Assembly: GCF_017348835.2 (NCBI RefSeq)
Contig: NZ_CP071375.1
DNA from: Escherichia coli
Lineage (GTDB): Bacteria; Pseudomonadota; Gammaproteobacteria; Enterobacterales; Enterobacteriaceae
Length of the DNA stretch: 64,000 bases
Reading direction: 5' to 3' (one strand)
The notes beneath the pieces are model-generated. The model did not search any database. It was not told where the DNA came from and worked only from the letters and a program-made list of their open reading frames with translations. Of this stretch, positions 1 to 64,000 are shown piece by piece (positions within the stretch are counted from its first letter, which is position 1; each line of letters opens with the position of its first letter). The position numbers were made by a program, and so were the translations under genes.

Positions 1-930
1 TTGAGCGTTGAACAGGCGTTTGCCGGTTAAACGACGGTCGATAATGGTCGCCAGCCCCAGACCAATCGGCGGAATAACGATTGCGATAGAACGTGCGGTG
101 ACCGGTAATACGTGGTCAGTGGTAAAGCTGAAGGCAACGAAACCTGCGGCTTTGTTGATCGGGCCACCAAGGTCGATTGCTGTCGCCGCGGCGATCCCCA
201 TCGCATACATTAGCGCGCCCTTCTCACCTGCGGCAGTCAGCACGGTACGGATACCACCGTTGATCCAGCCGCCAAAGGGGGTGATCACGTAGTACATCGC
301 CAGCATGACAAAAATGGCGGAAAGAATCGGGAGCAAAAATGTGGTTTTGAACGCTAACAGGAAATCCGGTAACTGGATTTTCTGGTTCATCCATTTCACA
401 AGGTAACCGGCAACGATAGAAATAATCAGCGCACCAATGAAGGTGGACGGCACCGGCGAAGAGGTCGCCCATTGCATAGTGCTGGGATCGAAGTTCAGCA
501 GTTGCGTCGGCTGGGTAGACATCAAGCCGCCGATAAAACCAGCCGGAAACGCCAGTTTGCCACCGATAGAGTTCGCCACAAAAGCAGCAAACATCGGAAT
601 GGCAAAACCAAACAACACGCCGCCGAAGGACTGCGACAACCAGGCAAATTTCAGTAAGGAGAGGTCGAAACCGGAGAATTTCCCGCTATTAAGAGCATCC
701 ATGATGCCGATATCAGCAGGAATTTTAAGCCAGCTATAAGCAATCAGCTGGCTGAAAGCGAGGATCACACCGCCCATAATTAAGGTCGGCACCATGCGTG
801 AAATCCCTGACATCACATGCTGCGGGAGTTCACCCCAGAAGCTGCTTTTAGAGGCCTGCGGATTCTTAACTGCCGCTGCCGCACCGGATGCGCCAGGCAC
901 AACGGTTGCACTGCGTTTTTTAATGGCCAT
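1..930 (-). CDS. fryC: PTS fructose-like EIIC component, N-terminal part (gene runs off window start)
   Basis: Reverse-strand reading from ATG (complement of 928-930) gives MAIKKRSATVVPGASGAAAAVKNPQASKSSFWGELPQHVMSGISRMVPTLIMGGVILAF..., a hydrophobic membrane protein; sits directly downstream of a PTS IIB gene; 3' end lies outside the window. Confidence 0.6.
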   Translation of the reverse strand, partial: MAIKKRSATVVPGASGAAAAVKNPQASKSSFWGELPQHVMSGISRMVPTLIMGGVILAFSQLIAYSWLKIPADIGIMDALNSGKFSGFDLSLLKFAWLSQSFGGVLFGFAIPMFAAFVANSIGGKLAFPAGFIGGLMSTQPTQLLNFDPSTMQWATSSPVPSTFIGALIISIVAGYLVKWMNQKIQLPDFLLAFKTTFLLPILSAIFVMLAMYYVITPFGGWINGGIRTVLTAAGEKGALMYAMGIAAATAIDLGGPINKAAGFVAFSFTTDHVLPVTARSIAIVIPPIGLGLATIIDRRLTGKRLFNAQ

Positions 931-951
931 AACAATTATCCCTGTCGAATA

Positions 952-1278
952 TTACTGTTGTTCAGAGGCAATCATCTCTTCGATTTCTTTGATGATGCCC
1001 GCAGCGTTTTTAATTGCGTCCTGCAAAGTGATTTCATAAACGTCGCGTGATTCGAAACGTTCGTTATCTTCCGGGGTAACTGCCACGGAGTGGATGATGA
1101 TGGTCGCTTCGGCGATATCCTGCGCCGTCAGGCGATTCTGGATACCGTCCGCGCCCTGGGTTTCAATTTTCACTTCATAACCGGCTTCTACCGCCGCTTC
1201 TTCCAGCGCCTGAGCGGCCATAAAAGTGTGAGCCAGGCCCATTGGGCAGGCACATAATGCAATCAGTTTCTTACTCAT
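952..1278 (-). CDS. fryB: PTS fructose-like EIIB component
   Basis: ORF 952..1329 trimmed to internal start MSKKLIALCACPMGLAHTFMAAQ... (conserved Cys of PTS IIB); GGAG-type RBS upstream. Confidence 0.8.
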   Translation of the reverse strand: MSKKLIALCACPMGLAHTFMAAQALEEAAVEAGYEVKIETQGADGIQNRLTAQDIAEATIIIHSVAVTPEDNERFESRDVYEITLQDAIKNAAGIIKEIEEMIASEQQ

Positions 1279-1496
1279 CGTTAATTCCTCGTTCAGTGAT
1301 AGTTGACGAGTGAAATTATGAACGTGCAAAACAAATCGCCGTTACCAGACAAATAATGCATTTACTGGAGAATTAATCCCGCTGTACGGAAGTGTGACGC
1401 AGGTCGGCCTTGTGAGGGGACACAAAGAAAAATTGAATTAACTGTATGATTTAAAAGATTATCGGGAGAGTTACCTCCCGATATAACAGGAAGGAT

Positions 1497-2462
1497 TTAC
1501 AGAATGTGACCTAAGGTCTGGCGTAAATGTGCACCGGAACCGAGAAGACCCGGATTGTCATGGACGATGAGATACACCGGAATATCATGGACATATTCTT
1601 TAAAGCGCCCTTTATCTTCAAATGCGGCACGGAAACCAGAGGCTTTGAAGAACTCAAGGAAGCGCGGCACGATACCGCCCGCAATAAACACGCCCCCAAA
1701 TGTCCCGAGATTGAGCGCCAGATTGCCGCCAAAACGGCCCATAATGACGCAAAACAGCGACAACGCACGGCGGCAATCGGTGCAGCTGTCAGCCAGCGCG
1801 CGTTCGGTAATATCTTTTGGCTTGAGATTTTCTGGCAGGCGGTTGTCAGCTTTCACAATTGCGCGATACAAATTCACCAGCCCAGGGCCAGAAAGCACGC
1901 GTTCCGCCGAAACATGGCCAATTTCCGCACGCAATATTTCGAGGATAATGGCCTCTTCTTCACTATTCGGCGCAAAATCAACGTGACCGCCTTCGCCCGG
2001 CAAGCTTACCCAACGCTTATCGACATGGACCAGATGCGCAACCCCAAGCCCCGTTCCGGCACCGTAAACCGCAATAGGTTTACCTTCTACCGGTTCTGCG
2101 CCACCAAACTGAATCAGATGCTCTTTTTTCAGCATCGGAATCGCCATCGATACAGCGGTAAAATCGTTAATAATTTCCAGATGGCTAAAACCGAGATTCT
2201 TTTTCATTTCGGCAATTGAGAACGCCCAGGTATGGTTGGTCATTGCCACCCAGTCTCCGGTAATCGGGCAAGCGATGGCAATACAGCCGTCTTTCACCTC
2301 GACCTTATGTTCTTCAAGATAAACGCGAATGACCGCTTCGAGGCTGGGGTAATCAAGCCCTGAATAGGTCTTAGCCTGAGAGATTTCACCACTGGCAATA
2401 TCACACAGAGCAAGACGTGCGTTGGTGCCGCCCACATCACCGACTAATGCATACTTTGTCAT
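1497..2462 (-). CDS. glk: glucokinase
   Basis: 321-aa [22 protein letters not shown]... ROK/glucokinase ATP-binding motif; matches Glk as I recall it. Confidence 0.95.
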
Positions 2463-2665
2463 TCTTCAACTGCTCCGCTAAAGTCAAAATAATTCTTTCT
2501 CACACTGTAAATACCTGGGGGCATAACAACAACGCCGGAAAGGCAGGCTCCCTGTAAATATCGATCTGGGTCACACAATTACTTTATCGTTTCAGCACCA
2601 ATTGCAGCGATGCCTTTTTGCAAGCTGGGCAAACTAAGTATCTGACCCCGCATAAGGAATAGAAC

Positions 2666-3922
2666 ATGCTCCATCCGCGAGCCAGAACCATGTTGTTATT
2701 ATCGCTCCCCGCCGTGGCAATTGGGATTGCGTCCAGTCTTATTCTGATTGTGGTGATGAAAATCGCCTCGGCATTACAGAATTTGCTCTGGCAACGACTG
2801 CCGGGAACTCTGGGGATAGCCCAGGATTCACCTCTCTGGATCATCGGTGTATTAACGTTAACGGGTATTGCAGTGGGGTTGGTTATCCGTTTCAGCCAGG
2901 GTCATGCCGGACCAGACCCCGCCTGTGAACCGCTGATCGGCGCACCGGTTCCGCCCTCTGCGCTACCAGGACTTATCGTAGCATTAATTCTCGGTCTTGC
3001 TGGCGGCGTCAGCCTGGGGCCGGAACATCCGATCATGACCGTCAATATCGCCCTTGCGGTTGCCATTGGCGCTCGTCTGTTACCGCGCGTCAACCGAATG
3101 GAGTGGACTATTTTAGCCTCTGCCGGAACCATCGGCGCGCTGTTTGGTACACCTGTTGCGGCGGCGTTGATATTTTCGCAAACCTTAAATGGCAGTAGTG
3201 AAGTTCCGCTATGGGATCGTCTTTTTGCGCCGTTAATGGCGGCAGCAGCTGGTGCACTTACTACCGGATTATTTTTCCATCCCCATTTTTCACTGCCCAT
3301 TGCGCATTACGGACAGATGGAAATGACCGATATTCTCAGCGGTGCAATTGTCGCGGCGATTGCCATCGCAGCAGGGATGGTCGCCGTATGGTGCTTACCA
3401 CGGTTGCACGCGATGATGCATCAAATGAAAAATCCGGTGCTCGTGCTGGGTATTGGCGGATTTATTCTCGGTATTCTGGGGGTTATTGGTGGACCAGTTT
3501 CGCTGTTTAAAGGACTGGATGAGATGCAGCAGATGGTGGCAAATCAGGCTTTCAGCACCAGCGATTACTTTTTACTGGCGGTGATTAAACTTACCGCCCT
3601 GGTCGTTGCTGCCGCCAGTGGCTTTCGCGGTGGACGAATTTTCCCGGCAGTGTTCGTCGGCGTGGCATTAGGGTTGATGCTGCATGAGCACGTCCCCGCC
3701 GTTCCAGCGGCAATAACCGTTTCCTGCGCTATTCTCGGCATCGTGCTGGTGGTAACACGCGATGGCTGGTTAAGTCTTTTTATGGCGGCAGTCGTTGTAC
3801 CCAATACCACATTGCTACCGCTGCTCTGTATCGTCATGCTTCCGGCATGGCTGTTATTAGCAGGTAAGCCGATGATGATGGTCAATCGTCCGAAGCAACA
3901 GCCACCCCACGATAACGTTTAA
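2666..3922 (+). CDS. yfeO: ClC-family putative ion-transport membrane protein
   Basis: 418-aa polytopic hydrophobic ORF; conserved position between glk and ypeC. Confidence 0.8.
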
Positions 3923-4036
3923 CAAAAAATGCTCTCCTTTATGATTTAAGAGTTATGGCGATGATACGGGGCTTTACCTCCCCGTAATATTGCGTTAACA
4001 GGCCGCTGACGGCTTCGATCGTGAAGGAGAATAACA

Positions 4037-4363
4037 ATGTTCAGGTCACTGTTTCTGGCGGCCGCCCTGATGGCATTTACCCCGCTTGCAGCAAACGCAG
4101 GTGAAATCACCCTACTGCCATCAATCAAATTACAAATTGGCGATCGCGATCATTACGGTAATTACTGGGACGGTGGTCACTGGCGAGATCGTGATTACTG
4201 GCATCGCAATTATGAGTGGCGCAAAAACCGCTGGTGGCGTCATGATAATGGCTATCATCGTGGCTGGGATAAGCGTAAAGCGTATGAGCGTGGCTATCGT
4301 GAAGGCTGGCGCGATCGTGACGATCATCGCGGAAAAGGCCGCGGACATGGGCACCGCCATTAA
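4037..4363 (+). CDS. ypeC: secreted W/R/H/D-rich small protein (DUF2502-like)
   Basis: 108-aa ORF with signal peptide [21 protein letters not shown], then repetitive RDxDYWHRN-type motifs; RBS GGAG upstream. Confidence 0.75.
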
Positions 4364-4385
4364 ACACATTTGCCAATGGAGCACA

Positions 4386-4495
<110 letters not shown>

Positions 4496-4503
4496 TCATT
4501 CAA

Positions 4504-5751
<1,248 letters not shown>

Positions 5752-5753
5752 CT

Positions 5754-5775
5754 AAAACATAGCCTTTGCTATGTT
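5754..5775 (-). promoter_or_regulatory. MntR operator (inverted repeat) in mntH promoter
   Basis: AAACATAGC-cttt-GCTATGTTT perfect 9-bp inverted repeat just upstream of the mntH start. Confidence 0.7.
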
Positions 5776-5800
5776 TCATGCTATGCCAAACGAGAATGAT

Positions 5801-5823
5801 TATCAAATTCATTTAAATGGGTT
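5801..5823 (-). promoter_or_regulatory. Fur box-like site in mntH promoter
   Basis: gagaatgattatcaaattcattt resembles the GATAATGATAATCATTATC Fur consensus; location fits the known dual Fur/MntR control of mntH. Confidence 0.55.
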
Positions 5824-6077
5824 GTGGTGATTTCTCTGATAGACCAGGATTATGACTACGAAAAGATTGATGACTTGAATGTTATGGTTATGTTTAATGT
5901 TAGCACATTTACATAACTTTCAGCTTCCATACACAACATAGCAGAAATGTATGACAGCTCACTATTTTTGAAGCTTGTCACAGGACGTCATTATAGTGTG
6001 TGTCAGATCTCGTTTTCCTTAACCATGTTACATAGAATGTGCACGGAAATTTAACCTGCCTCATATTTGGAGCAAAT

Positions 6078-7280
6078 ATGGACCGCGTCCTTCATTTTGT
6101 ACTGGCACTTGCCGTTGTTGCGATTCTCGCACTGCTGGTAAGCAGCGACCGCAAAAAAATTCGTATCCGTTATGTTATTCAACTGCTTGTTATCGAAGTG
6201 TTACTGGCGTGGTTCTTCCTGAACTCCGACGTTGGTTTAGGCTTCGTGAAAGGCTTCTCCGAAATGTTCGAAAAACTGCTCGGATTTGCCAACGAAGGGA
6301 CTAACTTCGTCTTTGGTAGCATGAATGATCAAGGCCTGGCATTCTTCTTCCTGAAAGTGCTGTGCCCAATCGTCTTTATCTCTGCACTGATCGGTATTCT
6401 CCAGCACATTCGCGTGTTGCCGGTGATTATCCGCGCAATTGGTTTCCTGCTCTCCAAAGTCAACGGCATGGGCAAACTGGAATCCTTTAACGCCGTCAGC
6501 TCTCTGATTCTGGGTCAGTCTGAAAACTTTATTGCCTATAAAGATATCCTCGGCAAAATCTCCCGCAATCGTATGTACACCATGGCAGCAACGGCGATGT
6601 CCACCGTATCTATGTCCATCGTTGGTGCATACATGACCATGCTGGAGCCGAAATATGTCGTTGCGGCGCTGGTACTGAACATGTTCAGCACCTTTATCGT
6701 GCTGTCGCTGATCAACCCTTACCGTGTTGATGCCAGTGAAGAAAACATTCAGATGTCCAACCTGCACGAAGGTCAGAGCTTCTTCGAAATGCTGGGTGAA
6801 TACATTCTGGCAGGTTTCAAAGTTGCCATTATCGTTGCCGCGATGCTGATCGGCTTTATCGCCCTGATCGCCGCGTTGAACGCACTGTTTGCCACCGTGA
6901 CTGGCTGGTTTGGCTACAGCATCTCCTTCCAGGGCATCCTGGGCTACATCTTCTATCCGATTGCATGGGTGATGGGTGTTCCGTCCAGCGAAGCACTGCA
7001 AGTGGGCAGTATCATGGCGACCAAACTGGTTTCCAACGAGTTCGTTGCGATGATGGATCTGCAGAAAATTGCTTCCACGCTCTCTCCGCGTGCTGAAGGC
7101 ATCATCTCTGTGTTCCTGGTTTCCTTCGCTAACTTCTCTTCAATCGGGATTATCGCAGGTGCAGTTAAGGGTCTGAATGAAGAGCAAGGTAACGTGGTTT
7201 CTCGCTTCGGTCTGAAACTGGTTTACGGCTCTACCCTGGTGAGTGTGCTGTCTGCGTCAATCGCAGCACTGGTGCTGTAA
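6078..7280 (+). CDS. nupC: nucleoside:H+ symporter (CNT family)
   Basis: ORF 6039..7280 trimmed to ATG at 6078 ([20 protein letters not shown]...) with GGAG RBS at 6069-6072. Confidence 0.9.
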
Positions 7281-7290
7281 GACCATACAT

Positions 7291-7322
7291 AAAAAAGCCG
7301 GGGATAATTCCCCGGTTTTTTT
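7291..7322. terminator. bidirectional rho-independent terminator (nupC / pdeA)
   Basis: aaaaaaGCCGGGGataattCCCCGGttttttt: GC stem flanked by an A-run and a T-run. Confidence 0.8.
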
Positions 7323-7329
7323 ACGCCTG

Positions 7330-9519
7330 TTAATCAGCTAATGGCTGCGGGCGACCAATCAAATACCCTTGCAGATATTGCACCCCGAGCTTATGCAATA
7401 ACGCCTGCTGCTGTTGCGTCTCGACAAACTCCGCAACCACACTCAATGACTTCGCTTTCGCCAGATCGGTAATTGATCTCACAATCATCGCATCCAGCGT
7501 ATTCGTGACGATATCTTTCACAAAGACACCATCAATTTTGATGATATCAGCCTGCAAACGCTTTAACCGTTCGTAGTTGGCATAGCCGGTGCCAAAGTCA
7601 TCAATCGCAATCCGGAAGCCAAACTTATGCAGTTGCTCGATGTTGTACATGCTGCTTTCTGCGTTAGAAAACGCCTGCTCCTCGGTGATCTCAAGAATGA
7701 CCGCCTGCGGGGAGATGTGATAACGCTTAAACAGACGAATAATCCGCCCGGCAATATTCTTTTGTAGCAGCGTGAGCGGCATTAAATTAACTGAAAAGCG
7801 CGGGCCTTTTTTGTCGCAAGGGTGTGTTGCCAGCCACTTCAACAAGGATTCCAGCACTTGCAAATCAAAACGCGCGCTAAGGTTAAACTGAGCAATAAGG
7901 GGCAGAAACTTATCCCGGGTCATAATGCCGCCGTCATACTTCAGTCGCGCGAGGATCTCATCATAACCTTCACCCTCTTTGTTGCGAATTGGCTGGGCGT
8001 AGAGCAGCAAATCACCCTGATCTAACGCCGTGCGAATGGTATTCAGCAATAGCACTTGTTTAGTGGTCTGCCCGGAAACCATCTCCTCTCTGCTATCCAG
8101 CGCCAGCACATGATGATGTGCGCAGGATTGCTCCGCCAGCCAGCTTAACTGCCCCAACAAGGGTTGCAGGGTTTCCTGATTTCCATCAAAACGCCCCCAG
8201 GCAGCACCATAGCCCATATCCAGCCCGGTATTGTTCCAGTGAATTTGCCGACTATTCAGGATGTTAACCATATGCTGGAGTCGCCCTTCCGTTTCCGGCC
8301 CGCTCAGCACTAACAGCAGTTCACTACCCGGCAATTGATACAACTTTTCGTTTTCCTGCATCAACGGCAGCAGCGTACGGTAAATTGATCGGATACAGTG
8401 AACGCGCATCATTAACCCGTAATGACGACTCATAAACTCAAGATTATCAATGCGCAGGCAGCAAAAACTCTTGCCCGCCTCTTGCTCCGGCGCTTGTTCC
8501 AACGCACGAAAATTGGGTAGGAGCGTTAACGGATCGGTCAGCGCCTGCAAATGCCAGCGTCGATTAAGCCATTCACTGCGATGATAAATGCGCACCATAT
8601 AGAGCAGGCAAACGCTAAAGGAAATCAGCACCGCAAGAATAAATGCCAGCGAATATTCGGTTTCCACCCCTTGCAAAAAGTTCTGGTTGTAATTCAGCAG
8701 GCAAAGCGTTGAAACAGCCCAGGTGAGATTTAAAAACGGATAGCGAAGCTTACCGACCCCGAGGGTAAAGATGATGAAGAAAACGGGTACCAGGTAACCG
8801 GCAATAAAGTCGTTTTCATAAGGTGTGCACAACAGAAGTAGCAGCACGCTTAACGCTGCCAGCCAGCTTAAGGTAAATGCGCGTTTCTCTTTGCCCAACG
8901 ACGGAGCGATATCCCTGCGCCACAATATCTGCGCAAAGTGGGGACTTACAATCATGCGAGTGAGATAGTAGAAAAGCATGTTGTAAATCAGCACAGCGGT
9001 GAAAAGGCTTAGTAAATCAACAACCGTGAAAATGGCATCCGCATCGCCGAAAAAGGTGGATATCTTTAGCGGGAAATCAAAGAAGCTCCCCACAAAATAC
9101 ATGCTGCATTTGATGCCGATCGGCGTCACCAAACCAAGCCAGAACAGACGTTGCCAGACATATCGGCTGGTCAATCCATAACGCCAACGCGTCCCCAGCT
9201 GCCAGCGTAATATTGCGCAGGCACACAACACGACAAACGTCTGGCTGCCGAGCATGACCGCAGTCTGTAAAAAAGAGAGATGAAAGTTCCACAGATTGGT
9301 GCAAAACATCCCGCATAAAACGGGAACGACACCGCGCCAGCCAAAGATAAACAAGATTGACAGCATTACGCACAGTGGCATCCACGCCAGAAAGATATAA
9401 CTGGAATGGATAATGGCAAGTGGCGAAATAAAACGGGATAGCTGAATAAGTACCACGGTGAGCGTAAACGCTAGTGTGAATATCTTGATATTTTTTATCA
9501 GGTTATGCTCCACAAACAT
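7330..9519 (-). CDS. pdeA: membrane-anchored GGDEF(degenerate)-EAL c-di-GMP phosphodiesterase
   Basis: ORF 7330..9579 trimmed to MFVEHNLIKNIKIF... start (ATG complement 9517-9519); N-terminal TM segments, C-terminal EAL domain (EITEEQ...IAIDDFGTGY... motifs). Also known as yfeA. Confidence 0.85.
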   Translation of the reverse strand: MFVEHNLIKNIKIFTLAFTLTVVLIQLSRFISPLAIIHSSYIFLAWMPLCVMLSILFIFGWRGVVPVLCGMFCTNLWNFHLSFLQTAVMLGSQTFVVLCACAILRWQLGTRWRYGLTSRYVWQRLFWLGLVTPIGIKCSMYFVGSFFDFPLKISTFFGDADAIFTVVDLLSLFTAVLIYNMLFYYLTRMIVSPHFAQILWRRDIAPSLGKEKRAFTLSWLAALSVLLLLLCTPYENDFIAGYLVPVFFIIFTLGVGKLRYPFLNLTWAVSTLCLLNYNQNFLQGVETEYSLAFILAVLISFSVCLLYMVRIYHRSEWLNRRWHLQALTDPLTLLPNFRALEQAPEQEAGKSFCCLRIDNLEFMSRHYGLMMRVHCIRSIYRTLLPLMQENEKLYQLPGSELLLVLSGPETEGRLQHMVNILNSRQIHWNNTGLDMGYGAAWGRFDGNQETLQPLLGQLSWLAEQSCAHHHVLALDSREEMVSGQTTKQVLLLNTIRTALDQGDLLLYAQPIRNKEGEGYDEILARLKYDGGIMTRDKFLPLIAQFNLSARFDLQVLESLLKWLATHPCDKKGPRFSVNLMPLTLLQKNIAGRIIRLFKRYHISPQAVILEITEEQAFSNAESSMYNIEQLHKFGFRIAIDDFGTGYANYERLKRLQADIIKIDGVFVKDIVTNTLDAMIVRSITDLAKAKSLSVVAEFVETQQQQALLHKLGVQYLQGYLIGRPQPLAD

Positions 9520-9726
9520 GAGTACACTACTCTCACTGATCGGGGTTTTCAGGCACACAAATAATAAGTTTATTCGCATCGCGAAGCAAACAGGGGCCAG
9601 CCTGTTGCCGATTTTTCATCCAATGATGCTTTCACCAGGCGGCACTAACCCGGACGTAGACTGTATTACAAAAGCGGCAAAAAGCAGAGACAAAAAACCC
9701 CCGCTTTGCAGCGAGGGTTGGAAATT

Positions 9727-9802
<76 letters not shown>

Positions 9803-9841
9803 ACGATGCGTTTACGTACCAAATTTGCTGGGTGCAAAATT

Positions 9842-9917
<76 letters not shown>

Positions 9918-9948
9918 GTCACGTAAAGCTTGTCGAGTTGACGGGCGG

Positions 9949-9977
9949 CATCATATGAATTCCGCCCGAATGTGTCA
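9949..9977 (-). promoter_or_regulatory. sigma70 promoter of the tRNA-Ala tandem
   Basis: On the minus strand: TTGACA (complement of 9972-9977), 17-bp spacer, TATGAT (complement of 9949-9954), ~30 nt upstream of the mature tRNA 5' end. Confidence 0.6.
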
Positions 9978-10137
9978 ACGGCAAATTGCAACGTGTAGTT
10001 TCAATCGCTGAAAAATCAGGCAAATGAACAATTTTGGAAAACCGCTCGCATTCAGTAGTTATTCATGTCACGGTTTCCTGTAAAGTGGTGCTATAAAATG
10101 AACTACTAATAGACCCACATACATTCAGGGAATTGTT

Positions 10138-10497
10138 ATGTTCAAGGAGAGGATGACACCAGATGAACTTGCCAGACTGACCGGCTATAGCCGCCAGACC
10201 ATTAATAAATGGGTACGCAAGGAAGGCTGGACGACGTCACCAAAACCAGGCGTCCAGGGTGGCAAAGCCCGACTGGTTCACGTCAATGAACAGGTTCGTG
10301 AATATATTCGTAATGCTGAACGTCCAGAAGGTCAGGGAGAAGCGCCTGCCCTTTCTGGTGATGCGCCGCTTGAAGTATTGCTGGTGACACTGGCGAAAGA
10401 GATGACGCCAGTTGAACAAAAACAGTTTACATCCTTGCTTCTGCGGGAAGGGATTATCGGATTGTTACAACGCTTAGGGATTCGCGATAGCAAATAA
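10138..10497 (+). CDS. yfeC: small putative DNA-binding protein (DUF1323 family)
   Basis: 119-aa ORF; an alternative in-frame ATG at 10153 (MTPDELARLTGYSRQTINKWVRKEGW...) may be the true start; HTH-like N-terminus. Confidence 0.75.
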   Translation: MFKERMTPDELARLTGYSRQTINKWVRKEGWTTSPKPGVQGGKARLVHVNEQVREYIRNAERPEGQGEAPALSGDAPLEVLLVTLAKEMTPVEQKQFTSLLLREGIIGLLQRLGIRDSK

Positions 10498-10498
10498 T

Positions 10499-10891
10499 AT
10501 GAAAAGATTACGCAACAAAATGACCACCGAAGAACTGGCTGAATGCCTCGGTGTGGCTAAACAAACTGTTAACCGTTGGATCAGAGAAAAAGGCTGGAAA
10601 ACGGAAAAATTTCCCGGCGTGAAAGGCGGTCGTGCCAGACTTATTCTGGTCGATACGCAAGTTTGCGAGTTTATTCAGAACACGCCAGCCTTCCATAACA
10701 CACCGATGCTTCTGGAAGCCGAAGAACCCCTTGCCGAATACGCACCGGGGATTCGCACTCCTGCTTATCGACAAATCATAAGCGCAATAGACAACATGAC
10801 TCACAGTGAGCAGGAAAAAGTTGCGCAATTTTTGTCACGCGAAGGAATTCGTAATTTCCTGGCTCGTCTCGACATAAATGAATCAGCATAA
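10499..10891 (+). CDS. yfeD: small putative DNA-binding protein, paralog of the upstream gene
   Basis: 130-aa ORF with N-terminus (TTEELAECLGVAKQTVNRWIREKGWKTEKFPGVKGGRARL) clearly paralogous to the preceding ORF. Confidence 0.8.
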   Translation: MKRLRNKMTTEELAECLGVAKQTVNRWIREKGWKTEKFPGVKGGRARLILVDTQVCEFIQNTPAFHNTPMLLEAEEPLAEYAPGIRTPAYRQIISAIDNMTHSEQEKVAQFLSREGIRNFLARLDINESA

Positions 10892-10892
10892 A

Positions 10893-10934
10893 TAAAAAAC
10901 GGCAGGGGTTTCTCTCCTGCCGTTTGTCTTTTAT
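10893..10934. terminator. bidirectional rho-independent terminator (yfeD / gltX)
   Basis: aaaaaaCGGCAGGggtttctctCCTGCCGtttgtctttt hairpin between convergent genes. Confidence 0.75.
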
Positions 10935-10941
10935 GCGCTAA

Positions 10942-12357
10942 TTACTGCTGATTTTCGCGTTCAGCAATAAAAGCCAGCGCTTTGTTGATACGCTCAATGC
11001 TACGTGTCTTACCGATCGCGTGAACGGTAACATCCAGTGCTGGAGACTGCCCCGCACCGGTTACGGCGACACGCAGCGGCATACCAACTTTACCCATACC
11101 CACTTCCAGCTCATCCGCCGTCGCCTGAATAGCGTGATGAACGTTTTCAGCGGTCCAGTCAGTAATCGCGGCCAGTTTGTCACGAACCACTTCCAGCGGC
11201 TGACGCGCTACCGGACGCAGATGTTTTTTCGCGGCGTCGGCATCGAACTCTGCAAAATCTTCGTAGAAATAACGGCAGCTCTGTGCCATCTCTTTCAGCG
11301 TCTTGCAGCGTTCGCCCAGCAGTTTCACCAGATCAGCCAGCTGCGGGCCGTTACGGGTATCGATATTTTCCTGCTCAATGTGCCACTGTAAGTGAGTAGC
11401 AACATACTCCGGCGGCAGCGCGTTAATGTAGTGATGGTTCAGCCACAGCAGCTTGTCGGTGTTGAACGCACTGGCAGATTTGCTGACGGCATTCAGGGTG
11501 AAGTATTTGATCATCTCTTCACGAGTGAAGATTTCCTGATCGCCGTGGGACCAGCCCAGACGCACCAGATAGTTCAGCAGTGCTTCTGGCAAATAACCGT
11601 CGTCACGATACTGCATTACGCTGACCGCCCCGTGACGTTTGGACAGTTTTTTACCGTCATCGCCGTTGATCATAGAAACGTGCGCGTAAACCGGCACCGG
11701 CGCTTTCAGGGCCTTAAGAATGTTGATCTGGCGTGGCGTGTTGTTGATATGGTCTTCGCCACGGATAACGTGGGTGATTTCCATATCCCAGTCATCGACA
11801 ACCACACAGAAGTTATAGGTTGGGGAACCATCGGTACGGCGGATAATAAGATCGTCCAGTTCCTGGTTGCTGAACTCGATCGGACCACGGATCTGATCGT
11901 CAAAAACAACAGAACCTTCCTGCGGGTTAGCAAAACGTACGACACACGGCTCATCATCAGCGTGATGCTCATGACTGTGGCGGCAGCGACCGTCATAACG
12001 CGGCTTCTCACCTTTCGCCATTTGCTCTTCGCGCAGCGCTTCCAGGCGCTCTTTAGAGCAATAGCATTTATAAGCTGTGCCCTCTTCCAGCATCTGATCG
12101 ATCACCGCGTTGTAGCGATCAAAACGTTTGGTCTGGAAGTACGGACCTTCATCCCACTCCAGGCTCAGCCAGTTCATGCCATCCATAATGGCTTCGATAG
12201 CTTCCGGCGTGGAACGCTCAAGATCGGTGTCTTCAATACGCAGCACGAACTCACCGCCGTGATTACGTGCAAAAAGCCAGGAGTAAAGAGCAGTACGCGC
12301 GCCGCCAACGTGCAGATAGCCTGTTGGGCTTGGCGCGAAGCGAGTTTTGATTTTCAT
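10942..12357 (-). CDS. gltX: glutamyl-tRNA synthetase
   Basis: 471-aa [30 protein letters not shown]... (HIGH-type class I motif), KLSKR motif present. Confidence 0.95.
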
Positions 12358-12570
12358 GAAATGGCCTTACGTTTAGAAAGATGCCGACAACCGGCAAATC
12401 CTGGAAAAATTGAGTGGGCGATATTCTATCACTCCCGCCTGATTCCTCAATGTAGTTCGGGTTGCAACCTTACGCATTATTGTTTTCGTTGACAAATTGC
12501 GCAACACGGTCTGTTTTGCGATCATCTTGCTTAAATTTACGACGAACGAACAATTTCTTTAGAAAATGCG

Positions 12571-12598
12571 TTGACTCATTTTGAACTCTCCCTATAAT
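12571..12598 (+). promoter_or_regulatory. sigma70 promoter of the valU-valX-valY-lysV tRNA operon
   Basis: TTGACT (12571-12576), 16-bp spacer, TATAAT (12593-12598), GC-rich discriminator, tRNA 5' end at 12616; AT-rich UP-like region upstream. Confidence 0.7.
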
Positions 12599-12615
12599 GC
12601 GACTCCACACAGCGG

Positions 12616-12691
12616 GGGTGATTAGCTCAGCTGGGAGAGCACCTCCCTTACAAGGAGGGGGTCGGCGGTTCGATCCCGTCATCACCCACCA
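12616..12691 (+). tRNA. valU: tRNA-Val (UAC)
   Basis: GGGTGATTAGCTCAGCTGGGAGAGCACCTCCCTTACAAGGAGGGGGTCGGCGGTTCGATCCCGTCATCACCCACCA. Confidence 0.95.
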
Positions 12692-12735
12692 ACTACTTTA
12701 TGTAGTCTCCGCCGTGTAGCAAGAAATTGAGAAGT

Positions 12736-12811
12736 GGGTGATTAGCTCAGCTGGGAGAGCACCTCCCTTACAAGGAGGGGGTCGGCGGTTCGATCCCGTC
12801 ATCACCCACCA
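12736..12811 (+). tRNA. valX: tRNA-Val (UAC)
   Basis: Identical 76-nt copy. Confidence 0.95.
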
Positions 12812-12857
12812 CTTTCTCACCAGCTAAATTTCTTGTAAAAATGTGAAGTACCGAAGT

Positions 12858-12933
12858 GGGTGATTAGCTCAGCTGGGAGAGCACCTCCCTTACAAGGAGG
12901 GGGTCGGCGGTTCGATCCCGTCATCACCCACCA
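12858..12933 (+). tRNA. valY: tRNA-Val (UAC)
   Basis: Identical 76-nt copy. Confidence 0.95.
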
Positions 12934-12937
12934 CTTC

Positions 12938-13013
12938 GGGTCGTTAGCTCAGTTGGTAGAGCAGTTGACTTTTAATCAATTGGTCGCAGGTTCGAATCCT
13001 GCACGACCCACCA
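12938..13013 (+). tRNA. lysV: tRNA-Lys (UUU)
   Basis: GGGTCGTTAGCTCAGTTGGTAGAGCAGTTGACTTTTAATCAATTGGTCGCAGGTTCGAATCCTGCACGACCCACCA. Confidence 0.95.
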
Positions 13014-13016
13014 ATG

Positions 13017-13045
13017 TAAAAAAGCGCCCTAAAGGCGCTTTTTTG
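13017..13045 (+). terminator. rho-independent terminator of the tRNA operon
   Basis: aaaaaaGCGCCctaaaGGCGCttttttgc. Confidence 0.8.
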
Positions 13046-13132
13046 CTATCTGCGATTTGTAAGATTGATTTTTCTTCTCAAGTTCCTTGTTCTTCTACCG
13101 ATATTACCTCGTACAGTGACGAGGACTGAACA

Positions 13133-13474
13133 ATGGCCACTATCTCTTCAACTTCAATTCCTTCCATACAAACACAGAGTAGTAACAGGGCATCACAAGG
13201 TAGCGATGTTGCTTCACAAATCGCGCGGATAAGTCAGCAAATCATCAAACTCACTCAACAAATTAAAGAGATTGTAGACACTAGCGGCAGTGCTGAAGAC
13301 AAGCAAAAACAGGCCGAATTGATTCAACAGCAAATCACCCTACTGGAAACACAACTGGCGCAGTTGCAGAGACAGCAGGCAGAAAAGGCGCAGGAGAAAG
13401 AGCAGCGTTTGTCTCTGAATGTATCCCTTCTAAATCCTGTTGAAAATACGACTCATATCGATATCTATATCTGA
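13133..13474 (+). CDS. FlxA-like Q-rich coiled-coil small protein
   Basis: 113-aa ORF with RBS GAGGA 6 nt upstream; low-complexity S/Q-rich N-terminus then heptad-like Q/L/K repeats ([10 protein letters not shown]...[22 protein letters not shown]); resembles the FlxA-like family from memory. Confidence 0.55.
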
Positions 13475-14391
13475 TACAACGGATCCCCTTCCCGCCCAGC
13501 CATTAGCGTATTGCCCTGGTCTCGTACCACGTCCCATAACGCTTCAGCGGCGGTGGAAAGTGAACGGTTTTTCCTGCGCACCAGCATCAACTGGCGTTCC
13601 ACCACCGGCGTAATGCGCTTTACCACCAGTGGGCTACCTTCAGGCAATGGTAGCGCCAGTGCGGGAAGAATACTGATGCCGATGCCTGCGGCTACCATCG
13701 GGAACAGCGTCGCCGGATGTCCAATCTCCTGCACAATATTCGCCTGAATACCATTGCGCGCCAGCGCTGCGTCAATCAGCGGTCGGCTGCCTGACGCGTA
13801 ATCCTGCAACACCAATTTCGCTCCCTGTAATGCCTGCCAGGGTACATAATCTTCCACGGCCAAAGCGCTATCGCGATGGCAAAGCAGAAAGAAAGGCTCG
13901 GAAAGAATCGCTTCACATTGCAGATCGCCCACTGGGCCTGGATCTATGACGATGCCAAAGTCGACATCTCCCTGGCGAATACTTTCAATCACCCACTGCT
14001 GCGGACGATCGTGCAGGACAAACTGAATATCTGGATAGCGGCGATGGCTTTCAGCAATGCATTGCGGAATAAGATGCGCGGAAATGGTCTGGCTGGCAGC
14101 GACCCGAACTTTTCCGCTCAGTTGTTGCCCCATACGCCCGGTATCGCGCAACGTGCTGTTAAGTTCATCCAGCAGTCGCTCAAGACGCAAAGCCAACTGC
14201 TGCCCTGCATCTGTAAGTACCACTTCACGCGTGGTTCTGTCCAGCAGGCGAACACCTGTATGATTTTCCAGCTCCTTCACACTGTGACTTACTGCCGACT
14301 GGCTCAGGCCGATACGCTCTCCTGCACGACTAAAACTTTTCTCCTGCGCTACTGTGACGAAAACCTTTAACTGTTTTAAAGAATAATTCAT
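13465..14391 (-). CDS. yfeR: LysR-family transcriptional regulator
   Basis: 308-aa [45 protein letters not shown]... (LysR HTH plus substrate-binding domain). Confidence 0.85.
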
Positions 14392-14480
14392 CTGTTTTCT
14401 TCATGAATGGATGCAATAAATCAATTTTATTTCTCAAACTGGAAGAAGCACAATAGAACCATCGATCATCTGGAGTCTTT

Positions 14481-15479
14481 ATGAAACTTTTTCGTATCCT
14501 CGATCCTTTCACCTTAACCCTGATCACGGTGGTGTTGCTGGCCTCTTTCTTTCCGGCCAGAGGCGATTTCGTCCCCTTCTTTGAAAATCTGACCACCGCA
14601 GCTATTGCCCTGCTGTTCTTTATGCACGGCGCGAAGTTGTCGCGTGAGGCGATTATTGCTGGCGGTGGTCACTGGCGACTGCATTTGTGGGTAATGTGCA
14701 GCACCTTCGTGCTGTTTCCGATTCTGGGTGTACTGTTTGCCTGGTGGAAACCGGTAAATGTCGACCCGATGCTCTACTCCGGTTTTCTCTACTTGTGCAT
14801 TCTCCCGGCTACCGTGCAGTCTGCAATCGCCTTCACGTCAATGGCGGGCGGTAACGTCGCGGCGGCGGTTTGTTCTGCGTCGGCATCCAGCCTGCTGGGG
14901 ATTTTCCTTTCACCATTGCTGGTTGGCCTGGTGATGAATGTTCACGGTGCAGGGGGCAGCCTTGAGCAGGTCGGTAAAATTATGCTGCAACTGTTGCTGC
15001 CGTTTGTGTTGGGGCATCTTTCCCGGCCGTGGATTGGTGACTGGGTGTCGCGCAATAAAAAATGGATTGCGAAAACTGACCAGACGTCCATTCTGTTGGT
15101 GGTTTATACAGCGTTCAGCGAAGCCGTCGTTAATGGTATCTGGCATAAAGTTGGCTGGGGATCATTGCTGTTTATCGTGGTGGTCAGCTGCGTTCTTCTG
15201 GCTATCGTGATTGTAGTTAACGTCTTTATGGCACGCCGACTAGGCTTCAATAAAGCAGATGAAATTACTATCGTCTTTTGTGGTTCGAAAAAGAGTCTGG
15301 CAAATGGCATCCCGATGGCAAACATTCTGTTCCCCACATCGGTGATCGGTATGATGGTGCTGCCCCTGATGATTTTCCATCAGATCCAATTGATGGTCTG
15401 TGCGGTGCTGGCGCGGCGATACAAACGCCAGACCGAACAGTTACAGGCACAGCAGGAAAGCAGCACCGATAAAGCTTAA
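14481..15479 (+). CDS. yfeH: bile acid:sodium symporter (BASS)-family membrane protein
   Basis: 332-aa polytopic ORF, divergent from yfeR. Confidence 0.8.
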   Translation: MKLFRILDPFTLTLITVVLLASFFPARGDFVPFFENLTTAAIALLFFMHGAKLSREAIIAGGGHWRLHLWVMCSTFVLFPILGVLFAWWKPVNVDPMLYSGFLYLCILPATVQSAIAFTSMAGGNVAAAVCSASASSLLGIFLSPLLVGLVMNVHGAGGSLEQVGKIMLQLLLPFVLGHLSRPWIGDWVSRNKKWIAKTDQTSILLVVYTAFSEAVVNGIWHKVGWGSLLFIVVVSCVLLAIVIVVNVFMARRLGFNKADEITIVFCGSKKSLANGIPMANILFPTSVIGMMVLPLMIFHQIQLMVCAVLARRYKRQTEQLQAQQESSTDKA

Positions 15480-15694
15480 AGCGGACGCTTCAGGGGCTGG
15501 ACCAGTTGCGTCAGCCCCTCGGTTTTAATCAGCAGCGTGATTTGCATTAGCTCACCGAGCTTCCCTGCCGGGAACTCATCTTTGCGGGCAAACCACAGCA
15601 GATACTCCTCCGGCAGGTCGATTAAGCGACGCCCTTTGTATTTGCCAAACGGCATTATCGTATTGGCTATTTCAATCAGCTGCTCTTTTTCCAT
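15476..15694 (-). CDS. ypeB: DUF3820 small protein
   Basis: ORF 15476..15787 trimmed to MEKEQLIEIANTIMPFGKYKGRRLIDLPEEYLLWFARKDEF... start (ATG complement 15692-15694), directly downstream of ligA. Confidence 0.7.
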   Translation of the reverse strand: MEKEQLIEIANTIMPFGKYKGRRLIDLPEEYLLWFARKDEFPAGKLGELMQITLLIKTEGLTQLVQPLKRPL

Positions 15695-15695
15695 C

Positions 15696-17720
<2,025 letters not shown>

Positions 17721-17781
17721 TCAATGCTAAAAACCCCCGACAAGCGGGGGTTCGAAGAGGAGTTAATTTGCCTTAAGTGTA

Positions 17782-18780
17782 TCAGGCGTTGGCGTCTTTG
17801 ACTTCGCGGATGATGTCCTGGTACTCGCGCAATTTCTGCGGAGTCATCATACGGCGCTGATCGTCAAGCACGACACCGCCCACTTCATCGGCAATATGCT
17901 GCGCAGATTGCAGCATCAGCTTGAAGTTCTGCAGCTCGTCACCGTAAGACGGTACCTGCATAAAGATAGTGACACCCGGAGTAGTGAAATCCTTCATTTC
18001 AGGATCAAAGGTTCCCGGTTTCACCATATTCGCCAGGCTGAATAACGCCGGGCCGCTGCCATCCGGGCTAAGATGACGATGGTAAATATTCATATCGCCA
18101 AAAATGAAGCCCGCTTGTTGAATGCTGTTAAGAAGCAGTTCACCGTTTAGCTCGCTACCGTGATGCGCCGCGACGTTCATGATAATCACCGCTTCTTTGC
18201 GCTTCGGTTTATCCATAACTGGAGCCGGTTCCGCTACAGGCTCAGGCTGTGGTGCCGCTACGGGTTCTGCAGGCTGGAAAGCCTGTTGTGCCGGTTGCGG
18301 TGCTGAATGCACTGGCTGCGGCGCTGGCGCGACCTGTGGCGAAACTGGCTGCTGCAACGGCTGTTCAGGCTGCGGCTGATAGGCAGGCTGCTGCACGGGT
18401 TGCTGCACCGGCTGCGCTGGACGCGGAGCATGTTGCGGCGGTACCTGCGCTTCAGGCGGCTGCTGGACCGGTTGACGCGGCTGCGCAGACGCATAAGGCG
18501 GTTGGTACTGGTGTTGCGGCGACGGACGAGCAGCCTCATGCTCCTGGGCATTAGCCGGGGCATGATTCACGCGGTGAACACGAACCTCACCAACGCCCTC
18601 ATCATCTTCGACATCCTCGTCATAAGAATCGTCGTCACGTTTTGACTTCATTCGTTTTAATGGCCGATCGCGGAACATAGAAGATCGTTCTTTACGGCTG
18701 GTCCAGAAACCATGTACCAGTAAAGCGATTATGGCGATCGCGCCAACAATGATTAATATCAGACGCAAATCCTGCATCAT
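17782..18780 (-). CDS. zipA: cell-division protein ZipA
   Basis: ORF trimmed to [26 protein letters not shown]... (N-terminal TM anchor), long P/Q-rich linker, FtsZ-binding C-terminal domain. Confidence 0.9.
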
Positions 18781-19009
18781 TATATTCTCTGTTGTTCTAA
18801 CACCTTGCCACCACGGCAAACATTTACTCACTAAGAGTATTTGCCGATTACCTCAAGTGCAAGTGCACTATTAACTTTCACAGCACAAAGATAGATGAAA
18901 TCGTGCTTTTTGCTGTTTTTTCGAACATATCCTAACTGTCCATTGCGCAATTACCCGGTAAAATACGCACAATTTTCCTGGGATTGGTCAAAAGGAGCTC
19001 ATCCTGATT

Positions 19010-19771
19010 ATGGTTTCATCATTCACATCTGCCCCACGCAGCGGTTTTTACTATTTTGCGCAAGGCTGGAAGCTCGTCTCGCAACCTGGGATTCGGCGTT
19101 TCGTTATTTTACCGCTGCTGGTCAATATTTTGTTGATGGGGGGCGCATTCTGGTGGCTCTTTACGCAACTCGATGTCTGGATCCCGACTCTCATGAGTTA
19201 TGTTCCGGACTGGTTACAATGGCTGAGCTATCTGTTGTGGCCTCTGGCTGTCATCTCTGTGCTGTTAGTGTTTGGCTATTTCTTCTCCACGATTGCTAAC
19301 TGGATTGCCGCTCCGTTTAACGGTTTATTGGCTGAACAACTGGAAGCACGATTGACTGGCGCTACACCGCCAGATACCGGGATTTTCGGTATCATGAAAG
19401 ATGTGCCGCGAATCATGAAACGCGAATGGCAAAAATTTGCCTGGTATCTGCCGCGCGCAATTGTATTACTAATTCTTTACTTCATCCCTGGTATTGGGCA
19501 AACCGTCGCGCCGGTACTGTGGTTCCTGTTTAGCGCCTGGATGTTAGCCATCCAGTATTGCGATTACCCCTTCGATAACCACAAAGTGCCGTTTAAAGAG
19601 ATGCGCACCGCCCTGCGCACACGCAAAATCACCAATATGCAGTTTGGTGCTTTAACCAGCCTGTTTACGATGATCCCGCTGCTTAATCTGTTCATCATGC
19701 CCGTTGCCGTTTGTGGCGCGACGGCGATGTGGGTCGATTGCTATCGCGATAAACACGCGATGTGGCGGTAA
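19010..19771 (+). CDS. cysZ: sulfate transporter CysZ
   Basis: 253-aa membrane ORF; conserved neighbour of cysK. Confidence 0.9.
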
Positions 19772-19955
19772 CAATCTACCGGTTATTTTGTAAACCGTTT
19801 GTGTGAAACAGGGGTGGCTTATGCCGCCCCTTATTCCATCTTGCATGTCATTATTTCCCTTCTGTATATAGATATGCTAAATCCTTACTTCCGCATATTC
19901 TCTGAGCGGGTATGCTACCTGTTGTATCCCAATTTCATACAGTTAAGGACAGGCC

Positions 19956-20927
19956 ATGAGTAAGATTTTTGAAGATAACTCGCTGACTATCGGTCACACG
20001 CCGCTGGTTCGCCTGAATCGCATCGGTAACGGACGCATTCTGGCGAAGGTGGAATCTCGTAACCCCAGCTTCAGCGTTAAGTGCCGTATCGGTGCCAACA
20101 TGATTTGGGATGCCGAAAAGCGCGGCGTGCTGAAACCAGGCGTTGAACTGGTTGAACCGACCAGCGGTAATACCGGGATTGCACTGGCCTATGTAGCTGC
20201 CGCTCGCGGTTACAAACTCACCCTGACCATGCCAGAAACCATGAGTATTGAACGCCGCAAGCTGCTGAAAGCGTTAGGTGCAAACCTGGTGCTGACCGAA
20301 GGTGCTAAAGGCATGAAAGGCGCAATCCAAAAAGCAGAAGAAATTGTCGCCAGCAATCCAGAGAAATACCTGCTGCTGCAACAATTCAGCAATCCGGCAA
20401 ACCCTGAAATTCACGAAAAAACCACCGGTCCGGAGATCTGGGAAGATACCGACGGTCAGGTTGATGTATTTATTGCTGGCGTTGGGACTGGCGGTACGCT
20501 GACCGGCGTCAGCCGCTACATTAAAGGCACCAAAGGCAAGACCGATCTTATCTCTGTCGCCGTTGAGCCAACCGATTCTCCAGTTATCGCCCAGGCGCTG
20601 GCAGGTGAAGAGATTAAACCTGGCCCGCATAAAATTCAGGGTATTGGCGCTGGTTTTATCCCGGCTAACCTCGATCTCAAGCTGATCGATAAAGTCATTG
20701 GCATTACCAATGAAGAAGCCATTTCTACCGCGCGTCGTCTGATGGAAGAAGAAGGTATTCTTGCAGGTATCTCTTCTGGAGCAGCTGTTGCTGCGGCGTT
20801 GAAACTACAAGAAGATGAAAGCTTTACCAACAAGAATATTGTGGTTATTCTACCGTCATCGGGTGAGCGTTATTTAAGCACCGCATTGTTTGCCGATCTC
20901 TTCACTGAGAAAGAACTGCAACAGTAA
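19956..20927 (+). CDS. cysK: cysteine synthase A (O-acetylserine sulfhydrylase A)
   Basis: 323-aa [27 protein letters not shown]... with PLP-lysine motif (SVKCRIG) and glycine-rich loop. Confidence 0.95.
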
Positions 20928-20947
20928 TGCCAGCTTGTTAAAAATGC

Positions 20948-20981
20948 GTAAAAAAGCACCTTTTTAGGTGCTTTTTTGTGG
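20948..20981 (+). terminator. rho-independent terminator after cysK
   Basis: aaaaaaGCACCtttttaGGTGCttttttgtgg. Confidence 0.8.
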
Positions 20982-21059
20982 CCTGCTTCAAACTTTCGCC
21001 CCTCCTGGCATTGATTCAGCCTGTCGGAACTGGTATTTAACCAGACTAATTATTTTGAT

Positions 21060-21300
21060 GCGCGAAATTAATCGTTACAGGAAAAGCCAAAGCTGAATCG
21101 ATTTTATGATTTGGTTCAATTCTTCCTTTAGCGGCATAATGTTTAATGACGTACGAAACGTCAGCGGTCAACACCCGCCAGCAATGGACTGTATTGCGCT
21201 CTTCGTGCGTCGCGTCTGTTAAAAACTGGCGCTAACAATACAGGCTAAAGTCGAACCGCCAGGCTAGACTTTAGTTCCACAACACTAAACCTATAAGTTG
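21060..21300 (+). promoter_or_regulatory. ptsH promoter region (CRP-site-like element and -10-like element)
   Basis: tatgatttggttcaa resembles a CRP half-site pair; cataat -10-like element; exact promoter assignments not resolved by eye. Confidence 0.4.
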
Positions 21301-21310
21301 GGGAAATACA

Positions 21311-21568
21311 ATGTTCCAGCAAGAAGTTACCATTACCGCTCCGAACGGTCTGCACACCCGCCCTGCTGCCCAGTTTGTAAAAGAAGCTAAGGGCTTCACT
21401 TCTGAAATTACTGTGACTTCCAACGGCAAAAGCGCCAGCGCGAAAAGCCTGTTTAAACTGCAGACTCTGGGCCTGACTCAAGGTACCGTTGTGACTATCT
21501 CCGCAGAAGGCGAAGACGAGCAGAAAGCGGTTGAACATCTGGTTAAACTGATGGCGGAACTCGAGTAA
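21311..21568 (+). CDS. ptsH: phosphocarrier protein HPr
   Basis: 85-aa [26 protein letters not shown]... (active His15 motif). Confidence 0.97.
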
Positions 21569-21612
21569 TTTCCCGGGTTCTTTTAAAAATCAGTCACAAG
21601 TAAGGTAGGGTT

Positions 21613-23340
21613 ATGATTTCAGGCATTTTAGCATCCCCGGGTATCGCTTTCGGTAAAGCTCTGCTTCTGAAAGAAGACGAAATTGTCATTGACCGGAAAA
21701 AAATTTCTGCCGACCAGGTTGATCAGGAAGTTGAACGTTTTCTGAGCGGTCGTGCCAAGGCATCAGCCCAGCTGGAAACGATCAAAACGAAAGCTGGTGA
21801 AACGTTCGGTGAAGAAAAAGAAGCCATCTTTGAAGGGCATATTATGCTGCTCGAAGATGAGGAGCTGGAGCAGGAAATCATAGCCCTGATTAAAGATAAG
21901 CACATGACAGCTGACGCAGCTGCTCATGAAGTTATCGAAGGTCAGGCTTCTGCCCTGGAAGAGCTGGATGATGAATACCTGAAAGAACGTGCGGCTGACG
22001 TACGTGATATCGGTAAGCGCCTGCTGCGCAACATCCTGGGCCTGAAGATTATCGACCTGAGCGCCATTCAGGATGAAGTCATTCTGGTTGCCGCTGACCT
22101 GACGCCGTCCGAAACCGCACAGCTGAACCTGAAGAAGGTGCTGGGTTTCATCACCGACGCGGGTGGCCGTACTTCCCACACCTCTATCATGGCGCGTTCT
22201 CTGGAACTACCTGCTATCGTGGGTACCGGTAGCGTCACCTCTCAGGTGAAAAATGACGACTATCTGATTCTGGATGCCGTAAATAATCAGGTTTACGTCA
22301 ATCCAACCAACGAAGTTATTGATAAAATGCGCGCTGTTCAGGAGCAAGTGGCTTCTGAAAAAGCAGAGCTTGCTAAACTGAAAGATCTGCCAGCTATTAC
22401 GCTGGACGGTCACCAGGTAGAAGTATGCGCTAACATTGGTACGGTTCGTGACGTTGAAGGTGCAGAGCGTAACGGCGCTGAAGGCGTTGGTCTGTATCGT
22501 ACTGAGTTCCTGTTCATGGACCGCGACGCGCTGCCCACTGAAGAAGAACAGTTTGCTGCTTACAAAGCAGTGGCTGAAGCGTGTGGCTCGCAGGCGGTTA
22601 TCGTTCGTACCATGGACATCGGCGGCGACAAAGAGCTGCCATACATGAACTTCCCGAAAGAAGAGAACCCGTTCCTCGGCTGGCGCGCTATCCGTATCGC
22701 AATGGATCGTAAAGAGATCCTGCGCGATCAGCTCCGCGCTATCCTGCGTGCCTCGGCTTTCGGTAAATTGCGCATTATGTTCCCGATGATCATCTCTGTT
22801 GAAGAAGTGCGTGCACTGCGCAAAGAGATCGAAATCTACAAACAGGAACTGCGCGACGAAGGTAAAGCGTTTGACGAGTCAATTGAAATCGGCGTAATGG
22901 TGGAAACACCGGCTGCCGCAACAATTGCACGTCATTTAGCCAAAGAAGTTGATTTCTTTAGTATCGGCACCAATGATTTAACGCAGTACACTCTGGCAGT
23001 TGACCGTGGTAATGATATGATTTCACACCTTTACCAGCCAATGTCACCGTCCGTGCTGAACTTGATCAAGCAAGTTATTGATGCTTCTCATGCTGAAGGC
23101 AAATGGACTGGCATGTGTGGTGAGCTTGCTGGCGATGAACGTGCTACACTTCTGTTGCTGGGGATGGGTCTGGACGAATTCTCTATGAGCGCCATTTCTA
23201 TCCCGCGCATTAAGAAGATTATCCGTAACACGAACTTCGAAGATGCGAAGGTGTTAGCAGAGCAGGCTCTTGCTCAACCGACAACGGACGAGTTAATGAC
23301 GCTGGTTAACAAGTTCATTGAAGAAAAAACAATCTGCTAA
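21613..23340 (+). CDS. ptsI: PTS enzyme I (PEP-protein phosphotransferase)
   Basis: 575-aa [22 protein letters not shown]... with [15 protein letters not shown] phospho-His motif. Confidence 0.97.
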
Positions 23341-23380
23341 TCCACGAGATGCGGCCCAATTTACTGCTTAGGAGAAGATC

Positions 23381-23890
23381 ATGGGTTTGTTCGATAAACT
23401 GAAATCTCTGGTTTCCGACGACAAGAAGGATACCGGAACTATTGAGATCATTGCTCCGCTCTCTGGCGAGATCGTCAATATCGAAGACGTGCCGGATGTC
23501 GTTTTTGCGGAAAAAATCGTTGGTGATGGTATTGCTATCAAACCAACGGGTAACAAAATGGTCGCGCCTGTAGACGGTACCATTGGTAAAATCTTTGAAA
23601 CCAACCACGCATTCTCTATCGAATCTGATAGCGGCGTTGAACTGTTCGTCCACTTCGGTATCGACACCGTTGAACTGAAAGGCGAAGGCTTCAAGCGTAT
23701 TGCTGAAGAAGGTCAGCGCGTGAAAGTTGGCGATACTGTCATTGAATTTGATCTGCCGCTGCTGGAAGAGAAAGCCAAGTCTACCCTGACTCCGGTTGTT
23801 ATCTCCAACATGGACGAAATCAAAGAACTGATCAAACTGTCCGGTAGCGTAACCGTGGGTGAAACCCCGGTTATCCGCATCAAGAAGTAA
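23381..23890 (+). CDS. crr: PTS glucose-specific EIIA component
   Basis: 169-aa [42 protein letters not shown]... Confidence 0.97.
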
Positions 23891-23904
23891 TTCTTGCCGC
23901 AGTG

Positions 23905-23933
23905 AAAAATGGCGCCCATCGGCGCCATTTTTT
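23905..23933. terminator. bidirectional rho-independent terminator (crr / pdxK)
   Basis: aaaaaTGGCGCCcatcGGCGCCAttttttt. Confidence 0.8.
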
Positions 23934-24784
23934 TATGCTTCCGCCAGCGGCGGCAAAATCAATTCATCGCTCTCATGCTGCTGGGTGTAGCGCATCACTT
24001 CCAGTACGCGCAACCCCGCTCGGTGCACTGCATCGGTTAACGCCTTCCCTTTCAGCAAACCACTGATAAGCTGAGCACAAAACAGGTCGCCAGTCCCTTT
24101 CAGGTCGGTTTTTACCCGTGAATGGGAAATGACATTCACGCTGTCGGCAGTGACCACCACCACCTGCATCTCCTGATTTTCTTCATTACCGGAGGCGCTG
24201 GTAATCACCACCCATTTTAATGTGTCTGAAAGCAGACTTTTTGCGGCAGCAATGGCACTGTCGAGATCGCGGCAATTTTTACCGGTCAGGATTTCCAGCT
24301 CAAAGATATTGGGGGTAATTCCCTGCGCTAGTGGCAGTAAATATTGTCGATACGCCTCGGGAAGGTCAGGTTTGACATAAATTCCGCTATCAATATCGCC
24401 AATCACCGGATCGACCATGATCAATAGGTCAGGATGGTCTTTGCGTAGCGCAGTCAGCCACTCGGCAAGGATTTTGATTTGCGATGCCGTTCCCATATAG
24501 CCCGTGGTTACAGCTCGAAGTTGGCGCAGCGCATCACGCTCCTGAAGCGCACGCAAATAGCCGCTAAACCATTCGTCCGGAATCGCACCACCGTAGAAAG
24601 TGTCATAATGCGGCGTATTGCTCAGCAATACCGTCGGCACGGCAAAGACATTCAGACCGTTCTGTTTGATAGCAGGCACCGCAATGCTGTTGCCTACGCT
24701 GCCGTACACTACCTGCGACTGCACGGCGACGATATCCGCCTGCAGTGCCCTGCTCTTATCGTTAAACAACAACAAACTACTCAT
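23933..24784 (-). CDS. pdxK: pyridoxal/pyridoxine/pyridoxamine kinase
   Basis: 283-aa ORF; PfkB-family ribokinase-like fold motifs (DPVIGD, GTGD). Confidence 0.9.
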
Positions 24785-24797
24785 TTAATTTTTTCTC

Positions 24798-24863
<66 letters not shown>

Positions 24864-24888
24864 CACAAAACAAGGATAAGGTAATTCA

Positions 24889-25257
24889 ATGAAGAAAATC
24901 ATTTGTCTGGTCATTACACTACTAATGACACTCCCCGCTTACGCGAAGTTAACTGCCCATGAAGAAGCCCGCATCAACGCCATGCTGGAGGGATTAGCAC
25001 AGAAAAAGGATTTGATATTTGTGCGCAACGGTGATGAACATACCTGCGATGAAGCGGTTTCTCATCTGCGTCTGAAGCTCGGCAATACCCGTAACCGCAT
25101 TAACACTGCCGAGCAGTTTATTGATAAGGTTGCTTCGTCATCATCGATTACCGGGAAGCCGTATATCGTGAAGATGCCCGGTAAGAGCGATGAGAATGCA
25201 CAGCCTTTTTTACATGCGTTAATTGCGCAGACGGATAAAACGGTGCCTGCGCAATAA
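24889..25257 (+). CDS. yfeK: secreted DUF5329-family small protein
   Basis: 122-aa ORF with signal peptide [19 protein letters not shown]. Confidence 0.75.
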
Positions 25258-25259
25258 TC

Positions 25260-26171
25260 TTAAATCCCCGCCCCCTGACTAAAATGCTCTTCCCCAAACA
25301 CCCCGGTGGAAAGGTAGCGATCGCCACGATCGCAGATGATCGCTACCACCACCGCACCAGGGTTAGCTTTTGCCACCCGCAGTGCTCCAGCAACCGCGCC
25401 GCCGGAGCTGACGCCACAGAATATTCCTTCCCGCACTGCCAGTTCGCGCATGGTGTTTTCCGCATCGCGCTGATGAATATCCAGCACCTCATCCATCAGC
25501 GAAGCGTTGAAAATCCCCGGCAGATATTCCGCAGGCCAGCGGCGAATGCCGGGAATGCTGCTGCCCTCTTCCGGTTGCAGGCCGACAATGGTCACCGGTT
25601 TGGATTGTTCGCGCATAAAGCGTGACACGCCGGTGATAGTGCCGGTTGTTCCCATGCTGGAGACAAAATGGGTAATGCGCCCGCCAGTTTGCTGCCAGAT
25701 TTCCGGCCCGGTAGTGGTGTAATGGGCGTAAGGGTTATCGGGATTATTGAACTGATCGAGCAGCTTTCCTTCACCACGATTCGCCATCTCCAGCGCCAGA
25801 TCGCGCGCACCTTCCATGCCCTGCTCTTTGGTGACAAGAATCAGTTCCGCACCATAAGCACGCATCGCCGCACGGCGTTCCTGGCTCATGTTGTCGGGCA
25901 TCAGCAATTTCATGCGATAGCCTTTAAGCGCGGCAATCATTGCCAGCGCAATGCCGGTGTTACCACTGGTGGCTTCGATTAACACATCACCCGGTTTAAT
26001 TTCCCCGCGCTTTTCCGCCTCGACGATCATCGAAAGCGCCGCACGATCTTTTACCGAACCTGCCGGGTTATTGCCTTCCAGTTTCAACCACACTTCACTG
26101 CCGTTATTCGGCCCCATTCGCTGCAACTTCACCAGAGGTGTATTGCCAATTGTTTGTTCTAATGTACTCAC
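25260..26171 (-). CDS. cysM: cysteine synthase B (O-acetylserine sulfhydrylase B)
   Basis: ORF 25260..26249 trimmed to GTG start giving (M)STLEQTIGNTPLVKLQRMG...; PLP-lysine motif SVKDR. Confidence 0.9.
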   Translation of the reverse strand: MSTLEQTIGNTPLVKLQRMGPNNGSEVWLKLEGNNPAGSVKDRAALSMIVEAEKRGEIKPGDVLIEATSGNTGIALAMIAALKGYRMKLLMPDNMSQERRAAMRAYGAELILVTKEQGMEGARDLALEMANRGEGKLLDQFNNPDNPYAHYTTTGPEIWQQTGGRITHFVSSMGTTGTITGVSRFMREQSKPVTIVGLQPEEGSSIPGIRRWPAEYLPGIFNASLMDEVLDIHQRDAENTMRELAVREGIFCGVSSGGAVAGALRVAKANPGAVVVAIICDRGDRYLSTGVFGEEHFSQGAGI

Positions 26172-26194
26172 GATCTCTATCCATACGTGGTGTT

Positions 26195-26245
26195 GCCTGA
26201 TGCGACGCTTGCGCGTCTTATCAGGCCTACAGGTTACAAACCTTG
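26195..26245. repeat. REP element
   Basis: gcctgatgcgacgcttgcgcgtcttatcaggcctac palindromic unit between cysM and cysA. Confidence 0.75.
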
Positions 26246-26304
26246 CCATTAAAAAGCCCGGATCGCGGGAAGCGCCTCCGGGCGTTTAACATTCACTCAA
26301 CCTA

Positions 26305-27402
26305 TCAGGCGCTTTGTGCGAGAGCAAGTTCCTCATCTCGGGTTTCGATACGCTCGTCGCCGTTATACAGCCGCGCATGTTGCAGACCAACGAATAAACG
26401 CTCGCCACGCTGCGGGGCATCGTCGCCATGCATCACGACCGTCAGCGGTTCGTTGTACCACCCCAGCGGCTGCACCACTAATTGGGTGTAGTGACCTTTC
26501 GGGCTGGCTTCCAGTACCTGTACCGGCAGCGGCGAATCGAGGCTGGTACGGCGGCTGATATCCACTTCCCAAGGGCGCAGGAAGAGATCCACCGGCCCCT
26601 GATATGCAGGTGTGTAGCCCAGCGGCCAGCGATGCGCGCCAACATGGAACTGCCCGCCGCGAATGGTTCCCTGCAGGCGGTTCACTTCGCCCATAAATTC
26701 GAGCACAAAACGGGTCGCCGGTTCGCGCCATACCTGATCCGGCGCGTCAGCCTGTTCAATATTGCCCTGGCTCATCACAACTACACGATCAGCTACTTCG
26801 GTCGCTTCTTCCTGATCGTGGGTCACAAAAACGCTGGTGAATTTTAGTTCTTCATGGAGTTGACGCAGCCAGCGACGCAGCTCTTTACGCACCTGCGCAT
26901 CCAGCGCGCCAAACGGTTCATCAAGCAGCAGAATTTGCGGTTCCACAGCCAGCGCGCGCGCCAGCGCCACGCGCTGTTTCTGGCCGCCGGAAAGCTGCGC
27001 CGGATAACGATCCGCCAGATGGGCAAGCTGGACCATTTCCAGCAATTTTGTCACTTTCGCTTTGATGGCTGCGGCATTCGGGCGCTCGCGACGCGGCAGC
27101 ACCGTCAGGCCAAAAGCGATATTGTCGAACACCGTCATATGGCGGAACAGCGCGTAATGCTGGAACACGAAACCGACTTTACGATCACGTGCGTGCAGGC
27201 GGCTCACGTCGGTGCCGTGGAAGCGAATATGCCCGCTGGTTTGATGCTCCAGCCCGGCGATAATGCGCAGCAGCGTGGTTTTCCCGGAACCGGACGGCCC
27301 CAGCAACGCGACCATCTGACCTGAAGGAATATCCAGTGAGATATCGTTCAGCACCTGGGTGCGACCAAAAGACTTCTTAATATTGGCAATCTCAATGCTC
27401 AT
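26305..27402 (-). CDS. cysA: sulfate/thiosulfate ABC transporter ATP-binding subunit
   Basis: 365-aa ORF with Walker [13 protein letters not shown] signature LSGGQKQR, Walker B LLLDEP. Confidence 0.95.
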
Positions 27403-28267
27403 GATGCTCCTCCTGCTGCGCGCGTTTTTCCTGATTCTCCAGACGCCACTGCAACATACTCTTTAAAAACAGGGTGATAATCGCCATCAGCGTCAACAGC
27501 GCGGCGGCGGTAAAGGAGCCGACGGTGTTGTAGTCCTGCTCCAGCAATTCAATCTGTAACGGCAGCGAAAGTGTTTCGCCGCGAATCGAGCCGGAAACCA
27601 CCGACACCGCGCCAAACTCGCCAATCGCGCGGGCGTTGGTCAGCACTACGCCATAAAGCAGCGCCCAGCGGATGTTCGGCAATGTGACACGGCGGAACAT
27701 CTGCCAGCCAGACGCGCCAAGCAAAATCGCCGCTTCGTCTTCCTGGCTGCCCTGGCTTAACATCACCGGCACCAGCTCGCGCACCACAAACGGACATGTC
27801 ACAAAGATGGTGACCAGCACCATTCCCGGCCAGGAGAACATAATTTGCAGATTATGTTCATCCAGCCAGCCGCCGAGCGGGCCGTTAGAGCCGTAGAACA
27901 GCAGATACACCAGACCGGCAACCACCGGCGATACGGCAAACGGAATGTCCAGTAGCGTCAGCAGTAACTGGCGTCCAGGGAAGTTAAAGCGCGTCACCAG
28001 CCAGGCCAGCAGAATGCCGAACACCAGGTTTACCGGTACGGCAATCAGCGCGATCATCACCGTCAGCCAGATGGCGTGCAGCATATCCGGATCGGCCAGA
28101 TTCTGTAAAACCGGCATCAGCCCTTTGCTGAACGCCTGTACGAAGATATAAATCATCGGCACCAGCAGGATGAACGCCGATACCAGCATCCCGATGCCAA
28201 TCAGAAACCATTTGCCCCAGTTAATCGGGCGCGCGTCATAACGCTTCAATTGGGTAACTTCCGCCAT
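27392..28267 (-). CDS. cysW: sulfate/thiosulfate ABC transporter permease
   Basis: 291-aa membrane ORF overlapping the cysA start; operon context. Confidence 0.9.
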
Positions 28268-29100
28268 TAATGACCTACCACACGCCGACCAAAGCGACTT
28301 TGCAGAGTGTTAATTGAGAACAGCAGCAGCAGAGATGCCGCGAGGATCACCGAAGCAATCGCGCTCGCTGCCGGGTAATCAAACTCCTGCAAGCGCACAA
28401 AAATCATCAGCGACGTCACTTCCGTCTTCCAGGCGATGTTCCCGGCGATAAATATCACCGCGCCAAACTCACCAAGACTACGGGTAAACGACAACGCCAC
28501 GCCCGCCACCAGCGCCGGAGAAAGTTCCGGCAGCACCACTTTGCAGAAACTCTGCCAGCGCGTTGCACCAAGCGTTTCCGCCGCTTCTTCATATTCCGGG
28601 CCTAACTCTTCCAGCACCGGCTGCACGGTACGCACCACAAACGGAATGCTGGTAAAGGCCATCGCCACCGCAATCCCAAGCCAGGTGTAGGTGACTTTGA
28701 TATCAAACTTCGCCAGCCATTCACCGTAAAAACCGTTCACGGAAAAGAGCGAGGCCAGCGTTAAACCGGCGACTGCCGTTGGCAGCGCAAAGGGTAAATC
28801 CATCAGCGCATCAAGCAGCGTGCGGCCAGGGAAGCGATAACGAGTTAAGATCCACGCCATCAGCAGGCCGAAAACGCCGTTAAAAATCGATGCCACAAAC
28901 GCCGACAGCAGCGTCACTTTGTAGGCTGCGACCACCTGCGGGTTGGTGATCACCTCCCAGTACTGCGCCCAGCTCATCTGGGCCAGCTGCATCACCAGCG
29001 CGGAGAGTGGCAGGAGCAAAATCAGGCAAACAAACAGCAGACTGGTGCCGAGGCTTAAGGTAAAGCCCGGCAGCACGCGTCTTGATGAAACTGCAAACAT
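28267..29100 (-). CDS. cysU: sulfate/thiosulfate ABC transporter permease
   Basis: 277-aa membrane ORF, start overlaps the cysP stop. Also known as cysT. Confidence 0.9.
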   Translation of the reverse strand: MFAVSSRRVLPGFTLSLGTSLLFVCLILLLPLSALVMQLAQMSWAQYWEVITNPQVVAAYKVTLLSAFVASIFNGVFGLLMAWILTRYRFPGRTLLDALMDLPFALPTAVAGLTLASLFSVNGFYGEWLAKFDIKVTYTWLGIAVAMAFTSIPFVVRTVQPVLEELGPEYEEAAETLGATRWQSFCKVVLPELSPALVAGVALSFTRSLGEFGAVIFIAGNIAWKTEVTSLMIFVRLQEFDYPAASAIASVILAASLLLLFSINTLQSRFGRRVVGH

Positions 29101-30116
29101 CAGTTACGCCCCGCCGCTAACAGCTTGTCTAACTCGCCGCCGCTGGTGAAGTGGGTTTTCATCACTTCCGGCCAGGAGCCAAATTTGTCTTCCACGCGGA
29201 ACAGTTCGGTCTGCGGGAATTTATCTTTCAGTTTGTCCATGACTTCCGGGTTATTTACGCGGTAGTAATAGTCGGTGATGATGGTCTGCGCCTGCGGGCT
29301 GTAGAGCCAGTTCAGGTAGGCTTTTGCTGCTTTTTCCGTACCGTTGGCCTGCACGTTTTTATCGACCCACGCCACCGGGAATTCCGCCAGAATGTTGGTT
29401 TTCGGAATCACCACTTCAAAGCCCTGCGCTTCATACTGTTTGCGGATGTTGTTCACTTCCGACTCGAAGCTGATCAGCACATCGCCCAGGCCGCGCTCGG
29501 CAAAAGTGGTGGTCGCGCCACGACCGCCAGTATCGAACACTTCAACGTTTTTCAGGAACTGGGTCATAAACTGTTCGGTTTTGGCTTTGTCGCCACCGTC
29601 AGCTTTATCCGCTGCGCCCCATGCCGCCAGATAGGTATAACGCGCGTTACCCGACGTTTTCGGGTTCGGGAAAATCAGCTTCACGTCGGAGCGCACCAGG
29701 TCGTTCCAGTCGTGGATATTCTTCGGGTTGCCCTTACGCACCAGGAAGCCCATGGTGGAGTAGAACGGCGAGCTATTATTCGGCAGGCGCGACTGCCAGT
29801 CCGCCGGGATAAGCTTGCCTTTATCGTGCAGAATTTGTACGTCGGTCACCTGGTTATAAGTGACAACGTCGGCTTTTAAGCCCTGCAAAATTGCCAGCGC
29901 CTGTTTTGATGACCCGGCATGAGATTGTTTTATCGTCAGTTTGTCGCCGCCGTTATCTTTGGCCCATTGTTGCTCAAACGGCGGGTTCAGGGCGGCAAAC
30001 AGCTCGCGGGAGACGTCATAAGAACTGTTCAGCAGTTCCGTTGCCTGTACATGGCCCGCCAGCAGCAGAGAAGCGACCAGCGCGAGTGAGTTCTTTTTCA
30101 GTAAGTTAACGGCCAT
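29100..30116 (-). CDS. cysP: thiosulfate/sulfate periplasmic binding protein
   Basis: 338-aa ORF with signal peptide [25 protein letters not shown]. Confidence 0.9.
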
Positions 30117-30273
30117 TGCGCACCCTTATAAATTTAATGACTTTCTAATAGCCATCATATTTATAACGGACGTGAAAGGAGTAACGGTTTTATATACCGT
30201 TTGGTGATTTGGAAGTTGAAAAGGGAATAAGACGAAATCCTCCCCACACATGCAGGGAGGAAACAGAGGTGAA

Positions 30274-31065
30274 TCAGATGCCGACGCTAACCGTCTCCGG
30301 CAGTGTGCTGCCGCCATCAATCACATTCTGTGTACCGGTTAAATAACTTGATTCATCCGATGCGAGGAAGGCTGCCAGTTCGCCGACTTCCAGCGGATCG
30401 GCGAGGCGACGCAGCGGGATTGCTTTTGCCATTTCAGTCAGCACCGATTCTGGATCTTCCGGGTTCGACTGGCGGGCAATGCTTTCCGCCATTGGCGTGC
30501 GAACGTATCCCGGGCAGATGGCGTTAACGCGAATACCAGACTGCGCGTACTCCACCGCCAGCGATTTAGTCAGGCCAACAATCGCCGCTTTCGTTAAGGC
30601 ATACGCCGTTTCACCCGGATCGGCCACCATATCGCCAGTGACTGAAGACATCATCACAATGCGACCATCTTTGCGGGCAATCATCTCCGGCAACACCGCC
30701 TTCGTGACGTTCCATACGCCTTTAATATTGATATCAATATGGAAATCGCGATCGTCATCGCTCATATCGAGGAAACTGCCCAGACGACAAACGCCTGCGT
30801 TATTCACCAGGATATCAATGCGCCCTTCTTTTTCCTTCGCGCGTTTGATAGCTGCGGCTACCGACGCCGGGTCACGCACATCGGCGACAACCGCCGTACA
30901 GCGATGACCACGACCACACAGTTCGTCCGCCAGCTTTTCGATCTCAGGGGAGATATCCAGCAAGATTAGGTTTGCGCCATGACGCGCAAAAGTTCTGGCA
31001 ATTCCTTCGCCAATTCCCTGCAATGCGCCCGTAATCAGTGCTGTCTTGCCCGTGAGTTTACCCAT
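30274..31065 (-). CDS. ucpA: short-chain dehydrogenase/reductase (SDR) oxidoreductase
   Basis: ORF trimmed to MGKLTGKTALITGALQGIGEGIA... (TGxxxGIG Rossmann motif), AAGGAGAG RBS upstream of ATG at 31063-31065. Confidence 0.85.
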   Translation of the reverse strand: MGKLTGKTALITGALQGIGEGIARTFARHGANLILLDISPEIEKLADELCGRGHRCTAVVADVRDPASVAAAIKRAKEKEGRIDILVNNAGVCRLGSFLDMSDDDRDFHIDINIKGVWNVTKAVLPEMIARKDGRIVMMSSVTGDMVADPGETAYALTKAAIVGLTKSLAVEYAQSGIRVNAICPGYVRTPMAESIARQSNPEDPESVLTEMAKAIPLRRLADPLEVGELAAFLASDESSYLTGTQNVIDGGSTLPETVSVGI

Positions 31066-31193
31066 TTTAATGCTCTCCTTGTTAATACAGAGCGTTACAC
31101 TCCATTCCCTCTGAAAATACAGGATAAACAAAATATTGCTGCGGATCAGCTCACTAATTCAGGAAAATCTCAATCCAGTCGCTGCTTTATGCA

Positions 31194-32051
31194 TCATTTC
31201 AGGCGTTGTGTTAGCTCACTGCTGCGCTGAATCATTTTCAATGACTCCACATCATTGAGTTGCACAAGACCAACAAACAGTAAATCGGTAACAGAATTTT
31301 GCGCCGTGCGGGTAGACATCGACGAGCTACGCCATTCGGTTTCACCGGAAACGGTATCGAGCGTGAAATGCGCCAGCCGCCGCAGCGGAGAGTCAGCCAG
31401 AGAAGTAATGGCAATCACCGTTGCCCCCTGCTTTCGTGCCGCTTCTGCGCACAAGACAATCTCTTTTTTACTGCCGCTGTAAGAGATAGCGATTTGTACA
31501 TCGCCTTTTTTCAACGCCTGGGAAACGGTAGCTTGTACGTGCGTGTCGGCTTCGCAGGCCACGCGATAGCCAATTTTCATCAGTTTGAACGACAGATCGC
31601 GCCCCACCAGCGCCGATCCGCCCAGGCCCGTTATCTGGATAAACGGTGCTTTACTGATGACCTCAATGATTTTTTGCATCCGCGCGTAGTCGAACAACGC
31701 ACAGGTTTGATCCAGCGCCAGCTCTTTTTCGCGATTCAATTTGCGGGCAATCACTTCCAGCGAATCATCACTGGTAATCGAACTGTGCAGGTGCAGCGCC
31801 GTGGCATTCGTTTTCTCCCGGCTGGCACTGTATTCGCCAATTAACGCCATACGCAATTCAGTAAATCCTTGCGCGCCGAGCTTCTGGGCAAATTTCACAA
31901 TACTCGACTGGCTGATGCCGAGCTGTTTCGCCATCTTGCGCGAAGAGACGGATTTCAGCTCACTCACGTTGGCCCGCAGAAAGTCAGCAATTTTTTGCTC
32001 GTTCTCGGTAAATTCACTTTCCGCATTGCGTATTTTCGTCAGGTACAACAT
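31194..32051 (-). CDS. murR: RpiR-family repressor of MurNAc catabolism
   Basis: ORF 31194..32306 trimmed to [14 protein letters not shown]... start (ATG complement 32049-32051); HTH plus SIS domain. Confidence 0.8.
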
Positions 32052-32214
32052 CTTCCACTCTCCTGGGCTGGCAGCAAAAATTCCGCTTAAGTTCTTATGA
32101 CGCTCTTCACACTCTGCGAGTGTAGACTCAATGATTCCTTTAAGTCTGTCAATTCGGGATATATGATTCCATACATCTGCAATTATTTGATCGTAAATAG
32201 TAAGGTCACCACCG
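32052..32214. promoter_or_regulatory. divergent murR / murQ-murP control region
   Basis: 163-bp intergenic between divergent regulator and catabolic operon; individual sites not resolved. Confidence 0.5.
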
Positions 32215-33111
32215 ATGCAACTTGAAAAGATGATTACCGAAGGCTCGAACGCCGCCTCGGCTGAAATTGACCGCGTATCAACGCTGGAAATGTGCCGGAT
32301 TATCAACGATGAAGATAAAACCGTACCGCTTGCCGTTGAGCGCGTACTGCCGGATATCGCCGCGGCGATCGATGTTATCCACGCCCAGGTAAGCGGCGGC
32401 GGTCGTCTGATTTATCTCGGTGCGGGAACATCCGGTCGTCTGGGGATTCTGGATGCCAGCGAATGTCCGCCCACCTACGGCGTGAAACCGGGTCTGGTAG
32501 TTGGTTTGATTGCTGGAGGCGAATATGCCATTCAGCACGCGGTGGAAGGCGCTGAAGATAGCCGGGAAGGTGGTGTTAACGATCTGAAAAATATTAATTT
32601 AACGGCACAGGATGTGGTGGTTGGTATTGCGGCCAGTGGTCGCACGCCGTATGTAATTGCCGGACTGGAATACGCACGCCAGCTCGGCTGCCGCACAGTG
32701 GGAATTTCCTGTAATCCGGGGAGCGCCGTTTCAACCACCGCAGAGTTTGCCATTACACCGATTGTAGGTGCCGAAGTGGTTACCGGTTCTTCGCGGATGA
32801 AAGCAGGTACAGCGCAGAAACTGGTGCTCAATATGCTCTCCACCGGGCTGATGATTAAATCCGGCAAAGTGTTCGGCAACCTGATGGTCGATGTGGTCGC
32901 CACCAACGAAAAACTGCATGTGCGCCAGGTCAATATCGTTAAAAACGCCACCGGATGTAATGCCGAACAAGCGGAAGCGGCGTTAATTGCCTGCGAGCGC
33001 AACTGTAAAACGGCCATTGTGATGGTGCTGAAAAATCTCGATGCCACAGAAGCTAAAAAACGCCTGGATCAACACGGCGGCTTTATTCGTCAGGTTTTAG
33101 ACAAGGAATAA
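32215..33111 (+). CDS. murQ: N-acetylmuramic acid 6-phosphate etherase
   Basis: 298-aa SIS-domain ORF. Confidence 0.9.
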
Positions 33112-33114
33112 CCC

Positions 33115-34539
<1,425 letters not shown>

Positions 34540-34543
34540 TATT

Positions 34544-35848
34544 ATGAAACGGACAATGCTCTATCTTTCTCTGCTGGCTGTCAGTTGTAGCGTCAGCGCC
34601 GCAAAATACCCTGTTCTGACAGAAAGTTCGCCAGAGAAAGCAGGGTTCAACGTCGAACGGCTTAACCAGATGGATCGCTGGATTAGCCAGCAAGTGGACG
34701 CCGGTTATCCCGGCGTAAACCTGCTGATTATAAAAGATAATCAGATTGTGTATCGCAAAGCCTGGGGAGCGGCGAAAAAGTACGATGGCAGCGTATTGAT
34801 GGAACAGCCTGTCAAAGCCACCACCGGGACGCTGTATGACCTGGCTTCCAATACCAAAATGTACGCCACTAACTTTGCTCTGCAAAAGCTAATGAGCGAA
34901 GGCAAGCTGCATCCTGACGATCGGATTGCGAAATATATTTCGGGGTTTGCCGATAGTCCAAATGACACCATCAAAGGCAAAAACACGCTGCGGATTTCTG
35001 ACCTGCTGCATCACAGCGGCGGTTTCCCGGCGGACCCACAATATCCGAATAAAGCGGTCGCGGGCGCGTTATATTCCCAGGATAAAGGCCAGACGCTGGA
35101 GATGATCAAGCGCACGCCGCTAGAGTATCAGCCCGGCAGCAAGCATATTTACAGTGATGTCGATTATATGCTGCTTGGATTTATCGTCGAGTCGGTCACC
35201 GGTCAGCCGCTTGACCGCTATGTTGAAGAGTCGATTTATCGCCCGCTCGGCCTGACACATACGGTATTTAACCCGCTGCTGAAAGGCTTTAAACCGCAAC
35301 AAATTGCCGCCACGGAATTGAACGGCAATACCCGCGATGGAGTGATCCACTTCCCGAATATCCGCACCTCCACTCTCTGGGGTCAGGTGCACGATGAAAA
35401 AGCCTTTTATTCGATGGGCGGCGTTTCCGGGCACGCAGGTTTGTTTTCCAATACCGGCGATATTGCGGTGTTAATGCAAACGATGCTGAACGGCGGGGGC
35501 TATGGCGATGTGCAGCTGTTCAGTGCGGAAACGGTGAAGATGTTCACCACCAGCTCTAAGGAAGATGCCACTTTTGGCCTCGGCTGGCGCGTGAATGGTA
35601 ATGCCACCATGACGCCGACGTTTGGCACGCTGGCAAGCCCGCAAACCTACGGTCACACTGGCTGGACCGGAACGGTGACCGTTATCGATCCGGTGAATCA
35701 TATGGCGATTGTGATGTTAAGCAACAAGCCACATTCGCCGGTTGCCGATCCGCAAAAGAATCCCAATATGTTCGAAAGCGGTCAGCTGCCGATTGCAACG
35801 TATGGTTGGGTAGTTGATCAGGTGTATGCGGCGTTAAAGCAAAAGTAA
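34544..35848 (+). CDS. yfeW: class C beta-lactamase-fold penicillin-binding protein (PBP4B-like)
   Basis: ORF trimmed to MKRTMLYLSLLAVSCSVSA... signal peptide start; SxxK active-site motif (ASNTK). Confidence 0.85.
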   Translation: MKRTMLYLSLLAVSCSVSAAKYPVLTESSPEKAGFNVERLNQMDRWISQQVDAGYPGVNLLIIKDNQIVYRKAWGAAKKYDGSVLMEQPVKATTGTLYDLASNTKMYATNFALQKLMSEGKLHPDDRIAKYISGFADSPNDTIKGKNTLRISDLLHHSGGFPADPQYPNKAVAGALYSQDKGQTLEMIKRTPLEYQPGSKHIYSDVDYMLLGFIVESVTGQPLDRYVEESIYRPLGLTHTVFNPLLKGFKPQQIAATELNGNTRDGVIHFPNIRTSTLWGQVHDEKAFYSMGGVSGHAGLFSNTGDIAVLMQTMLNGGGYGDVQLFSAETVKMFTTSSKEDATFGLGWRVNGNATMTPTFGTLASPQTYGHTGWTGTVTVIDPVNHMAIVMLSNKPHSPVADPQKNPNMFESGQLPIATYGWVVDQVYAALKQK

Positions 35849-35851
35849 TAA

Positions 35852-35887
35852 AAAGGCCAGTCAGTAATGTTACTGCCTGGCCTTTAA
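35852..35887. terminator. bidirectional terminator hairpin (yfeW / yfeX)
   Basis: aaaaaGGCCAGTCAGTAAtgTTACTGCCTGGCCtttaat. Confidence 0.7.
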
Positions 35888-35905
35888 TCAATGAATCAGA
35901 AACGC

Positions 35906-36889
<984 letters not shown>

Positions 36890-36900
36890 TCAGACGCAAA

Positions 36901-37476
36901 TTAACGCCGCCAGATAATTTTACTGACTTTCCAGTTTTTCAGGGTATCGTCCGAAGGCATTAACCCTTCAGGACCACTCCATTCCCCGCTGAACTGGTAG
37001 CTAATATGTTGACTGCCTTCGGCTTTACATTCGACGGCACGATTATCATCACCATCAGCTTTTTGGCAATTGCCAAATGCTTTGCTGTAAAGGTCGCTAA
37101 ACGGTGTACCGATTTTAACACCGGTGTCAGCAGGAATATCGCTATCCAGCACGTCAATGCGACTGATCGTGCCTTGATCGCCGTTAATCACCATCGCCAC
37201 GTTGTCGCCCTTCATCACTTCAAAAAAGCGCACCACGTTGCCGTTCGCGGTTTTCATTCCGCTGCGCAGGCGATAATCGCCATCAAGCGCATCGGCAATG
37301 GCTTGTTCTTGCAGTGGTGTGGACGCCGTTAATTCACCAACGCCCTGCTCGCTCACTTTGGTGGACGACCCAAACCAGTTCCACGGGTTAGCGGCAGACC
37401 AGTTAACTGACGACATCGTGGAACAGCCGGTCAGCATCAATGGCATAGCGCATAACATTAAACGCAGCGATTTCAT
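36901..37476 (-). CDS. yfeY: lipoprotein (DUF1131)
   Basis: 191-aa ORF with lipobox MLCAMPLMLTGCS. Confidence 0.8.
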   Translation of the reverse strand: MKSLRLMLCAMPLMLTGCSTMSSVNWSAANPWNWFGSSTKVSEQGVGELTASTPLQEQAIADALDGDYRLRSGMKTANGNVVRFFEVMKGDNVAMVINGDQGTISRIDVLDSDIPADTGVKIGTPFSDLYSKAFGNCQKADGDDNRAVECKAEGSQHISYQFSGEWSGPEGLMPSDDTLKNWKVSKIIWRR

Positions 37477-37536
37477 GTCACTTCCTTTGGTTATTCAATA
37501 ACGTTGCTTGGAGTGCAAATTCACCAAAAAGTGCCG

Positions 37537-37986
37537 TTATTCTTTTACTTCATTAAAACAAGCGCGTAAACGTCGATTGGTCAGCAGCCAGATTAATGCC
37601 ACAATATCCGCCACTACCAGCGCCAGACCGAAACCGCTAACGGATTCACCGTTCAGCCACAGCCACGGTTGCCAGCAAAGTAAAACCACTTGCGCCAACA
37701 GCAACAGAAAATAGAGCACATGCCAGATACGGGGAAACGAAGCCCGCCGACCACTCAGCAAAAACGCCAGCACCGCCGGAATGCCAGGAATCAGCCCCAG
37801 CCAGAAATTATCGTGATCGGGATAAAACAGATTTAGCAGCGCAGTACCCTGCTCGCGCGACGCACCGGCAATAACAAACAGCACCCAGGTTCGCGCCTGA
37901 AGCAATAGCACAAGCCAGAAGAGCAAGGGTAAACGCAGGCGACCGTGCGCATCATAATGGACAGGATGAAACTCAGTACTCTTCAT
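37537..37986 (-). CDS. yfeZ: inner-membrane protein
   Basis: 149-aa hydrophobic ORF (4 predicted TM helices). Confidence 0.7.
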
Positions 37987-38398
37987 CTTCAATCAAACGC
38001 TTACCCAGACTCAGCACGTCGGCGTGTTCATATCCCAGGCGTTCATACATTCCGAGCACCATGTCGTTATCTTCCGGCACGTTGATCTGAATTTTCGGGC
38101 AGCCGCGAGCAATCAGCTTTTTCTCCAGCCGGTTAAGCAACGCATTGGCAATTCCACGCCCACGAAACTCTGGATGCACGCCAAGATAATAAGCAGACCC
38201 GCGATGCCCGTCATAACCGCCCATCACCGTTCCGACCACTTCACCGTTCACCTCAGCGACCAGAAACAAACTGACGTCATGGTTCATCTTACGCTCGATG
38301 TCCATTTCCGGATCGTTCCACGGACGCAGCAAGTCGCAACGCTCCCAAAGGGTGATGACCTCTTCGAAATCTTCCTGGCGAAATACGCGTATCTCCAT
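37973..38398 (-). CDS. ypeA: GNAT-family N-acetyltransferase
   Basis: ORF trimmed to [21 protein letters not shown]...; acetyl-CoA motif [10 protein letters not shown]. Confidence 0.85.
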
Positions 38399-38611
38399 GG
38401 TATTCGTTACCTTTTTGCGGGTTAAAAGGCTGATTATGGCGTGAACGGTCGAATTAGCCAATATCTGACGAAAATCGGTTGAAAAAGTGGCATAATGGGG
38501 AGTTGTCAACTATTGAAATGAAAAGTAAAACAATTCTCAACAGCAAACGGTCGTAACGGATTACGCGATACGATATAACATCTGGAACTTTATTATTACA
38601 ACTCAGGCCGT

Positions 38612-39481
38612 ATGAGCACTTTTAAACCACTAAAAACACTCACTTCGCGCCGCCAGGTGCTGAAAGCCGGTTTGGCTGCCCTGACGTTGTCAGGAATGTC
38701 GCAAGCCATCGCCAAAGACGAACCTTTAAAAACCAGCAACGGACACAGCAAGCCGAAAGCCAAAAAATCTGGCGGCAAACGTGTCGTTGTTCTCGATCCA
38801 GGCCACGGCGGAATTGATACCGGAGCGATCGGGCGCAACGGTTCGAAAGAAAAACATGTGGTGCTGGCGATTGCTAAAAACGTCCGTTCCATTTTGCGTA
38901 ATCATGGGATTGATGCGCGTTTAACGCGTTCTGGCGATACGTTTATCCCACTTTACGATCGCGTTGAAATCGCCCATAAACATGGCGCAGATCTGTTTAT
39001 GTCAATTCATGCCGATGGCTTTACCAACCCGAAAGCTGCCGGTGCTTCGGTATTTGCCCTCTCTAACCGTGGGGCAAGTAGCGCAATGGCGAAATACCTG
39101 TCTGAACGCGAAAACCGCGCCGATGAAGTTGCCGGTAAAAAGGCGACTGACAAGGATCACCTATTGCAGCAAGTGCTGTTTGATCTGGTGCAAACCGATA
39201 CTATTAAAAACAGCCTGACGCTCGGCTCGCATATTCTGAAAAAGATTAAGCCGGTGCATAAACTGCACAGCCGCAACACCGAACAAGCCGCGTTTGTGGT
39301 GTTGAAATCGCCGTCGGTTCCTTCGGTGCTGGTGGAAACCTCGTTTATCACCAACCCAGAAGAAGAGCGACTGTTAGGCACGGCGGCGTTTCGTCAGAAA
39401 ATCGCCACAGCGATTGCTGAAGGCGTGATCAGTTATTTCCACTGGTTCGACAACCAGAAAGCACATTCGAAAAAGCGATAA
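38612..39481 (+). CDS. amiA: N-acetylmuramoyl-L-alanine amidase
   Basis: 289-aa ORF with Tat-type signal (SRRQVLKAGLAALTL) and Amidase_3 domain. Confidence 0.9.
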   Translation: MSTFKPLKTLTSRRQVLKAGLAALTLSGMSQAIAKDEPLKTSNGHSKPKAKKSGGKRVVVLDPGHGGIDTGAIGRNGSKEKHVVLAIAKNVRSILRNHGIDARLTRSGDTFIPLYDRVEIAHKHGADLFMSIHADGFTNPKAAGASVFALSNRGASSAMAKYLSERENRADEVAGKKATDKDHLLQQVLFDLVQTDTIKNSLTLGSHILKKIKPVHKLHSRNTEQAAFVVLKSPSVPSVLVETSFITNPEEERLLGTAAFRQKIATAIAEGVISYFHWFDNQKAHSKKR

Positions 39482-40384
<903 letters not shown>

Positions 40385-40389
40385 CTCCC

Positions 40390-41442
40390 TCACCCCCATT
40401 CCCGCATCCGCTGATGCAACGTCAACGACGGCTTCTCGGCAAACAGCTGCTGGTAATCCGTGGCAAATTGCCCCAGATGCCAGAATCCCCACTGCATGGC
40501 GGCGTCTTTTACCGTTGTGCTTTGCGACCACGGGCTTATCAGTTCGCGGCGTACGGCGTTCAGGCGAATGCGTTTCAGCCACGCGTTTGGGCCAATGCCT
40601 AAAATAGCGTGAAACGCGTTTTGTAGCGTGCGGCGGCTGACATGCAGTTGATTACACAAATCCAGCACCGTCACCGGTTCGGACATGTTTTCCAGCACAT
40701 ATTCACGGGCGCGGGAAAGTAATCTACGGTAACTCTGATGACTGATGCTTTCCGCCGTCACCATTGGTTGCGCTTCTTCCAGCATCGCCCCCATCGCCAT
40801 TAGCAAATTATCCCCCAGCACTTTTCGCACTGCAGGCTGATGAAGATTTTCCGGGTTCTCGCAAAACGTCGCCAGCGCCTGTTGGACAAAGCCCCACAGC
40901 GCGGCTTTATGCTGCTCTTTCACTTCCAGCGCCGACTGGCTACGCAACATATGTAATACCCGATCCGGATTATGCAAAAAGTTAGCCTGACGGGTGATGA
41001 CATCTTCAGAAAGCACTACGCCCAGGATCGTGTAATCGTCCGGCGTACTTAATTCAAACTCGGTTCCACCAGGGCGCGTCGCTATTTCTGCGCTTCCCAG
41101 ACATTGCGAACCGATAAATCCCTGCTCACCGCGCGTCGCCGGAATGCCAAACCAGAACGAGTTCGGCCAGACCAGACACGACTGACGCAGCGCCAGACCG
41201 GTGTATTCACGAAAAACCTGAATATCATCGAGTAGAATTTCCGTAAATTCACCATGAAACTTGCCCGGATGCAGCTGATCGTAAATCTGCTGCCAGGCGG
41301 TAATCGTTAAAGCATGTTCATAGACATCCGTTGTCTGTCGTTGATGAACATTATCCACTTCGACCTTCGGCGTGAGCTTCAGGTTTTCGGGTAAGGGCTC
41401 ATGATAAAGATGGTGCAAATTGGCTGTACGGGTCTTTTTCAT
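40390..41442 (-). CDS. eutR: AraC-family activator of the eut operon
   Basis: 350-aa ORF with C-terminal AraC HTH. Confidence 0.9.
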
Positions 41443-41487
41443 GATGTTAATGCCGGGTGTTGTAGGACACCCGGCACCTCCGACAGG

Positions 41488-41988
41488 TTAATGGGGCTTG
41501 AGACGATAACGACTACTGCGTTTACGTAACGTCCCGGCAGAAAAGAGCTGTTCGAGCGCATTTCTGGCTTTTTCCAGCGGCCAGCCAAAGTGGGCAGCCA
41601 CTTCTCCTGCCGTCATTCCCTGACGTACTGATGTTAACAGCGCCAACAACTCGTCAGCAGATTCCGCGACGATAACTGGCGCGTCGGGTTCCTGTACGGG
41701 TTGCTTCGGCTGGCGGTTAAAGCCAGTAACCAGCCACTGGGTGTCATCGTCTGGCCGACCGATCTCCTTACGGCTGATGACACGCCCGGTACGCATCGCG
41801 GCAGCACAACCTGCGTCCAGCGCAGCACGACACGCCGCCAGATCGCCTTCCACCACCAGCGTTAAGCGACCAGGGTCAAGCACTTCGTGACTGAGCAGAC
41901 GAACGTTAGCTGCTTTGAGCATGGCATCCGCTGCATCTATCGCAGCGACCATGCCGTCCACTTCCAGCAATCCCAGTGCATTGATCAT
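41488..41988 (-). CDS. eutK: BMC shell protein with C-terminal nucleic-acid-binding-like domain
   Basis: N-terminal BMC domain (MINALGLLEVDGMVAAIDAADAMLKAANV). Confidence 0.85.
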   Translation of the reverse strand: MINALGLLEVDGMVAAIDAADAMLKAANVRLLSHEVLDPGRLTLVVEGDLAACRAALDAGCAAAMRTGRVISRKEIGRPDDDTQWLVTGFNRQPKQPVQEPDAPVIVAESADELLALLTSVRQGMTAGEVAAHFGWPLEKARNALEQLFSAGTLRKRSSRYRLKPH

Positions 41989-42000
41989 CGGCAACCTCCA

Positions 42001-42660
42001 TTACGCACGCTGGATTGGATTACGCGCGATTTCCAGCACTGCATCGGTAAAGGCGTTACAGGCCGCTTTACACGCTGCCTGGCTACCGGTTAAAAATGCT
42101 GCCGAGTAGTTAGTTTCAGACGGTGGCGGGACATAGGTCACCAGCTGTACGTCGGCAGATTTCAACGCTGCATCAATGCCGTAGGTCGCTTCCAGCGGCG
42201 GTGCCACCAGATACGCCATCGGATCGCCAAGCGTGATCCCGGCGGTTGATGAGAGATAAGAACCGGTACGCGAAACTACATGTGCCAGGAATGCCGTATC
42301 TTGCGCATCATTAGCCCACTGGAAAGCAGCGCCATTTTCAATATGCGCAACCATCGCATCCAGACCTGCACGCACTTCCGCCGGGTTTGGCCCACCAAGC
42401 ATAATCAGCACTTCACCGGCAGTCGGTGACGGGCCGTGTGCAGCGCCCGCATACAGCGAGCGGCCATACACCACTTCGACCATCGCCTGTTTGGTTGCTT
42501 CATCAGCGGCAATGTAGGTGACGTCATCGGAATCAGCAGAAATCAGCCCGAGGCTACGAATATGCGGCGGCAATTTCAGTTCACGCGCAAATTCGGCGTT
42601 AACGGAGGCAATCACCCGCATGGCGGTTACCGACGGTCGAATCAAATCTAAAGCTGGCAT
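42001..42660 (-). CDS. eutL: BMC shell protein (tandem BMC domains)
   Basis: 219-aa ORF; operon context. Confidence 0.9.
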
Positions 42661-42669
42661 GATGCCTCC

Positions 42670-43557
42670 TTATCGGGTCATGTTGATGCCGGATGCTTTC
42701 TGCTCCAGCATACGTTTCGCCAAATCCACAATGACGGCTGCGGCTTCAACCGGCGGCGTGCCGCCCTGGTGAATGTTAGAGATACAGGTGCGATCGGCCT
42801 CAACGGTGGTCGCCATACGCGGCGAGTAAACGGCGTAGCAGGAGAGGCTTTCTGACTGACCCAACCCCGGACGTTCGCCCACCAGCAGGATCACTACTTT
42901 CGCGCCGAGGATCTCACCGATCTGATCTTCAATCTTCACGCGACCATAACGAACAAAGAATGGTGTACCGACTTTCAGCCCGGCCTGTTTCAGGCCCGCC
43001 ATCAGCGGTGGCAGGATCTCTTCGTAGTTCACGGTGATCGCATCAGTTGACAGGCCATCAGAAATAACGACCTGTACGTCCGGATTAGCAACACACTGTG
43101 CTTTCAGCGCTTCAACAGCTTCTGCACACAGGCGGCGGCCCATATCCGGGCGAGTCAGGTAGAGATTTTTGTCGCTAATTTCGGAGCGTACTTCCAGCAA
43201 GCCCTGCGCTTTCACCCACTCTTCCGGCACTTCTTTCAGTACGGTATCTTTCGAACGAGAGTGATCGGCCAGGAAACGCAGCAGCGCCTGGGTACGCGGA
43301 CGCGGACCGGCACGACCGGTACAAACGCGGGCCACGGTGCTGCGGCGCAGTTCTGTTAATACGTCTGCGCGATGCGGGTTTTCAACACCAATCCACGCTT
43401 TTGCTTCAGCGGAACCTAAATCCAGCGCACAGCTTTCCGAGGTCACCGGTGCCGCACAGGTGGTAGTGGCGCACTTTGCTTCTGACGGCGCGGGGGCCGT
43501 TTGTCCCATTGACGCCATCACGCTGCGTACAATTTCTTCAATCTGTTTTTGATCCAT
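42670..43557 (-). CDS. eutC: ethanolamine ammonia-lyase small subunit
   Basis: 295-aa ORF; directly downstream of eutB. Confidence 0.9.
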
Positions 43558-43577
43558 GATGTGTTATCTCCGCGTCA

Positions 43578-44939
43578 TCAGAAGAACAGTGACGGATCGC
43601 CCGCCCGTTTGGTCAGGCGACCGTTTGCCATAATGCCCATGCTTTCCAGCCAGCGTTCAAACTCCGGTGACGGGCGCAGGTTGAGTAACTGACGCACAGT
43701 GGCGGTATCGTGGAATGCGGTGGTCTGGTAATTGAGCATGATGTCATCACCCAGCGGCATCCCCATGATGTAGTTGCAGCCTGCGGTGGCGAGCAGGATC
43801 ATCAGGTTTTCGTTGAGGTTCTGGTCAGCGTCAGCGTGGTTGGTGTAACAGCAGTCACAGCCCATAGAGATGCCGCTCAGCTTGCCCATAAAGTGATCTT
43901 CTAAGCCCGCACGAATAATCTGGCGGTCATTGTAGAGATACTCCGGCCCAATAAAGCCGACCACGGTGTTGACGATAAACGGATCGTAATGACGCGCCAG
44001 CCCGTAGTTACGCGCTTCCATGGTCACCTGGTCTGCGCCGTAGTTGGCACCCGCCGACAGCGCCGAACCTTGCCCGGTTTCGAAGTAGAGGCAGTTTTCC
44101 CCGGCGATACGGTTGAACTCTGCACCCACTGCGCGCGCTTCGTCGAGCATCGCCAGTTCCACGCCAAACTCTTTCAGCCCTTTTTCACTGCCACAGATAC
44201 TCTGGAAAATCAGCCCGCCTGGTGCGCCACGACGAATCGCTTCGATCTGGGTGGTGACGTGCGCCAGTACGCAGCCCTGAGTTGGGATGTTGAATTTGTC
44301 GATCACGCCATAGATGGTGTCCAGCACGCGGCTTAAGTTTTCCACGTCGTCAGTTACCGGGTTGACGCCGATCACCGCATCGCCCACCCCGAAGGAAAGC
44401 CCTTCGTAGATTTGCGCGGCGATACTTTGCACGTCGTCACGGGTGTCATTTGGCTGCAAACGGGCGCTAAAGGTGCCCGGAATACCGATGGTGGTATTGG
44501 CCTTTTTGATTACCGGCATTTTCTTCGCGCCGTAGATCAGGTCCGCGTTGGAGCAAATCTTCGCTACCGCCGCGACCACTTCCGAGGTCAGCCCTTTGCG
44601 GGTAAAGGCAATGTCGTCCACGCTGGTTTCATCGCTCAGCACATACTCACGCAGTTCGCTGATGCTCCAGTTTTTAATCTGGTTGTAGGCCGTTTCGTTA
44701 ACATCGTCCTGAATCAGCCGCGTCACGCAGTCATCTTCATAGGCAATCACCGGATTATTGCGGATGTCCGCTACGGTCATTTCCGACAACACCTGCTTTG
44801 CTGCCACGCGCTCCTGTGAGCTTGCCGCTGCAACGCCCGCCAGCACATCCCCCGAACGCAGTTCGTTGGCTTTAGCCAGCACCTCTTTTACATCCTTAAA
44901 CTGATATACATTGCCGAACAATGTGGTCTTTAGTTTCAT
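43578..44939 (-). CDS. eutB: ethanolamine ammonia-lyase large subunit
   Basis: ORF trimmed to MKLKTTLFGNVYQFKDVKEV... start (ATG complement 44937-44939), 453 aa. Confidence 0.93.
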   Translation of the reverse strand: MKLKTTLFGNVYQFKDVKEVLAKANELRSGDVLAGVAAASSQERVAAKQVLSEMTVADIRNNPVIAYEDDCVTRLIQDDVNETAYNQIKNWSISELREYVLSDETSVDDIAFTRKGLTSEVVAAVAKICSNADLIYGAKKMPVIKKANTTIGIPGTFSARLQPNDTRDDVQSIAAQIYEGLSFGVGDAVIGVNPVTDDVENLSRVLDTIYGVIDKFNIPTQGCVLAHVTTQIEAIRRGAPGGLIFQSICGSEKGLKEFGVELAMLDEARAVGAEFNRIAGENCLYFETGQGSALSAGANYGADQVTMEARNYGLARHYDPFIVNTVVGFIGPEYLYNDRQIIRAGLEDHFMGKLSGISMGCDCCYTNHADADQNLNENLMILLATAGCNYIMGMPLGDDIMLNYQTTAFHDTATVRQLLNLRPSPEFERWLESMGIMANGRLTKRAGDPSLFF

Positions 44940-45127
44940 AAGTCGTTCCCTCAGGAAGAAGTGATGAGTGACATTTTTCACAGCCTTCAAACAATTCTAT
45001 TTCATCGTTAACCCTTGTCCTGTAAGGTAATTACCTTAGTACGCCCGCTATTCATCCTGCCGAACGCAACCGAACGCGCCGGATACATGAGCGGGGTTAT
45101 CGAGTCGTTAGATCGAGGTATCCGGTT

Positions 45128-46333
45128 TTGAGCAAGACACCACTGACAGCAAAGGCCATAGAGGCCGCACAACCGCAGGACAAGCCCTATAAACTCACCG
45201 ATTCACAGACACCTGGCCTGTTTTTGCTGGTCCATCCCAACGGCAGCAAATACTGGCGATTCCGGTATTGGATAGACAAGAAGGAGCGGTTACAGGCTAT
45301 TGGGGTGTATCCGCTGATTAGCCTCAAGGAAGCCCGCAAACGCGCCACAGAGAGCCGTTTACTGATAGCCCAGGGAATTGACCCAATGGATTTGGCACGC
45401 AAGGAGAAAGCCATTGATGCTCTTAATGCTATCGCCAGTTTTAAAGCTGTAGCAGAAGACTGGATGGCTACCAAGGTGAGCGGATGGAGTGAGAGCTATA
45501 CAAAGCAGGTCAGATCGGCACTAGAGAAAGATGTTTACCCCGTGCTAGGTAAGCGGTCGATAGTGGATATAACGGCCCGTGACGTGCTGGCGTTACTACA
45601 GAAAAAGGAGCGCACCGCACCGGAACAAGCCAGGAAATTACGCCAGCGTATCGGGGAGATCTTCAAATTTGCCGTTATCACTGAACTGGTTAACCGGAAT
45701 CCGGTTGCAGATCTGGATACGGCACTGAAAGCCAGACGCCCAGGCCATAACGCGTGGATACCGATTAATGAAATTCCGGCCTTCTACAAAGCCCTTGAGA
45801 GAGCTGGGAGCGTTCAGATTCAGACGGCAATACTTTTGCTCATCCTCACAGCTTTGAGGACGGCAGAATTGCGCCTGATGCGCTGGGAATGGGTAGATCT
45901 GCAATCGGCAACAATCACATTGCCCGCTGAAGTCATGAAGGCCCGCCGACCGCATGTTGTCCCGCTATCCCGGCAGGCGGTCGAGCTATTACAGGACCAG
46001 TTTACCCGCAGCGGATACAGTGCTTTCGTCTTTCCTGGCCGATTCATGGACAAGCCACTTTCAGCCAGTGCCATCCTTAAAGCCCTGGAGCGTATCGGAT
46101 ACAAGTCGATAGCCACAGGCCACGGCTGGCGGACCACCTTTTCAACGGCGCTTAATGAGTCCGGCAGGTACTCACCAGACTGGATCGAAATCCAACTGGC
46201 CCACGTTCCGAAAGGCGTGCGCGGTGTTTATAACCAGGCGGCCTACCTGAAGCAACGACGGGCCATGATGCAGGATTATAGCGACTGTATTGATTCAATA
46301 CTGGCTGGTGACGGTAATCCACTTGAACCGTGA
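45128..46333 (+). CDS. intZ: P4-type tyrosine integrase
   Basis: 401-aa ORF (TTG start in the ORF track); N-terminal arm-binding-type domain (DKPYKLTDSQTPGLFLLVHPNGSKYWRFRYW), catalytic region with HGWR and terminal ...GVYNQAAYLKQRRAMMQ tyrosine motif. The symbol is assigned by position only. Confidence 0.85.
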   Translation: MSKTPLTAKAIEAAQPQDKPYKLTDSQTPGLFLLVHPNGSKYWRFRYWIDKKERLQAIGVYPLISLKEARKRATESRLLIAQGIDPMDLARKEKAIDALNAIASFKAVAEDWMATKVSGWSESYTKQVRSALEKDVYPVLGKRSIVDITARDVLALLQKKERTAPEQARKLRQRIGEIFKFAVITELVNRNPVADLDTALKARRPGHNAWIPINEIPAFYKALERAGSVQIQTAILLLILTALRTAELRLMRWEWVDLQSATITLPAEVMKARRPHVVPLSRQAVELLQDQFTRSGYSAFVFPGRFMDKPLSASAILKALERIGYKSIATGHGWRTTFSTALNESGRYSPDWIEIQLAHVPKGVRGVYNQAAYLKQRRAMMQDYSDCIDSILAGDGNPLEP

Positions 46334-46884
46334 ACTATAAGGCCGGGTTTATACTCAATATCGACGGTTGAAGCGCTCAAAAAACAACCGTGACAACCGT
46401 CACAAATATGCAATGTCAATGATCTGAATCAATAAATTGCCAATTCTTCGTTTCCACTTTCGAATGAAAGCAAGATGCAGAAAAATAAATCACCATGAAA
46501 TCATGTACTTATTAATTTTGACCAAATGGTCCAAAATATCCTCGGTGAATCCATGCTTGCCACAGCCAGATGATTAATATTTAACCCATGACTTTCGAAT
46601 GAAAGTAAATTGATAAAAAAGTCAGTGTACACTAACTAAATCGAATATTTTTTGCGCTATGTTTGAATGATAATTGAGCAAAACTTTCGCAAGGTGTGAC
46701 GATGTGAGTAATTAATTTTAACTCTACAATAAACCCATCCCGACAGGGATGGTACCTGGAGCGGAGCGAGAGGGACCATCCCCCTGTTTTTAGTCTTTTG
46801 AAGTTAGTTTTTTAAGGGATTAAATAATTTTGCCTCAAATGAGACCACACCATACAAGGCCAAAAACAATCAGTATTGCGTGGA

Positions 46885-47400
46885 TCAGGCTGGTTTTTTA
46901 ACTATATACCCCGTATGCCAAGGATTCTGATCGCGCGGCATCGGGTCCGCCTTGATAGACTCATAAAACTTATCAGCCATCTCAGCCACAAACTGTACAG
47001 AGGATTCGAACTCAGCGTTTTTGTGTGCGGGAGGAAACCAGAAGTCTAACACGCCAGCATTTCTATTTTTACATACAGCGTATATAAGATAAGCATCAGA
47101 TGTAGGGGTAACTTTTTCGAAACCACCGGGACCATAACGACCAGTAGACCAGTCATCCCAGCATTGTTCTGTCCCGCTATAGCCGTACTGATTGGTATAA
47201 AGACCAATATTTACATGGACTTTACGTAAGTGGATAGGATATACACACGGGGGTTTATGGAAAAGAGTATCCTTTCCAAAATCAGGATGATGTCCATATC
47301 TCCAATGATAAATAAACGAATCCTTAAAGCTCTTTAATTCATCGTTTGTTTTAAACTTATTATCACTGTAGACCTTACCAATAAATTCATTCTGGACCAT
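46885..47400 (-). CDS. YafO-like toxin-family protein (putative toxin of a two-gene module)
   Basis: 171-aa ORF from ATG (complement 47398-47400); motifs DFGKDTLF, PIHLRKVHVNIG, SDAYLIYAVCK, FWFPPAHKNAE and VAEMADKF line up with YafO motifs as I recall them (FGRDALY, HIHL, EAHLVYCQG, KPEPHKLA, MAEAF). Confidence 0.5.
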   Translation of the reverse strand: MVQNEFIGKVYSDNKFKTNDELKSFKDSFIYHWRYGHHPDFGKDTLFHKPPCVYPIHLRKVHVNIGLYTNQYGYSGTEQCWDDWSTGRYGPGGFEKVTPTSDAYLIYAVCKNRNAGVLDFWFPPAHKNAEFESSVQFVAEMADKFYESIKADPMPRDQNPWHTGYIVKKPA

Positions 47401-47734
47401 CAAAGCTTACACTCTTTAAGCGTTCTTCTCGTGAATCGAATAAATCTTTTGATAAATCACACGCTTGTGTGAACGTCATTTTTTTTACTCGTGGTACAGC
47501 CATAGGCGAGGCCGCATTCATCACTTTGTTTTCTTCGTGATCGAGAGTAGCAGTGTAGCGAAACATGACACTTTTACCGCGCACCAACTGGTATCCTAGT
47601 CGATACGCTAACGCGTCAAGATGCGTCAGACGATTTGTTTTACGCAAGCCAGTCATAGCTTTTGGCTTACGAGTGCGCACAGAAAGGGATTTCCCTTCTC
47701 GCTTAGTCGCAAACAAAGTAACTATTTTTGACAT
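47387..47734 (-). CDS. small basic protein, putative partner/antitoxin of the downstream toxin-like gene
   Basis: 115-aa ORF from ATG (complement 47732-47734) with GGAGAT RBS; stop lies 10 bp before the downstream gene start; Lys/Arg-rich N-terminus. Confidence 0.45.
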   Translation of the reverse strand: MSKIVTLFATKREGKSLSVRTRKPKAMTGLRKTNRLTHLDALAYRLGYQLVRGKSVMFRYTATLDHEENKVMNAASPMAVPRVKKMTFTQACDLSKDLFDSREERLKSVSFDGPE

Positions 47735-48706
47735 GGTATCTCCTGACATCAATCTGCTAAGGCCATTGTGCCTTGTTTGAATAGTAAACTATTCGCCCAA
47801 TCTACACCAGTGATTTTCTTGACGCCAATAGTAAAGGCAGCATTGCCCACCACAGGCAGACAATGAGACTTCAGATAGCGCACCTTCTATCGCGCACGCG
47901 CTCAATAAAACCAACGACACCGCCATCCTGCCTGACCGATGTTTTTAACCAGCGTATACAGAGAAACAGACAACAGCATGAAATCAGCGTATATCCAGGT
48001 GCAGACGGCACTATCACACAACGCACAGCAGGCTGAGGTGAACACTCAAGCAACTTTATCCCCGCCACCGACCACCGCAAACTATCATGACCGTGCCAAA
48101 TTCAAAAGGAATGGCCCATATAACGCGATGAACACACATAAGCGCTACACTTGCTTACCTGAAAACTTCACAGCGTCACAGCGCGTTTTAGACACGTTAA
48201 AATTAATGAGATTTCATTAAATTTTCACCAGACACCGGAACAAGCCTATAAATCAAAAATGAATTACCGACATGCGCCGCTGGCGTTCACAGGAAGAATC
48301 AATAACTTAGGCCAATGGCGAAAGTTAAACAAAATCAAGAACTTGCAGAAATGCAGGATGAAGCAGCCGATGTGCCCCGTTGGATTTTACCAGAAGAATC
48401 AACAAGTTAGACTCGGTGATTTCACCGACTCCTGCCGGACTACTGACCAGATCGAACCATTCCCCAAATTTGGGGAGAGCAAACCACACGCAGATCCTGC
48501 CAGGCTATTTCATCCCACCGCATCACGTATTTGCACACTTCCCCGCTGACGTGCTCATTTTGATAACGAGTTACCCGCTAGCCCTTGCCACATCACCATT
48601 TGTCGCGCTTTGACTAAATTAGCGACGTGCCTGTTATAGCGATACGCTAGTTATGCAGAAAGCGCGACATATCCAGCAACCATGCACCCTACAGAGGAAT
48701 TGAATC

Positions 48707-49159
48707 ATGCGAGACATAGACTGGTCAGCTATCCCTTTCGATGATTTACCGCCCTGGCATCTGGACTGGGACGTAGACCAACGCGAAAACGCGACATATC
48801 CAGCAACCACCAGCATTACAGCGATGCGCCCCGTAAAGCCTAAGAAATACCAGGCAACCGACCTGATAGCTCACCTCAAAGCTATTGGCGGCGTATTTAC
48901 CGGAAGCAAAGACACGCTTGCACATGAAGTATGGCCCCGGAAGACGCCAGCGGGTCGAACCGTTTTACGCTTACTGACCGAACTGTCAGACAACGGCGAC
49001 GCTGTAGTGATTAACCGTGGTCGTTGTGGCGTGGAAGTTATTCTGACGCCGAAGAACAGGGCACAGACGCCTGAATTAAGCGCACCCAAGCAAATGCATA
49101 GCCAAAAATTAAGTCCAGCAGAACGCGTTATATCGCTTTTAAATGGCATCGGATTTTAA
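48707..49159 (+). CDS. hypothetical island protein
   Basis: 150-aa ORF with GAGGA RBS 8 nt upstream of ATG; no recognisable family. Confidence 0.5.
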   Translation: MRDIDWSAIPFDDLPPWHLDWDVDQRENATYPATTSITAMRPVKPKKYQATDLIAHLKAIGGVFTGSKDTLAHEVWPRKTPAGRTVLRLLTELSDNGDAVVINRGRCGVEVILTPKNRAQTPELSAPKQMHSQKLSPAERVISLLNGIGF

Positions 49160-49185
49160 TTAATTTTGATGTGGTAATTGCAGGC

Positions 49186-49212
49186 AAAAAAATCCCGCCG
49201 GAGAAAGCGGGG
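49186..49212 (-). terminator. rho-independent terminator oriented for minus-strand transcripts
   Basis: Minus strand reads CCCCGCtttctccgGCGGGattttttt (on plus strand the A-run precedes the hairpin). Confidence 0.55.
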
Positions 49213-49446
49213 AAGTGAAATCAATCGTTGTAGTTATAGATCACATTTTGGAGTTGAGGATGGCTAATCCTCGCTAATATTATCGCGCCGTTATGTGATG
49301 GGCGCAATTATTTCTTACTAATTAAAAGTTTTGTAAATATTACAGAATATCCCTTTTCACTATATGGTAAAAGATGTGAAACAGGGACATGAGGAATATA
49401 ATATTAAGTATCAACAGTAATGTTGGTCTTTAATTTCATTCAGGGC

Positions 49447-49489
49447 GCGGTGAGGGTTTTCTCCATATTTTTCCTCACCGCTACTTTTT
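49447..49489 (+). promoter_or_regulatory. terminator/attenuator-like hairpin in the alpA leader
   Basis: GCGGTGAGG-17 nt loop-CCTCACCGC followed by tacttttt, immediately upstream of the alpA RBS. Confidence 0.45.
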
Positions 49490-49501
49490 CGAGGTGAGAA
49501 C

Positions 49502-49693
49502 ATGAATGATAGCGAATTAATGACGGTGAACGAGGTAGCCGCTTTATTCGGCGTTACCCGTCGGACAATATTCCGGTGGATGAACAAGATTAAAGGCTGG
49601 CCCGTCCCGGTCAGTCCGATTGGCTCAAGAATTAAGTTTATCCGATCTGAGATTTTGGAATTCTATAAAAACAAAGGCGCTCGCCACCAATGA
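49502..49693 (+). CDS. alpA: AlpA-family phage/island transcriptional regulator (excision control)
   Basis: 63-aa ORF MTVNEVAALFGVTRRTIFRWMNKIKGWPVPVSPIGSRIKFIRSEILEF: typical AlpA HTH signature; RBS GAGGTGAG. Confidence 0.8.
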   Translation: MNDSELMTVNEVAALFGVTRRTIFRWMNKIKGWPVPVSPIGSRIKFIRSEILEFYKNKGARHQ

Positions 49694-49832
49694 AAACAGC
49701 TACTGAGATTATCAAATAACCTATTGATTTAAAAAGCTAGCTACCGCAATTTCTGAAGGAATAGGCAGCATGAAAATCAAAGCAAACACAATTAAAGAAA
49801 TAACATCAATCAAAGTAAAAGGAGCAGATGCC

Positions 49833-50096
49833 ATGCATTCATTAGATAGTTATTTTCAGCGCACGACAGCCCCTAAATCAGCCGCCCAGGAACGCCGTGA
49901 GGAATTCCAGGAAAAAGTGATGCGTTCTGCTGATTATATTGCGGACAAGTTCGCGGAAACGGTTCGGCCACTTGTTGATGAAGTAGCTGATAAACTTCAG
50001 TCTGAAATGCCGGAAGACATGGAAGGCACTGCAAAGGCGCGACTCCTTTTTGAATTAAGTCGTCGTTTCGGCGTGTCAATAAGCACTTTTAAATAA
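49833..50096 (+). CDS. hypothetical small acidic protein
   Basis: 87-aa ORF from ATG 49833 with AAAGGAG RBS 8 nt upstream. Confidence 0.5.
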   Translation: MHSLDSYFQRTTAPKSAAQERREEFQEKVMRSADYIADKFAETVRPLVDEVADKLQSEMPEDMEGTAKARLLFELSRRFGVSISTFK

Positions 50097-50113
50097 TCGG
50101 AGGAGGAAAGACA

Positions 50114-50656
50114 ATGGACGCATTTGATGTACTGACAAACAAAGGCGATGAACTGGTAGCACAGCGTGATAAAACCGCCAACGAAGGGGAACGCGCACTG
50201 TTAAATAAGCAGATTAAAGCGATCCGTATGGCCCAGTTTAAATTAATCAGCAATGAAGTTATCGAAAAAATTAAACCGCAGATCCCACAAATCGTTGCTG
50301 ACGCTATTAAAGCCGCCGGACTGGAGAAACGCATTGCCGGGCTGAAAACGAACGCAGAGAAAATGGAGATGCACAAACAGAGCGGTGCTCCGACTCCGGA
50401 TGAGTACTTCTCACCGGATGCTGAGTTTATGGCGCAGGTTGAGGAACGTCTGGGTAGCTGTCTCACCGAGGAACAGTGTCGCTATTTTGATGGAGTGGAT
50501 AGTTCGGCAGGTATTGACCTGAACTCGTATTTCGGTCGTGAAATTGAGCATTTTGATGCCGCCCCGTCTATGCCGGAGCCAGAACCAGAAATGGCCGCCG
50601 ATCCTGAAGCTGAGCAACGGAAACGCGTATTCAATGCGATAGGGATTCGGTACTGA
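50114..50656 (+). CDS. hypothetical protein (phage-associated)
   Basis: 180-aa ORF with strong GGAGGAGG RBS; acidic C-terminus. Confidence 0.55.
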   Translation: MDAFDVLTNKGDELVAQRDKTANEGERALLNKQIKAIRMAQFKLISNEVIEKIKPQIPQIVADAIKAAGLEKRIAGLKTNAEKMEMHKQSGAPTPDEYFSPDAEFMAQVEERLGSCLTEEQCRYFDGVDSSAGIDLNSYFGREIEHFDAAPSMPEPEPEMAADPEAEQRKRVFNAIGIRY

Positions 50657-50664
50657 TCGGATAA

Positions 50665-50688
50665 AAGAAAGCCGGGAATTACCCCGGC
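50665..50688 (-). terminator. hairpin terminator, T-tract on the minus strand
   Basis: GCCGGGaattacCCCGGC preceded on plus strand by ataaaagaaa (minus strand: hairpin then tttcttttat). Confidence 0.45.
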
Positions 50689-50707
50689 TGACTTAACAAT
50701 GTGACCA

Positions 50708-51082
50708 ATGAACAAATCGGACAAGACAAACAGGATAAGCAGTCTCGAAACAATGTTCGGGAACTATATTAGCACAAGTCCGGAGAAAATCATCATGTTG
50801 GCACTACGCATCATGCAGGGCATCGCTAAGACCCTCGCAGAACATGTCTTAGACCTGAAACATTCGCCACTGAGCAAACAGGCCATGAAGCGCCAAACGC
50901 TTCGTCTGTGGGCTGAATATTCGCTTGGAACTATCAATAAAATCATCGACATGAAATCGGGGCCGAGCAACCAGAGCGCGGAGGAAATGGAGTTCATCAG
51001 GCGTTTAATTCTCATTCGCAGAGACATTCATAGCCAGTTACACAGCGTGGGAATCGATATTAATGATGGGACGGGCGATTAA
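50708..51082 (+). CDS. hypothetical protein
   Basis: 124-aa ORF; weak RBS. Confidence 0.45.
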   Translation: MNKSDKTNRISSLETMFGNYISTSPEKIIMLALRIMQGIAKTLAEHVLDLKHSPLSKQAMKRQTLRLWAEYSLGTINKIIDMKSGPSNQSAEEMEFIRRLILIRRDIHSQLHSVGIDINDGTGD

Positions 51083-51120
51083 TTTTCGGACAAGTACTAT
51101 GCGCGCGCGAGGAGCTGAAC

Positions 51121-51351
51121 ATGAAGCAAGATATTGCAGACAGGCTGGAGATACTCGAAGGCCAGCGGGCAGAAGCGAAACAACTACGTAAGCAGGCCAG
51201 AAGAGCGCACAGGAACTACGAAGCAGAATCACTGACCGCTTTCATCAACTTCACAAACCGTTGCATCCTGGAGTGTTACAGGGAGGATGCAGAAAACTGG
51301 CTGGATTCATTGCCAGAACAGACTCTGCATGAACTGAACGGCGACCAGTAA
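51121..51351 (+). CDS. hypothetical small protein
   Basis: 76-aa ORF with GAGGAG RBS 6 nt upstream. Confidence 0.5.
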   Translation: MKQDIADRLEILEGQRAEAKQLRKQARRAHRNYEAESLTAFINFTNRCILECYREDAENWLDSLPEQTLHELNGDQ

Positions 51352-51638
51352 ATAAATCCAGTACGTTTCCCGCAGTGCGCATAACGTACATTATGTGAAA
51401 AACGATATGGATATATATCAGTCTGACTTCAATGAAGAAAACGGACTTCCAGCATCAACCACAAAGAAGTATGGCTAATGCAGCTTTATAAGCCATTGAT
51501 TCTATTAAACGATATTTTTTGTGATTGGTTGAAGCAAACCAAAACACGATGCCACTGAAGCGTTAATAAACTGTTTCAATGTGAAATTATCAGAGTAAAG
51601 AACAATTTGGAGGGTCCGCAAACGCGGATAACAATATC

Positions 51639-53819
51639 ATGAGTGGAAATCTCGGGACCATATACTACGAGGTCGATGCCCGCACTGGGAAACTTCTTAT
51701 CGCGCAACAGCAGGCGGAAGAGGCGTTCGATCGCATTGAACGAGGAGCGCGGAAGGCTGATAGCGGCGTCAAAAAGTTAAATACGCAGATGACTAAAACA
51801 TCAGCCGCAGTCAAAACCAACCTTTCCCCGGCAATCCGTAACGCATCATACCAGATCGCAGACCTTGCCACTCAATTGCAGATGGGCGGTAATGCGCTTC
51901 AGGCGTTCGCTGTGCAGGGTGCGCAGTTATTAGCTGGCTTTGGCACGATGGGCGCGGTAGCTGGCGCGGTGCTGGCTATCGCTGGCGCTATGGGTGGAAG
52001 CCTGGCACAAGGCGCTGATAGTGCAGCCGGATCGGTTGAGTATCTGGACAAGGCGATCACCAAACTGAACGAGGTCATAGCTGTAAATGAACAGGGCGTG
52101 ACGGTGATGAGTGATAGTTACGCCAGACTTTCTAAGGTTAACGCTGAAGTAGCGAAACAGATGCGGAACATGGCTGAAATTCAGGCAATTGCAGCACTGC
52201 GTGACCTGAAAGAACAGGCAAGCCAGGCACAGGGGGAAATGTCGTCATTCTGGCGCAGCTTGCAGGGTGGTAAAGCTGACGCAGCAGCAGCAGCACAGGC
52301 ACTTGATGATCTTGGAATCACAACCAACGACTACAAAGAGGCGATAGCCATACTGAACGCCAATCAGCCGGATACACAGGCGCAAATGGCAACGCTAGCT
52401 AAGTCCGTGATGTACATAGGCGAGGAATACAACCTGACAAACCAGCAAGCCTACGAGTTCATCCGAGCACTAAATAGGGCCGCGACAACGAGAACGCCGG
52501 AAGCCATGCAGGAACTATCGGGCTTCATGCAGGTATTGCTACAGGACACCGAAAACGGTAACGAGGCATTCCGTGAACTGGCTATCAAATTCGTTGATGC
52601 ACAAACCAAAGGCGCAATGCTGGAAGACCAACTAAACCGACTGAAAGGCGCTATCAGTGACGCAGCCACAGAAGCCAGAAACGCCAATTTTACCACTATG
52701 CTCAACACCGTCGCCGCACGCCTGGCAGCCATTGAGCAAGGTTGGGAGGCAGGCGTTAGGATGCAGATGAAAGCCCAGGGCTACACTGAAGAGCAGATCG
52801 ATGAATATGTGAACATGGAAACGGCGTACCGTGATGCAAAAGCCGCTTTGGACGAGAAGAATAAGGCCGACCGTGAAGCTATTGCGCTATCCAAACGCCA
52901 GGCCGCAGAAGCAGCCCGCAAGGCAAAACAGGAAGAAGCTGAAGCACAACGCAAGGCCAAACAGTTAGCCGCGCAGAAGGAGCAGGCAGGACGCTTTACG
53001 CAGCAAGTAATGACGGAATACCTGACGACCGTAGATCCGGCAACAGGCAAGGCGTTTAACCCTGCCGCACAAGTAGAAATGCAGGAGCAGCAGAAGAAAG
53101 CGGCGCTGGATAAATACAGACAGTTGGGCGTCCTGGATGAACAGCAGTACCAGAACACGCTAACCGCCATCCAGAAAACCGCGTCAATGCGCCGCCAGCA
53201 AATCATCAAAGACGAGGCCGACACGTTATTCAACAATCAGCAACAGTTGATCGGCACATTTGGCGATTTCTTCGGTGAACTGTCTGGAGTCATAGCAGAC
53301 GGTGCAGGTGAGCAAAACGCGGCATATCAAGCGCTATTTGCTGTGCAGAAGGGTTTTGTATTGGCATCAGCAGCTTTAAGCCTTCAGAAAGCGCTTGCTG
53401 AGGCAAACGCCTTGCCTTTCCCGGCTAATCTTCCGGCCTATGCGCAAGCTATGTCAGCAGGCACGCAGATCATTTCAGCTATTCGTGGAATAGCTTTCGG
53501 TGGCGGACGCTACAACGGCGGCGCGGTTGGTGCTGGCAACCTGTACCGCGTGGGTGAACACGGTAAGCCTGAGATATTCAAGGCGAACAATGGCAGCCAG
53601 TACATGATCCCAGGTGATAACGGTCGCGTGATAAGTAATCGTGACATTGGCGGCGGTGGCGGCGTAACAATCAACAGCCCGATCACCATTAACACTACGA
53701 ATGGCTTCAGTGATGAAGACTCAAGGCGTCTTGAGGAAGCGATGAAGCGCGTAGCTATGGGCGTTTGCAGGCAGGAGTCAACCAGACCGGGAGGAATGTT
53801 AGCCCCGCGCCGTCGTTAA
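51639..53819 (+). CDS. phage tail tape-measure-like protein
   Basis: 726-aa ORF: glycine/alanine-rich hydrophobic segment (LLAGFGTMGAVAGAVLAIAGAMGGSLAQGADSAAG), long A/Q/E/K-rich coiled-coil middle, C-terminal G-rich region with YRVGEHGKPE motif. Confidence 0.7.
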   Translation: MSGNLGTIYYEVDARTGKLLIAQQQAEEAFDRIERGARKADSGVKKLNTQMTKTSAAVKTNLSPAIRNASYQIADLATQLQMGGNALQAFAVQGAQLLAGFGTMGAVAGAVLAIAGAMGGSLAQGADSAAGSVEYLDKAITKLNEVIAVNEQGVTVMSDSYARLSKVNAEVAKQMRNMAEIQAIAALRDLKEQASQAQGEMSSFWRSLQGGKADAAAAAQALDDLGITTNDYKEAIAILNANQPDTQAQMATLAKSVMYIGEEYNLTNQQAYEFIRALNRAATTRTPEAMQELSGFMQVLLQDTENGNEAFRELAIKFVDAQTKGAMLEDQLNRLKGAISDAATEARNANFTTMLNTVAARLAAIEQGWEAGVRMQMKAQGYTEEQIDEYVNMETAYRDAKAALDEKNKADREAIALSKRQAAEAARKAKQEEAEAQRKAKQLAAQKEQAGRFTQQVMTEYLTTVDPATGKAFNPAAQVEMQEQQKKAALDKYRQLGVLDEQQYQNTLTAIQKTASMRRQQIIKDEADTLFNNQQQLIGTFGDFFGELSGVIADGAGEQNAAYQALFAVQKGFVLASAALSLQKALAEANALPFPANLPAYAQAMSAGTQIISAIRGIAFGGGRYNGGAVGAGNLYRVGEHGKPEIFKANNGSQYMIPGDNGRVISNRDIGGGGGVTINSPITINTTNGFSDEDSRRLEEAMKRVAMGVCRQESTRPGGMLAPRRR

Positions 53820-54317
53820 CCAAATCCCACGCCAGGGGGATAGACTGGCGGCCTTTCAATTCCGTTGAAACGACGGAATCAAACACCCCGATTCAGGGTA
53901 TTTAAACGTCGCGTTTCACGACATTTATCTAAGTCATTGATTTATATTGTAACTCATAATTGAGTTGCGCCGACCATCCCGCCACAAACGCTCCTACGCA
54001 AAAATTCCCTCACAATTACCCTGCCAATTTTCCAGATTTCACGTATACGCGCCTATATCCCCGCCACCGGATACACGCCCGCTTATACCGGATACTTTTA
54101 TGCCATCATTATTAAATCCATTAATAATCATCAAACCATAATTAGCACAACTTATAATCGAACAAAAAACACACAACATTGATAATGATTTTTTCTGGTT
54201 ATACTTATCTAAAAAAGTGGTATGGGAAGTAACTTATTGTTTTGTAATTACAAATTTATTGCGTGGTCAGATGAACAGACTTGCGCACCTCCCGAAAAAC
54301 ACGCGAAAATCGAAGTG

Positions 54318-54427
54318 TTCTTTCTTTTTTTGTTTTTTATTTTTTTATTTTCTCTTTTTCTTCTCTTTCCGGTTCTCTTCTTTTTCTGGTTTTGGTTTTT
54401 TCCTTTTTTATTTTTATTCTTTCTTCA
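54318..54427. repeat. polypyrimidine (T/C) low-complexity tract
   Basis: ~110 bp almost exclusively T and C on the plus strand (tctttctttttttgttttttatttttttattttctc...). Confidence 0.9.
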
Positions 54428-54572
54428 GGGTTGTGATCAAACACACCAAAACATTTTCGCCACAAAAGCGTTAATTTCATCCTGCCAGACCATTCACTTT
54501 CACCGGATACACAGCCGGATATAATCCCGCTAACACCCAGCCACCCAGCATCACGCCTGATAACTACCGTAT

Positions 54573-55976
54573 TCAGGAAGGAAATGCGAGTGATTTCACC
54601 GTCACCGGCACAACCGATCCGCCAAAAAGAGGCGTACCAATGTCGATATAGTCCCCCGCGCGGACAATCACTTCGTCAATGACTGCCAACGGGAGTTGTT
54701 GTAGCTGTGGGCGCAACAACATGCCCAGAGCTTTACCAAAGTCCTGCCCGGCCACCACCAGCAGGGGATGCGGATTCGGAAAACGCGCGACGAAATCGAC
54801 CAACGCGTTGATGACCGTCAGTACCGCGGCGTAACGCACAGGCAGCGAGGCGGGAAGCGCCAGCACGTACGCGTCAGTTTTGGGATCAAGATCCAGCTGA
54901 ATCAGCGCCTGTTGCCAGGCACTCACCAGATCCGTTTCATCAATCGGGATCGCCACCGGCAAATTGCGCAGCGGCAGTTGTACGCCCTCCAGCCAGATTG
55001 TGCTGCCAGAGAGCGAAAGGGTATGTGCACCCGCGCCAATCACCGTGGCGCGTACGGTTTGCGCCGGAAACTGCACGTTCATCTCACGCAGGCGCGGATG
55101 GTCATGCAGCGCCGTTGCCAGAAGCGGGCCAATATCGGCAAAACAGAACGGGTCGGCGGGCTGGTGGCGATAACATTCGCCCACGCCGCCAGAAAGCGTA
55201 ATGATTTCGGGCGTAACACCTGCGGGCAGCAAACCGGTTTGCATTAATGCCTGCGCGAGCGGCGAAAGCGTTCCGTCAATCACTTCGACAATCAGCTCTG
55301 CCATCCGCCAGGTAACCTGCACCAGCTGCGCGCCGGTCAGCGAACGGGCGTCGGTGCCTGCGCCGAAGCACTCATCCACAATCATCTGCCCCGGTTTATG
55401 AGCGTAAACCACGCGCCCCTGGCTGTCGGTTTCCAGCAGGCGACCACCGACGTTGAGGCAGGCAGTGCCGCTGATTTTTCCGGCATCGAACAGGGCGTAG
55501 TTCGCGGTGCCACCGCCGATGTCGATATTCAGTACCCGACACAGCCGTTGTTCAGAAAGGGTTTGCGCCCCGGCACCGTGACCGGCGATCACGGATTCGA
55601 GGTGCGGCCCGGCGCTGGCGACGACAAAATCGCCCAGCGACTGAGAGAGCGCCATCACCGCCGGGCGAGCATTGCGGGTTTTCGCGCTTTCACCGGTGAT
55701 GATGATGGCACCAGAATCAACGCTTTCCGGCGCAATGCCCGCAGCCTGATATTGCTCTAAAATCAGCGATTTCAGTTCCGCTTCTTTTAAACCACCCTGT
55801 TTATCGACAGGGGTAAAGAACACCGGGCTTTGCCAGCTAATTTCGCGTTTGATGAATTCGTAGCGCGGCACCTGCGACACCGCCGCACGGTTAACCAGTT
55901 CCAGGTGGGAGAAAATCACCTGGGTGGTGGTGGTGCCGATATCGATACCGACGCTCAGTAGCTGGCGAGTGTTCAC
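54573..55976 (-). CDS. eutA: ethanolamine ammonia-lyase reactivating factor
   Basis: 467-aa ORF ending ...VTVKSLAFPS; operon context. Confidence 0.9.
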   Translation of the reverse strand: MNTRQLLSVGIDIGTTTTQVIFSHLELVNRAAVSQVPRYEFIKREISWQSPVFFTPVDKQGGLKEAELKSLILEQYQAAGIAPESVDSGAIIITGESAKTRNARPAVMALSQSLGDFVVASAGPHLESVIAGHGAGAQTLSEQRLCRVLNIDIGGGTANYALFDAGKISGTACLNVGGRLLETDSQGRVVYAHKPGQMIVDECFGAGTDARSLTGAQLVQVTWRMAELIVEVIDGTLSPLAQALMQTGLLPAGVTPEIITLSGGVGECYRHQPADPFCFADIGPLLATALHDHPRLREMNVQFPAQTVRATVIGAGAHTLSLSGSTIWLEGVQLPLRNLPVAIPIDETDLVSAWQQALIQLDLDPKTDAYVLALPASLPVRYAAVLTVINALVDFVARFPNPHPLLVVAGQDFGKALGMLLRPQLQQLPLAVIDEVIVRAGDYIDIGTPLFGGSVVPVTVKSLAFPS

Positions 55977-57199
55977 GATTGTGCCTCCGCTTCGGTTTTA
56001 GCCGCGGTCGCGTCGTCTTTTGGCACCAGCATCATCGCCACGCCAATCGCCGTTACGCCGCCGATCAACTTGCCGACAATCATCGGGAAGATCATGGCAT
56101 TCATGTTGGCAGCGGCGAAGCCTAAGTGGTCGCCCAGGGCGAAAGCAGCGGAAACGGCGAAGGCGCAGTTGATGACTTTGCCGCGGGTATCCATCTGCTT
56201 CATCATGCCGAACATCGGGATGTTGTTGGCAAGCGTTGCCACCATGCCGGCTGCCGCGATGTTGTTCATATTCAGCACTTTACCGACGCTCATCAGCGGT
56301 TTTTCAAACCAGCGGGTCAGCAGCAGCACCATTGGATACGCCCCTAACAGAACGCAGGAGATAGAACCGATAACTTCAATGGCGCGCATCACCTCACCGG
56401 GTTTATCGCCAGGGGCCATAAAGATAGGATCCAGACCGGGGATCAGTTCCCAGCCAAGCAGGAATTTCACTACCGCAGCGGCAAGACCGAGGGTGATCAA
56501 TGCAACGAGGAATTTGGCGAAGATCTGGAAGCCGTTGATCATTTTTTCCGGGATGAATTTCAGCCCCAGCGCCACCAGAATCGCAACAATGATCACCGGG
56601 ATCATGTTCATCAGGATCAGGGCGAAAGTGAATTCCACCGGCTGGCCGTTGATCTGAACACCGGAGTACATAGCTACCAGACCACCAGCGATACAACCAA
56701 TCGGAATGGTCACAATGCCCGCCAGCACGCCGAGCGCCAGATAACGACGGTCAGAAGGTTCGATAATGCCGAGCGCCACCGGAATGGAAAACACAATCGT
56801 TGGCCCCATCATCGACCCGAGAATTAACCCAGAGTATAGCCACGCTGCTACGTCGCCGCCCGCCAGCTCTTTGGCGAGGAAGAAGCCGCCCATATCGCAC
56901 GCCAGCAGCGTTCCGGCGAACATTGACGGGTTTGCGCCGAGCATTTCGTAAACCGGGATAATTACCGGCCCGAGTACGTGAGCCAGTACCGGTGCCAGCG
57001 CGGTCATACCGACCATCGCCAGACCCAGAGCGCCCATTGCCATAAAGCCTTCTTCGAACTGACCGCCTGATCCTTCGATACTTTTACCGAACTTACCGAG
57101 GAAACGAGCAGAACCGCCGAACTGTGACAGGATCCTGTCTACGGCAGCTATCAGCATAAAGAACATCATGATGTACATGATGATTTCGTTAATTCCCAT
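55973..57199 (-). CDS. eutH: ethanolamine permease / facilitator
   Basis: 408-aa polytopic membrane ORF. Confidence 0.9.
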   Translation of the reverse strand: MGINEIIMYIMMFFMLIAAVDRILSQFGGSARFLGKFGKSIEGSGGQFEEGFMAMGALGLAMVGMTALAPVLAHVLGPVIIPVYEMLGANPSMFAGTLLACDMGGFFLAKELAGGDVAAWLYSGLILGSMMGPTIVFSIPVALGIIEPSDRRYLALGVLAGIVTIPIGCIAGGLVAMYSGVQINGQPVEFTFALILMNMIPVIIVAILVALGLKFIPEKMINGFQIFAKFLVALITLGLAAAVVKFLLGWELIPGLDPIFMAPGDKPGEVMRAIEVIGSISCVLLGAYPMVLLLTRWFEKPLMSVGKVLNMNNIAAAGMVATLANNIPMFGMMKQMDTRGKVINCAFAVSAAFALGDHLGFAAANMNAMIFPMIVGKLIGGVTAIGVAMMLVPKDDATAAKTEAEAQS

Positions 57200-57298
57200 C
57201 GCCTTTACTCCCTGTTAGTTGTTATTTATTAGCGGATGCTGCGTGAAGCCTTATCCGCACTACATGTGCAATCCCACAGACCGGATAAGACGCGGCAT

Positions 57299-58486
57299 TT
57301 ATTGCGCCGCCGCGTACAGGCCGACAATCTGTTCCAGGCTGGCGGTACGCGGGTTGCTGCGCAGACAAATATCTTCCTGCGCGGCCTGCGCCCATGCACC
57401 GTAATGCGCAGATGTCGCGCCAACATCGCCCAGTCGTTTACCAATCCCAACTTCCGCAATCAGCTCACTTACCGCGTTAATAGCGTCACGATCGTCGGAT
57501 TTTTTAGTTCGCAGTGCCCGACCAATCTGACTAAAGCGTTCGCGACATACCATCCGGTTAAACTCCATCACCGTTGGCAGCAACATAGCGTTCGCCAGAC
57601 CGTGCGGAATATGCAGCGCCGCGCCCGGCTGATGCGCCATCGCGTGGCACAACCCAAGACCCGCACTGGAAAACGCCATTCCCGCCATACATGAAGCCAG
57701 CAACATGCTCTCGCGCGCGGCAAGGTCGTGACCGTAGCCCACCGCTTTCGGCAGCGATTTGCCAATCATCGCAATGGCACCAATCGCCAGACTGTCGGTA
57801 AACGGTGTAGCGTTCAGGGCGCTGTATGCTTCAATGGCATGGGTTAACGCATCAATGCCGGTCATCGCCGTGACATGCGACGGCACACCTTCGGTCAATG
57901 CGGCGTCGAGGATCGCCACATCCGGCATCAGCGAGGCATGGGCTAACACCTGCTTGCGCCCGCTCACCGCGTCGATAATCACCGTTACATTGGTGGTTTC
58001 AGAGCCGGTTCCGGCGGTAGTTGGAATGGCAATCAGCGGCAAGCGCGGTTGCAGAACGCTGGTTTCTGACATCTCTGCCAGCGTGCTATCCGGGTTCGTC
58101 ACCAGCAACGCCACGGCTTTCGCCGCATCCAGCACCGAGCCGCCGCCAAATGCGATCACCCCGTCACAACCTGACTCACGCAACTGCGCCACGGCTGCAC
58201 ACACGTCGGTAATGCACGGTTCGCCCACCGGACATGGCCAGAGCGTCATGGCGATACCTTTAACGGCCAGGCTACGCGTCAGCCCGGCGGTCATCCCTGC
58301 CTGATGCAAAAAGCTGTCTGCCATCACGAACAGATGTTTCAGCCCACGCGTTTGCGCTTGCTGTCCGCAACTGCTCACCGAGCCCGGACCGCAAAGCGTC
58401 ACCGGTGGAACGCTAAATGTTTTTACCCGTTGCAGATTCAGGGTATCGAACGCCTGAAAGAGCGCGGTCTGCAATTCATTTTGCAT
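57299..58486 (-). CDS. eutG: iron-containing alcohol dehydrogenase
   Basis: ORF trimmed to MQNELQTALFQAFDTLNL... (ATG complement 58484-58486). Confidence 0.88.
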   Translation of the reverse strand: MQNELQTALFQAFDTLNLQRVKTFSVPPVTLCGPGSVSSCGQQAQTRGLKHLFVMADSFLHQAGMTAGLTRSLAVKGIAMTLWPCPVGEPCITDVCAAVAQLRESGCDGVIAFGGGSVLDAAKAVALLVTNPDSTLAEMSETSVLQPRLPLIAIPTTAGTGSETTNVTVIIDAVSGRKQVLAHASLMPDVAILDAALTEGVPSHVTAMTGIDALTHAIEAYSALNATPFTDSLAIGAIAMIGKSLPKAVGYGHDLAARESMLLASCMAGMAFSSAGLGLCHAMAHQPGAALHIPHGLANAMLLPTVMEFNRMVCRERFSQIGRALRTKKSDDRDAINAVSELIAEVGIGKRLGDVGATSAHYGAWAQAAQEDICLRSNPRTASLEQIVGLYAAAQ

Positions 58487-59312
58487 ATAGCCCCTCCGCT
58501 TTCTCTCGCCCACTACTGGCGATTGCCAGCGGGGTCATAAACAAACTGTGCTGCGGTAAATGCACCTGTAACGCCGGGAATTGTTTGCGAAACAGTTCCG
58601 CCACGCCCGGTTGCATACAAGAGCCGCCCGCCAGCCATAAATCAGTAATGCCCTGCCCTTCAATATGCCGGGCGACAATGTCCGCCATTTTTTCGTACAC
58701 CGGTTTCACCGCAGGCCAAATCTCTTCACCGTGACCGCGCTTGTACTGCTCCGCCTCTTCCAGCGAAATACGGCGATTTCCGGCGAGAGTCAGAGAGATG
58801 TGATGTCCGCCGGTGGCTTCATCCGCCGAGTACGTCACTTTGCCCTTTTTCACGATGGCAATGCCGGTAGTGCCACCGCCGATATCCACTACGCCTGCGT
58901 TATCCAGTTGCAGTAGATCCGCGACTGCGGTTGGCTCATCCAGCACATGGCTCACTTCCAGCCCGGCAGACTCCAGCACGTTGATGGAAATACGCGGGTC
59001 CGTACCTGGAGGAAATGAAGTCGCCGCATGGCTAAAACGACGACCGAATTGCTGCTCGAGCGTGTCGAGATGGCGACGAACAATGGTGACCGCGCCGAAG
59101 AAATCCCAGACGATGCCGTCGCGGACCACATCGGCCCAGTCGAGGCATACCGCCACCGGCTGACCGTCGCGGTCGACAACCATCGACACCACATCGCAGG
59201 TGCCCAGATCCACCCCCAGCCACAGCGGAGATTCCGTCGCGGCGGGCGTCTGGTTACACAGCGTTGCCGCCGTTTGCAGACGTGGGGTGAGCCATTGTTC
59301 GTCGTGCGCCAT
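58476..59312 (-). CDS. eutJ: DnaK/actin-fold chaperone-like protein
   Basis: 278-aa ORF with DLGTCD / DIGGGTTG ATPase motifs. Confidence 0.9.
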   Translation of the reverse strand: MAHDEQWLTPRLQTAATLCNQTPAATESPLWLGVDLGTCDVVSMVVDRDGQPVAVCLDWADVVRDGIVWDFFGAVTIVRRHLDTLEQQFGRRFSHAATSFPPGTDPRISINVLESAGLEVSHVLDEPTAVADLLQLDNAGVVDIGGGTTGIAIVKKGKVTYSADEATGGHHISLTLAGNRRISLEEAEQYKRGHGEEIWPAVKPVYEKMADIVARHIEGQGITDLWLAGGSCMQPGVAELFRKQFPALQVHLPQHSLFMTPLAIASSGREKAEGLYAK

Positions 59313-59322
59313 CTGTTACTCC

Positions 59323-60726
59323 TTAAACAATGCGAAACGCATCGACTAATACACAGCGACGCAGACGGACAAACGTACGCGCGCTGGTTACCCCTTCACC
59401 GGTTGGCGTGGTGATGGTCATGGTGGTCCAGCCTTCCCCGCCCAGCCCCAGCCCGGCAATGCACGGTCCGTTCTTAACGAAAATGCTGGTATCAATGGCA
59501 TTCGCCATCTGGTTCATGTTCTCGATATTGCGCGAGTGCATTGCCGCCGTGTGGTGGCAACCGCCTTCCAGTTTCACCGCCAGCGCAATGGCATCCGCCA
59601 CGTTGGCGACGCGCACGACGGGCAACACCGGCATCATCAGTTCAGTCACGGCAAACGGATGTTCTGCGGTGGTTTCTACAAACAGCAATCGCGTTTGTTC
59701 CGGAACTTTAAGGCCGATTGCCGCCGCGATTTTGCCTGCATCGCGACCTACCCAGTCACGGCTGACGGTACCTTTTCCGCGCTCGTCGATATTTTTCAGC
59801 AACACCGGTTGCAATTGCTGCGCCTGCTCTGCGGTCAGTTTCACCGCGTGCTGGCCTTCCATCAGACGCATCAGTTCATCGGCTACGCTATCAACAACAA
59901 TCAGTACCTTTTCGTCGGCACAAATGATGTTGTTATCGAAAGACGCGCCTTTAACGATGGACTGAGCAGCACGGGCGAGGTCAGCGGTTTCATCCACCAC
60001 TACCGGCGGGTTGCCAGCGCCTGCGGCAATCAGACGTTTATTGGTGTGTTTACGCGCCGCTTCTACTACCGCTTCGCCGCCGGTCACCACCAGCAGGCCG
60101 ATGCCCGGAAACTTGAACAAGCGTTGCGCGGTTTCGATATCCGGATTTGCCACAGTAACCAGTAAGTTTTCCGGCCCACCTGCGGCAACAATCGCCTGGT
60201 TGAGCAGCGTAATCGCCCGCTGGGAGACTTTTTTCGCCGCCGGATGCGGGGCAAAAATGACGCTGTTGCCCGCGGCAATCAGGCTGATGGCGTTGTTAAT
60301 TACGGTTGCCGCCGGGTTAGTGGACGGCGTCACCGAAGCCACCACGCCCCAGGGTGCGTTTTCAATTAGGGTCAGGCCGTTGTCGCCAGTCAGCACTTGC
60401 GGAGAGAGGTACTCAACGCCTGGTGTGCCGCGCGCCTGAGCGACGTTTTTTGCAAATTTATCTTCAACGCGCCCCATGCCGGTTTCACTGACGGCAAGTT
60501 CCGCTAAATCTCTGGCGTGTTTTTCGCCTGCTTCACGAATGGCAGCAATGGCTAACTGGCGCATTGCCACGCTCTTTAACCCTTGCTGGGCGACTTTGGC
60601 TGCCGCAACGGCGTCATCCAGGGACGCGAAAACGCCCATCTCATGAACGGCGGCGGGCGGCGTGTCACTGCTTTGCATTTTCAGCAGTACCGCTTTCACC
60701 ACCTGTTCAATATCCTGTTGATTCAT
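59323..60726 (-). CDS. eutE: acetaldehyde dehydrogenase (CoA-acylating)
   Basis: 467-aa aldehyde dehydrogenase-fold ORF. Confidence 0.9.
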   Translation of the reverse strand: MNQQDIEQVVKAVLLKMQSSDTPPAAVHEMGVFASLDDAVAAAKVAQQGLKSVAMRQLAIAAIREAGEKHARDLAELAVSETGMGRVEDKFAKNVAQARGTPGVEYLSPQVLTGDNGLTLIENAPWGVVASVTPSTNPAATVINNAISLIAAGNSVIFAPHPAAKKVSQRAITLLNQAIVAAGGPENLLVTVANPDIETAQRLFKFPGIGLLVVTGGEAVVEAARKHTNKRLIAAGAGNPPVVVDETADLARAAQSIVKGASFDNNIICADEKVLIVVDSVADELMRLMEGQHAVKLTAEQAQQLQPVLLKNIDERGKGTVSRDWVGRDAGKIAAAIGLKVPEQTRLLFVETTAEHPFAVTELMMPVLPVVRVANVADAIALAVKLEGGCHHTAAMHSRNIENMNQMANAIDTSIFVKNGPCIAGLGLGGEGWTTMTITTPTGEGVTSARTFVRLRRCVLVDAFRIV

Positions 60727-60737
60727 GATGTTCTGCC

Positions 60738-61025
60738 TTATTTGTGGAAAATTACCTGACCGCCAGACACCACCTCATCGACAATGCCAATCACGCACAG
60801 ATCGACCGGTGACGTTTCGCTTTTATGCGCCTGGCGGGCGGAACTGCCACTCACCAGTAACACCCACTCCCCGGTTCCCGCGCCAATATTGTCGATGGCG
60901 ACGGCGCATTGCCCGTCAGGATTACCTTGTGGATCAATCATTTCCACCATCAGCAATTTGTCATGCGCCAGTCCGTGATGGCGTACGGTACAAACAATTT
61001 GTCCAGTGACGACTGCCAGTTTCAT
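60738..61025 (-). CDS. eutN: BMC vertex (pentamer) protein
   Basis: 95-aa ORF MKLAVVTGQIVCTVRHHGLAHDKLLMVEMIDPQG... Confidence 0.9.
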   Translation of the reverse strand: MKLAVVTGQIVCTVRHHGLAHDKLLMVEMIDPQGNPDGQCAVAIDNIGAGTGEWVLLVSGSSARQAHKSETSPVDLCVIGIVDEVVSGGQVIFHK

Positions 61026-61131
61026 ACCCGCCTCCGTGGCGTATTTCAGGTAAAAGCTCCCCCTACCCTCCGCGGAAGGTAAAATGAAAAATGAGAGAGC
61101 GTGACGCCCGAATCGACGTCACACAGGGTGA

Positions 61132-61425
61132 TTACAGGTTGCTGCTATCGCCTTTCAGGCCGATCGGGAACACTTCTTCCAGGTCGCCGTGCGGACGCGG
61201 GATAACGTGTACAGATACCAGCTCGCCGATACGCTGTGCCGCTGCGGCACCGGCATCGGTCGCCGCTTTACAGGCTGCAACATCACCACGAACCATGGCA
61301 GTACACAGGCCGCCGCCAATCTGCTTAACACCAACCAGCTTGACGCGCGCCGCTTTCACCATCGCGTCAGAAGCCTCAATCAGTGCAACCAGGCCCCGGG
61401 TTTCGATCATTCCTAATGCTTCCAT
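61132..61425 (-). CDS. eutM: BMC shell protein
   Basis: ORF trimmed to [28 protein letters not shown]... (ATG complement 61423-61425). Confidence 0.9.
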
Positions 61426-61463
61426 TGTGCTTTCCTCTTTATCAGGGTCCAGAACGGGACCGT

Positions 61464-62480
61464 TCATTCAACCAGTGTTTGTAAACTGCTTTCGCGGTTC
61501 ATTTCTGTCTGACGCGGCACAGCTGCCACCAGCGCCAGCTCGATAATTTCCTGCACGCTACAACCACGAGAGAGATCGTGCATCGGCGCGGCAAGTCCTT
61601 GTATCAATGGCCCGACGGCACGATATCCGCCGAGTCGTTGTGCGATTTTGTAGCCAATATTTCCGGCTTCCAGCGACGGAAAAACCATCACATTGGCCTT
61701 GCCCTGTAGCGGGCTGGCAGGCGCTTTTTGCGCCGCCACTTCCGGCACGAAGGCGGCGTCAAACTGCAACTCGCCATCGACTACCAGCTTTGGTGCGCGC
61801 TCACGGACGATTTCTGTCGCCTGCTGGACATTGGCAACGCAGGGGTGACGGGCGCTACCGTTACTGGAAAACGACAGCATCGCCACGCGCGGCTCTTCTC
61901 CGGTGATGGCGCGCCAGGTTTCGGCGCTGGCAAGCGCGATATCCGCCAGCTGCGCCGCCGTCGGCTGTGGTACCACGCTGCAATCGGCAAAGCCCAACGC
62001 CGGACCGCTGTACTGTGGCAGCATCAGGAAAATGGATGAGAGCGTTTTACAGCCTGGCTGCAAGCCGATAATGCGTAATCCGGCACGCAGCACATTCGCC
62101 GTGGAAGAGAGGTTGCCCGCGATACAGACATCCGCTTTACCGGCGCTGACCATTGCGGCGGCGAACATCAGCGGATCGGTAAGTTTTTCCAGCGCATCCG
62201 GCGGCGTTTTTTCGCCCGCGCGGGCCAGCCAGCGATGAGCAAATTCTTCCCGCATTGCGAGGTTGCCATGCGGATCAATAACCTGTAGCCCGTCCATCGC
62301 TACGCCATGACTGAGCGCAAACTGACGAAGTTCAAACGGATTGGCGACCAGAATGGGCGTTGCCAGACCTTGTTGATGTAAATATTGCGCAGCTTTCAGC
62401 ACACGTTGATCTAACGCATCCGGAAAAACCACTCTGGCGGGCGCTCGCAACGCCAGTTCACGACAACGTTCAATAATCAT
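61464..62480 (-). CDS. eutD: phosphotransacetylase
   Basis: 338-aa ORF; Pta family. Confidence 0.9.
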
Positions 62481-63280
62481 TGCGTTTCCCCCAGTCGTTG
62501 TTGGATCTGCTTCACCGTTAGCGGCTGCTTCGTTACGCTCAGGATCATCATCACGTAGACCGTGCTCGAAAGGCGGTTCAGCGCCTGCAAGATGTCCGGG
62601 CGTAATACTTCAAAGCTGCGGGTGATAAACACCTGCGCCGCTACGGTTTCGGTTTCCCGCACTTTGGTGCGTAGCAGATTGAGCAACGCAGCATCGCGCC
62701 CGTGGCTGGCTTCCGGCACCAGATGATCGTGGTCGAGATAGCGCAGCGGCTGATGAGAAAGCCGATGCAGATCTTCGTCAGAAAGCCCGACAATCGCTTG
62801 ATCGCCCAGCGGTTCCCCCAGCGCATCGGCACGCATAATGTTGCCAAGACGCGAACGGATATCCGCCAGCCACGGCTGCCACGGTTCCGCCAGTTCAATT
62901 TGCAGCCACACTGCCAGCGCAATGGTGCTGTCGAGAACCGCGCGAAAACCCAGACGCGGATCGCTTTTGGCGACCATTTTTTCCGCCGACAGGTGAGTCA
63001 GCGTATCCGGCTTTTTTGCCACCGGCTGGCGGCACAGTTCGCAGCACGCCTGCGGATGTTCATCGCTGCTGGTCAGCCCATGAACGGGCTGCGGCTGCTG
63101 CTGTTCATCGTCAACAAACAGGCGGCCCTGCTCGTCAATAAACTTGATGCGCAGATGGCGGCTTTCCAGTAACTCCCGGGCAGAGGGCGTCAGGCGACTG
63201 TCCGCAGGGAGATGGATCTCTGCGCCTTCGCTGAGCGTATGGTTCGCTCTTAGCCATGCTTCGGTGATGAAATCTTTCAT
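62477..63280 (-). CDS. eutT: ethanolamine-utilisation corrinoid adenosyltransferase
   Basis: 267-aa ORF overlapping neighbours by 4 bp. Confidence 0.88.
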
Positions 63281-63978
63281 AGGGATTGCCAGTTAGCCGG
63301 CCAGGCGACATACAGGAATTTCACGCTGGATGTCGTACCAAATTCGATGCTGGAGCCTTTCGGGATAAACATCACGTCACCCGCTTTGGCGATCATGGTT
63401 TCGCCTTCGTGGCGAACATGCAGCTCCCCTTCCAGCACCATGTCGATTTCGTCGTAGTTCAGGGTCCACGGGAAGAATGCGTTCTCCCACTGCATAAAAC
63501 CGGCGGCCATGCTGCTGCCGTCGTCTCCGGTCACAAGATCAGTCAAGCCCACGCAATGCGGTTGTGCGCCATCAAAACGACCAAACTTGACGCTGCTGCC
63601 ATCAATCACTTTGATGCCGCCTTTGCCGGTCACCGATTTGAAGCTCGGCAGCATTGCGCCCTGCTCCAGCGACTGTTTTTCCTTCATCACTTTTTCCATC
63701 AGCTGCGCGACCAGGCTTTCGGTAAACTGGCCTTCCGGCAGCTGGGCAATGATGGTTTCGCGGATGCGCTGGCTTTCGGTTTTATCGGCTGGCACGCTGG
63801 CGGGAACAGACGCCGTTACCGGGATCGATTCATCACATTCGGTGATGGTAAAACCCAGTAGATCCGCCACTTCACGGGCTTCCGGGGTAATAATGCTGGC
63901 GCGCAGAACCACGGACATTGCCTGTTCGCCGCGCGCGTGTGCTTCACGAATATCATTCGCTGTGATGAGTTTTTTCAC
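63277..63978 (-). CDS. eutQ: cupin-fold ethanolamine-utilisation protein
   Basis: 233-aa ORF (GTG start in the ORF track); AGGAGG RBS upstream. Confidence 0.85.
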   Translation of the reverse strand: MKKLITANDIREAHARGEQAMSVVLRASIITPEAREVADLLGFTITECDESIPVTASVPASVPADKTESQRIRETIIAQLPEGQFTESLVAQLMEKVMKEKQSLEQGAMLPSFKSVTGKGGIKVIDGSSVKFGRFDGAQPHCVGLTDLVTGDDGSSMAAGFMQWENAFFPWTLNYDEIDMVLEGELHVRHEGETMIAKAGDVMFIPKGSSIEFGTTSSVKFLYVAWPANWQSL

Positions 63979-64000
63979 CTGCTTCCTCCTGTTTGGTGAG
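63976..64000 (-). CDS. eutP: 3' end of the upstream eut gene (partial, runs off window end)
   Basis: Open frame entering the window from the right and ending in TGA overlapping the eutQ start (CAGGTGA); only ~8 codons visible; identity inferred from operon order. Confidence 0.35.

Follow-up and report, generated by a model that had tools for sequence, protein, structure and literature searches.

What occupies the DNA between a toxin-like gene cassette and the first convincing plus-strand gene of a genomic island in Escherichia coli? The initial annotation of the 64,000-nt stretch of E. coli DNA analyzed here (the window) had noted ~0.9 kb with only weak open reading frames (ORFs) at this place, and had suggested that it holds divergent promoters, possibly together with decayed gene remnants or a non-coding RNA. 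We addressed the question by comparing this gap with eleven relatives and by searching it for genes, RNAs, promoters, and repeated motifs. The gap is ordinary in kind: it is a mosaic intergenic region with spurious ORFs, and it contains no hidden gene and no detectable structured RNA. It probably serves for control and spacing, without coding function, in an integrative island of the CPZ-55 family, and it is composed of four separately inherited modules. What the gap may do beyond supplying the flanking promoters we can only infer.

The gap and its island

The gap is housed in a 9.6-kb CPZ-55-like island between eutB and eutA, the position that the cryptic prophage CPZ-55 occupies in strain K-12. 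In a genome with an empty site, eutB and eutA are spaced by 11 nt, and the crossover core read from that genome, TCAGGAAG, is duplicated in the window at 44951–44958 and 54573–54580. The DNA around the gap is 100% identical to that of E. coli PE164, and matches were confined to E. coli. All backbone genes of the island point in one direction. Features by which phage-inducible islands (PICIs) are recognized were found here: co-directional int and alpA genes, a specific attachment site, and a size within ~8–15 kb. A scan against Pfam and PHROGs that covered the island proteins other than ORF124 and ORF76 detected no primase-replicase gene or replication domain.

The claim that ~0.9 kb here is devoid of a real gene was confirmed, and the gap proved slightly wider, at 972 nt. 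The antitoxin start that bounds it on the left is preceded by AGGAGA, and PGAP annotates no CDS in the gap at the 100% identical locus L001. The three ORFs singled out by the initial annotation (47939–48220 and 48259–48549 on the plus strand, and 47871–48080 on the minus strand) are present in the mechanical ORF list. The atypical composition was also borne out: the plus strand of the gap is A- and C-rich, with a GC skew of -0.18 and an AT skew of +0.18, and in 600-nt windows the GC skew falls to -0.20, the 5th percentile of the 64 kb being -0.155. An unannotated gap of 0.9–1.8 kb was found at the same position in every relative examined, indicating that it is a feature of the family and no local accident.

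Comparison with the eleven relatives resolved the gap into a four-part mosaic (modules A, B, C, and E; Table 1), with breakpoints of shared homology at 47914/47923 and near 48520. The ~600-nt middle is also present in relatives that lack both the toxin cassette and ORF150; it belongs to the island backbone, independent of either neighbor. The proposal of divergent promoters holds in part. The edges of the gap do resemble regions that control the neighboring genes: 180 nt on the left were inherited with the cassette, and ~190 nt on the right with ORF150. The arrangement is not compact, however, since the putative promoter regions are ~800 nt apart. O157-type relatives carry a gene for a 75-aa HTH regulator in this slot, which agrees with the earlier suggestion that it is a regulatory position. 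A blastn search of the gap against 50,697 phage records revealed no similarity, and phage cos sequences of the lambda and P2/P4 types had no match in it.

Table 1. Positions in the window of the island genes, gap modules, and sequence elements discussed in the text
Feature	Position	Strand	Description
intZ	45128–46333	+	First island gene
YafO-like toxin and partner cassette	46885–47734	-	Between intZ and the gap
Gap	47735–48706		972 nt, bounded by the starts of the antitoxin (47734, -) and of ORF150 (48707, +)
Module A	47735–47914	-	Upstream region of the antitoxin/YafO-like toxin cassette
Perfect palindrome GAATAGT-AA-ACTATTC	47780–47795		In module A; assigned as operator by eye
Candidate -10, TAGATT	47803–47798	-	By eye; uncalled by the consensus scan
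Candidate -35, TTGGCG	47827–47822	-	By eye; uncalled by the consensus scan
Module B	47915–48240	+	Family-specific non-coding block of ~320 nt, A/C-rich
ATCCTGCCNGAC copy	47925–47936	+	Poorly or partly conserved in relatives
ORF93	47939–48220	+	Open frame within module B; no selection as a gene
Sigma-70-like site GTCACA-17-TAAAAT	48175–48203	rightward	9/12 matches; sole scan call in the gap; weak
Module C	48241–48520		Repeat patch; holds the only clearly constrained piece of the gap
Tandem duplication	48267–48410	+	100-nt period; two 44-nt copies, 75% alike
Inverted copy of TTCATCCTGC, the longer form of the end motif	48353–48362	-	10/10
ATCCTGCCNGAC copy	48429–48440	+	One mismatch
Palindrome CCCCAAATTTGGGG	48462–48475		14 nt, perfect; compensatory changes in relatives
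Invariant box CACRCAGATCCTGCCAGGCTATTYCATCC	48484–48519	+	35 nt; best conserved piece of the gap
ATCCTGCCNGAC copy	48494–48505	+	Inside the invariant box
Module E	48520–48706	+	Leader/promoter region of ORF150
AAAGCGCGACATAT-type repeats	48598–48611, 48659–48672, 48786–48799		First copy inverted; third copy inside ORF150
ORF150	48707–49159	+	First real plus-strand gene after the gap
AlpA/HTH_17 gene	49502–49693		Followed by small ORFs
726-aa tape-measure-like gene			Last island gene; PHROG 1538, E 2.8e-103

CPZ-55-type islands, represented here by the window (44951–54580) and by L002 to L009 and L022 to L025, form a mosaic family. Their genes are ordered intZ, a variable cargo slot, the long non-coding tract, AlpA or HNH, small ORFs, and a tape-measure-like gene of ~730 aa, which in some relatives is preceded by a small-terminase-like gene. 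The cargo includes the YafO-like toxin cassette, yffL, and HTH proteins, and L003 also carries an AIPR abortive-infection gene further to the right. No replicase is found in the family. A CPZ-55-type island looks like a phage-dependent element, and a full-text literature search that paired CPZ-55 with "satellite" found no paper.

Several relatives depart from the eutB/eutA setting or from the usual gene content. L006 (CP057168.1) is a 9,003-bp circular "plasmid" from a pig-farm E. coli that has module B, the D block, HTH and HNH genes, and the small ORFs of the family, with a serine-recombinase-type gene replacing intZ; it may be an excised or an autonomously maintained relative. L004 (near glcC/yghO) and L008 (near ychJ/purU) carry the backbone or a remnant of it at sites other than eutB/eutA, L004 with an intZ-like integrase and an identical toxin cassette and L008 as an island remnant adjoining IS elements. 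In a comparison of the window with L007, intZ shows 84% identity and differs at 34% of third positions, whereas alpA, ORF108, and ORF180 (within 49502–50656) are 99% identical. This sharp difference in divergence shows a recent exchange of the right half of the island.

Coding potential and RNA structure

As the initial annotation had remarked, the three ORFs lack Shine-Dalgarno (SD) sequences: by eye, no GGAG- or AGGA-like motif was seen within 20 nt upstream of any of their starts. Substitutions relative to other islands were distributed over the three codon positions as 10/13/12 and 20/16/15 in ORF93, 16/13/14 in ORF96, and 14/13/11 in ORF77, and ORF96 and ORF77 have single-nucleotide indels in L004 and L002. 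Six indel-free copies of ORF93 gave a pooled pN/pS of 0.79, against 0.81 and 1.03 in the off-frames, and their variable columns numbered 27, 19, and 24 by codon position. Such a flat pattern is valid for any frame on either strand, and the minus-strand ORF (ORF69-) is thus covered as well. Both positive controls differed from this pattern. ORF150 displayed an excess of third-position changes (35/36/71 and 32/26/56), and its indels, of 6 and 3 nt, preserve the frame; positions 1 and 2 of intZ diverge by 0.05–0.07 versus ~0.3 at 4-fold sites.

Neither Pfam nor PHROGs has a family for ORF93, ORF96, or ORF77, and tblastn of ORF93 against phages returned nothing. A word-index search of 5.8 billion proteins with ORF93 gave 14 matches of 60–155 aa, of which those with a named source came from E. 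coli or from one virome MAG. Profile searching of 1.84 billion representatives yielded 11 matches; the nine strong ones are short, partial sequences of 50–200 aa, and only fragments of the same locus were recovered. Clear protein homology with conserved synteny, which the initial annotation had named as the finding that would contradict it, did not emerge: the "homologs" all derive from translating this one DNA block, and their ragged ends have the look of erratic gene calls on a non-coding stretch.

ORF93 is extremely unlikely to be a genuine orphan gene whose protein evolves fast. Five to six of the eleven relatives keep this frame open to the same stop, the fourteen database proteins correspond to it, and in L007 a deletion and an insertion 11 nt apart restore the frame, but five of the eleven relatives have frameshifts or stops in it, its pN/pS is no different in level from that of the off-frames, it lacks an SD sequence, and the database lengths are ragged. 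Long open frames are also explained by composition, since by our own estimate the strand has only ~20% T and stops are rare, so that frames of this type are often open. The earlier suggestion of a decayed gene remnant is possible for ORF93, but the sampled copies have diverged by ~15% with no sign of protein-level selection.

Module B, in which ORF93 lies, was detected at 79–92% identity in ~200 of 5,426 complete E. coli genomes. Every locus that was fetched proved to be a CPZ-55-type island or a remnant of one, and one more match was on a 9,003-bp circular record. When 100,044 species genomes were scanned with an 18-base invariant pattern, only chance matches in unrelated phyla were found, and module B is thus apparently restricted to E. 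coli. Two pattern scans of IMG/VR gave one chance match only and hence no evidence of virome packaging. O157-type islands have the 75-aa HTH gene in place of module B. The K-12 CPZ-55 lacks module B, which makes K-12 transcriptome data inapplicable to it. The P4-type iteron GGTGAACA is present once in module B, and this was judged to be a chance match.

Variable columns in module B are randomly placed, and its longest invariant run is 9, compared with 9.1 expected; no discrete constrained site is therefore evident. Its divergence, 0.11–0.18, is about half of the 4-fold divergence of intZ in most pairs, which could reflect some constraint that these tests do not localize or a different recombination history. 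Module B probably drifts neutrally, as a long-dead gene or as a spacer whose bulk properties matter, and it would separate the variable cargo slot on the integrase side from the conserved rightward operon (ORF150/alpA onwards).

The suggestion of a non-coding RNA was not supported for a structured RNA by Rfam, folding, or covariation. Rfam, including the C4/P4 CI immunity RNA, had no match at E ≤ 1 in 44000–52000; at E ≤ 10, the sole match to the gap within 47700–49520 was an irrelevant lncRNA (E 9.3), and an Rfam scan of a relative found nothing in its gap. Module B folds no better than shuffled sequences on either strand (z of +0.56 on the plus strand and +0.28 on the minus strand), and RNAalifold on an 11-sequence alignment gave a covariation term of +0.82, with compensatory changes in 2 of 31 pairs. 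Intrinsic terminators were limited in the gap to two weak, overlapping minus-strand calls near 47836–47851. These results make it very unlikely that 47760–48700 encodes a structured or regulatory RNA, such as an sRNA or an immunity RNA of the P4 type, even though the non-coding tract is long and conserved and its small palindrome has undergone compensatory changes, one of them giving a U-G pair that can form only on the plus strand. Esr41 was considered and set aside as a different locus.

The part of the whole non-coding tract that is most widely conserved, in 11 of 11 relatives, lies just outside this interval, at 49184–49306 on the minus strand. Along this strand, a -10-like GATAAT that is invariant comes first, followed by a 5' hairpin in which two pairs show compensatory changes, then by ~42 unpaired nucleotides that include a conserved AUAACUACAACGAU, and last by an invariant GC hairpin and U7–9, ending near 49184. 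On that strand Rfam gave only sub-threshold matches, to AgvB (22.8 bits, in L009) and to GcvB (18.4 bits, in the window). Its layout makes this element a candidate Hfq-type sRNA of ~90 nt that diverges from alpA, and it is a stronger candidate than any sequence within the gap. On the plus strand, its first hairpin lies between the -35 and the -10 of the predicted alpA promoter, and it could instead be an operator.

Putative flanking control regions and the island-end motif

Consensus scanning, which found two sigma-70-like sites in the region compared with 3.7 in shuffled sequences, gave no statistical support for any promoter in the gap. The only site called within the gap lies at the 3' end of module B, and its hexamers are largely kept in relatives. 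At the left edge, module A is 96–98% identical in O157-type islands and in other islands with the same cassette, and homology ends at 47914 in both. Its palindrome sits between a plausible -10 and the SD sequence of the antitoxin, as is typical of autoregulated toxin-antitoxin promoters. Module A thus probably comprises the promoter of the cassette and a putative palindromic operator. The likeness to autoregulated type II toxin-antitoxin promoters extends to the perfect 7-2-7 form of the palindrome and to the inheritance of the region with the cassette. The difference lies in the proteins: the toxin scores 21.5 bits against Pfam YafO_toxin, below the curated cut-off of 25, and its partner belongs to no known family.

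At the right edge, module E was inherited with ORF150, with 82–87% identity in L002 and L004. The inverted copy and the first direct copy of the AAAGCGCGACATAT-type repeat surround a TTGACT hexamer, and ORF150 has an SD sequence, AGGA, 8 nt before its ATG. Module E would thus contain the ORF150 promoter, which was identified by eye, flanked by three operator-like repeats of 14 nt. ORF150 itself matches no known family in Pfam or PHROGs, a PDB sequence search was empty, and its single-sequence AlphaFold model (pLDDT 40) was unusable.

Module C lies between module B and module E. Its tandem duplication is present in relatives as a single copy or in a different order. The palindrome CCCCAAATTTGGGG is paired in 90.5% of cells across the relatives, with two pairs changed on both sides, a score that was reached by 7 of 500 shuffles. 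The invariant box that follows is nearly invariant in seven of seven relatives, and in 161 genomes it occurs at a median of one place per genome and at two at most. It is partly duplicated in L023 and L008, and just past it the relatives switch between two alternative downstream modules. Three relatives (L009, L024, and L025) lack the box altogether, indicating that it is not essential to the family.

The box shares a motif with the ends of the island. TTCATCCTGCC occurs ~90 nt inside each end, at 45051 and 54476, and its refined form, ATCCTGCCNGAC, is found on both arms, at 45054 and 54479, the left-arm copy being conserved in 9 of 12 relatives. There are six matches to ATCCTGCCNGAC in the 64 kb versus 0.92 expected, a count that is partly circular because the consensus was refined on the copies that it counts. 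Five of the six are in the island, all on the plus strand and all in non-coding DNA: the two arm copies and the three gap copies listed in Table 1. The arm-derived 8-mer ATCCTGCC is also present twice in the 972 nt of the gap, and 9- to 11-mers are common to the gap and the island ends more often than to the gap and random segments (p 0.002–0.01).

A motif on both arms is, in lambda- and P4-type systems, an integrase arm site or an excisionase site. The motif described here resembles the arm-type integrase and Vis/AlpA sites of such systems, as generally known, in that it is short and directly repeated on both sides of the core, ~90 nt away, and in that the integrase-side copy overlaps the region upstream of int. 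It differs in the three extra copies of the putative site 2.9–3.5 kb inside the element, which are foreign to the classical attP layout; arm-type sites at such a distance from the core are unusual. Measured from the left core, these copies lie outside an attachment region of a few hundred nucleotides.

As the same ATCCTGCCNGAC motif lies ~90 nt inside each end, the ~60-nt unit of palindrome and box (48460–48520) is most likely a docking site at which a recombination or regulatory protein encoded by the island would bind. By analogy with the arm sites, the protein would be IntZ, through its arm-binding domain, or an AlpA/Vis-type protein. Docking at this unit would link the condition of the island ends to transcription into the operon. 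AlpA-type proteins also regulate transcription (PMC6092414).

The copies of the end motif could also be read as relics of an internal attachment site in an accretion scar, the gap then being the fused ends of two tandem-integrated elements. The coincidence of module boundaries with motif copies and a 14-mer, TATCCCCGCCACCG, common to module B and the right-end non-coding DNA are in keeping with this reading, but no conserved core TCAGGAAG is present (CAGGAAGAA at 48290 is unconserved in relatives), the spacing, at 365 and 139 nt, differs from the ~90 nt at the true ends, and the homology of L008 runs ~200 nt past the box. We therefore rejected tandem accretion or an internal attachment site as the main explanation, and consider a scar of this kind highly improbable. 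The docking site remains our preferred reading of the 48460–48520 unit.

Two other places in the non-coding DNA of the island carry repeats. An inverted repeat, CCGGATAC-N25-GTATCCGG, at 45079–45119, just upstream of the TTG start of intZ, is kept in all relatives and is a second candidate site for a recombination protein; more copies of CCGGATAC occur at 54066, 54088, 54504, and 54517. The right end of the island (53820–54572) comprises ~750 nt in which no convincing gene is apparent. Nowhere else in the 64 kb is the composition so extreme (G 12.5%, GC skew -0.33), and this end contains a pyrimidine tract of ~100 nt (54320–54425), CCGGATAC repeats, and the 14-mer shared with module B.

The untranslated tract and known systems

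Bulk composition suggests one further role, to which we give a small but appreciable chance. The untranslated, C-rich, G-poor, and unstructured leader in the middle of the gap would act as a Rho-dependent insulator, at which Rho terminates read-through from the integrase and cargo side, and the alpA operon would then be expressed only from its own promoter or when a helper phage provides antitermination. Windows with an excess of C over G (at least 10%) cover 61% of the gap, versus 20% of the 64 kb and 7% of the coding DNA of the island, and 67% of the other long non-coding stretch of the island, at its right end, where G is 12.5%. The gap shows no translation and no excess of folding, the backbone genes are co-directional, and the non-homologous segments that replace this DNA in L009 and L024 are also C-rich. 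The likeness to rut regions of untranslated leaders and of horizontally acquired DNA is that of an untranslated, unstructured RNA with C exceeding G over several hundred nucleotides. Unlike in rut regions, however, YC dimers are not enriched (0.116 in the gap versus 0.124 in the window), and the evidence is compositional only. The skew is shared by descent in most relatives, which are thus not independent samples, and with the upstream cargo of this window oriented the other way, intZ would be the only source of read-through.

As a whole, the arrangement appears closest to the region upstream of alpA in Gram-negative PICIs, in which helper-dependent, AlpA-autoactivated induction acts (PMC6092414). 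Like the alpA control region of EcCICFT073-type PICIs (PMC6092414), it belongs to an element with co-directional integrase and AlpA/HTH_17 genes, no evident repressor gene, and cargo adjoining the integrase, and it forms a non-coding region upstream of the alpA operon; HNH and small-terminase-like genes in relatives suggest a dependence on phage. In contrast to EcCICFT073-type PICIs, no primase-replicase gene was found in this island, which ends with its 726-aa tape-measure-like gene, and the non-coding tract is far longer, at ~1 kb or more.

A more specific proposal, which we regard as improbable, is that the ~1–1.8 kb of untranslated DNA upstream of alpA/HNH (module B, the palindrome-box unit, and the sRNA-like element at 49184–49273) is the helper-sensing switch of an unrecognized, CPZ-55-type family of E. 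coli phage satellites, marked by HNH, small-terminase-like, and tape-measure-like genes. A Rho-sensitive leader, Int/AlpA docking, and the divergent Hfq-type sRNA would together decide whether the operon fires.

Our reading of the gap as non-coding control and spacer DNA has direct consequences for annotation. Three spurious ORFs are removed, which PGAP and other pipelines call erratically and which have given rise to 14 ragged-end database "proteins." The boundaries of the island and its modular structure are now fixed, and the gap marks where the variable cargo slot of CPZ-55-type islands stops and the conserved backbone starts. The places to look for control of these widespread islands are the constrained unit at 48460–48520 and the neighboring sRNA-like element. 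If CPZ-55-type islands are phage satellites, the tract that includes the gap would be their likely induction switch.

What the first reader, a model, noticed from the sequence alone, without database searches (positions are those of the whole stretch)
48662..48809. Exact 19 bp direct repeat straddling the start of the 150-aa island ORF
GCGACATATCCAGCAACCA occurs at 48664-48682 (upstream of the ATG at 48707) and again at 48791-48809 (inside the 5' coding region), with similar flanks (aaagcgcGACAT / aaaacGCGACAT), 127 bp apart. A repeat this long and exact spanning a promoter/start region suggests a DNA-binding-protein operator, iteron-like sites, or an RNA-RNA pairing element rather than chance.
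Basis: seen in the sequence. Interest (0 to 1): 0.35.

Follow-up and report, generated by a model that had tools for sequence, protein, structure and literature searches.

The report
Matched binding sites around a regulator gene
The 19-base repeat is real and is part of a conserved set of three or four matching short sites around the promoter and inside the start of a small predicted DNA-binding gene in a phage-satellite-like island. The sites most likely let that protein control its own gene, which is a known kind of regulation in a protein family nobody has described.

Summary
CGCGACATATCCAGCAACCA is exact over 20 nt (48663-48682 and 48790-48809), and 25 nt match with one mismatch, 127 bp apart.

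I compared 21 related loci from E. coli genomes and metagenomes. The module has four sequence types. Within each type the upstream inverted site, the site just before the ribosome-binding site, and one site inside the ORF change together. Flanking sequence, including the first 26 codons, stays conserved.

In types I and II the in-ORF site is a direct copy at +79. In types III and IV it is an inverted copy at +118. Both positions encode a predicted disordered, hypervariable linker.

The ORF product has no family match but is predicted to carry a winged-helix domain. Its third helix, the usual recognition helix of this fold, also differs between site types. The sites occur nowhere else in the islands, in other E. 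coli genomes, or in phages.

Best reading (about 0.5): an operator set for an autoregulatory winged-helix protein, with allele-specific "immunity-like" specificity. Main rival (about 0.25): RNA-RNA pairing of the P4 CI/seqA/seqC kind, although Rfam C4 and isrK do not match. Iterons and chance are unlikely. This is a new member of a known kind and of moderate interest.

The parts
48521..48540 (-). Site a: CATCACGTATTTGCACACTT, a fourth upstream site of the type III sequence. It is not cognate to the window's type I sites and is probably vestigial here.
   Evidence: Read. It is kept in most relatives (A2). It matches sites b, 1 and c in type III loci, and in the type IV locus L022 it matches that locus's b and c sites. 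It has been lost by a-b recombination in L010, L020, L023 and L025.
48598..48611 (-). Site b: ATTTGTCGCGCTTT, an inverted copy of the 14-nt core, 47 nt upstream of copy 1.
   Evidence: (I8 93%, I12 86%). It co-varies with copy 1 across types: 6 of 16 positions change on both sides, 85.6% of cells are complementary, and 0 of 500 shuffles reach this.
48592..48648 (+). Candidate sigma-70 promoter region between sites b and 1. Candidate one is ATCACC (48592-97), 17 nt, TAAATT (48615-20). Candidate two is TTAGCG (48619-24), 18 nt, TACGCT (48643-48). This is an inference, not a mapped promoter.
   Evidence: Own PWM scan. The hexamer blocks are conserved across types while the spacer varies (A2, A4). 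The -10 reads TACAAT in type II and TACGAT in L009 and L012, which keeps the TAnnnT pattern but breaks the alternative hairpin. The stricter consensus scan reports nothing here.
48658..48682 (+). Copy 1 (site 1): GAAAGCGCGACATATCCAGCAACCA, with core AAAGCGCGACATAT at 48659-48672. It lies in the 5' leader, 24 nt before the ATG. If TACGCT is the -10, it is at about +2 to +26 of the mRNA.
48693..48709 (+). Shine-Dalgarno-like AGAGGA (48693-48698) and the start codon ATG (48707).
   Evidence: Read. The ORF is annotated at this position in NZ_CP154401.
48707..49159 (+). The 150-aa ORF (WP_001204667.1, annotated as hypothetical). It has a conserved 26-aa N-terminus, a disordered hypervariable linker (aa 24-42), and a predicted winged-helix domain (aa ~48-115, coding 48848-49051).
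   Evidence: No Pfam, PHROG or NCBIfam match. The AlphaFold model shows H50-59, E63-66, H68-75, H83-96, E99-103, E109-113, with pLDDT 77-86 in that core. Foldseek hits are MarR-type, AspA and F93 winged-helix proteins at probability ~1 but E ~0.01. Alignment A3.
48785..48809 (+). Copy 2 (site 2): GAAAACGCGACATATCCAGCAACCA, inside the ORF at codons 27-35, in the disordered linker.

Best explanation
The two 19-mers are two of three cognate sites (b inverted, 1 and 2 direct) for one sequence-specific DNA-binding protein, most likely the winged-helix product of the 150-aa ORF they surround. Sites b and 1 face each other across the ORF's own promoter region, and site 2 lies 127 bp (about 12 helical turns) downstream inside the coding sequence. 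The proposed mechanism is that the protein occupies b and 1, is helped by the internal site through cooperative binding or looping, and represses or tunes its own transcription, as auxiliary operators do in lac and gal. Possibly it also controls the rightward genes of this small phage-satellite-like island. Different alleles of the module carry different site sequences together with a different third (recognition-type) helix, so each allele would recognise only its own sites, an immunity-like specificity.

Shown here: the sites, their co-variation, their restriction to this locus, and the predicted fold. Inferred: that the protein binds them, where the promoter is, and the direction of regulation.
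For: 1. The repeat is far beyond chance, and there is a third, inverted core copy.

2. Across 21 loci there are four site types. Within each type, site b, site 1 and the in-ORF site share the same core, while the flanks stay conserved, including the 100 nt that code the N-terminus.

3. Sites in the same orientation are identical more strictly than inverted sites are complementary. Copies 1 and 2 match 25-27 of 27 nt in L003, L006, L015 and L027. Sites a, b and c match 16 of 16 in L022 and L012. Sites b and 1 match only 12-15 of 16 and always differ at an A/T position. Recognition of one sequence in either orientation predicts this pattern. A requirement for base pairing does not.

4. The in-ORF site sits at +79 in direct orientation in types I/II and at +118 in inverted orientation in types III/IV. 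A protein site can flip like this. A single cis-RNA structure cannot be common to both arrangements.

5. Both in-ORF positions fall in the predicted disordered, hypervariable linker (aa 24-42, pLDDT below 50). There the coding sequence is free to carry a DNA signal.

6. The ORF product is predicted to have a winged-helix DNA-binding fold. Its third helix (the usual recognition helix of this fold; that role is my inference) differs by site type: GRT(V/I)LRLL in I/II, RRTLAAML in III, RWTVAMLL in IV.

7. L012 (III) and L009 (IV) have no differences across -190..-111, and differences pile up in b-spacer-1 and from about +250 onward, over H3, the wing and the C-terminus.

8. No other neighbouring gene tracks the site type. 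The upstream gene differs within a type and is shared between types (L008 and L006). The downstream gene is alpA or an HNH gene regardless of type. In L005 the module sits in a different element.

9. Conserved promoter-like hexamers lie between b and 1, and their variants keep the TAnnnT pattern rather than hairpin complementarity.

10. The core occurs nowhere else in the islands. The 34-mer is found only in the 14 E. coli genomes that carry the type I or II module, twice in each, and in no phage record.

11. A distant relative of the protein (P0019, locus L018) also has repeated sites upstream of, inside the pre-winged-helix linker of, and at the end of its gene. One is a perfect palindrome, ATGTTCA-N12-TGAACAT.
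Against: No binding was tested. The structural model is of moderate quality (mean pLDDT 66, 8-sequence alignment), and the fold matches have weak E-values (~0.01). The promoter is only a weak consensus match: 6-8 of 12 positions, not reported by the stricter scan.

The H3-to-site association rests on four types that are physically linked within about 300 bp, so co-inheritance alone could produce it. The core is not palindromic, and one small winged-helix domain would not usually read 14-16 bp.

Site a does not co-vary in types I and II or in L009. L003 lacks site b, and L011 has a degenerate copy 2, so not every site is indispensable. The complementarity between b and 1 (and between 1 and c) with double-sided changes fits an RNA helix equally well.
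Confidence: 0.5

Rival explanations
1. RNA-RNA pairing. The sites act in transcripts rather than in DNA. In types III/IV the 5' end of the mRNA (site 1) pairs with site c inside the ORF, forming a long-range clamp around the ribosome-binding site and the first 40 codons. In types I/II an upstream read-through or processed RNA carrying site b pairs with the two identical targets 1 and 2. This is analogous to satellite phage P4, where CI RNA pairs with the two repeats seqA and seqC to stop expression.
For: Sites b and 1 are complementary in every type, with 6 positions changed on both sides and one U-A to U-G change. RNAalifold predicts the 1:c stem of 11 bp in all five type III/IV sequences, with 2 compensatory pairs and 1 G-U in type IV. 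The b-1 hairpin folds better than shuffles (z = -3.0, 0 of 200). RNA immunity with one complement and two direct-repeat targets is established in P4 and reported in Gram-negative PICIs (PMC4825925, PMC10111431). Promoter-like sites further upstream, at about -300 to -350, could transcribe a and b.
Against: No Rfam family matches, including C4 and isrK, even at E up to 10. No single pairing scheme fits all types, because type I/II mRNAs would carry two same-sense copies and no partner unless b is transcribed. The best-conserved promoter-like blocks lie between b and 1, which would put b outside the mRNA. A mismatch persists in the middle of every b:1 and 1:c duplex. In type IV the duplex is degraded to 7+3+4 bp while a, b and c stay identical 16-mers. 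L027 and window copy 2 carry a G-to-A change that breaks a pair with b. No plus-strand terminator is predicted downstream.
Confidence: 0.25
2. Protein-binding sites with a non-transcriptional role. The same winged-helix protein, or a helper-phage protein, binds the sites as an origin of replication, or as a packaging or partition-type recognition site of the satellite. Phage lambda's origin iterons, which lie in the linker-coding part of the O gene, are a precedent (from my own knowledge).
For: Viral fold matches include replication initiators, RepL, replisome organisers and primase-helicase winged-helix domains, alongside regulators. PDB matches include the centromere-binding AspA. Distant relatives of the protein sit next to replication genes: DnaD_N in L016, DUF5906 in L018, and a helicase in L005. 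A site inside the linker-coding part of the binding protein's own gene recalls lambda ori.
Against: There is no tandem array and no regular short spacing. There are only 3-4 sites, 58-172 bp apart, in mixed orientation. The window's island has no recognisable replication gene. Sites b and 1 bracket promoter-like sequence just ahead of the ORF, which is the usual position of an operator.
Confidence: 0.12
3. No function. The copies are leftovers of local duplications, kept alike by gene conversion or by recent common descent.
For: The repeats are recombinogenic. Sites a and b have collapsed to one copy in four loci. In L022 site a has taken the type IV sequence of b. Position 4 of copies 1 and 2 appears as G/A, G/G and A/A in different strains. 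L011 tolerates a degenerate copy 2, and L003 lacks b.
Against: The sites are only 14-27 nt long, which I judge (from general knowledge) too short for efficient homologous conversion. Yet three separate sites change in concert in four types whose flanks differ by 15-25%. The positions are fixed: b to 1 is 57-58 nt start to start, 1 to 2 is always 127, and 1 to c is always 172. The in-ORF site overrides protein coding in an otherwise conserved ORF.
Confidence: 0.08

Closest known systems
Repressor-operator immunity modules with auxiliary operators (lambdoid imm regions; lac O1/O2/O3; gal OE/OI)
   Same: There are several copies of one recognition sequence around a promoter, with one copy inside a coding sequence at an integral number of helical turns (127 bp is about 12 turns; about 168 bp in type III is about 16 turns). 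Different alleles carry different sites together with a different DNA-binding helix, inside conserved flanks, like heteroimmune phage alleles.
   Different: The protein has no detectable sequence relation to CI, Cro or LacI-type repressors. It is an unannotated family with a winged helix, a conserved N-terminal peptide and a disordered linker. The sites are non-palindromic 14-16-mers in mixed orientation. The internal site lies in the regulator's own gene and differs in position and orientation between alleles. Binding and repression are untested.
P4 CI RNA / seqA-seqC and P1/P7 c4 antisense immunity (Rfam C4, isrK)
   Same: There are one complement and two direct-repeat targets within a few hundred bases in a satellite-type island with a P4-family integrase. 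The elements overlap a coding region, and complement and target co-vary.
   Different: The order is complement-target-target, not target-complement-target. There is no match to the C4 or isrK models and no predicted terminator. Types III/IV have three complements and one target. The complement probably lies upstream of the promoter.
SaPI/PICI master repressors (Stl/Rpr)
   Same: It is a small island-encoded DNA-binding regulator placed between the integrase side and the rightward operon of a helper-dependent island. A conserved non-DNA-binding segment could receive a helper-phage signal.
   Different: It is not divergently transcribed from the operon it would control, and it has no sequence similarity to Stl or Rpr. 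[quoted passage not shown] This island lacks the pri-rep genes that mark PICIs.
Iteron origins (lambda ori inside gene O; plasmid Rep iterons)
   Same: A winged-helix protein has a cognate site inside the linker-coding part of its own gene.
   Different: There is no tandem array, no adjacent AT-rich unwinding region next to the sites, and no replication genes in the island.

Membership tests
Autoregulatory repressor-operator module | A sequence-specific DNA-binding protein is encoded next to the sites | tested here: met
   A winged-helix domain is predicted for aa ~48-115. Foldseek top hits are MarR-type, AspA and F93 winged-helix DNA binders at probability ~1 but E ~0.01. This is a prediction only.
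Autoregulatory repressor-operator module | The sites overlap or flank the regulated promoter | tested here: inconclusive
   Conserved but weak promoter-like hexamers lie between sites b and 1. The stricter scan reports none. No transcription start is known.
Autoregulatory repressor-operator module | The sites co-vary with the protein's recognition surface between alleles | tested here: met
   The four site types each have a distinct H3 sequence. Differences between L012 and L009 are concentrated in the sites and the winged-helix region. The sample is small and the features are physically linked.
Autoregulatory repressor-operator module | The protein binds the sites and changes transcription | not testable with these tools
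   This needs EMSA or footprinting and reporter assays.
P4 CI / P1 c4-type antisense RNA immunity | A structured RNA matches the Rfam C4 (CI/c4) or isrK (seqA) models | tested here: not met
   cmscan of 47500-50000 at E up to 10, and of the whole window at gathering thresholds, gave no such hit.
P4 CI / P1 c4-type antisense RNA immunity | One complement pairs with two repeated targets on the same transcript | tested here: inconclusive
   Complementarity of b to sites 1 and 2 exists. However, the order differs from P4 and b may not be transcribed. Types III/IV have the reverse stoichiometry.
P4 CI / P1 c4-type antisense RNA immunity | Pairing causes premature termination in a leader | tested here: not met
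   No plus-strand intrinsic terminator is predicted in 47700-49800. Rho-dependent termination is not testable here.
Iteron-type origin | There are three or more tandem direct repeats at regular short spacing beside an AT-rich region | tested here: not met
   There are only two direct copies 127 bp apart plus inverted copies. No tandem array of the repeat was seen in the repeat search of 47800-49800 or in the sequence itself; Tandem Repeats Finder was not run.
Target-site duplication or attachment-site repeat of an inserted element | The sequence between the repeats is absent from relatives that lack the repeat | tested here: not met
   The 107 bp between the copies (RBS, ATG, first 26 codons) is the best-conserved part of the module, and it is present in type III/IV loci that lack the direct repeat.

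The most novel reading that the evidence does not exclude
The sites are an RNA-based, allele-specific immunity or translation-control device unrelated in sequence to P4 CI, c4 or isrK. The extreme 5' end of the regulator's mRNA (site 1) would be captured either by a complementary segment inside its own coding region (types III/IV) or by an upstream-derived antisense segment that also targets a second copy in the coding region (types I/II). The four types would then be four pairing specificities.
Probability: 0.2. Interest if true: 0.6.

Novelty: new member of a known kind. Interest (0 to 1): 0.4.

Why it matters
Small integrase-plus-AlpA islands in the eutB-eutA gap of E. coli (CPZ-55-like) are barely characterised. 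For Gram-negative phage-inducible islands, whether a master repressor exists at all is described as unclear (PMC6092414). This module offers a concrete candidate: an unannotated winged-helix protein with its own co-varying site set in at least four specificity types. It can be tested directly with simple binding and reporter assays.

It is also a clear natural case of a DNA- or RNA-level signal written into a disordered linker-coding segment. That signal overrides protein conservation and even changes position and strand between alleles. If the RNA reading is right, it would add a second, unrelated family of antisense immunity in satellites.

Tried and rejected
- **Rfam.** The whole window at gathering thresholds, and 47500-50000 at E up to 10, gave nothing relevant: only tRNAs and chance-level hits.
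- **Protein family libraries.** Pfam, PHROGs and NCBIfam gave no family for the ORF.
- **GTDB species representatives.** The peptide-pattern scan found one weak Chromobacterium hit only, so the family is essentially confined to E. coli. The viral-contig DNA scan gave 0 hits.
- **Exhaustive profile search.** It returned only 13 proteins, and the distant ones carry no informative domains.
- **Partner for the 3' half of the repeat (CCAGCAACCA).** No complementary sequence beyond chance was found in the window. The extra identity of copies 1 and 2 is better explained by how the copy arose.
- **Inner hairpin (TTAGCG/CGCTAA) as the reason for the conserved blocks between b and 1.** Rejected, because types II and IV break the pairing while improving the -10 pattern.
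- **Protein-level repeat, on either strand.** Rejected, because 127 is not a multiple of 3.
- **AlpA or the upstream small HTH protein as the binder.** Rejected, because those genes are swapped independently of site type.
- **Target-site duplication.** Rejected.
- **Literature.** I found no description of this island type or module. The P4 primary paper PMC176756 is not held.

Full report
**Observation**

The 19-mer GCGACATATCCAGCAACCA is present exactly twice in the window, at 48664-48682 and 48791-48809. There is no other match at up to 3 mismatches on either strand, and none of 100 shuffles gave two matches.

- Read from the sequence, the exact identity is 20 nt (48663-48682 / 48790-48809).
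- The repeat finder extends it to 25 nt with one mismatch (48658-48682 / 48785-48809, spacing 127).
- Copy 1 ends 24 nt before the ATG at 48707. Copy 2 covers codons 27-35 of the 150-aa ORF at 48707-49159.
- Because 127 is not a multiple of three, the copies are never read in the same frame, so this is a nucleotide-level repeat.

**A third copy**

The repeat finder also showed that 48598-48611 (ATTTGTCGCGCTTT) is the reverse complement of the first 14 nt of the repeat. It is 93% complementary to copy 1 and 86% to copy 2 (I8, I12). A search with AAAGCGCGACAWAT finds these three sites, plus two 2-mismatch hits that are within the chance expectation. A further upstream site, a (48521-40, CATCACGTATTTGCACACTT), resembles b in its flank but has a different core.

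**Context**

The window matches E. coli chromosomes at 100% identity, for example NZ_CP154401 and NZ_CP100525.

- The ORF lies in a ~9.5-kb island between eutB and eutA.
- The island genes, in order, are: intZ (P4-family tyrosine integrase), a YafO-like toxin pair on the other strand, a small hypothetical gene, the 150-aa ORF, an AlpA-like HTH_17 gene, four small unknown ORFs, and a 726-aa tape-measure-like gene.
- Relatives carry an Sf6-type small-terminase-like gene.
- This looks like a small phage satellite, but it is not one of the described families as far as I could find.

**Relatives and the four types**

I collected 21 loci from blastn against complete E. coli genomes, contig look-ups of protein relatives, and one metagenome scan with a conserved coding pattern. 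Alignment and site tables show four versions of the module.

| Type | Loci | Site b (read as reverse complement) | Site 1 | In-ORF site |
|---|---|---|---|---|
| I | window, L005, L011, L024, L027 | AAAGCGCGACAAAT | AAAGCGCGACATAT | site 2, direct, +79, same as 1 |
| II | L006, L015, L003 | AAATCGCGACAATT | AAAGCGCGACAAAT | site 2, direct, +79, same as 1 |
| III | 11 loci | AAAGTGTGCAAATACG | AAAGTGTGCAATTACG | site c, inverted, +118, b-like |
| IV | L009, L022 | AAAGTGTGTGAATACG | AAAGTGTTTGGTTACG | site c, inverted, +118, same as b |

- In type II, copies 1 and 2 are identical over 27 nt.
- In types III and IV, the position of copy 2 holds only a degenerate resemblance. A new inverted site c lies 40 nt further into the ORF.
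- Site c is identical to b over 12-17 nt in type III and over 16 nt in type IV.
- Spacings are fixed: b to 1 is 57-58 nt, 1 to 2 is 127, and 1 to c is 172, all start to start.
- Between the variable sites, the ribosome-binding region and the first 26 codons are highly conserved.

The pair is conserved and co-varies.

**Co-variation**

On a 10-sequence alignment, the 16 positions pairing b with 1 are complementary in 85.6% of cells. Six positions change on both sides, and 0 of 500 shuffles reach the observed score. Sliding the partner by 1-3 columns drops pairing to 31-56%. This statistic cannot tell an RNA helix apart from one protein site present in two orientations.

**The ORF product**

- It has no Pfam, PHROG or NCBIfam match and very few relatives: 10 clusters in 5.8 billion sequences, and 13 representatives in the exhaustive search.
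- The AlphaFold model (mean pLDDT 66; 77-86 over residues 50-110) gives H-E-H-H-E-E, a winged helix at about aa 48-115. The linker at aa 24-42 has pLDDT below 50.
- Foldseek places the core with MarR-type regulators, AspA and F93 at probability ~1 but E ~0.01. Among viral proteins it matches HTH regulators and replication-initiator domains.
- Both in-ORF site positions (codons 27-35, and 41-45 in type III) fall in the disordered linker. That linker is the only hypervariable part of the protein alignment.
- The third helix, which is the usual recognition helix in this fold (my inference), differs with site type: GRT(V/I)LRLL in I/II, RRTLAAML in III, RWTVAMLL in IV.
- L012 (III) and L009 (IV) show no differences over -190..-111, only one or two per 20 nt across the 5' part of the ORF, and differences piling up in b-spacer-1 and from about +250 onward, over H3, the wing and the C-terminus.

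**Which neighbour is the partner?**

- The upstream small gene differs within a type and is shared between types: L008 (III) and L006 (II) carry the same protein.
- The downstream gene is alpA in some loci and an HNH endonuclease in others, irrespective of type.
- In L005 the whole module (site a through the ORF) sits in a different element, after a helicase gene.

Only the ORF travels with the sites.

**Promoter**

The strict consensus scan finds nothing between b and 1. My PWM scan and the alignments show two conserved weak candidates:

- ATCACC, 17 nt, TAAATT. Here site b is the spacer.
- TTAGCG, 18 nt, TACGCT. This places site 1 at about +2 to +26.

The -10 variants TACGCT, TACGAT and TACAAT keep TAnnnT, while they destroy the alternative hairpin with TTAGCG. 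The blocks are therefore better read as promoter elements than as a stem. Either candidate leaves b untranscribed. This is inference only.

**Weighing protein against RNA**

For RNA:
- The complementarity with double-sided changes and one G-U.
- A predicted 11-bp 1:c stem in all type III/IV sequences.
- A b-1 hairpin with z = -3.0.
- The precedent of P4, where CI RNA pairs with the repeats seqA and seqC (PMC4825925), and of immunity RNAs in Gram-negative PICIs detectable with Rfam C4 and isrK (PMC10111431).

Against RNA:
- C4 and isrK do not match here.
- No pairing scheme is common to all types.
- Every duplex has a persistent internal mismatch.
- In type IV, sites a, b and c are identical 16-mers while their supposed partner, site 1, deviates at three positions, leaving a 7+3+4 bp duplex.
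- G/A changes in sites 1 and 2 break pairs with b.
- Identity among same-strand sites (25-27 of 27; 16 of 16) is stricter than complementarity (12-15 of 16).

Recognition of one sequence in either orientation explains all of these points, including the flip of the in-ORF site. The spacings, 127 bp (about 12.1 turns) and about 168 bp centre to centre in type III (about 16 turns), fit same-face cooperative binding. I do not put weight on that.

A distant relative of the protein (L018) also has repeated sites before, inside the linker of, and after its own gene. One is a perfect palindrome, which is suggestive only.

**Other readings**

- **Iterons.** Unlikely: there is no tandem array and no replication genes.
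- **Target-site duplication.** Excluded, because the inter-repeat segment is the most conserved part and is present in alleles that lack the direct repeat.
- **Purely neutral repeats homogenised by conversion.** Unlikely for 14-27-nt tracts at fixed positions in alleles whose flanks differ by 15-25%. The repeats are recombinogenic, though: a and b have collapsed to one copy in four loci.
- **Dispensability.** Not every site is indispensable. L003 lacks b, and L011 has four changes in copy 2.

**Distribution**

The 34-mer around copy 1 occurs only in the 14 E. coli genomes that carry the type I or II module, always twice in each, and in no phage record.

**Verdict**

The element is a conserved, co-varying set of 3-4 sites. 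It is most likely the operator set of an unannotated autoregulatory winged-helix protein with allele-specific recognition (confidence about 0.5). An RNA-pairing device is the main rival (about 0.25). It is a new member of a known kind, of moderate interest, and easy to test.

Noticed in passing
window 48267-48310 and 48367-48410: A 44-nt direct repeat (75% identical, 100-nt spacing) lies upstream of the module. Each copy forms the end of a short unannotated reading frame with a similar C-terminus (MRRWRSQEESIT* and ...DEAADVPRWILPEESTS*). One database protein (P0012) fuses the second frame to the ORF at the RW/PW motif.
   Followed up: partly
window 48461-48476: A perfect 16-nt palindrome, TCCCCAAATTTGGGGA, lies in the leader region upstream of site a.
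   Followed up: no
window 49091-49254 (terminator 49194-49211, minus strand): The last ~70 nt of the ORF plus a strong minus-strand intrinsic terminator is the only part of the module kept, at ~84-88% identity and unannotated, in most of the 159 E. coli genomes that match the region. Most CPZ-55-like islands therefore seem to have lost the regulator and its sites. It is unknown which minus-strand transcript the terminator ends. The 340-nt gap before alpA is AT-rich.
   Followed up: no
window 51639-53819: A 726-aa tape-measure-like protein (phrog_1538, E 3e-103) is encoded in a ~9.5-kb island that has no other tail genes and no recognisable replication genes. Relatives also carry an Sf6-type small-terminase-like gene. 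This is an unusual gene set for a satellite.
   Followed up: partly
L010, L020, L023, L025 (upstream of the ORF): The 22-26-nt direct repeats a and b, 70 nt apart, have recombined into a single copy in four loci. In L022, site a has acquired the type IV sequence of b.
   Followed up: yes
window 48707-48784 (codons 1-26): The N-terminal peptide MRDIDWSAIPFDDLPPWHLDWDVDQR is almost invariant across all four types, although it is predicted to be disordered. It may be a docking motif for a partner such as a helper-phage protein, or the nucleotides may be constrained. RNAalifold predicts a conserved hairpin there in types III/IV.
   Followed up: no
L002 (NZ_CM143725), codon 17 of the ORF: A TGG-to-TGA nonsense change truncates the N-terminus in this strain, and the annotated ORF starts later. 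Several database proteins (P0003, P0013, P0015, P0016) are deletion or fusion variants, so the module is decaying in some hosts.
   Followed up: partly
L018 2763-3606: A distant relative of the protein (P0019, next to a resolvase gene and a DUF5906 primase-helicase gene) has four related sites with TGTTCA/TGAACA half-sites around and inside its gene. From memory, these resemble the P4 type I iteron TGTTCACC.
   Followed up: no

Follow-up and report, generated by a model that had tools for sequence, protein, structure and literature searches.

A prophage island between eutA and eutB

The window analysed here, a stretch of 64,000 nucleotides of Escherichia coli DNA, carries a cryptic prophage of the CPZ-55 family between eutA and eutB. 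The island lies within the operon for ethanolamine utilisation, which is of relevance to colonisation of the gut and to pathogenesis. Gene positions (Table 1) were taken in window coordinates from the PGAP annotation of the identical E. coli strain PE164, which matches the region 48600-51400 with 100% identity. Sequence related to this region is present in 240 of 5426 complete E. coli genomes, and at every locus for which the flanking genes were fetched the island family occupies the eutA/eutB site in the same orientation. The initial annotation described all genes around the two hairpins considered below as plus-strand. This holds for their direct neighbours (48707-49159, 49502-49693, 50114-50656 and 50795-51082) but not for the island as a whole, which also encodes a YafO-family toxin pair on the minus strand.

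This island and CPZ-55 of K-12 (intZ, yffL to yffS) have in common their integration site, the intZ integrase family and a plus-strand gene array. The two are nevertheless different mosaics, and we rejected the idea that the island is K-12 CPZ-55: the gene content differs, and both hairpin sequences are missing from K-12. Decay is apparent in the mosaic structure of the island, in a tape-measure gene that stands without other tail genes, and in the pseudogenes found in its relatives. In less decayed relatives, the genes past the gap that holds hairpin 2 lead into a small terminase, a head-tail connector and a tape measure. A search of a phage database returned no DNA similar to 49064-51400, and the 180-aa ORF that precedes hairpin 2 had no relatives among viral contigs. 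Members of its protein family occur in E. coli and Shigella alone, so that distant comparisons for hairpin 2 are not possible.

Table 1. Genes and predicted elements of the island and its borders (window coordinates unless another island is named; genes follow the PGAP annotation of PE164)
Feature	Position	Strand	Details
eutL, eutC, eutB	eutB 43578-44939	minus	
intZ	45128-46333	plus	
Third island terminator	46752..46735	minus	closes the YafO-family toxin operon
YafO-family toxin and partner	46885-47752	minus	
Hypothetical ORF	48707-49159	plus	
Hairpin 1	stem-loop 49211..49194, T-run 49193..49186	minus	terminator 1
Predicted sRNA-1	49272 to 49186	minus	~87 nt; 5' hairpin, unpaired core, terminator 1
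5' hairpin of sRNA-1	49272..49256	minus	GAGGAU-uagcc-AUCCUC
Predicted sigma-70 promoter of sRNA-1	49307..49279	minus	-35 TTGCGC 49307..49302, 17-nt spacer, -10 GATAAT 49284..49279
AlpA/excisionase-like HTH gene	49502-49693	plus	
Hypothetical ORF	49770-50096	plus	
Hypothetical 180-aa ORF	50114-50656	plus	
Hairpin 2	stem-loop 50689..50670	minus	
Predicted sRNA-2	50759 to 50663	minus	~97 nt; gap between plus-strand ORFs 50114-50656 and 50795-51082
Predicted extended -10 promoter of sRNA-2	50774..50766	minus	TGcTAATAT, hexamer 50771..50766
Hypothetical ORF	50795-51082	plus	
Hypothetical ORF	51121-51351	plus	
726-aa tape-measure protein	51639-53819	plus	phrog_1538
eutA, eutH	eutA 54573-55976	minus	
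Hairpin-2 analogue, island L004	7271..7249	minus orientation	different sequence, equivalent gap
Hairpin-2 analogue, island L005	7205..7182	minus orientation	different sequence, equivalent gap
Hairpin-2 analogue, K-12 (L002)	7783..7748	minus orientation	different sequence, yffP-yffQ spacer

Two terminators facing against their neighbouring genes

Two hairpins with U-tracts on the minus strand had been noted in the island, and both were recovered exactly where they had been placed (stems 49194-49211 and 50670-50689). Read on the minus strand, hairpin 1 consists of CCCGCTTTCTCCGGCGGG followed by ATTTTTTTGC, also written CCCGCUUUCUCCGGCGGG then AUUUUUUU (49211..49186), and forms a stem of 6 pairs, 5 of them G-C (CCCGCU/GGCGGG), with a 6-nt loop and a U7 tract. 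Hairpin 2 reads AGCCGGGGTAATTCCCGGCT then TTCTTTTATC or, in a longer form (50689..50660), AGCCGGGGUAAUUCCCGGCU then UUCUUUUAUC. It folds as AGCCGGGG-UAAU-UCCCGGCU, a tetraloop on 8 pairs of which 6 are G-C, and the U-rich tract UUCUUUUAUC is its tail. The folding energies on the minus strand are -10.7 kcal/mol for hairpin 1 and -14.8 kcal/mol (z = -4.7) for hairpin 2, and in the plus-strand reading the stems lose little stability (-9.4 and -14.5 kcal/mol, respectively).

On the plus strand the 3' flanks of the stems, GAAGTGAAAT for hairpin 1 and GACTTAACAA for hairpin 2, hold no T-run, and each stem has one pair that is G-U on the minus strand and C.A or A.C on the plus strand. Because the U-tract and the valid G-U pair are confined to the minus strand, both hairpins appear to be one-directional, minus-strand elements; the combination that defines a Rho-independent terminator, a G+C-rich stem-loop and then a U-tract, was found at both hairpins on the minus strand and at neither on the plus strand. 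A bidirectional terminator was considered and rejected, as the U-tract is on one strand only in both cases. With their G+C-rich stem, short loop and immediate U-tract the hairpins resemble canonical Rho-independent terminators, and they depart from canonical and bidirectional examples in being one-directional and in facing against all neighbouring genes.

A strict terminator scan (at least 6 pairs, at least 5 of them G-C, and at least 6 T in 8) gave 7 sites in the 64-kb window, both hairpins included, compared with 1.07 +/- 1.03 in 30 dinucleotide shuffles. A permissive scan showed no overall enrichment (20 sites vs 18.3 in shuffles), and both hairpins rank among the top three terminator-scan matches. 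Three of the seven strict-scan sites are on the minus strand inside the island, where a third terminator closes the YafO-family toxin operon; its hairpin recurs in island L004 at 3268..3251. We consider it very likely that both hairpins are real minus-strand Rho-independent terminators, with RNA 3' ends that would be predicted to form at their U-tracts.

Predicted conserved promoters and RNA structure upstream of the hairpins

The 143 nt around hairpin 1 are present as one copy per genome in 184 of the 5426 E. coli genomes, and 17 variants of the island were compared in a minus-strand alignment. The terminator 1 helix is 100% paired in all 17, and pairing is kept through sequence change: in four variants CCCGC/GCGGG has become CCAGC/GCUGG, a compensatory C-G to A-U exchange. 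Loop swaps and indels fall within the loop only, and the T-run of 7-11 is invariant. On the same strand, ~90-95 nt upstream of the hairpin, lies a predicted sigma-70 promoter (Table 1) in which TTG and GATAAT are invariant and the spacer, variable in sequence, is exactly 17 nt long in 17/17 islands. A promoter scan flags the equivalent minus-strand site in islands L004 (5225..5196) and L005 (5231..5203). A plus-strand promoter sharing the AT-rich -10 near hairpin 1 (TTGAGG-18-TATTAT) was rejected, its -35 not being conserved in other islands.

From the position of the -10 we infer the start of a predicted RNA, sRNA-1, with a fold of -19.9 kcal/mol (z = -2.3). Folded sequence by sequence, the 17 variants give RNAs of 87-93 nt with the same architecture. 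The 5' hairpin begins 6-7 nt past the -10; three of its six pairs are changed on both sides across islands (G-C to A-U and A-U to G-C), and one U-G pair is valid on the minus strand only. Taken together, the two helices have 93.5% of their cells paired, compared with 35-51% when the partners are slid. They hold 4 pairs with double changes and a covariation score reached by 0 of 500 shuffles, counts that shared ancestry inflates, since the compared sequences are all from E. coli and closely related. With a MAFFT alignment, in which the 5' hairpin was misaligned, RNAalifold found the terminator helix alone, and the 5' helix was tested by named structure instead. The 5' hairpin is also an inverted repeat, for which a protein operator at the DNA level would fit instead.

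Between the helices lies an unpaired and almost invariant core, AAAAUGUGAUCU..AUAACUACAACGAU, and an A/U-rich stretch precedes the terminator. The sole start-stop in sRNA-1 is AUG-UGA. Conservation of the core, the predicted promoter and the helices extends to mosaic islands in which the flanking sequence is diverged or exchanged. A covariance model of sRNA-1 finds one match per island and none in K-12 CPZ-55, and a search for the invariant core in species-representative genomes of other species gave chance matches only, those in Pantoea and Kosakonia being within coding sequence. A full CRP site in the core was rejected: there is a single half-site, TGTGATCT, and in the alignment the spacing to any second half varies.

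The second predicted RNA, sRNA-2, has a fold of -28.6 kcal/mol and contains no AUG. Its predicted promoter lies ~90 nt upstream of hairpin 2. Of 218 genomes, 207 share at least 99% identity in the region of hairpin 2; support therefore comes from four lineages only, and variation within a lineage is uninformative. Between lineages, analogous hairpins of different sequence occupy the equivalent gap in minus orientation (Table 1), a further island (L003) has a hairpin identical to hairpin 2, and different stems have been retained in four lineages. Upstream of the analogues are near-consensus -10 elements, namely cTGTATAAT in strains 3150/s3150 and O178, TGgTATAAT in TOK-001 and TGaTATAAT in K-12, and the -35 elements are weak. 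The -10 of the window itself, TAATAT, reads TATATT on the plus strand. Predicted RNAs from the analogues are 88-91 nt long in the 3150, O178 and TOK-001 lineages.

The K-12 island, which lacks both hairpin sequences and an sRNA-1 homologue, resembles that of the window in having a minus-strand promoter-plus-terminator unit in its mid-island yffP-yffQ gap, although the RNA predicted there is only ~54 nt. RNA polymerase holoenzyme binds this spacer in vitro, in an assay that is blind to strand (PMC3946193). In the supplementary data consulted from a K-12 study of 3' ends, the unit had no entry. In the window, a 47%-identical homologue of the ORF starting at 50795 opens with the same MLALRI residues, which confirms that start and hence that the gap from 50656 to 50795 is non-coding. 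ORF 50764-51027, a candidate protein gene on the minus strand that would end at hairpin 2, was rejected as spurious, as it has no PHROG match and it is the plus frame that is conserved at protein level.

A conserved minus-strand promoter at a fixed distance suggests that each hairpin ends a small transcription unit of its own. We think that each probably lies at the 3' end of a small non-coding RNA gene that has a predicted promoter of its own, and such genes are most likely a conserved part of the CPZ-55-family islands between eutA and eutB. The promoters of both RNAs are predicted by consensus and conservation only, and both RNAs appear non-coding; their start sites, expression and regulatory role are what we infer from these features. 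The initial annotation had offered, as a fallback, that the hairpins end antisense or sRNA transcripts within the island, and the comparative evidence of conserved promoters and covariation favours this suggestion. Both gaps lie between plus-strand genes that no terminator on that strand separates, and transcription of these genes would presumably continue across the gaps. No Rfam family matched either strand of 42-58 kb up to E = 1. A search of the 64-kb window for trans targets found nothing beyond the cis sites, and the only outstanding complementarity there is the cis-antisense site of each RNA. The RNAs appear to be of a known kind, phage-type antisense RNAs with intrinsic terminators, that is apparently unannotated and unmatched in Rfam.

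Read-through from the eut operon and possible antisense control

It had been proposed that the terminators exist to stop minus-strand read-through from the eut operon, which would also separate eutBCLK from the promoter upstream. The geometry is as proposed: the direction of the operon takes minus-strand transcription across the island, and a polymerase that has passed the end of eutA (54573) would meet no intrinsic terminator on that strand before hairpin 2. The constant site of the island together with the orientation makes selection for such a role conceivable. A role dedicated to this task nevertheless seems unlikely. The hairpins lie 3.9 and 5.4 kb inside the island and not at the eutA border, where no minus-strand terminator is found (53820-54572), and the proposal leaves their own predicted promoters, conserved at fixed spacing, unexplained. 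Read-through would, moreover, first have to cross 3.9 kb of untranslated antisense RNA with C in excess of G (C>G). Rho is expected to stop RNA of this kind, and would probably act before hairpin 2 is reached. The uncoupling of eutBCLK is itself known for the sister island, since CPZ-55 in K-12 blocks eutB induction and ethanolamine use (PMC7617246, PMC11334477): with the insertion, eutB induction is lost and eutS and eutR are still induced (PMC7617246), and scarless deletion of the island lets cells grow again with ethanolamine as nitrogen source (PMC11334477). The point at which transcription stops cannot be read from these K-12 experiments, and for the eutBCLK polarity of such insertions the candidate causes are Rho in the antisense region, these terminators, or both.

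Two other explanations keep the hairpins and dispense with regulatory RNAs. The hairpins might serve the plus-strand genes as 3'-end stabilisers, processing sites or weak terminators, a role suggested by their distance of 35 and 14 nt from the ORF ends at 49159 and 50656 and by the near-equal stability of the stems on the two strands. It is, however, very unlikely to be the reason for them: both stems lack a T-run in the plus-strand direction, the invariant 7-11 A on the 5' flank would have no function, the wobble pairs are valid on the minus strand only, and the genes continue downstream as an operon, where a stop is not expected. Alternatively, the minus-strand units could be real and without a regulatory role, either as relics of leftward transcription in the ancestral phage or as spurious promoters capped against antisense noise. 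A decayed prophage with no convincing trans target in the 64-kb window would fit this explanation, yet we consider it quite unlikely given the conservation of the sRNA-1 core, promoter and helices in islands whose flanks are not conserved, and the compensatory changes, which indicate continuing selection on structure.

Returning to two small RNA genes as the preferred reading, the only outstanding complementarity of the RNAs in the window is to the opposite strand in place, and this makes cis-antisense control of read-through between operon segments the default mechanism. sRNA-1, situated between the ORF at 48707-49159 and the control region of the alpA-like gene, would be transcribed in the direction leading away from that region of the early operon, and would be complementary to plus-strand transcripts reading from upstream genes toward alpA. 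sRNA-2, placed between the early genes and those on the morphogenesis side, would be complementary to the intercistronic RNA that joins the 180-aa ORF to the following one. Control of the plus-strand island operon at both junctions would be the likely action, through pairing of the RNAs followed by cleavage, as known from lambda OOP, through collision of convergent polymerases, or through both; our confidence in this mechanism is lower than in the sRNA genes. The invariant unpaired core and long U-tail of sRNA-1 would make Hfq-type action in trans possible as well. The hairpins would end any residual eut read-through that arrives at them, as a side effect and not as the reason for their existence.

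A broader proposal, which we regard as rather doubtful, is that CPZ-55-family islands at the eutA/eutB site control their early operon by two antisense RNAs and not by a repressor protein, with sRNA-1 acting in trans too. The RNAs would then act as gates at the alpA control region and at the junction of early and morphogenesis genes, and the 25-30 nt unpaired core of sRNA-1 would act on a host or helper-phage target. Such an island would resemble satellite P4, which has RNA-based immunity.

The closest parallel among known systems may be OOP of the lambdoid phages, a 77-nt non-coding antisense RNA with its own promoter and an intrinsic terminator, which runs opposite to an early phage operon and lies across the junction of two genes. 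The predicted island RNAs are similar to OOP in size and in the layout of 5' hairpin, unpaired core and terminator. They differ from it in being two in number, in having no sequence or Rfam similarity, and in lying wholly in intergenic DNA, not over a 3' coding end. Hfq-type sRNAs of prophages (DicF, and AgvB and AsxR of EHEC prophages) are likewise prophage-encoded, and sRNA-1 shares with them a tail of 7-11 U, a stretch rich in A and U, and a possible seed in its invariant unpaired core; unlike these, the island RNAs have no Rfam homology and no trans target in the 64-kb window. If expressed, the two RNAs would be regulators that annotation has missed, in an island that ~3-4% of complete E. 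coli genomes possess (184/5426). For annotation, terminators that seem to face the wrong way in prophage operons can mark small antisense genes.

The leader of the alpA-like gene

Directly in front of the AlpA/excisionase-like HTH gene (the alpA-like gene, plus strand) lies a hairpin whose 3' T-run directly adjoins the Shine-Dalgarno sequence and ATG (49502) of that gene. Its stem covaries among the islands (GGCGGC.GUG/CACGCCGCC versus GCGGCGGUUG/CAGCCGCCGC), and the Shine-Dalgarno sequence, GGUGAG, is found again in the 5' arm. These features suggest that the element acts as an attenuator in the leader of the alpA-like gene or as a target for antitermination.

Features in and around the island (window positions unless stated)
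Feature	Position	Strand	Remark
Promoter-like site AGGACA-16-TAGAAT	44994-45021	-	Left island end, facing outward
Strict intrinsic terminator of the toxin pair	46735-46752	-	The pair's own
YafO-family toxin pair	46885-47752	-	Within an island otherwise plus-strand
Block left of hairpin 1	49064-49185		3' end of ORF 48707-49159
Hairpin and T-run	49447-49490	+	Arms GCGGUGAGGG...CCCUCACCGC, loop 15 nt
Tape-measure gene	51639-53819	+	Full-length
Low-complexity tract	54320-54440		About 120 nt, just inside the island, adjoining eutA
yffP-yffQ spacer unit, K-12 CPZ-55	L002 (K-12 locus) 7740-7829; genome about 2,563,239-2,563,328	-

The sRNA-1 region and the K-12 spacer

At 49238-49250, within the invariant core of sRNA-1, the predicted RNA that ends at hairpin 1, lies a perfect CRP half-site (AAATGTGATCT); no second CRP half-site was found at a constant spacing from it. 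As RNA, the core also reads as an AUG-UGA start-stop. The block left of hairpin 1 keeps its conservation even in islands whose upstream ORF is a pseudogene or lacks annotation. Many of the differences within the block alter the encoded amino acid, and it may serve some purpose other than coding.

In the yffP-yffQ spacer of K-12 there is a strong extended -10 promoter (CTGAAA-16-TGaTATAAT) on the minus strand, with a 14-bp terminator about 20 nt 3' of it; together they predict an RNA, about 54 nt long, that is not annotated. An RpoD-holoenzyme binding peak has been published for this spacer (PMC3946193).

Island ends and origin

The promoter-like site at the left end lies about 55 nt 5' of the eutB start and is common to three related islands. 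As a candidate promoter, it could allow island-driven expression of eutBCLK without need of the eut promoter. At the opposite end, the low-complexity tract is rich in A and in purines when read on the minus strand, its plus strand being T-rich, and PGAP calls a 47-aa ORF over it (54337-54480, minus).

The tape-measure gene is the only surviving tail gene of the island; related islands carry additional genes for a small terminase, an HNH endonuclease and an HK97 gp10-like connector. Members of the island family look like decayed HK97-type prophages or satellites that have become fixed between eutA and eutB. The terminator of the toxin pair is also kept in the related island of strain 3150 (L004, 3268..3251).

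Follow-up and report, generated by a model that had tools for sequence, protein, structure and literature searches.

A conserved stem-loop in the leader of a small HTH regulator gene in CPZ-55-type islands of Escherichia coli, a candidate leaky attenuator

A small helix-turn-helix (HTH) gene in a CPZ-55-type island of Escherichia coli is preceded by a leader stem-loop which, according to the comparison of island variants, is evolutionarily maintained and not a chance structure, with selection preserving both the pairing and the T-run that follows it. In the window, the whole 64,000-nucleotide stretch of E. coli chromosome analysed here, the stem-loop occupies positions 49447-49481 of the + strand. 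As far as can be judged from the sequences, it is a feature of the + strand RNA placed between a conserved promoter element and the Shine-Dalgarno (SD) sequence of the gene. In our preferred reading, to which we assign a probability of about 0.5, it would be a leaky, intrinsic-terminator-like attenuator gating the rightward operon headed by the HTH gene.

Elements of this kind, with a leader terminator before a mobile-element regulator, are well known, and a leader terminator ahead of a regulator gene is, taken alone, a familiar arrangement. The instance described here is new and well supported, and belongs to a previously unstudied family of islands. Should the hairpin prove to be a gated terminator, it would mark the switch-on point of a class of E. 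coli islands that is widespread but unstudied; about 4% of complete E. coli genomes contain the leader together with the HTH gene. As late as 2018, the means by which Gram-negative satellites sense their helper phage was described as unidentified (PMC6092414). Being short and swappable, with compensatory variants available in nature, the stem-loop also lends itself readily to reporter assays and transcription in vitro.

The leader and its stem-loop

A putative promoter for the leader is found upstream of the stem-loop on the + strand. Its -10 element, TATAAT at 49397-49402, scored 9/12 together with a weak -35-like ATGTGA at 49374-49379, at a spacing of 17 nt, and TA(T/A)AAT is located 40-45 nt upstream of the stem in 14 of the 14 variants compared. 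The -35-like hexamer lies inside a conserved 30-bp block, CACTATATGGTAAAAGATGTGAAACAGGGA (49358-49387, +), which is nearly invariant between the island classes A and C (defined below) while its flanks diverged; the upstream DNA of these two classes is diverged as well, but still alignable. Classes D and E have a decent -35 (TTGAAC or TTGCAC), whereas the -35 of classes A and C is poor. A poor -35 after such a strongly conserved block suggests that the promoter of classes A and C depends on an activator, and the block itself may be the binding site of that activator. Transcription would start near 49409, giving a leader of about 90 nt in which the stem begins about 38 nt past the start. Since the stem is followed by the start codon after only about 10-25 nt, too short a stretch to accommodate another promoter, transcription of the HTH gene must pass through the hairpin. 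The minimum free energy (MFE) structure of the full leader also contains a small first hairpin, CAACA-GUAA-UGUUG, predicted at 49412-49425 (+). In one variant (L014) this first hairpin has changes in its loop and flank but an intact stem.

The main stem is built of the 5′ arm GCGGTGAGG(G) at 49447-49456 and the 3′ arm (T)CCTCACCGC at 49472-49481, which enclose a U/C-rich loop of 15 nt (49457-49471). It consists of nine Watson-Crick pairs and one G.U pair and is G+C-rich, thus longer than the minimum of 5-7 bp expected of a terminator stem. Behind it lies the tail TACTTTTTC (49482-49490), made of TAC and the T-run TTTTT (49485-49489), which is a candidate for a terminator U-tract or for a U-rich ribosome standby segment. 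The SD region GAGGTGAG follows at 49491-49498, with GAGG at 49491-49494, and is located 7 nt before the ATG at 49502 that opens a 63-aa ORF with its stop codon at 49691-49693 (all on the + strand).

The original prediction of a hairpin with a 9-bp stem and a T-run directly before the ribosome-binding site (RBS) is confirmed by this sequence, the element lying in the 5′ leader, and RNA structure prediction, which had been suggested as a check, came out in its favour. The energy of the hairpin was -16.8 to -18.2 kcal/mol, the loop being counted as 15-17 nt. In a local fold of 47 nt the hairpin was both the MFE and the centroid structure, at -18.2 kcal/mol compared to a mean of -6.9 for shuffled sequences (z = -5.3), and none of 200 shuffles was as good. 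Within a 71-nt context the z-score of the fold was only -1.72. A consensus terminator scan was silent on the hairpin because it admits loops of 3-8 nt only, and Rfam 15 gave no covariance-model matches at E <= 1 over 44900-54700 on both strands.

Stem-loops at the same position in sister islands

Equivalent regions were gathered from sister islands at the eut site and from a second site beside rssA/ychJ. Every collected variant presents the same succession of a G+C-rich stem, a loop, a C and then a T-run, GAGG, and a start codon, while the stems themselves are of at least ten distinct types (A, D, E, E2, B, C, C2, F, G, H) at one position, each 7-11 bp long. Class A (window, L004, L014, L017, L018) has the arms GCGGTGAGGG / TCCTCACCGC, class D (L048, L052) the arms GGCGGC(T)GTG / CACGCCGCC, and class E (L049) the arms GCGGCGGTTG / CAGCCGCCGC, from which E2 (L051) differs by one G.U and one A.C. 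The arms of class B (L005, L011) can be drawn as CCACCAG / CTGGTGG or as GCCGCUAGG / CCUGGUGGC. Class C (L008, L010, L015, L038, L040) has CCGCCTCCAGG / CCTGGGGGCGG, and C2 (L047) has the same arms with a different loop. The remaining classes are F (L050), with CCGCCCCCCAG / CTGCGGGGGGG, G (L056), with CCGCCCCCAG / CTG(C)GGGGCGG, and H (L057, L058), with CCGCCCCAGG / CCTGGGGCGG.

Classes A, D and E have a homologous loop (UUUUCUCCAUAUUU) and flanks in common. When A and E are aligned in register, the stem shows four double changes that preserve pairing, namely U-A to C-G, A-U to G-C, G-C to U.G, and G-C to U-A. In the A/D/E alignment, 85.5% of the cells are paired, compared to 47-71% with the partner slid by 1-3 columns. 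The covariation score of the alignment was reached by none of 500 shuffles; the pairing result stands despite the register shift of the class D rows in this alignment. Variation within classes is limited to indels of 1-6 nt, in the loop or in the interval between the T-run and the SD, while the arms are invariant. The arms in the window are those of L004 and L014, yet synonymous sites in the adjacent gene differ from these islands by 0.35-0.39. Local folds of seven relatives had z-scores between -2.0 and -5.9.

The elements behind the stem are equally constant. A run of T4-T8 after a C is found 1-5 nt beyond the stem in every variant, and GAGG 5-8 nt before the start codon in all of them. Variant H has a perfect 10-bp helix as its stem, and the CUUAUUUUUUU that abuts it is a nearly canonical U-tract. 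The class B element lies between a canonical alpA gene (66 aa), whose stop codon it directly follows, and the HTH gene, which comes immediately after it, so that its position, as read from the gene order, is that of a gene-end or intercistronic terminator.

The arms also form an exact 9-bp inverted repeat with class-specific sequences, as would be expected of specificity determinants, and the element could accordingly function as DNA, serving as an operator or a recombination site for the HTH protein, the integrase or some other factor. We regard this as very unlikely. The spacing of the arms, 14-38 bp, is incompatible with a fixed dimer geometry, internal G.U pairs would turn into A.C mismatches both in the opposite strand and in a palindrome of DNA, and stem type C is found both with HTH family 1 (L008) and with HTH family 2 (L047); moreover, the co-conserved T-run would be left without a role. 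The internal G.U pairs, present in classes E and C, and the better folding of the + strand, which outfolds the - strand in six of the eight variants, point instead to an RNA structure of the sense transcript.

The distribution of the element seems to be narrow. A covariance model (R1) gave strong matches to variants of A, D and E and only weak ones to class C, with no new classes. No relatives were found outside E. coli and Shigella in a search of one genome per species, nor any among IMG/VR viral contigs and GenBank phages, and a DNA-pattern scan of metagenomes returned only more copies of leader classes A, B and C together with unrelated matches. A literature search found the core sequences of the hairpin and of the neighbouring candidate small RNA (sRNA, see below) in no paper.

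Termination and alternative roles of the hairpin

According to the attenuator reading, a promoter with its -10 at 49397-49402 would initiate ~38 nt before the stem, and the hairpin with its U-run would be a leaky intrinsic terminator directly before the SD of the first gene. The majority of transcripts would end as a short leader RNA of ~80 nt, while the read-through fraction would give the 63-aa HTH protein with its excisionase-type fold and the genes behind it. The genes gated in this way would be the small ORFs and the tape-measure-like gene in the window, and would include HNH and TerS-like genes in sister islands. Read-through might be conditional, for instance raised by a helper-phage or island factor, and the 63-aa protein could act as a regulator or as a recombination directionality factor. 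That the hairpin ends transcription is something we infer from its sequence and that of its relatives.

Several traits are unusual for a terminator. Typical intrinsic terminators have loops of 3-10 nt, whereas the loop counts 15-17 nt here and the arms of the relatives are separated by 14-38 nt. In most variants, 3-5 nt separate the stem from the beginning of the T-run; in the window this offset is 3 nt, and the tail UACUUUUU has 6 U among its first 8 nt. With a position-weighted score of -3.24, this tail ranks at about the 5th percentile of the 15-mers of the window, and the scores of the relatives are only -2.1 to -4.5 compared to a random mean of -2.0.

Such long loops and offset T-runs would sit better with a leader structure that does not terminate, for example an mRNA stabiliser, an SD insulator or a pause hairpin in RNAP-first ribosome coupling, with the U-run enhancing translation as an S1 or standby site. 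In every case the T-run is found within 1-6 nt of the SD, and its distance is equally constant from the SD as from the stem; thus, it could be a U-rich translation element instead. The SD is also largely free in several classes once the stem has formed. This alternative is possible but on the whole unlikely, as SD accessibility is inconsistent among the classes (P(paired) 0.03-0.99), the hairpin is situated away from the 5′ end, where stabilising stems act, a canonical U-tract abuts the stem in variant H, and the class B element is found exactly at the place of a gene-end terminator. The same range of SD pairing between classes, 0.03-0.99, led us to reject conserved SD sequestration or a thermometer of the fourU type.

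Translational repression through a pseudoknot was considered as well, in which the SD and start region, rich in purines, would be masked by pairing to the pyrimidine-rich loop. Visual inspection shows complementarity between loop segments such as GUUUUCUCC and GGUGAGAAC, and in the MFE structure of class B a CU tract is paired with the SD and AUG. In variant H, however, the loop is not rich in pyrimidines, and in 15 of 15 sequences the duplex energies were no better than those of composition-matched shuffled loops (fraction as good 0.12-0.99), so that we rejected this candidate and give it very little credence.

The original prediction also took the hairpin to suggest conditional read-through and not constitutive expression. 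The position of the element and the selection on it fit gating better than simple constitutive expression. The terminator reading is weakened by the 15-nt loop and by the T-run offset of 3 nt, and the conditional part by the lack of both a conserved leader peptide and a conserved alternative hairpin. In the leader folds there is no conserved alternative (antiterminator) pairing, and no upstream segment is complementary to either arm. Classical attenuation would call for a leader peptide translated through the hairpin, and an ORF of 25 codons does run from an ATG at 49420 to a TGA at 49495-49497; open frames of classes A, C and C2 likewise begin near the inferred transcript start, cross the hairpin and end at the SD or ATG or beside it. 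Next to no weight can be given to this explanation, since the leader ATG is without an SD, classes D and E have no conserved start, and indels of 1 nt break the frame (L004, L017 and L018 compared to the window, L015 and L038 compared to L008), for which reason it was rejected. As no cis mechanism for conditionality was found, read-through at the proposed attenuator may be simply partial or dependent on a factor acting in trans.

Relation to known systems

Promoter-proximal terminators just before the first gene are known to gate alpB of Pseudomonas aeruginosa and the lambdoid late operons (PMC7969949, PMC9371919). The lambdoid PR′-tR′ with Q, the P. aeruginosa PalpB-tB with AlpA, and the leader described here have in common a sigma70-type promoter, a hairpin with a U-run within tens of nucleotides, and the first gene of a phage-like operon. 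The P. aeruginosa tB, a weak terminator (PMC7969949, PMC9371919), starts 54 nt from the start site, and the stem in the window about 38 nt from the inferred start. On the other hand, the Q and P. aeruginosa AlpA systems possess an antiterminator, while none was identified here, and the loops are much longer here than in cassettes of those types. A -10-like pause element in the initially transcribed region is not common to all classes either, AAGTAT following the -10 in class A and TATATC in class C, with no equivalent in classes D and E. The P. aeruginosa AlpA has eight helices with an HTH formed by H7-H8 near residue 140, in a Q-like fold (PMC9371919), and was rejected as a homologue of the 63-aa protein, a single winged-helix domain; the two are unrelated and the name is a coincidence. 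The 63-aa protein also lacks the N-terminal ring and C-terminal HTH of Q-like antiterminators.

The AlpA switch of Gram-negative phage-inducible islands (PICIs) such as EcCICFT073 (PMC6092414) resembles the present case in having a small HTH gene, an integrase-bearing, satellite-like E. coli island, and co-oriented downstream genes. In PICIs, the helper phage turns on AlpA, which activates both its own expression and the cycle of the island (PMC6092414). Unlike the PICI AlpA, the 63-aa protein has no Phage_AlpA match and its gene is not adjacent to int. A leader hairpin for the PICI alpA is mentioned neither in PMC6092414 nor in PMC11773190, the word "hairpin" occurring 0 times in the latter.

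The 63-aa HTH protein

The ORF at 49502-49693 is evidently a real gene; it is annotated in RefSeq as an HTH transcriptional regulator, and its pN/pS values compared to homologues are 0.16-0.41. The best Pfam match of the protein is HTH_17 (PF12728, E = 7.2e-9), and Phage_AlpA (PF05930) is absent from the 12 Pfam families that match it at E <= 0.01. TIGR01764 (excise) scored 23.6 bits, below its cut-off of 28.8, while phrog_66, "excisionase and transcriptional regulator", was matched at E = 1.7e-9; the best sequence E-value in PDB was 0.27. The AF2 model (pLDDT 78.9) is a beta-alpha-alpha-beta-beta-alpha winged helix of the MerR-like kind, with the elements E6-8, H9-16, H20-29, E36-40, E43-47 and H48-61. 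The top Foldseek matches were BldC, RacA, the RdfS excisionase, Pukovnik and Tn916 Xis, and DNA-binding domains of small terminases, with TM-scores of 0.57-0.64, and the model thus suggests an excisionase/MerR-type winged-helix fold. The MerR-like winged helix is common to lambda-type Xis, Pukovnik Xis, RdfS, Tn916 Xis, BldC and the model of the 63-aa protein, although the sequence signal is weak. Such a fold does not fix the function, because transcription factors and DNA-binding domains of terminases use it as well.

The assignment of the protein to the AlpA family, made in the original prediction, holds only in part. Some database sources label homologues with 74-78% identity as "AlpA family", and the modelled fold is of the excisionase type; against the label are the lack of a PF05930 match and the AlpA that sister islands have of their own. 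Besides this HTH gene, these islands have a canonical AlpA encoded separately beside int, which argues that the 63-aa protein is not simply the AlpA of the island. In class B, the int-adjacent 66-aa gene gives a weak Phage_AlpA match. An AlpA gene would be expected directly downstream of a P4-type integrase gene and co-oriented with it, whereas in the window intZ ends at 46333 and the HTH gene starts at 49502, a distance of 3.2 kb that is occupied by a YafO-like pair and a 150-aa ORF. A tblastn search of the island found no alpA remnant. With the gene located 3.2 kb from intZ and at the head of the rightward operon, a role of the protein in controlling the integrase or excision is only a guess. 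From its position the HTH gene is best described as the first-gene regulator of that operon, and judging from the modelled fold its product is possibly a recombination directionality factor encoded there.

The HTH family is a narrow one, found only in E. coli and Shigella when phage genomes, viral contigs and one genome per species were searched. The same type of leader also precedes a second, different family of small HTH genes (L047, L050).

A neighbouring candidate small RNA

A candidate sRNA gene was found upstream of the leader on the opposite strand, from a terminator scan, a promoter-like site and conservation. With its promoter it covers 49186-49307 (-), and the RNA would extend from about 49272 to 49186. 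The promoter-like site consists of TTGCGC (49307-49302) and GATAAT (49284-49279), separated by a spacer of 17 nt. The predicted RNA has a 5′ hairpin at 49273-49257 (-), whose place is taken by unrelated stems in other classes, a core that is unpaired and highly conserved, CAAAAUGUGAUCUAUAACUACAACGAU, and a terminator at 49211-49194 (-) followed by T7, which was detected by the terminator scan. Twelve variants conserve this element, and one pair of its terminator shows a compensatory change.

In sister islands with an HNH gene after the HTH gene, 13-15 nt of the core are near-perfectly complementary to the RBS of HNH. The duplexes have energies of -16.6 to -22.6 kcal/mol, whereas shuffled cores give about -8 to -12; not more than one of 400 shuffles did as well in any of the seven islands, and in six of them none did. 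Furthermore, the core and its HNH target co-vary across the sister islands. The island in the window contains neither the HNH gene nor any such target. Pairing of the sRNA with the leader or its SD was rejected, the z-scores (-2.3 to +1.6) being inconsistent between islands.

The CI-RNA of P4 immunity is a small structured satellite RNA that is complementary to a ribosome-binding region in an operon of the same satellite. Like it, the candidate sRNA is complementary to a ribosome-binding region in the early or late operon of the satellite itself. It differs in having its own divergent promoter on the opposite strand, so that it would act in trans, and in the absence of its target, the HNH RBS, from the window. 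It also has no Rfam match, which extends to C4 and P4 CI-type RNAs if these are included in release 15.

If these features are taken together, the hairpin could be the gate of a read-through switch that senses helper phage in undescribed small satellites of the CPZ-55 type at eutB/eutA, with the sRNA as a second layer. Transcription would give a terminated leader of ~80 nt until a factor encoded by a phage or by the island lets RNA polymerase pass, and the passage would turn on the operon with the HTH, HNH and TerS-like genes, while the divergent, trans-acting sRNA would provide a second, RNA-based layer of immunity by masking the HNH ribosome-binding site. We consider this extended scenario speculative and distinctly unlikely as a whole.

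The island and its distribution

The island is ~9.4 kb long and sits between eutB (43578-44990, -) on its left and eutA (54573-55976, -) on its right. It begins with the integrase gene intZ (45128-46333, +), followed by the YafO-like pair (46885-47752, -), which is divergent from intZ, and by the 150-aa ORF (48707-49159, +). The 63-aa HTH ORF (49502-49693, +) is the first gene of the rightward operon; four small ORFs are listed after it, and the 726-aa tape-measure-like gene (51639-53819) lies further rightward. The region of the leader and HTH gene was matched in 205 of 5426 complete E. coli genomes, being covered by at least 80% in 139, and island copies identical to that of the window come from pig, chicken, human and soil isolates.

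The YafO-like toxin ORF, of 172 aa, matched phrog_1651 at E = 9e-43, with a Pfam YafO_toxin score below the cut-off, and overlaps a 121-aa ORF located upstream of it. Judging from their sequences and arrangement, the two are probably a toxin-antitoxin addiction module of the island.

The islands between eutB and eutA (45128-54500 in the window; L008, L047-L052, L055) constitute a family of ~9-12 kb elements. They have int and a small HTH gene, and some members also carry HNH, TerS-like (Sf6_terminase), HK97 gp10-like and 726-aa tape-measure-like genes; genes for capsid, portal, large terminase and primase are lacking throughout the family. By gene content they look like degenerate or minimalist phage satellites with no clean fit to described families.

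A direct-repeat search at the island gave no convincing att sites. At its right end, just before eutA, there is a low-complexity, pyrimidine-rich (T/C) tract of ~110 bp (54320-54430), which could be related to the attachment-site region. The CPZ-55 element of E. coli K-12 (L054), which was tried as a reference, has neither this HTH gene nor the hairpin. At the corresponding place (about 4457-4545 of L054) it contains four tandem iterons of 22 bp, with the sequence about GGTGGGTCAAAAGTTGCCGTTA, which resemble a replication origin.

Follow-up and report, generated by a model that had tools for sequence, protein, structure and literature searches.

A small-gene cluster next to alpA in an Escherichia coli integrase island encodes a candidate mimic of a phage scaffold tail

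The island and its small genes

The window is a 64,000-nucleotide stretch of E. coli DNA (assembly GCF_017348835.2, contig NZ_CP071375.1) and contains a 9.4-kb integrase island inserted between eutB and eutA (Table 1). An exact 11-mer, TTCATCCTGCC, is repeated at the two boundaries, and the same pair brackets the islands of L002 and L015. The candidate attP of the island would be made from the core ATTCATCCTGCC. The 150-aa protein encoded 5´ of alpA has no family match in profile searches and only weak similarity to YffS (E 0.035); it may be the remnant of a winged-helix regulator or initiator. The L006 homologue of AlpA is matched by Pfam Phage_AlpA, and AlpA is presumed to activate the operon that lies 3´ of its gene. 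An Rfam search of the island gave no match.

Table 1. Coordinates of features of the island in the window
Feature	Position	Strand	Remarks
Candidate attL core TTCATCCTGCC	45051..45061	.	Left island boundary, adjoining eutB; exact 11-mer repeated at 54476
intZ-type tyrosine integrase, 401 aa	45128..46333	+	phrog_1, E 8e-69; PGAP name intZ
Hypothetical protein, 150 aa, 5´ of alpA	48707..49159	+	Identical protein in L014
AlpA/excisionase-type helix-turn-helix protein	49502..49693	+	phrog_66, E 2e-9; AlpA family by PGAP in sister strains
ORF1, 87 aa, acidic	49833..50096	+	Shine-Dalgarno AAAGGAG; pN/pS 0.28-0.41
ORF2, 180 aa	50114..50656	+	Shine-Dalgarno GGAGGAGG; pN/pS 0.36-0.48
SGAPTPDEYF, ORF2 residues 90-99	50381..50410	+	Copy of phrog_760 tail TGAPNPDEYFK
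RYFDG and IDLNSYF, ORF2 residues 123-140	50480..50533	+	Further D-hydrophobic-x-x-Y-F copies
G+C-rich hairpin, ORF2-ORF3 gap	50670..50689	.	Terminator-like on minus strand only
ORF3, 95 aa, YffM family	50795..51082	+	Most widely conserved core gene
ORF4, 76 aa, accessory gene	51121..51351	+	Shine-Dalgarno GAGGAG; pN/pS 0.13-0.42
Tape-measure protein homologue, 726 aa	51639..53819	+	phrog_1538, E 3e-103
Candidate attR core TTCATCCTGCC	54476..54486	.	Right island boundary, adjoining eutA

Four co-oriented ORFs lie between alpA and the tape-measure gene, as a sequence-only reading of this DNA had described, and the Shine-Dalgarno sequences that it quoted are present before ORF1, ORF2 and ORF4. 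All four ORFs are real, but the length of 124 aa given for ORF3 is wrong. The start of that longer frame, at 50708, has no Shine-Dalgarno sequence. The Met at 50795 has GGAG 9 nt upstream, is the start called by PGAP, and is equivalent to the Met at which homologues of 91-100 aa begin; ORF3 is therefore 95 aa. The start of ORF1 agrees with homologues of 87-90 aa, and the 108-aa start called by PGAP in the window strain is probably over-extended. Ratios of pN/pS for the ORFs are 0.13-0.48 against alleles of 90-98% identity and 0.4-0.75 against alleles of 26-60% identity. The four ORFs are real, under purifying selection and specific to the island.

The earlier reading could assign no motif to these proteins, and none of the four has a family match in Pfam (run with a concatenated query of all four ORFs), PHROGs, NCBIfam, PADLOC or PDB, where profile searches gave chance-level matches only. 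With phmmer, the concatenated ORFs found only 42 matches among 1.84 billion representatives, nearly all of them E. coli/Shigella fragments, and 50,697 phage genomes searched by blastn and tblastn held no match to the ORFs even at E <= 1. Comparison across families by hhalign left ORF1, ORF3 and ORF4 unrelated to TerS, YffP or each other. Similarities of ORF4 to the TerS C-terminus (E 0.048) and of ORF3 to an Rz-like mEp021 protein (E 0.002 among 170 sequences) were put down to coiled-coil noise.

The ORF1-4 segment is present in 234 of 5426 complete E. coli genomes. The island family is inserted between eutA and eutB or into ychJ, and gene order is kept in many islands with two attachment sites and two different integrases. 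In 12 of 12 intact sister islands, spread over both sites, ORF1, ORF2 and YffM stand between AlpA and the TerS/gp10/tape-measure genes, so that ORF1-ORF2-ORF3(YffM) is an invariant triad of the family. After the triad, the sister islands encode a small terminase of Sf6 type (YffO in K-12), an HK97-gp10 (Neck1) protein and a tape-measure protein. The window island is without TerS and gp10. In the commonest variant sampled, ORF1-4 are kept and metabolic cargo takes the place of TerS and the tape-measure gene.

ORF1 is probably helical and is a core gene always paired with ORF2, with homologues at the same place in 12/12 islands. ORF3 is a basic three-helix bundle, usually encoded directly upstream of the island TerS, and belongs with K-12 YffM (BLASTP, 37% identity over 68 aa, E 1e-9); a fold search of BFVD with ORF3 gave nothing below E 0.03. 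ORF4, without a family match, is found in only five of the islands examined (the window island, L004, L005, L011 and L012). Its L005 homologue is 61% identical and is encoded directly 5´ of the gp10/Neck1 and tape-measure genes. The gap between ORF2 and ORF3 holds a terminator-like hairpin in the window and the f112 and f57 genes in sister islands.

ORF2 and matching phage proteins

An AF2 model of ORF2 predicts an N-terminal helical hairpin (residues 1-90, pLDDT 81-95) followed by an acidic tail (pLDDT below 65) that would be disordered. The peptide SGAPTPDEYF, carried by the ORF2 tail, matches the tail TGAPNPDEYFK of a phage protein of phrog_760 with an ungapped BLOSUM62 score of 49, compared with a shuffle mean of 21 (sd 3.3), that is, a z of 8.5 reached in 0 of 2000 shuffles. 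By tblastn, the motif region of ORF2 matches the C-terminus of the scaffold-like protein of prophage L019. The RYFDG and IDLNSYF copies further along resemble the mEp021 tail PDINNYFA, one of two other phage protein tails of the same type, the second being VPDFNTYF. In ORF2 the motifs are internal, unlike the C-terminal ones in the phage protein. Two further proteins of the islands have the motif at their ends, PDFNSYFD in f112 and VPDFNTYF in f89, the latter identical to the C-terminus of mEp515_73. The D-hydrophobic-x-x-Y-F motif is thus multiplied and spread over three protein families. f112 and f89 may be paralogues of ORF2, to which hhalign links them weakly via the shared motif (probability 43-63%).

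Used as negative controls, ORF1, ORF3, ORF4, TerS and YffP gave no match to the scaffold-tail peptide, and an N-terminal LDSYF in ORF1 that resembles the motif was rejected as not significant. When the small island proteins were compared with 170 helper ORFs, reproducible matches were obtained only to the phrog_760 protein. With an HMM of the scaffold domain, ORF2, f89, f112 and ORF1 family members were top-ranked in a decoy set of 491 sequences. Of the sequence signals only the short motif is strong; homology of the ORF2 helical domain to the scaffold domain is weak, with a best E of 9e-4 against a small database and an hhalign probability of 21%. An interpretation of the YF motif as beta-clamp- or SSB-tail-like was given up because the identical peptide forms the C-terminus of the phage protein in the scaffold slot. 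ORF2 itself has a narrow distribution: a search of a 5.8-billion cluster set found 28 proteins, whose named sources are all E. coli/Shigella except for one Salmonella fragment. No relatives were found in IMG/VR viral contigs with ORF2, the only one of the four searched there, and its fold search of BFVD gave nothing below E 0.03.

The phrog_760 protein, with 421 aa, is of protease/scaffold type and is the putative scaffold of the candidate helper phage. Its gene lies between a MuF-like head-morphogenesis gene and the decoration and major-capsid genes, the slot of a scaffold or protease, and this position and its composition point to a putative scaffold role. The C-terminal tail is kept in 93 of 120 phage phrog_760 homologues. 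Phage records name the protein "hypothetical", "coat protein" or "prohead core protein"; it is not labelled as a virion protein in the record of mEp021, the proteome of which was analysed by mass spectrometry, and searches of Pfam, NCBIfam and PDB gave nothing.

The island TerS, gp10 and tape-measure proteins are homologues of proteins from temperate siphophages of the mEp021/mEp515 type. Compared with the proteins of mEp021, mEp515 and the L019 prophage, TerS gives an HMM E of 1e-17, gp10 is 45-48% identical, and the termini of the tape-measure protein are 50-71% identical; in the window protein, the first 80 aa and the last 107 aa share 50-65% identity with the tape-measure proteins of mEp021/mEp515. 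The tape-measure gene is present in 72 of 5426 E. coli genomes, and all contexts inspected (8 genomes) are islands. As prophages, head modules of the candidate helpers are scarce, with megablast matches in 35 and 7 of 5426 genomes. mEpimmI and its relatives are reported to be as frequent as lambdoid phages in human stool (PMC11893012).

Known systems and candidate roles of the operon

Competition with a helper scaffold has a precedent in SaPI1 CpmB, which is encoded together with CpmA by an operon that precedes the satellite terS. CpmB is a small alpha-helical protein with a tail that carries the capsid-binding motif RIIK, found also at the C-terminus of the scaffold of its helper 80alpha, and competes for the site on the capsid protein (PMC5644958). 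ORF2 similarly combines a helical N-domain with copies of the C-terminal peptide of a helper protein, the scaffold role of which is read from gene position. No homology to CpmB was detected in Pfam, PHROG and PDB sequence searches or in a BFVD fold search, and any likeness would be functional or convergent. ORF2 differs from CpmB in its Gram-negative host and in its motif, D-hydrophobic-x-x-Y-F rather than RIIK, which occurs two to five times, both internally and terminally, across ORF2, f112 and f89. P4 Sid and PLE TcaP are satellite-encoded proteins that redirect helper capsid assembly (PMC7552001, PMC10002752). In contrast to ORF2 they are external scaffolds that do not mimic an internal scaffold tail, and they have no sequence or fold relation to it.

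In overall plan, the island resembles Gram-negative PICIs of the EcCICFT073 and EcCIMP1 type, which are 9-13 kb long and carry an integrase and AlpA, the helper-induced master activator of these elements (PMC11773190), just before a co-oriented operon. The window island has the integrase and AlpA at its left end with such an operon, and complete islands of the family also carry a terS homologue together with accessory cargo that varies, while being free of capsid and lysis genes. Unlike PICIs, the island has no primase or replicase detected by profile search, in the window or in relatives; weak matches to DnaD_N and HTH_36 were found only on proteins left of alpA in L007 and L010. Its small core proteins have no relatives among known PICI genes. 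The islands also differ in their tail-interior genes (tape measure in the window, HK97-gp10/Neck1 in relatives), a type of gene counted by SatelliteFinder as forbidden in satellites. We found no satellite with a tape-measure gene in the literature searched.

The closest named element is CPZ-55 of K-12 (intZ, yffL-yffS), with which the window island shares the eutA/eutB site, an integrase 91% identical to IntZ, and a YffM homologue. Sister islands and CPZ-55 have the YffO (TerS-like) and YffP families in common. CPZ-55 differs in being without ORF1, ORF2, ORF4 and the tape-measure gene and in having an N-terminally shortened YffM; it is a decayed member of the island family. A function or satellite nature of CPZ-55 or the yff genes was not found proposed in the literature searched.

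The copy in ORF2 of a phage scaffold-tail peptide suggests, from sequence, that the island hijacks or sabotages the capsid assembly of that phage. By analogy, we propose that ORF2 may be a CpmB-like competing scaffold or an interferer with capsid assembly. On this basis ORF1-4 would be the AlpA-proximal part of a morphogenesis-hijack or interference operon in an undescribed, PICI-like satellite family, a reading to which we give about an even chance. When a helper of the mEp021/mEp515 type enters lytic growth, AlpA would switch the operon on. ORF2 would probably self-associate, for example as a dimer, via its N-terminal hairpin, and its scaffold-tail motifs would fill the scaffold-binding site of the helper capsid protein in the way that CpmB acts against the 80alpha scaffold. 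The outcome could be redirected assembly (small capsids fit for a 9-13 kb element), a block of helper assembly, or both. ORF1 and ORF3, taken as partners of ORF2 because they always accompany it, would act in the same assembly or packaging step, ORF3 possibly with the adjacent TerS, and ORF4 would be an accessory gene tied to the tail-interior module. Of the options left open by the sequence-only reading, satellite-type interference with a helper is the one favoured by the putative mimicry of the phage scaffold C-terminus together with the apparently helper-derived TerS, gp10 and tape-measure proteins. Counting against it are the lack of an identified replication gene and of TerS in the window island.

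One alternative is that the operon is a stand-alone anti-phage system, in which scaffold mimicry poisons the capsid assembly of mEp021-like phages and protects the host population while the island stays unpackaged. TerS and gp10 are absent from the window island and from the variant most often sampled, the latter also lacking the tape-measure gene, and both have ORF1-4 intact and under purifying selection. Defences that block assembly are documented on mobile elements, namely Tai (PMC11364771) and Tab (PMC10884400). The commonest variant, with ORF1-4 but neither TerS nor tape measure, fits pure interference as well as satellite transfer, and the window island, lacking TerS and gp10, is probably a reduced form left with interference as its only possible activity. 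However, in complete relatives the triad stands beside homologues of TerS, gp10 and the tape measure from the same phage lineage, which makes little sense for pure defence, and the AlpA-linked operons of PICIs serve the satellite cycle. PADLOC matched none of the four ORFs, only AlpA (to the Mad1 HTH profile). We regard an exclusively defensive role as unlikely. The related suggestion of defence or anti-defence cargo is also unlikely: ORF1-4 are an invariant backbone, while true cargo varies among islands (a YafO toxin; a gadC/murI-like block).

A replication, maintenance or regulatory module is improbable. In PICIs the stretch between alpA and terS, the pri-rep place, often holds replication genes, the island has no other gene of this kind identified, and ORF3 is a basic helical bundle, so that initiator accessories, anti-repressors or transcription modulators could be envisaged. 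Against this, profile searches of the four ORFs gave no signature of a DNA-binding protein, primase, helicase or initiator, iterons are absent from the ORFs and their flanks, and the ORF2 motif points specifically to a head-assembly protein.

A decayed prophage, in which ORF2 would be what is left of a scaffold gene and its neighbours junk next to a stranded tape-measure gene, is very improbable. ORF2 is weakly similar to the C-terminal third of the phrog_760 protein and annotation calls the K-12 element a cryptic prophage, but each of the four ORFs has a proper start signal and a pN/pS far below 1, diverged alleles (26-60% identity) hold the same order at two chromosomal sites, the scaffold-tail motif is multiplied over three families, and portal, TerL, capsid, major-tail and lysis genes are absent from all 12 islands.

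Least probable of all are non-canonical tail-assembly chaperones: the likeness to phage gpG/gpGT is one of position only, upstream of a tape-measure gene that has no gpG/GT pair of its own in the island, and neither frameshift signal, nor family match (PHROGs, Pfam, NCBIfam), nor linkage to the tape-measure gene was found. A programmed frameshift between ORF3 and ORF4, suggested earlier as a check, is not indicated: ORF3 contains no XXXYYYZ heptamer anywhere, the ORF4 frame is closed until 15 nt before the ORF3 stop (stops at 51031, 51061 and 51064), leaving no open overlapping frame, and ORF4 comes with a Shine-Dalgarno sequence and ATG of its own. A gap of 287 nt separates ORF4 from the tape-measure gene, before which TerS, YffP and gp10 intervene in complete islands. 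ORF1-4 are present without a tape-measure gene in the commonest variant sampled, and homologues of ORF1-3 in TerS-only islands; islands of the YJ6 and L007/L008 types have the ORFs or their homologues in this way.

A candidate satellite family

In conclusion, we favour a role of ORF1-4 in satellite hijack of, or interference with, helper capsids. As a more tentative extension, which we hold to be somewhat less probable than its opposite, CPZ-55-type islands would form an undescribed class of enterobacterial satellites that parasitise mEp021-like siphophages and phages with the same type of head module. They would do so by multivalent scaffold-tail mimicry (ORF2, f112 and f89, with tail variants matched to helper lineages) and by substituting their own small terminase, tail-completion and tape-measure proteins.

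If correct, this would assign a role to a set of orphan E. coli genes, among them relatives of K-12 yffM, yffO and yffP, and would name mEpimmI and its relatives as the candidate helper group, so that the system is directly testable in K-12 with existing phages. Scaffold competition, structurally shown so far only for SaPI1 CpmB, would then reach Gram-negative bacteria in a multivalent form. The islands would be the first satellites known with tail-interior components, and satellite finders that forbid tail genes would miss a whole family. The "cryptic prophage" CPZ-55 of K-12 would be reclassified as a decayed satellite. As the island interrupts the eut operon of hundreds of E. coli genomes, its mobility bears on the use of ethanolamine in the gut.

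Location of the island and its relatives

The window is chromosomal E. coli DNA that matches strain PE164 at 100% identity; ORF1–ORF4, four small genes between alpA and a tape-measure gene, are housed in a 9.4-kb island. The insertion interrupts the eut operon at the site also used by the K-12 cryptic prophage CPZ-55, and the island genes occupy the strand opposite to eutA and eutB. An 11-bp direct repeat (TTCATCCTGCC) is found at each end and is a candidate att core, since the same pair brackets two relatives of the island. From left to right, the island carries intZ, a toxin gene of the YafO family with its upstream partner (both on the opposite strand), a gene for a 150-aa hypothetical protein, a helix-turn-helix gene of AlpA type, ORF1–ORF4 and the tape-measure homologue. 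The partner is a probable antitoxin, and the pair is common to several sister islands. No replication gene was identified in the window island. Two direct-repeat pairs (44 nt, 75% identity, spaced 100 nt; 25 nt, 96% identity, spaced 127 nt) located just upstream of, and reaching into, the 150-aa ORF could be operator or iteron-like sites. A long pyrimidine-rich low-complexity tract adjoins eutA, and the 47-aa minus-strand ORF that PGAP places across it is probably spurious.

Features of the island, its surroundings and sister islands
Feature	Coordinates	Strand	Remark
eut operon region	43578-58513		interrupted between eutA and eutB
eutB	43578-44990	minus	left of island
11-bp repeats	45051; 54476		candidate att core
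YafO-family type II toxin gene, overlapping upstream ORF	46885-47403, 47387-47752	minus	island cargo
Direct-repeat pairs	48267-48410 / 48658-48809		region
ORF1	49833-50096	plus	
ORF2	50114-50656	plus	
Hairpin	50670-50689		ORF2–ORF3 gap
ORF3	50795-51082	plus	
ORF4	51121-51351	plus	
Tape-measure homologue	51639-53819		726 aa
T/C tract	54319-54434		island right end
eutA	54573-55976	minus	right of island
HNH_3-type endonuclease, sister islands	L002 11601-11996; L004 9238-9633; L005 8986-9570; L006 1788-2294		
Cyclophilin-type peptidyl-prolyl isomerase	L005 11384-11875		just 5' of ORF4, gp10, tape-measure genes
Replaced arm, YJ6	L011 11238-14278		also in L012
211-aa protein	L016 15079-15714		right end of complete sister island

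Twelve islands were compared. On the left, the shared backbone reads int, variable cargo, AlpA, an HNH_3 endonuclease in some, ORF1, ORF2, the sister-island proteins f112 and f57, and ORF3/YffM; on the right it continues with f89 (another sister-island protein), an Sf6-type small terminase (TerS; YffO family), a YffP-like protein, HK97-gp10/Neck1, the tape-measure protein and a few HTH proteins. The full backbone occupies the eut site in strains Ceylon31, 2012C-4431 and ampC_0069, and is also seen inside ychJ, with an unrelated integrase, in APEC E14033. ORF3 is homologous to YffM (37% identity, E 1e-9); CPZ-55 of K-12 still has YffM, YffO (TerS-like) and YffP, whereas ORF1 and ORF2 are lost. 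Judged by gene order, the ORF1–ORF2–YffM triad is backbone and not cargo, since it is invariant while its flanks vary, and the earlier suggestion of defence or anti-defence cargo is unlikely. ORF4 is an accessory gene, immediately 5' of the gp10 and tape-measure genes in the large sister island L005. Portal, large terminase, capsid, major-tail and lysis genes occur in none of the twelve, and the window island looks like a reduced member of the family.

The islands differ in several other respects. Between alpA and ORF1, some islands have the HNH_3-type gene and others, otherwise collinear, lack it; it behaves as a homing-endonuclease insertion would, not as a packaging HNH. The cyclophilin-type isomerase gene was seen in L005, and is of note because a periplasmic chaperone, together with the phage's own tape-measure protein, is reportedly needed for HK97 genome injection. 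In the commonest variant sampled (YJ6) the TerS and tape-measure arm is replaced by a truncated glutamate-decarboxylase gene, a gadC-like antiporter, a murI-like racemase and IS1, by content an acid-resistance-like cargo on the same backbone. The 211-aa protein of L016 has a weak PHROG match to phrog_8865, a head scaffolding protein family (E 1e-4). The 138-nt gap between ORF2 and ORF3 holds a G+C-rich hairpin with a T-run on the minus strand only; it could be the trace of a deletion or an antisense terminator, because sister islands carry f112 and f57 there.

ORF1–ORF4 as genes

The segment was found in 234 of 5426 complete E. coli genomes, chromosomal every time. The four ORFs and the Shine-Dalgarno sequences quoted for them in the sequence-only reading are present, but its 124-aa ORF3 begins at a wrong start: that at 50708 is without a ribosome-binding site, and the homologues, all of 91–100 aa, begin with the Met codon at 50795, a start preceded by GGAG and also chosen by PGAP. 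For ORF1, the 87-aa form is the one conserved among homologues. Nei-Gojobori pN/pS values of 0.13–0.48 against close alleles, and of 0.4–0.75 against alleles of just 26–60% identity, mark ORF1–ORF4 as expressed, selected genes.

No motif had been assignable by eye, and Pfam, PHROG, NCBIfam, PADLOC and PDB sequence profiles likewise gave no match for any of the four. A search of 1.84 billion representative proteins returned just 42 matches, essentially E. coli and Shigella fragments; tblastn against 50,697 phage genomes gave nothing at E <= 1, and no ORF2 relatives were found in IMG/VR. With profile and phage-genome searches empty, ordinary phage structural or chaperone genes are rejected. The proposal of tail-assembly chaperones fails on every defining feature: ORF3 has no slippery heptamer for a programmed frameshift, the ORF4 frame opens only 15 nt before the ORF3 stop, and ORF4 has its own Shine-Dalgarno sequence. 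Moreover, YJ6-type islands retain AlpA and ORF1–ORF4 without a tape-measure gene, and other relatives combine ORF1–ORF3 homologues with a small terminase, again without it.

Homology to candidate helper phages and a shared short motif

The tape-measure gene is present in 72 of the 5426 genomes, and its context was an island in all eight inspected and a prophage in none. Its product shares 50% identity over the N-terminal ~80 aa and 60–71% over the C-terminal ~107 aa with the tape-measure proteins of mEp021 and mEp515; the middle differs. Both belong to the mEpimmI phages, the candidate helpers. These temperate siphoviruses have heads of ~60 nm and tails of ~130 nm and are common in human stool (PMC11893012). 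The island gp10 gene has 74–81% nucleotide identity to mEpimmI coliphages over 90–150 nt, and its protein 45–48% identity to mEp021_59. The Sf6_terminase family is common to island TerS and the TerS of mEp021/mEp515-type phages and of a lambdoid-type E. coli prophage (L019). In the complete islands (L013–L016) the tape-measure gene follows the HK97-gp10/Neck1 gene, and major-tail and chaperone genes are absent. A protein from another strain (P0020) joins residues 1–50 of ORF4 in frame to the last ~70 of the tape-measure protein, a deletion variant showing ongoing decay of this arm.

AlphaFold2 models ORF3 as a confident three-helix bundle (pLDDT 91) with generic structural neighbours only, and ORF2 as a confident N-terminal helical hairpin (residues 1–90) followed by a low-confidence acidic tail. 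In this tail a short motif, D-hydrophobic-x-x-Y-F, mostly with Pro in front, recurs (TPDEYF, residues 94–99; RYFDG, 123–127; IDLNSYF, 134–140). Most diverged ORF2 alleles have two to five copies, and that of L008 one. The motif is also found in f112 (KTPDINSYF, and APDFNSYFD at the extreme C-terminus) and ends f89 (NVPDFNTYF).

Among candidate helpers, a single protein carries the motif, at its extreme C-terminus: the putative protease/scaffold protein of phrog_760 (mEp515_73, …GEVPDFNTYF; mEp021_54, …KPATPDINNYFA). The gene for this 421–423-aa protein has a MuF-like head-morphogenesis gene on one side and the decoration and major-capsid genes on the other, where a scaffold or protease-scaffold fusion is expected; from this position we infer a scaffold role. 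Its Ala/Glu/Lys-rich last third is, from composition, likely helical, and the mEp021 record gives it no virion-protein flag. The motif is kept in 93/120 homologues, one clade ending …TGAPNPDEYFK compared with SGAPTPDEYF in ORF2. Shuffle tests gave z = 8.5 for ORF2 against the phage tail (0/2000 shuffles) and z = 6.6–8.5 for f112, f89 and another ORF2 allele, with ORF1, ORF3, ORF4, TerS and YffP at background. Across 170 helper ORFs the phrog_760 protein was the sole reproducible match of the small island proteins, with additional weak similarity between the ORF2 helices and the phage scaffold-like domain. Phage taxa with phrog_760 homologues largely mirror those with tape-measure homologues.

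A possible role in helper interference

SaPI1 CpmB, a small helical protein that forms dimers, reproduces at its C-terminus the RIIK motif found in the 80alpha scaffold; it competes at the scaffold's site on the capsid protein, altering capsid size (PMC5644958). The proposed motif mimicry by ORF2 follows the same logic, and for this reason we read ORF1–ORF4, with about even confidence, as the part nearest to AlpA of an operon for capsid hijack or interference in a PICI-like satellite family. AlpA would control the operon, the phrog_760 protein would be the helper scaffold, and ORF2 would act as a multivalent mimic of its tail that binds the helper capsid protein; packaging of the island, if any, may belong to the same scheme. 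Satellite-type helper interference, one option of the sequence-only reading, is thus favoured by the match of ORF2 to a scaffold-slot protein, the interference itself being presumptive. The window island is without TerS and gp10, and this reduction makes stand-alone interference by the operon a serious rival, albeit one we consider unlikely.

In the literature searched, no paper links CPZ-55 or yff genes to satellites, nor is a tape-measure gene described for any satellite; in SatelliteFinder, tail genes are explicitly forbidden. Satellite-like islands with tail-interior genes appear undescribed. A competing scaffold is an already known mechanism class; the novelty lies in the island family, in the motif with its multivalency, and in the tail-interior genes. 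For the host, ethanolamine utilisation could be affected by the presence or excision of the island.
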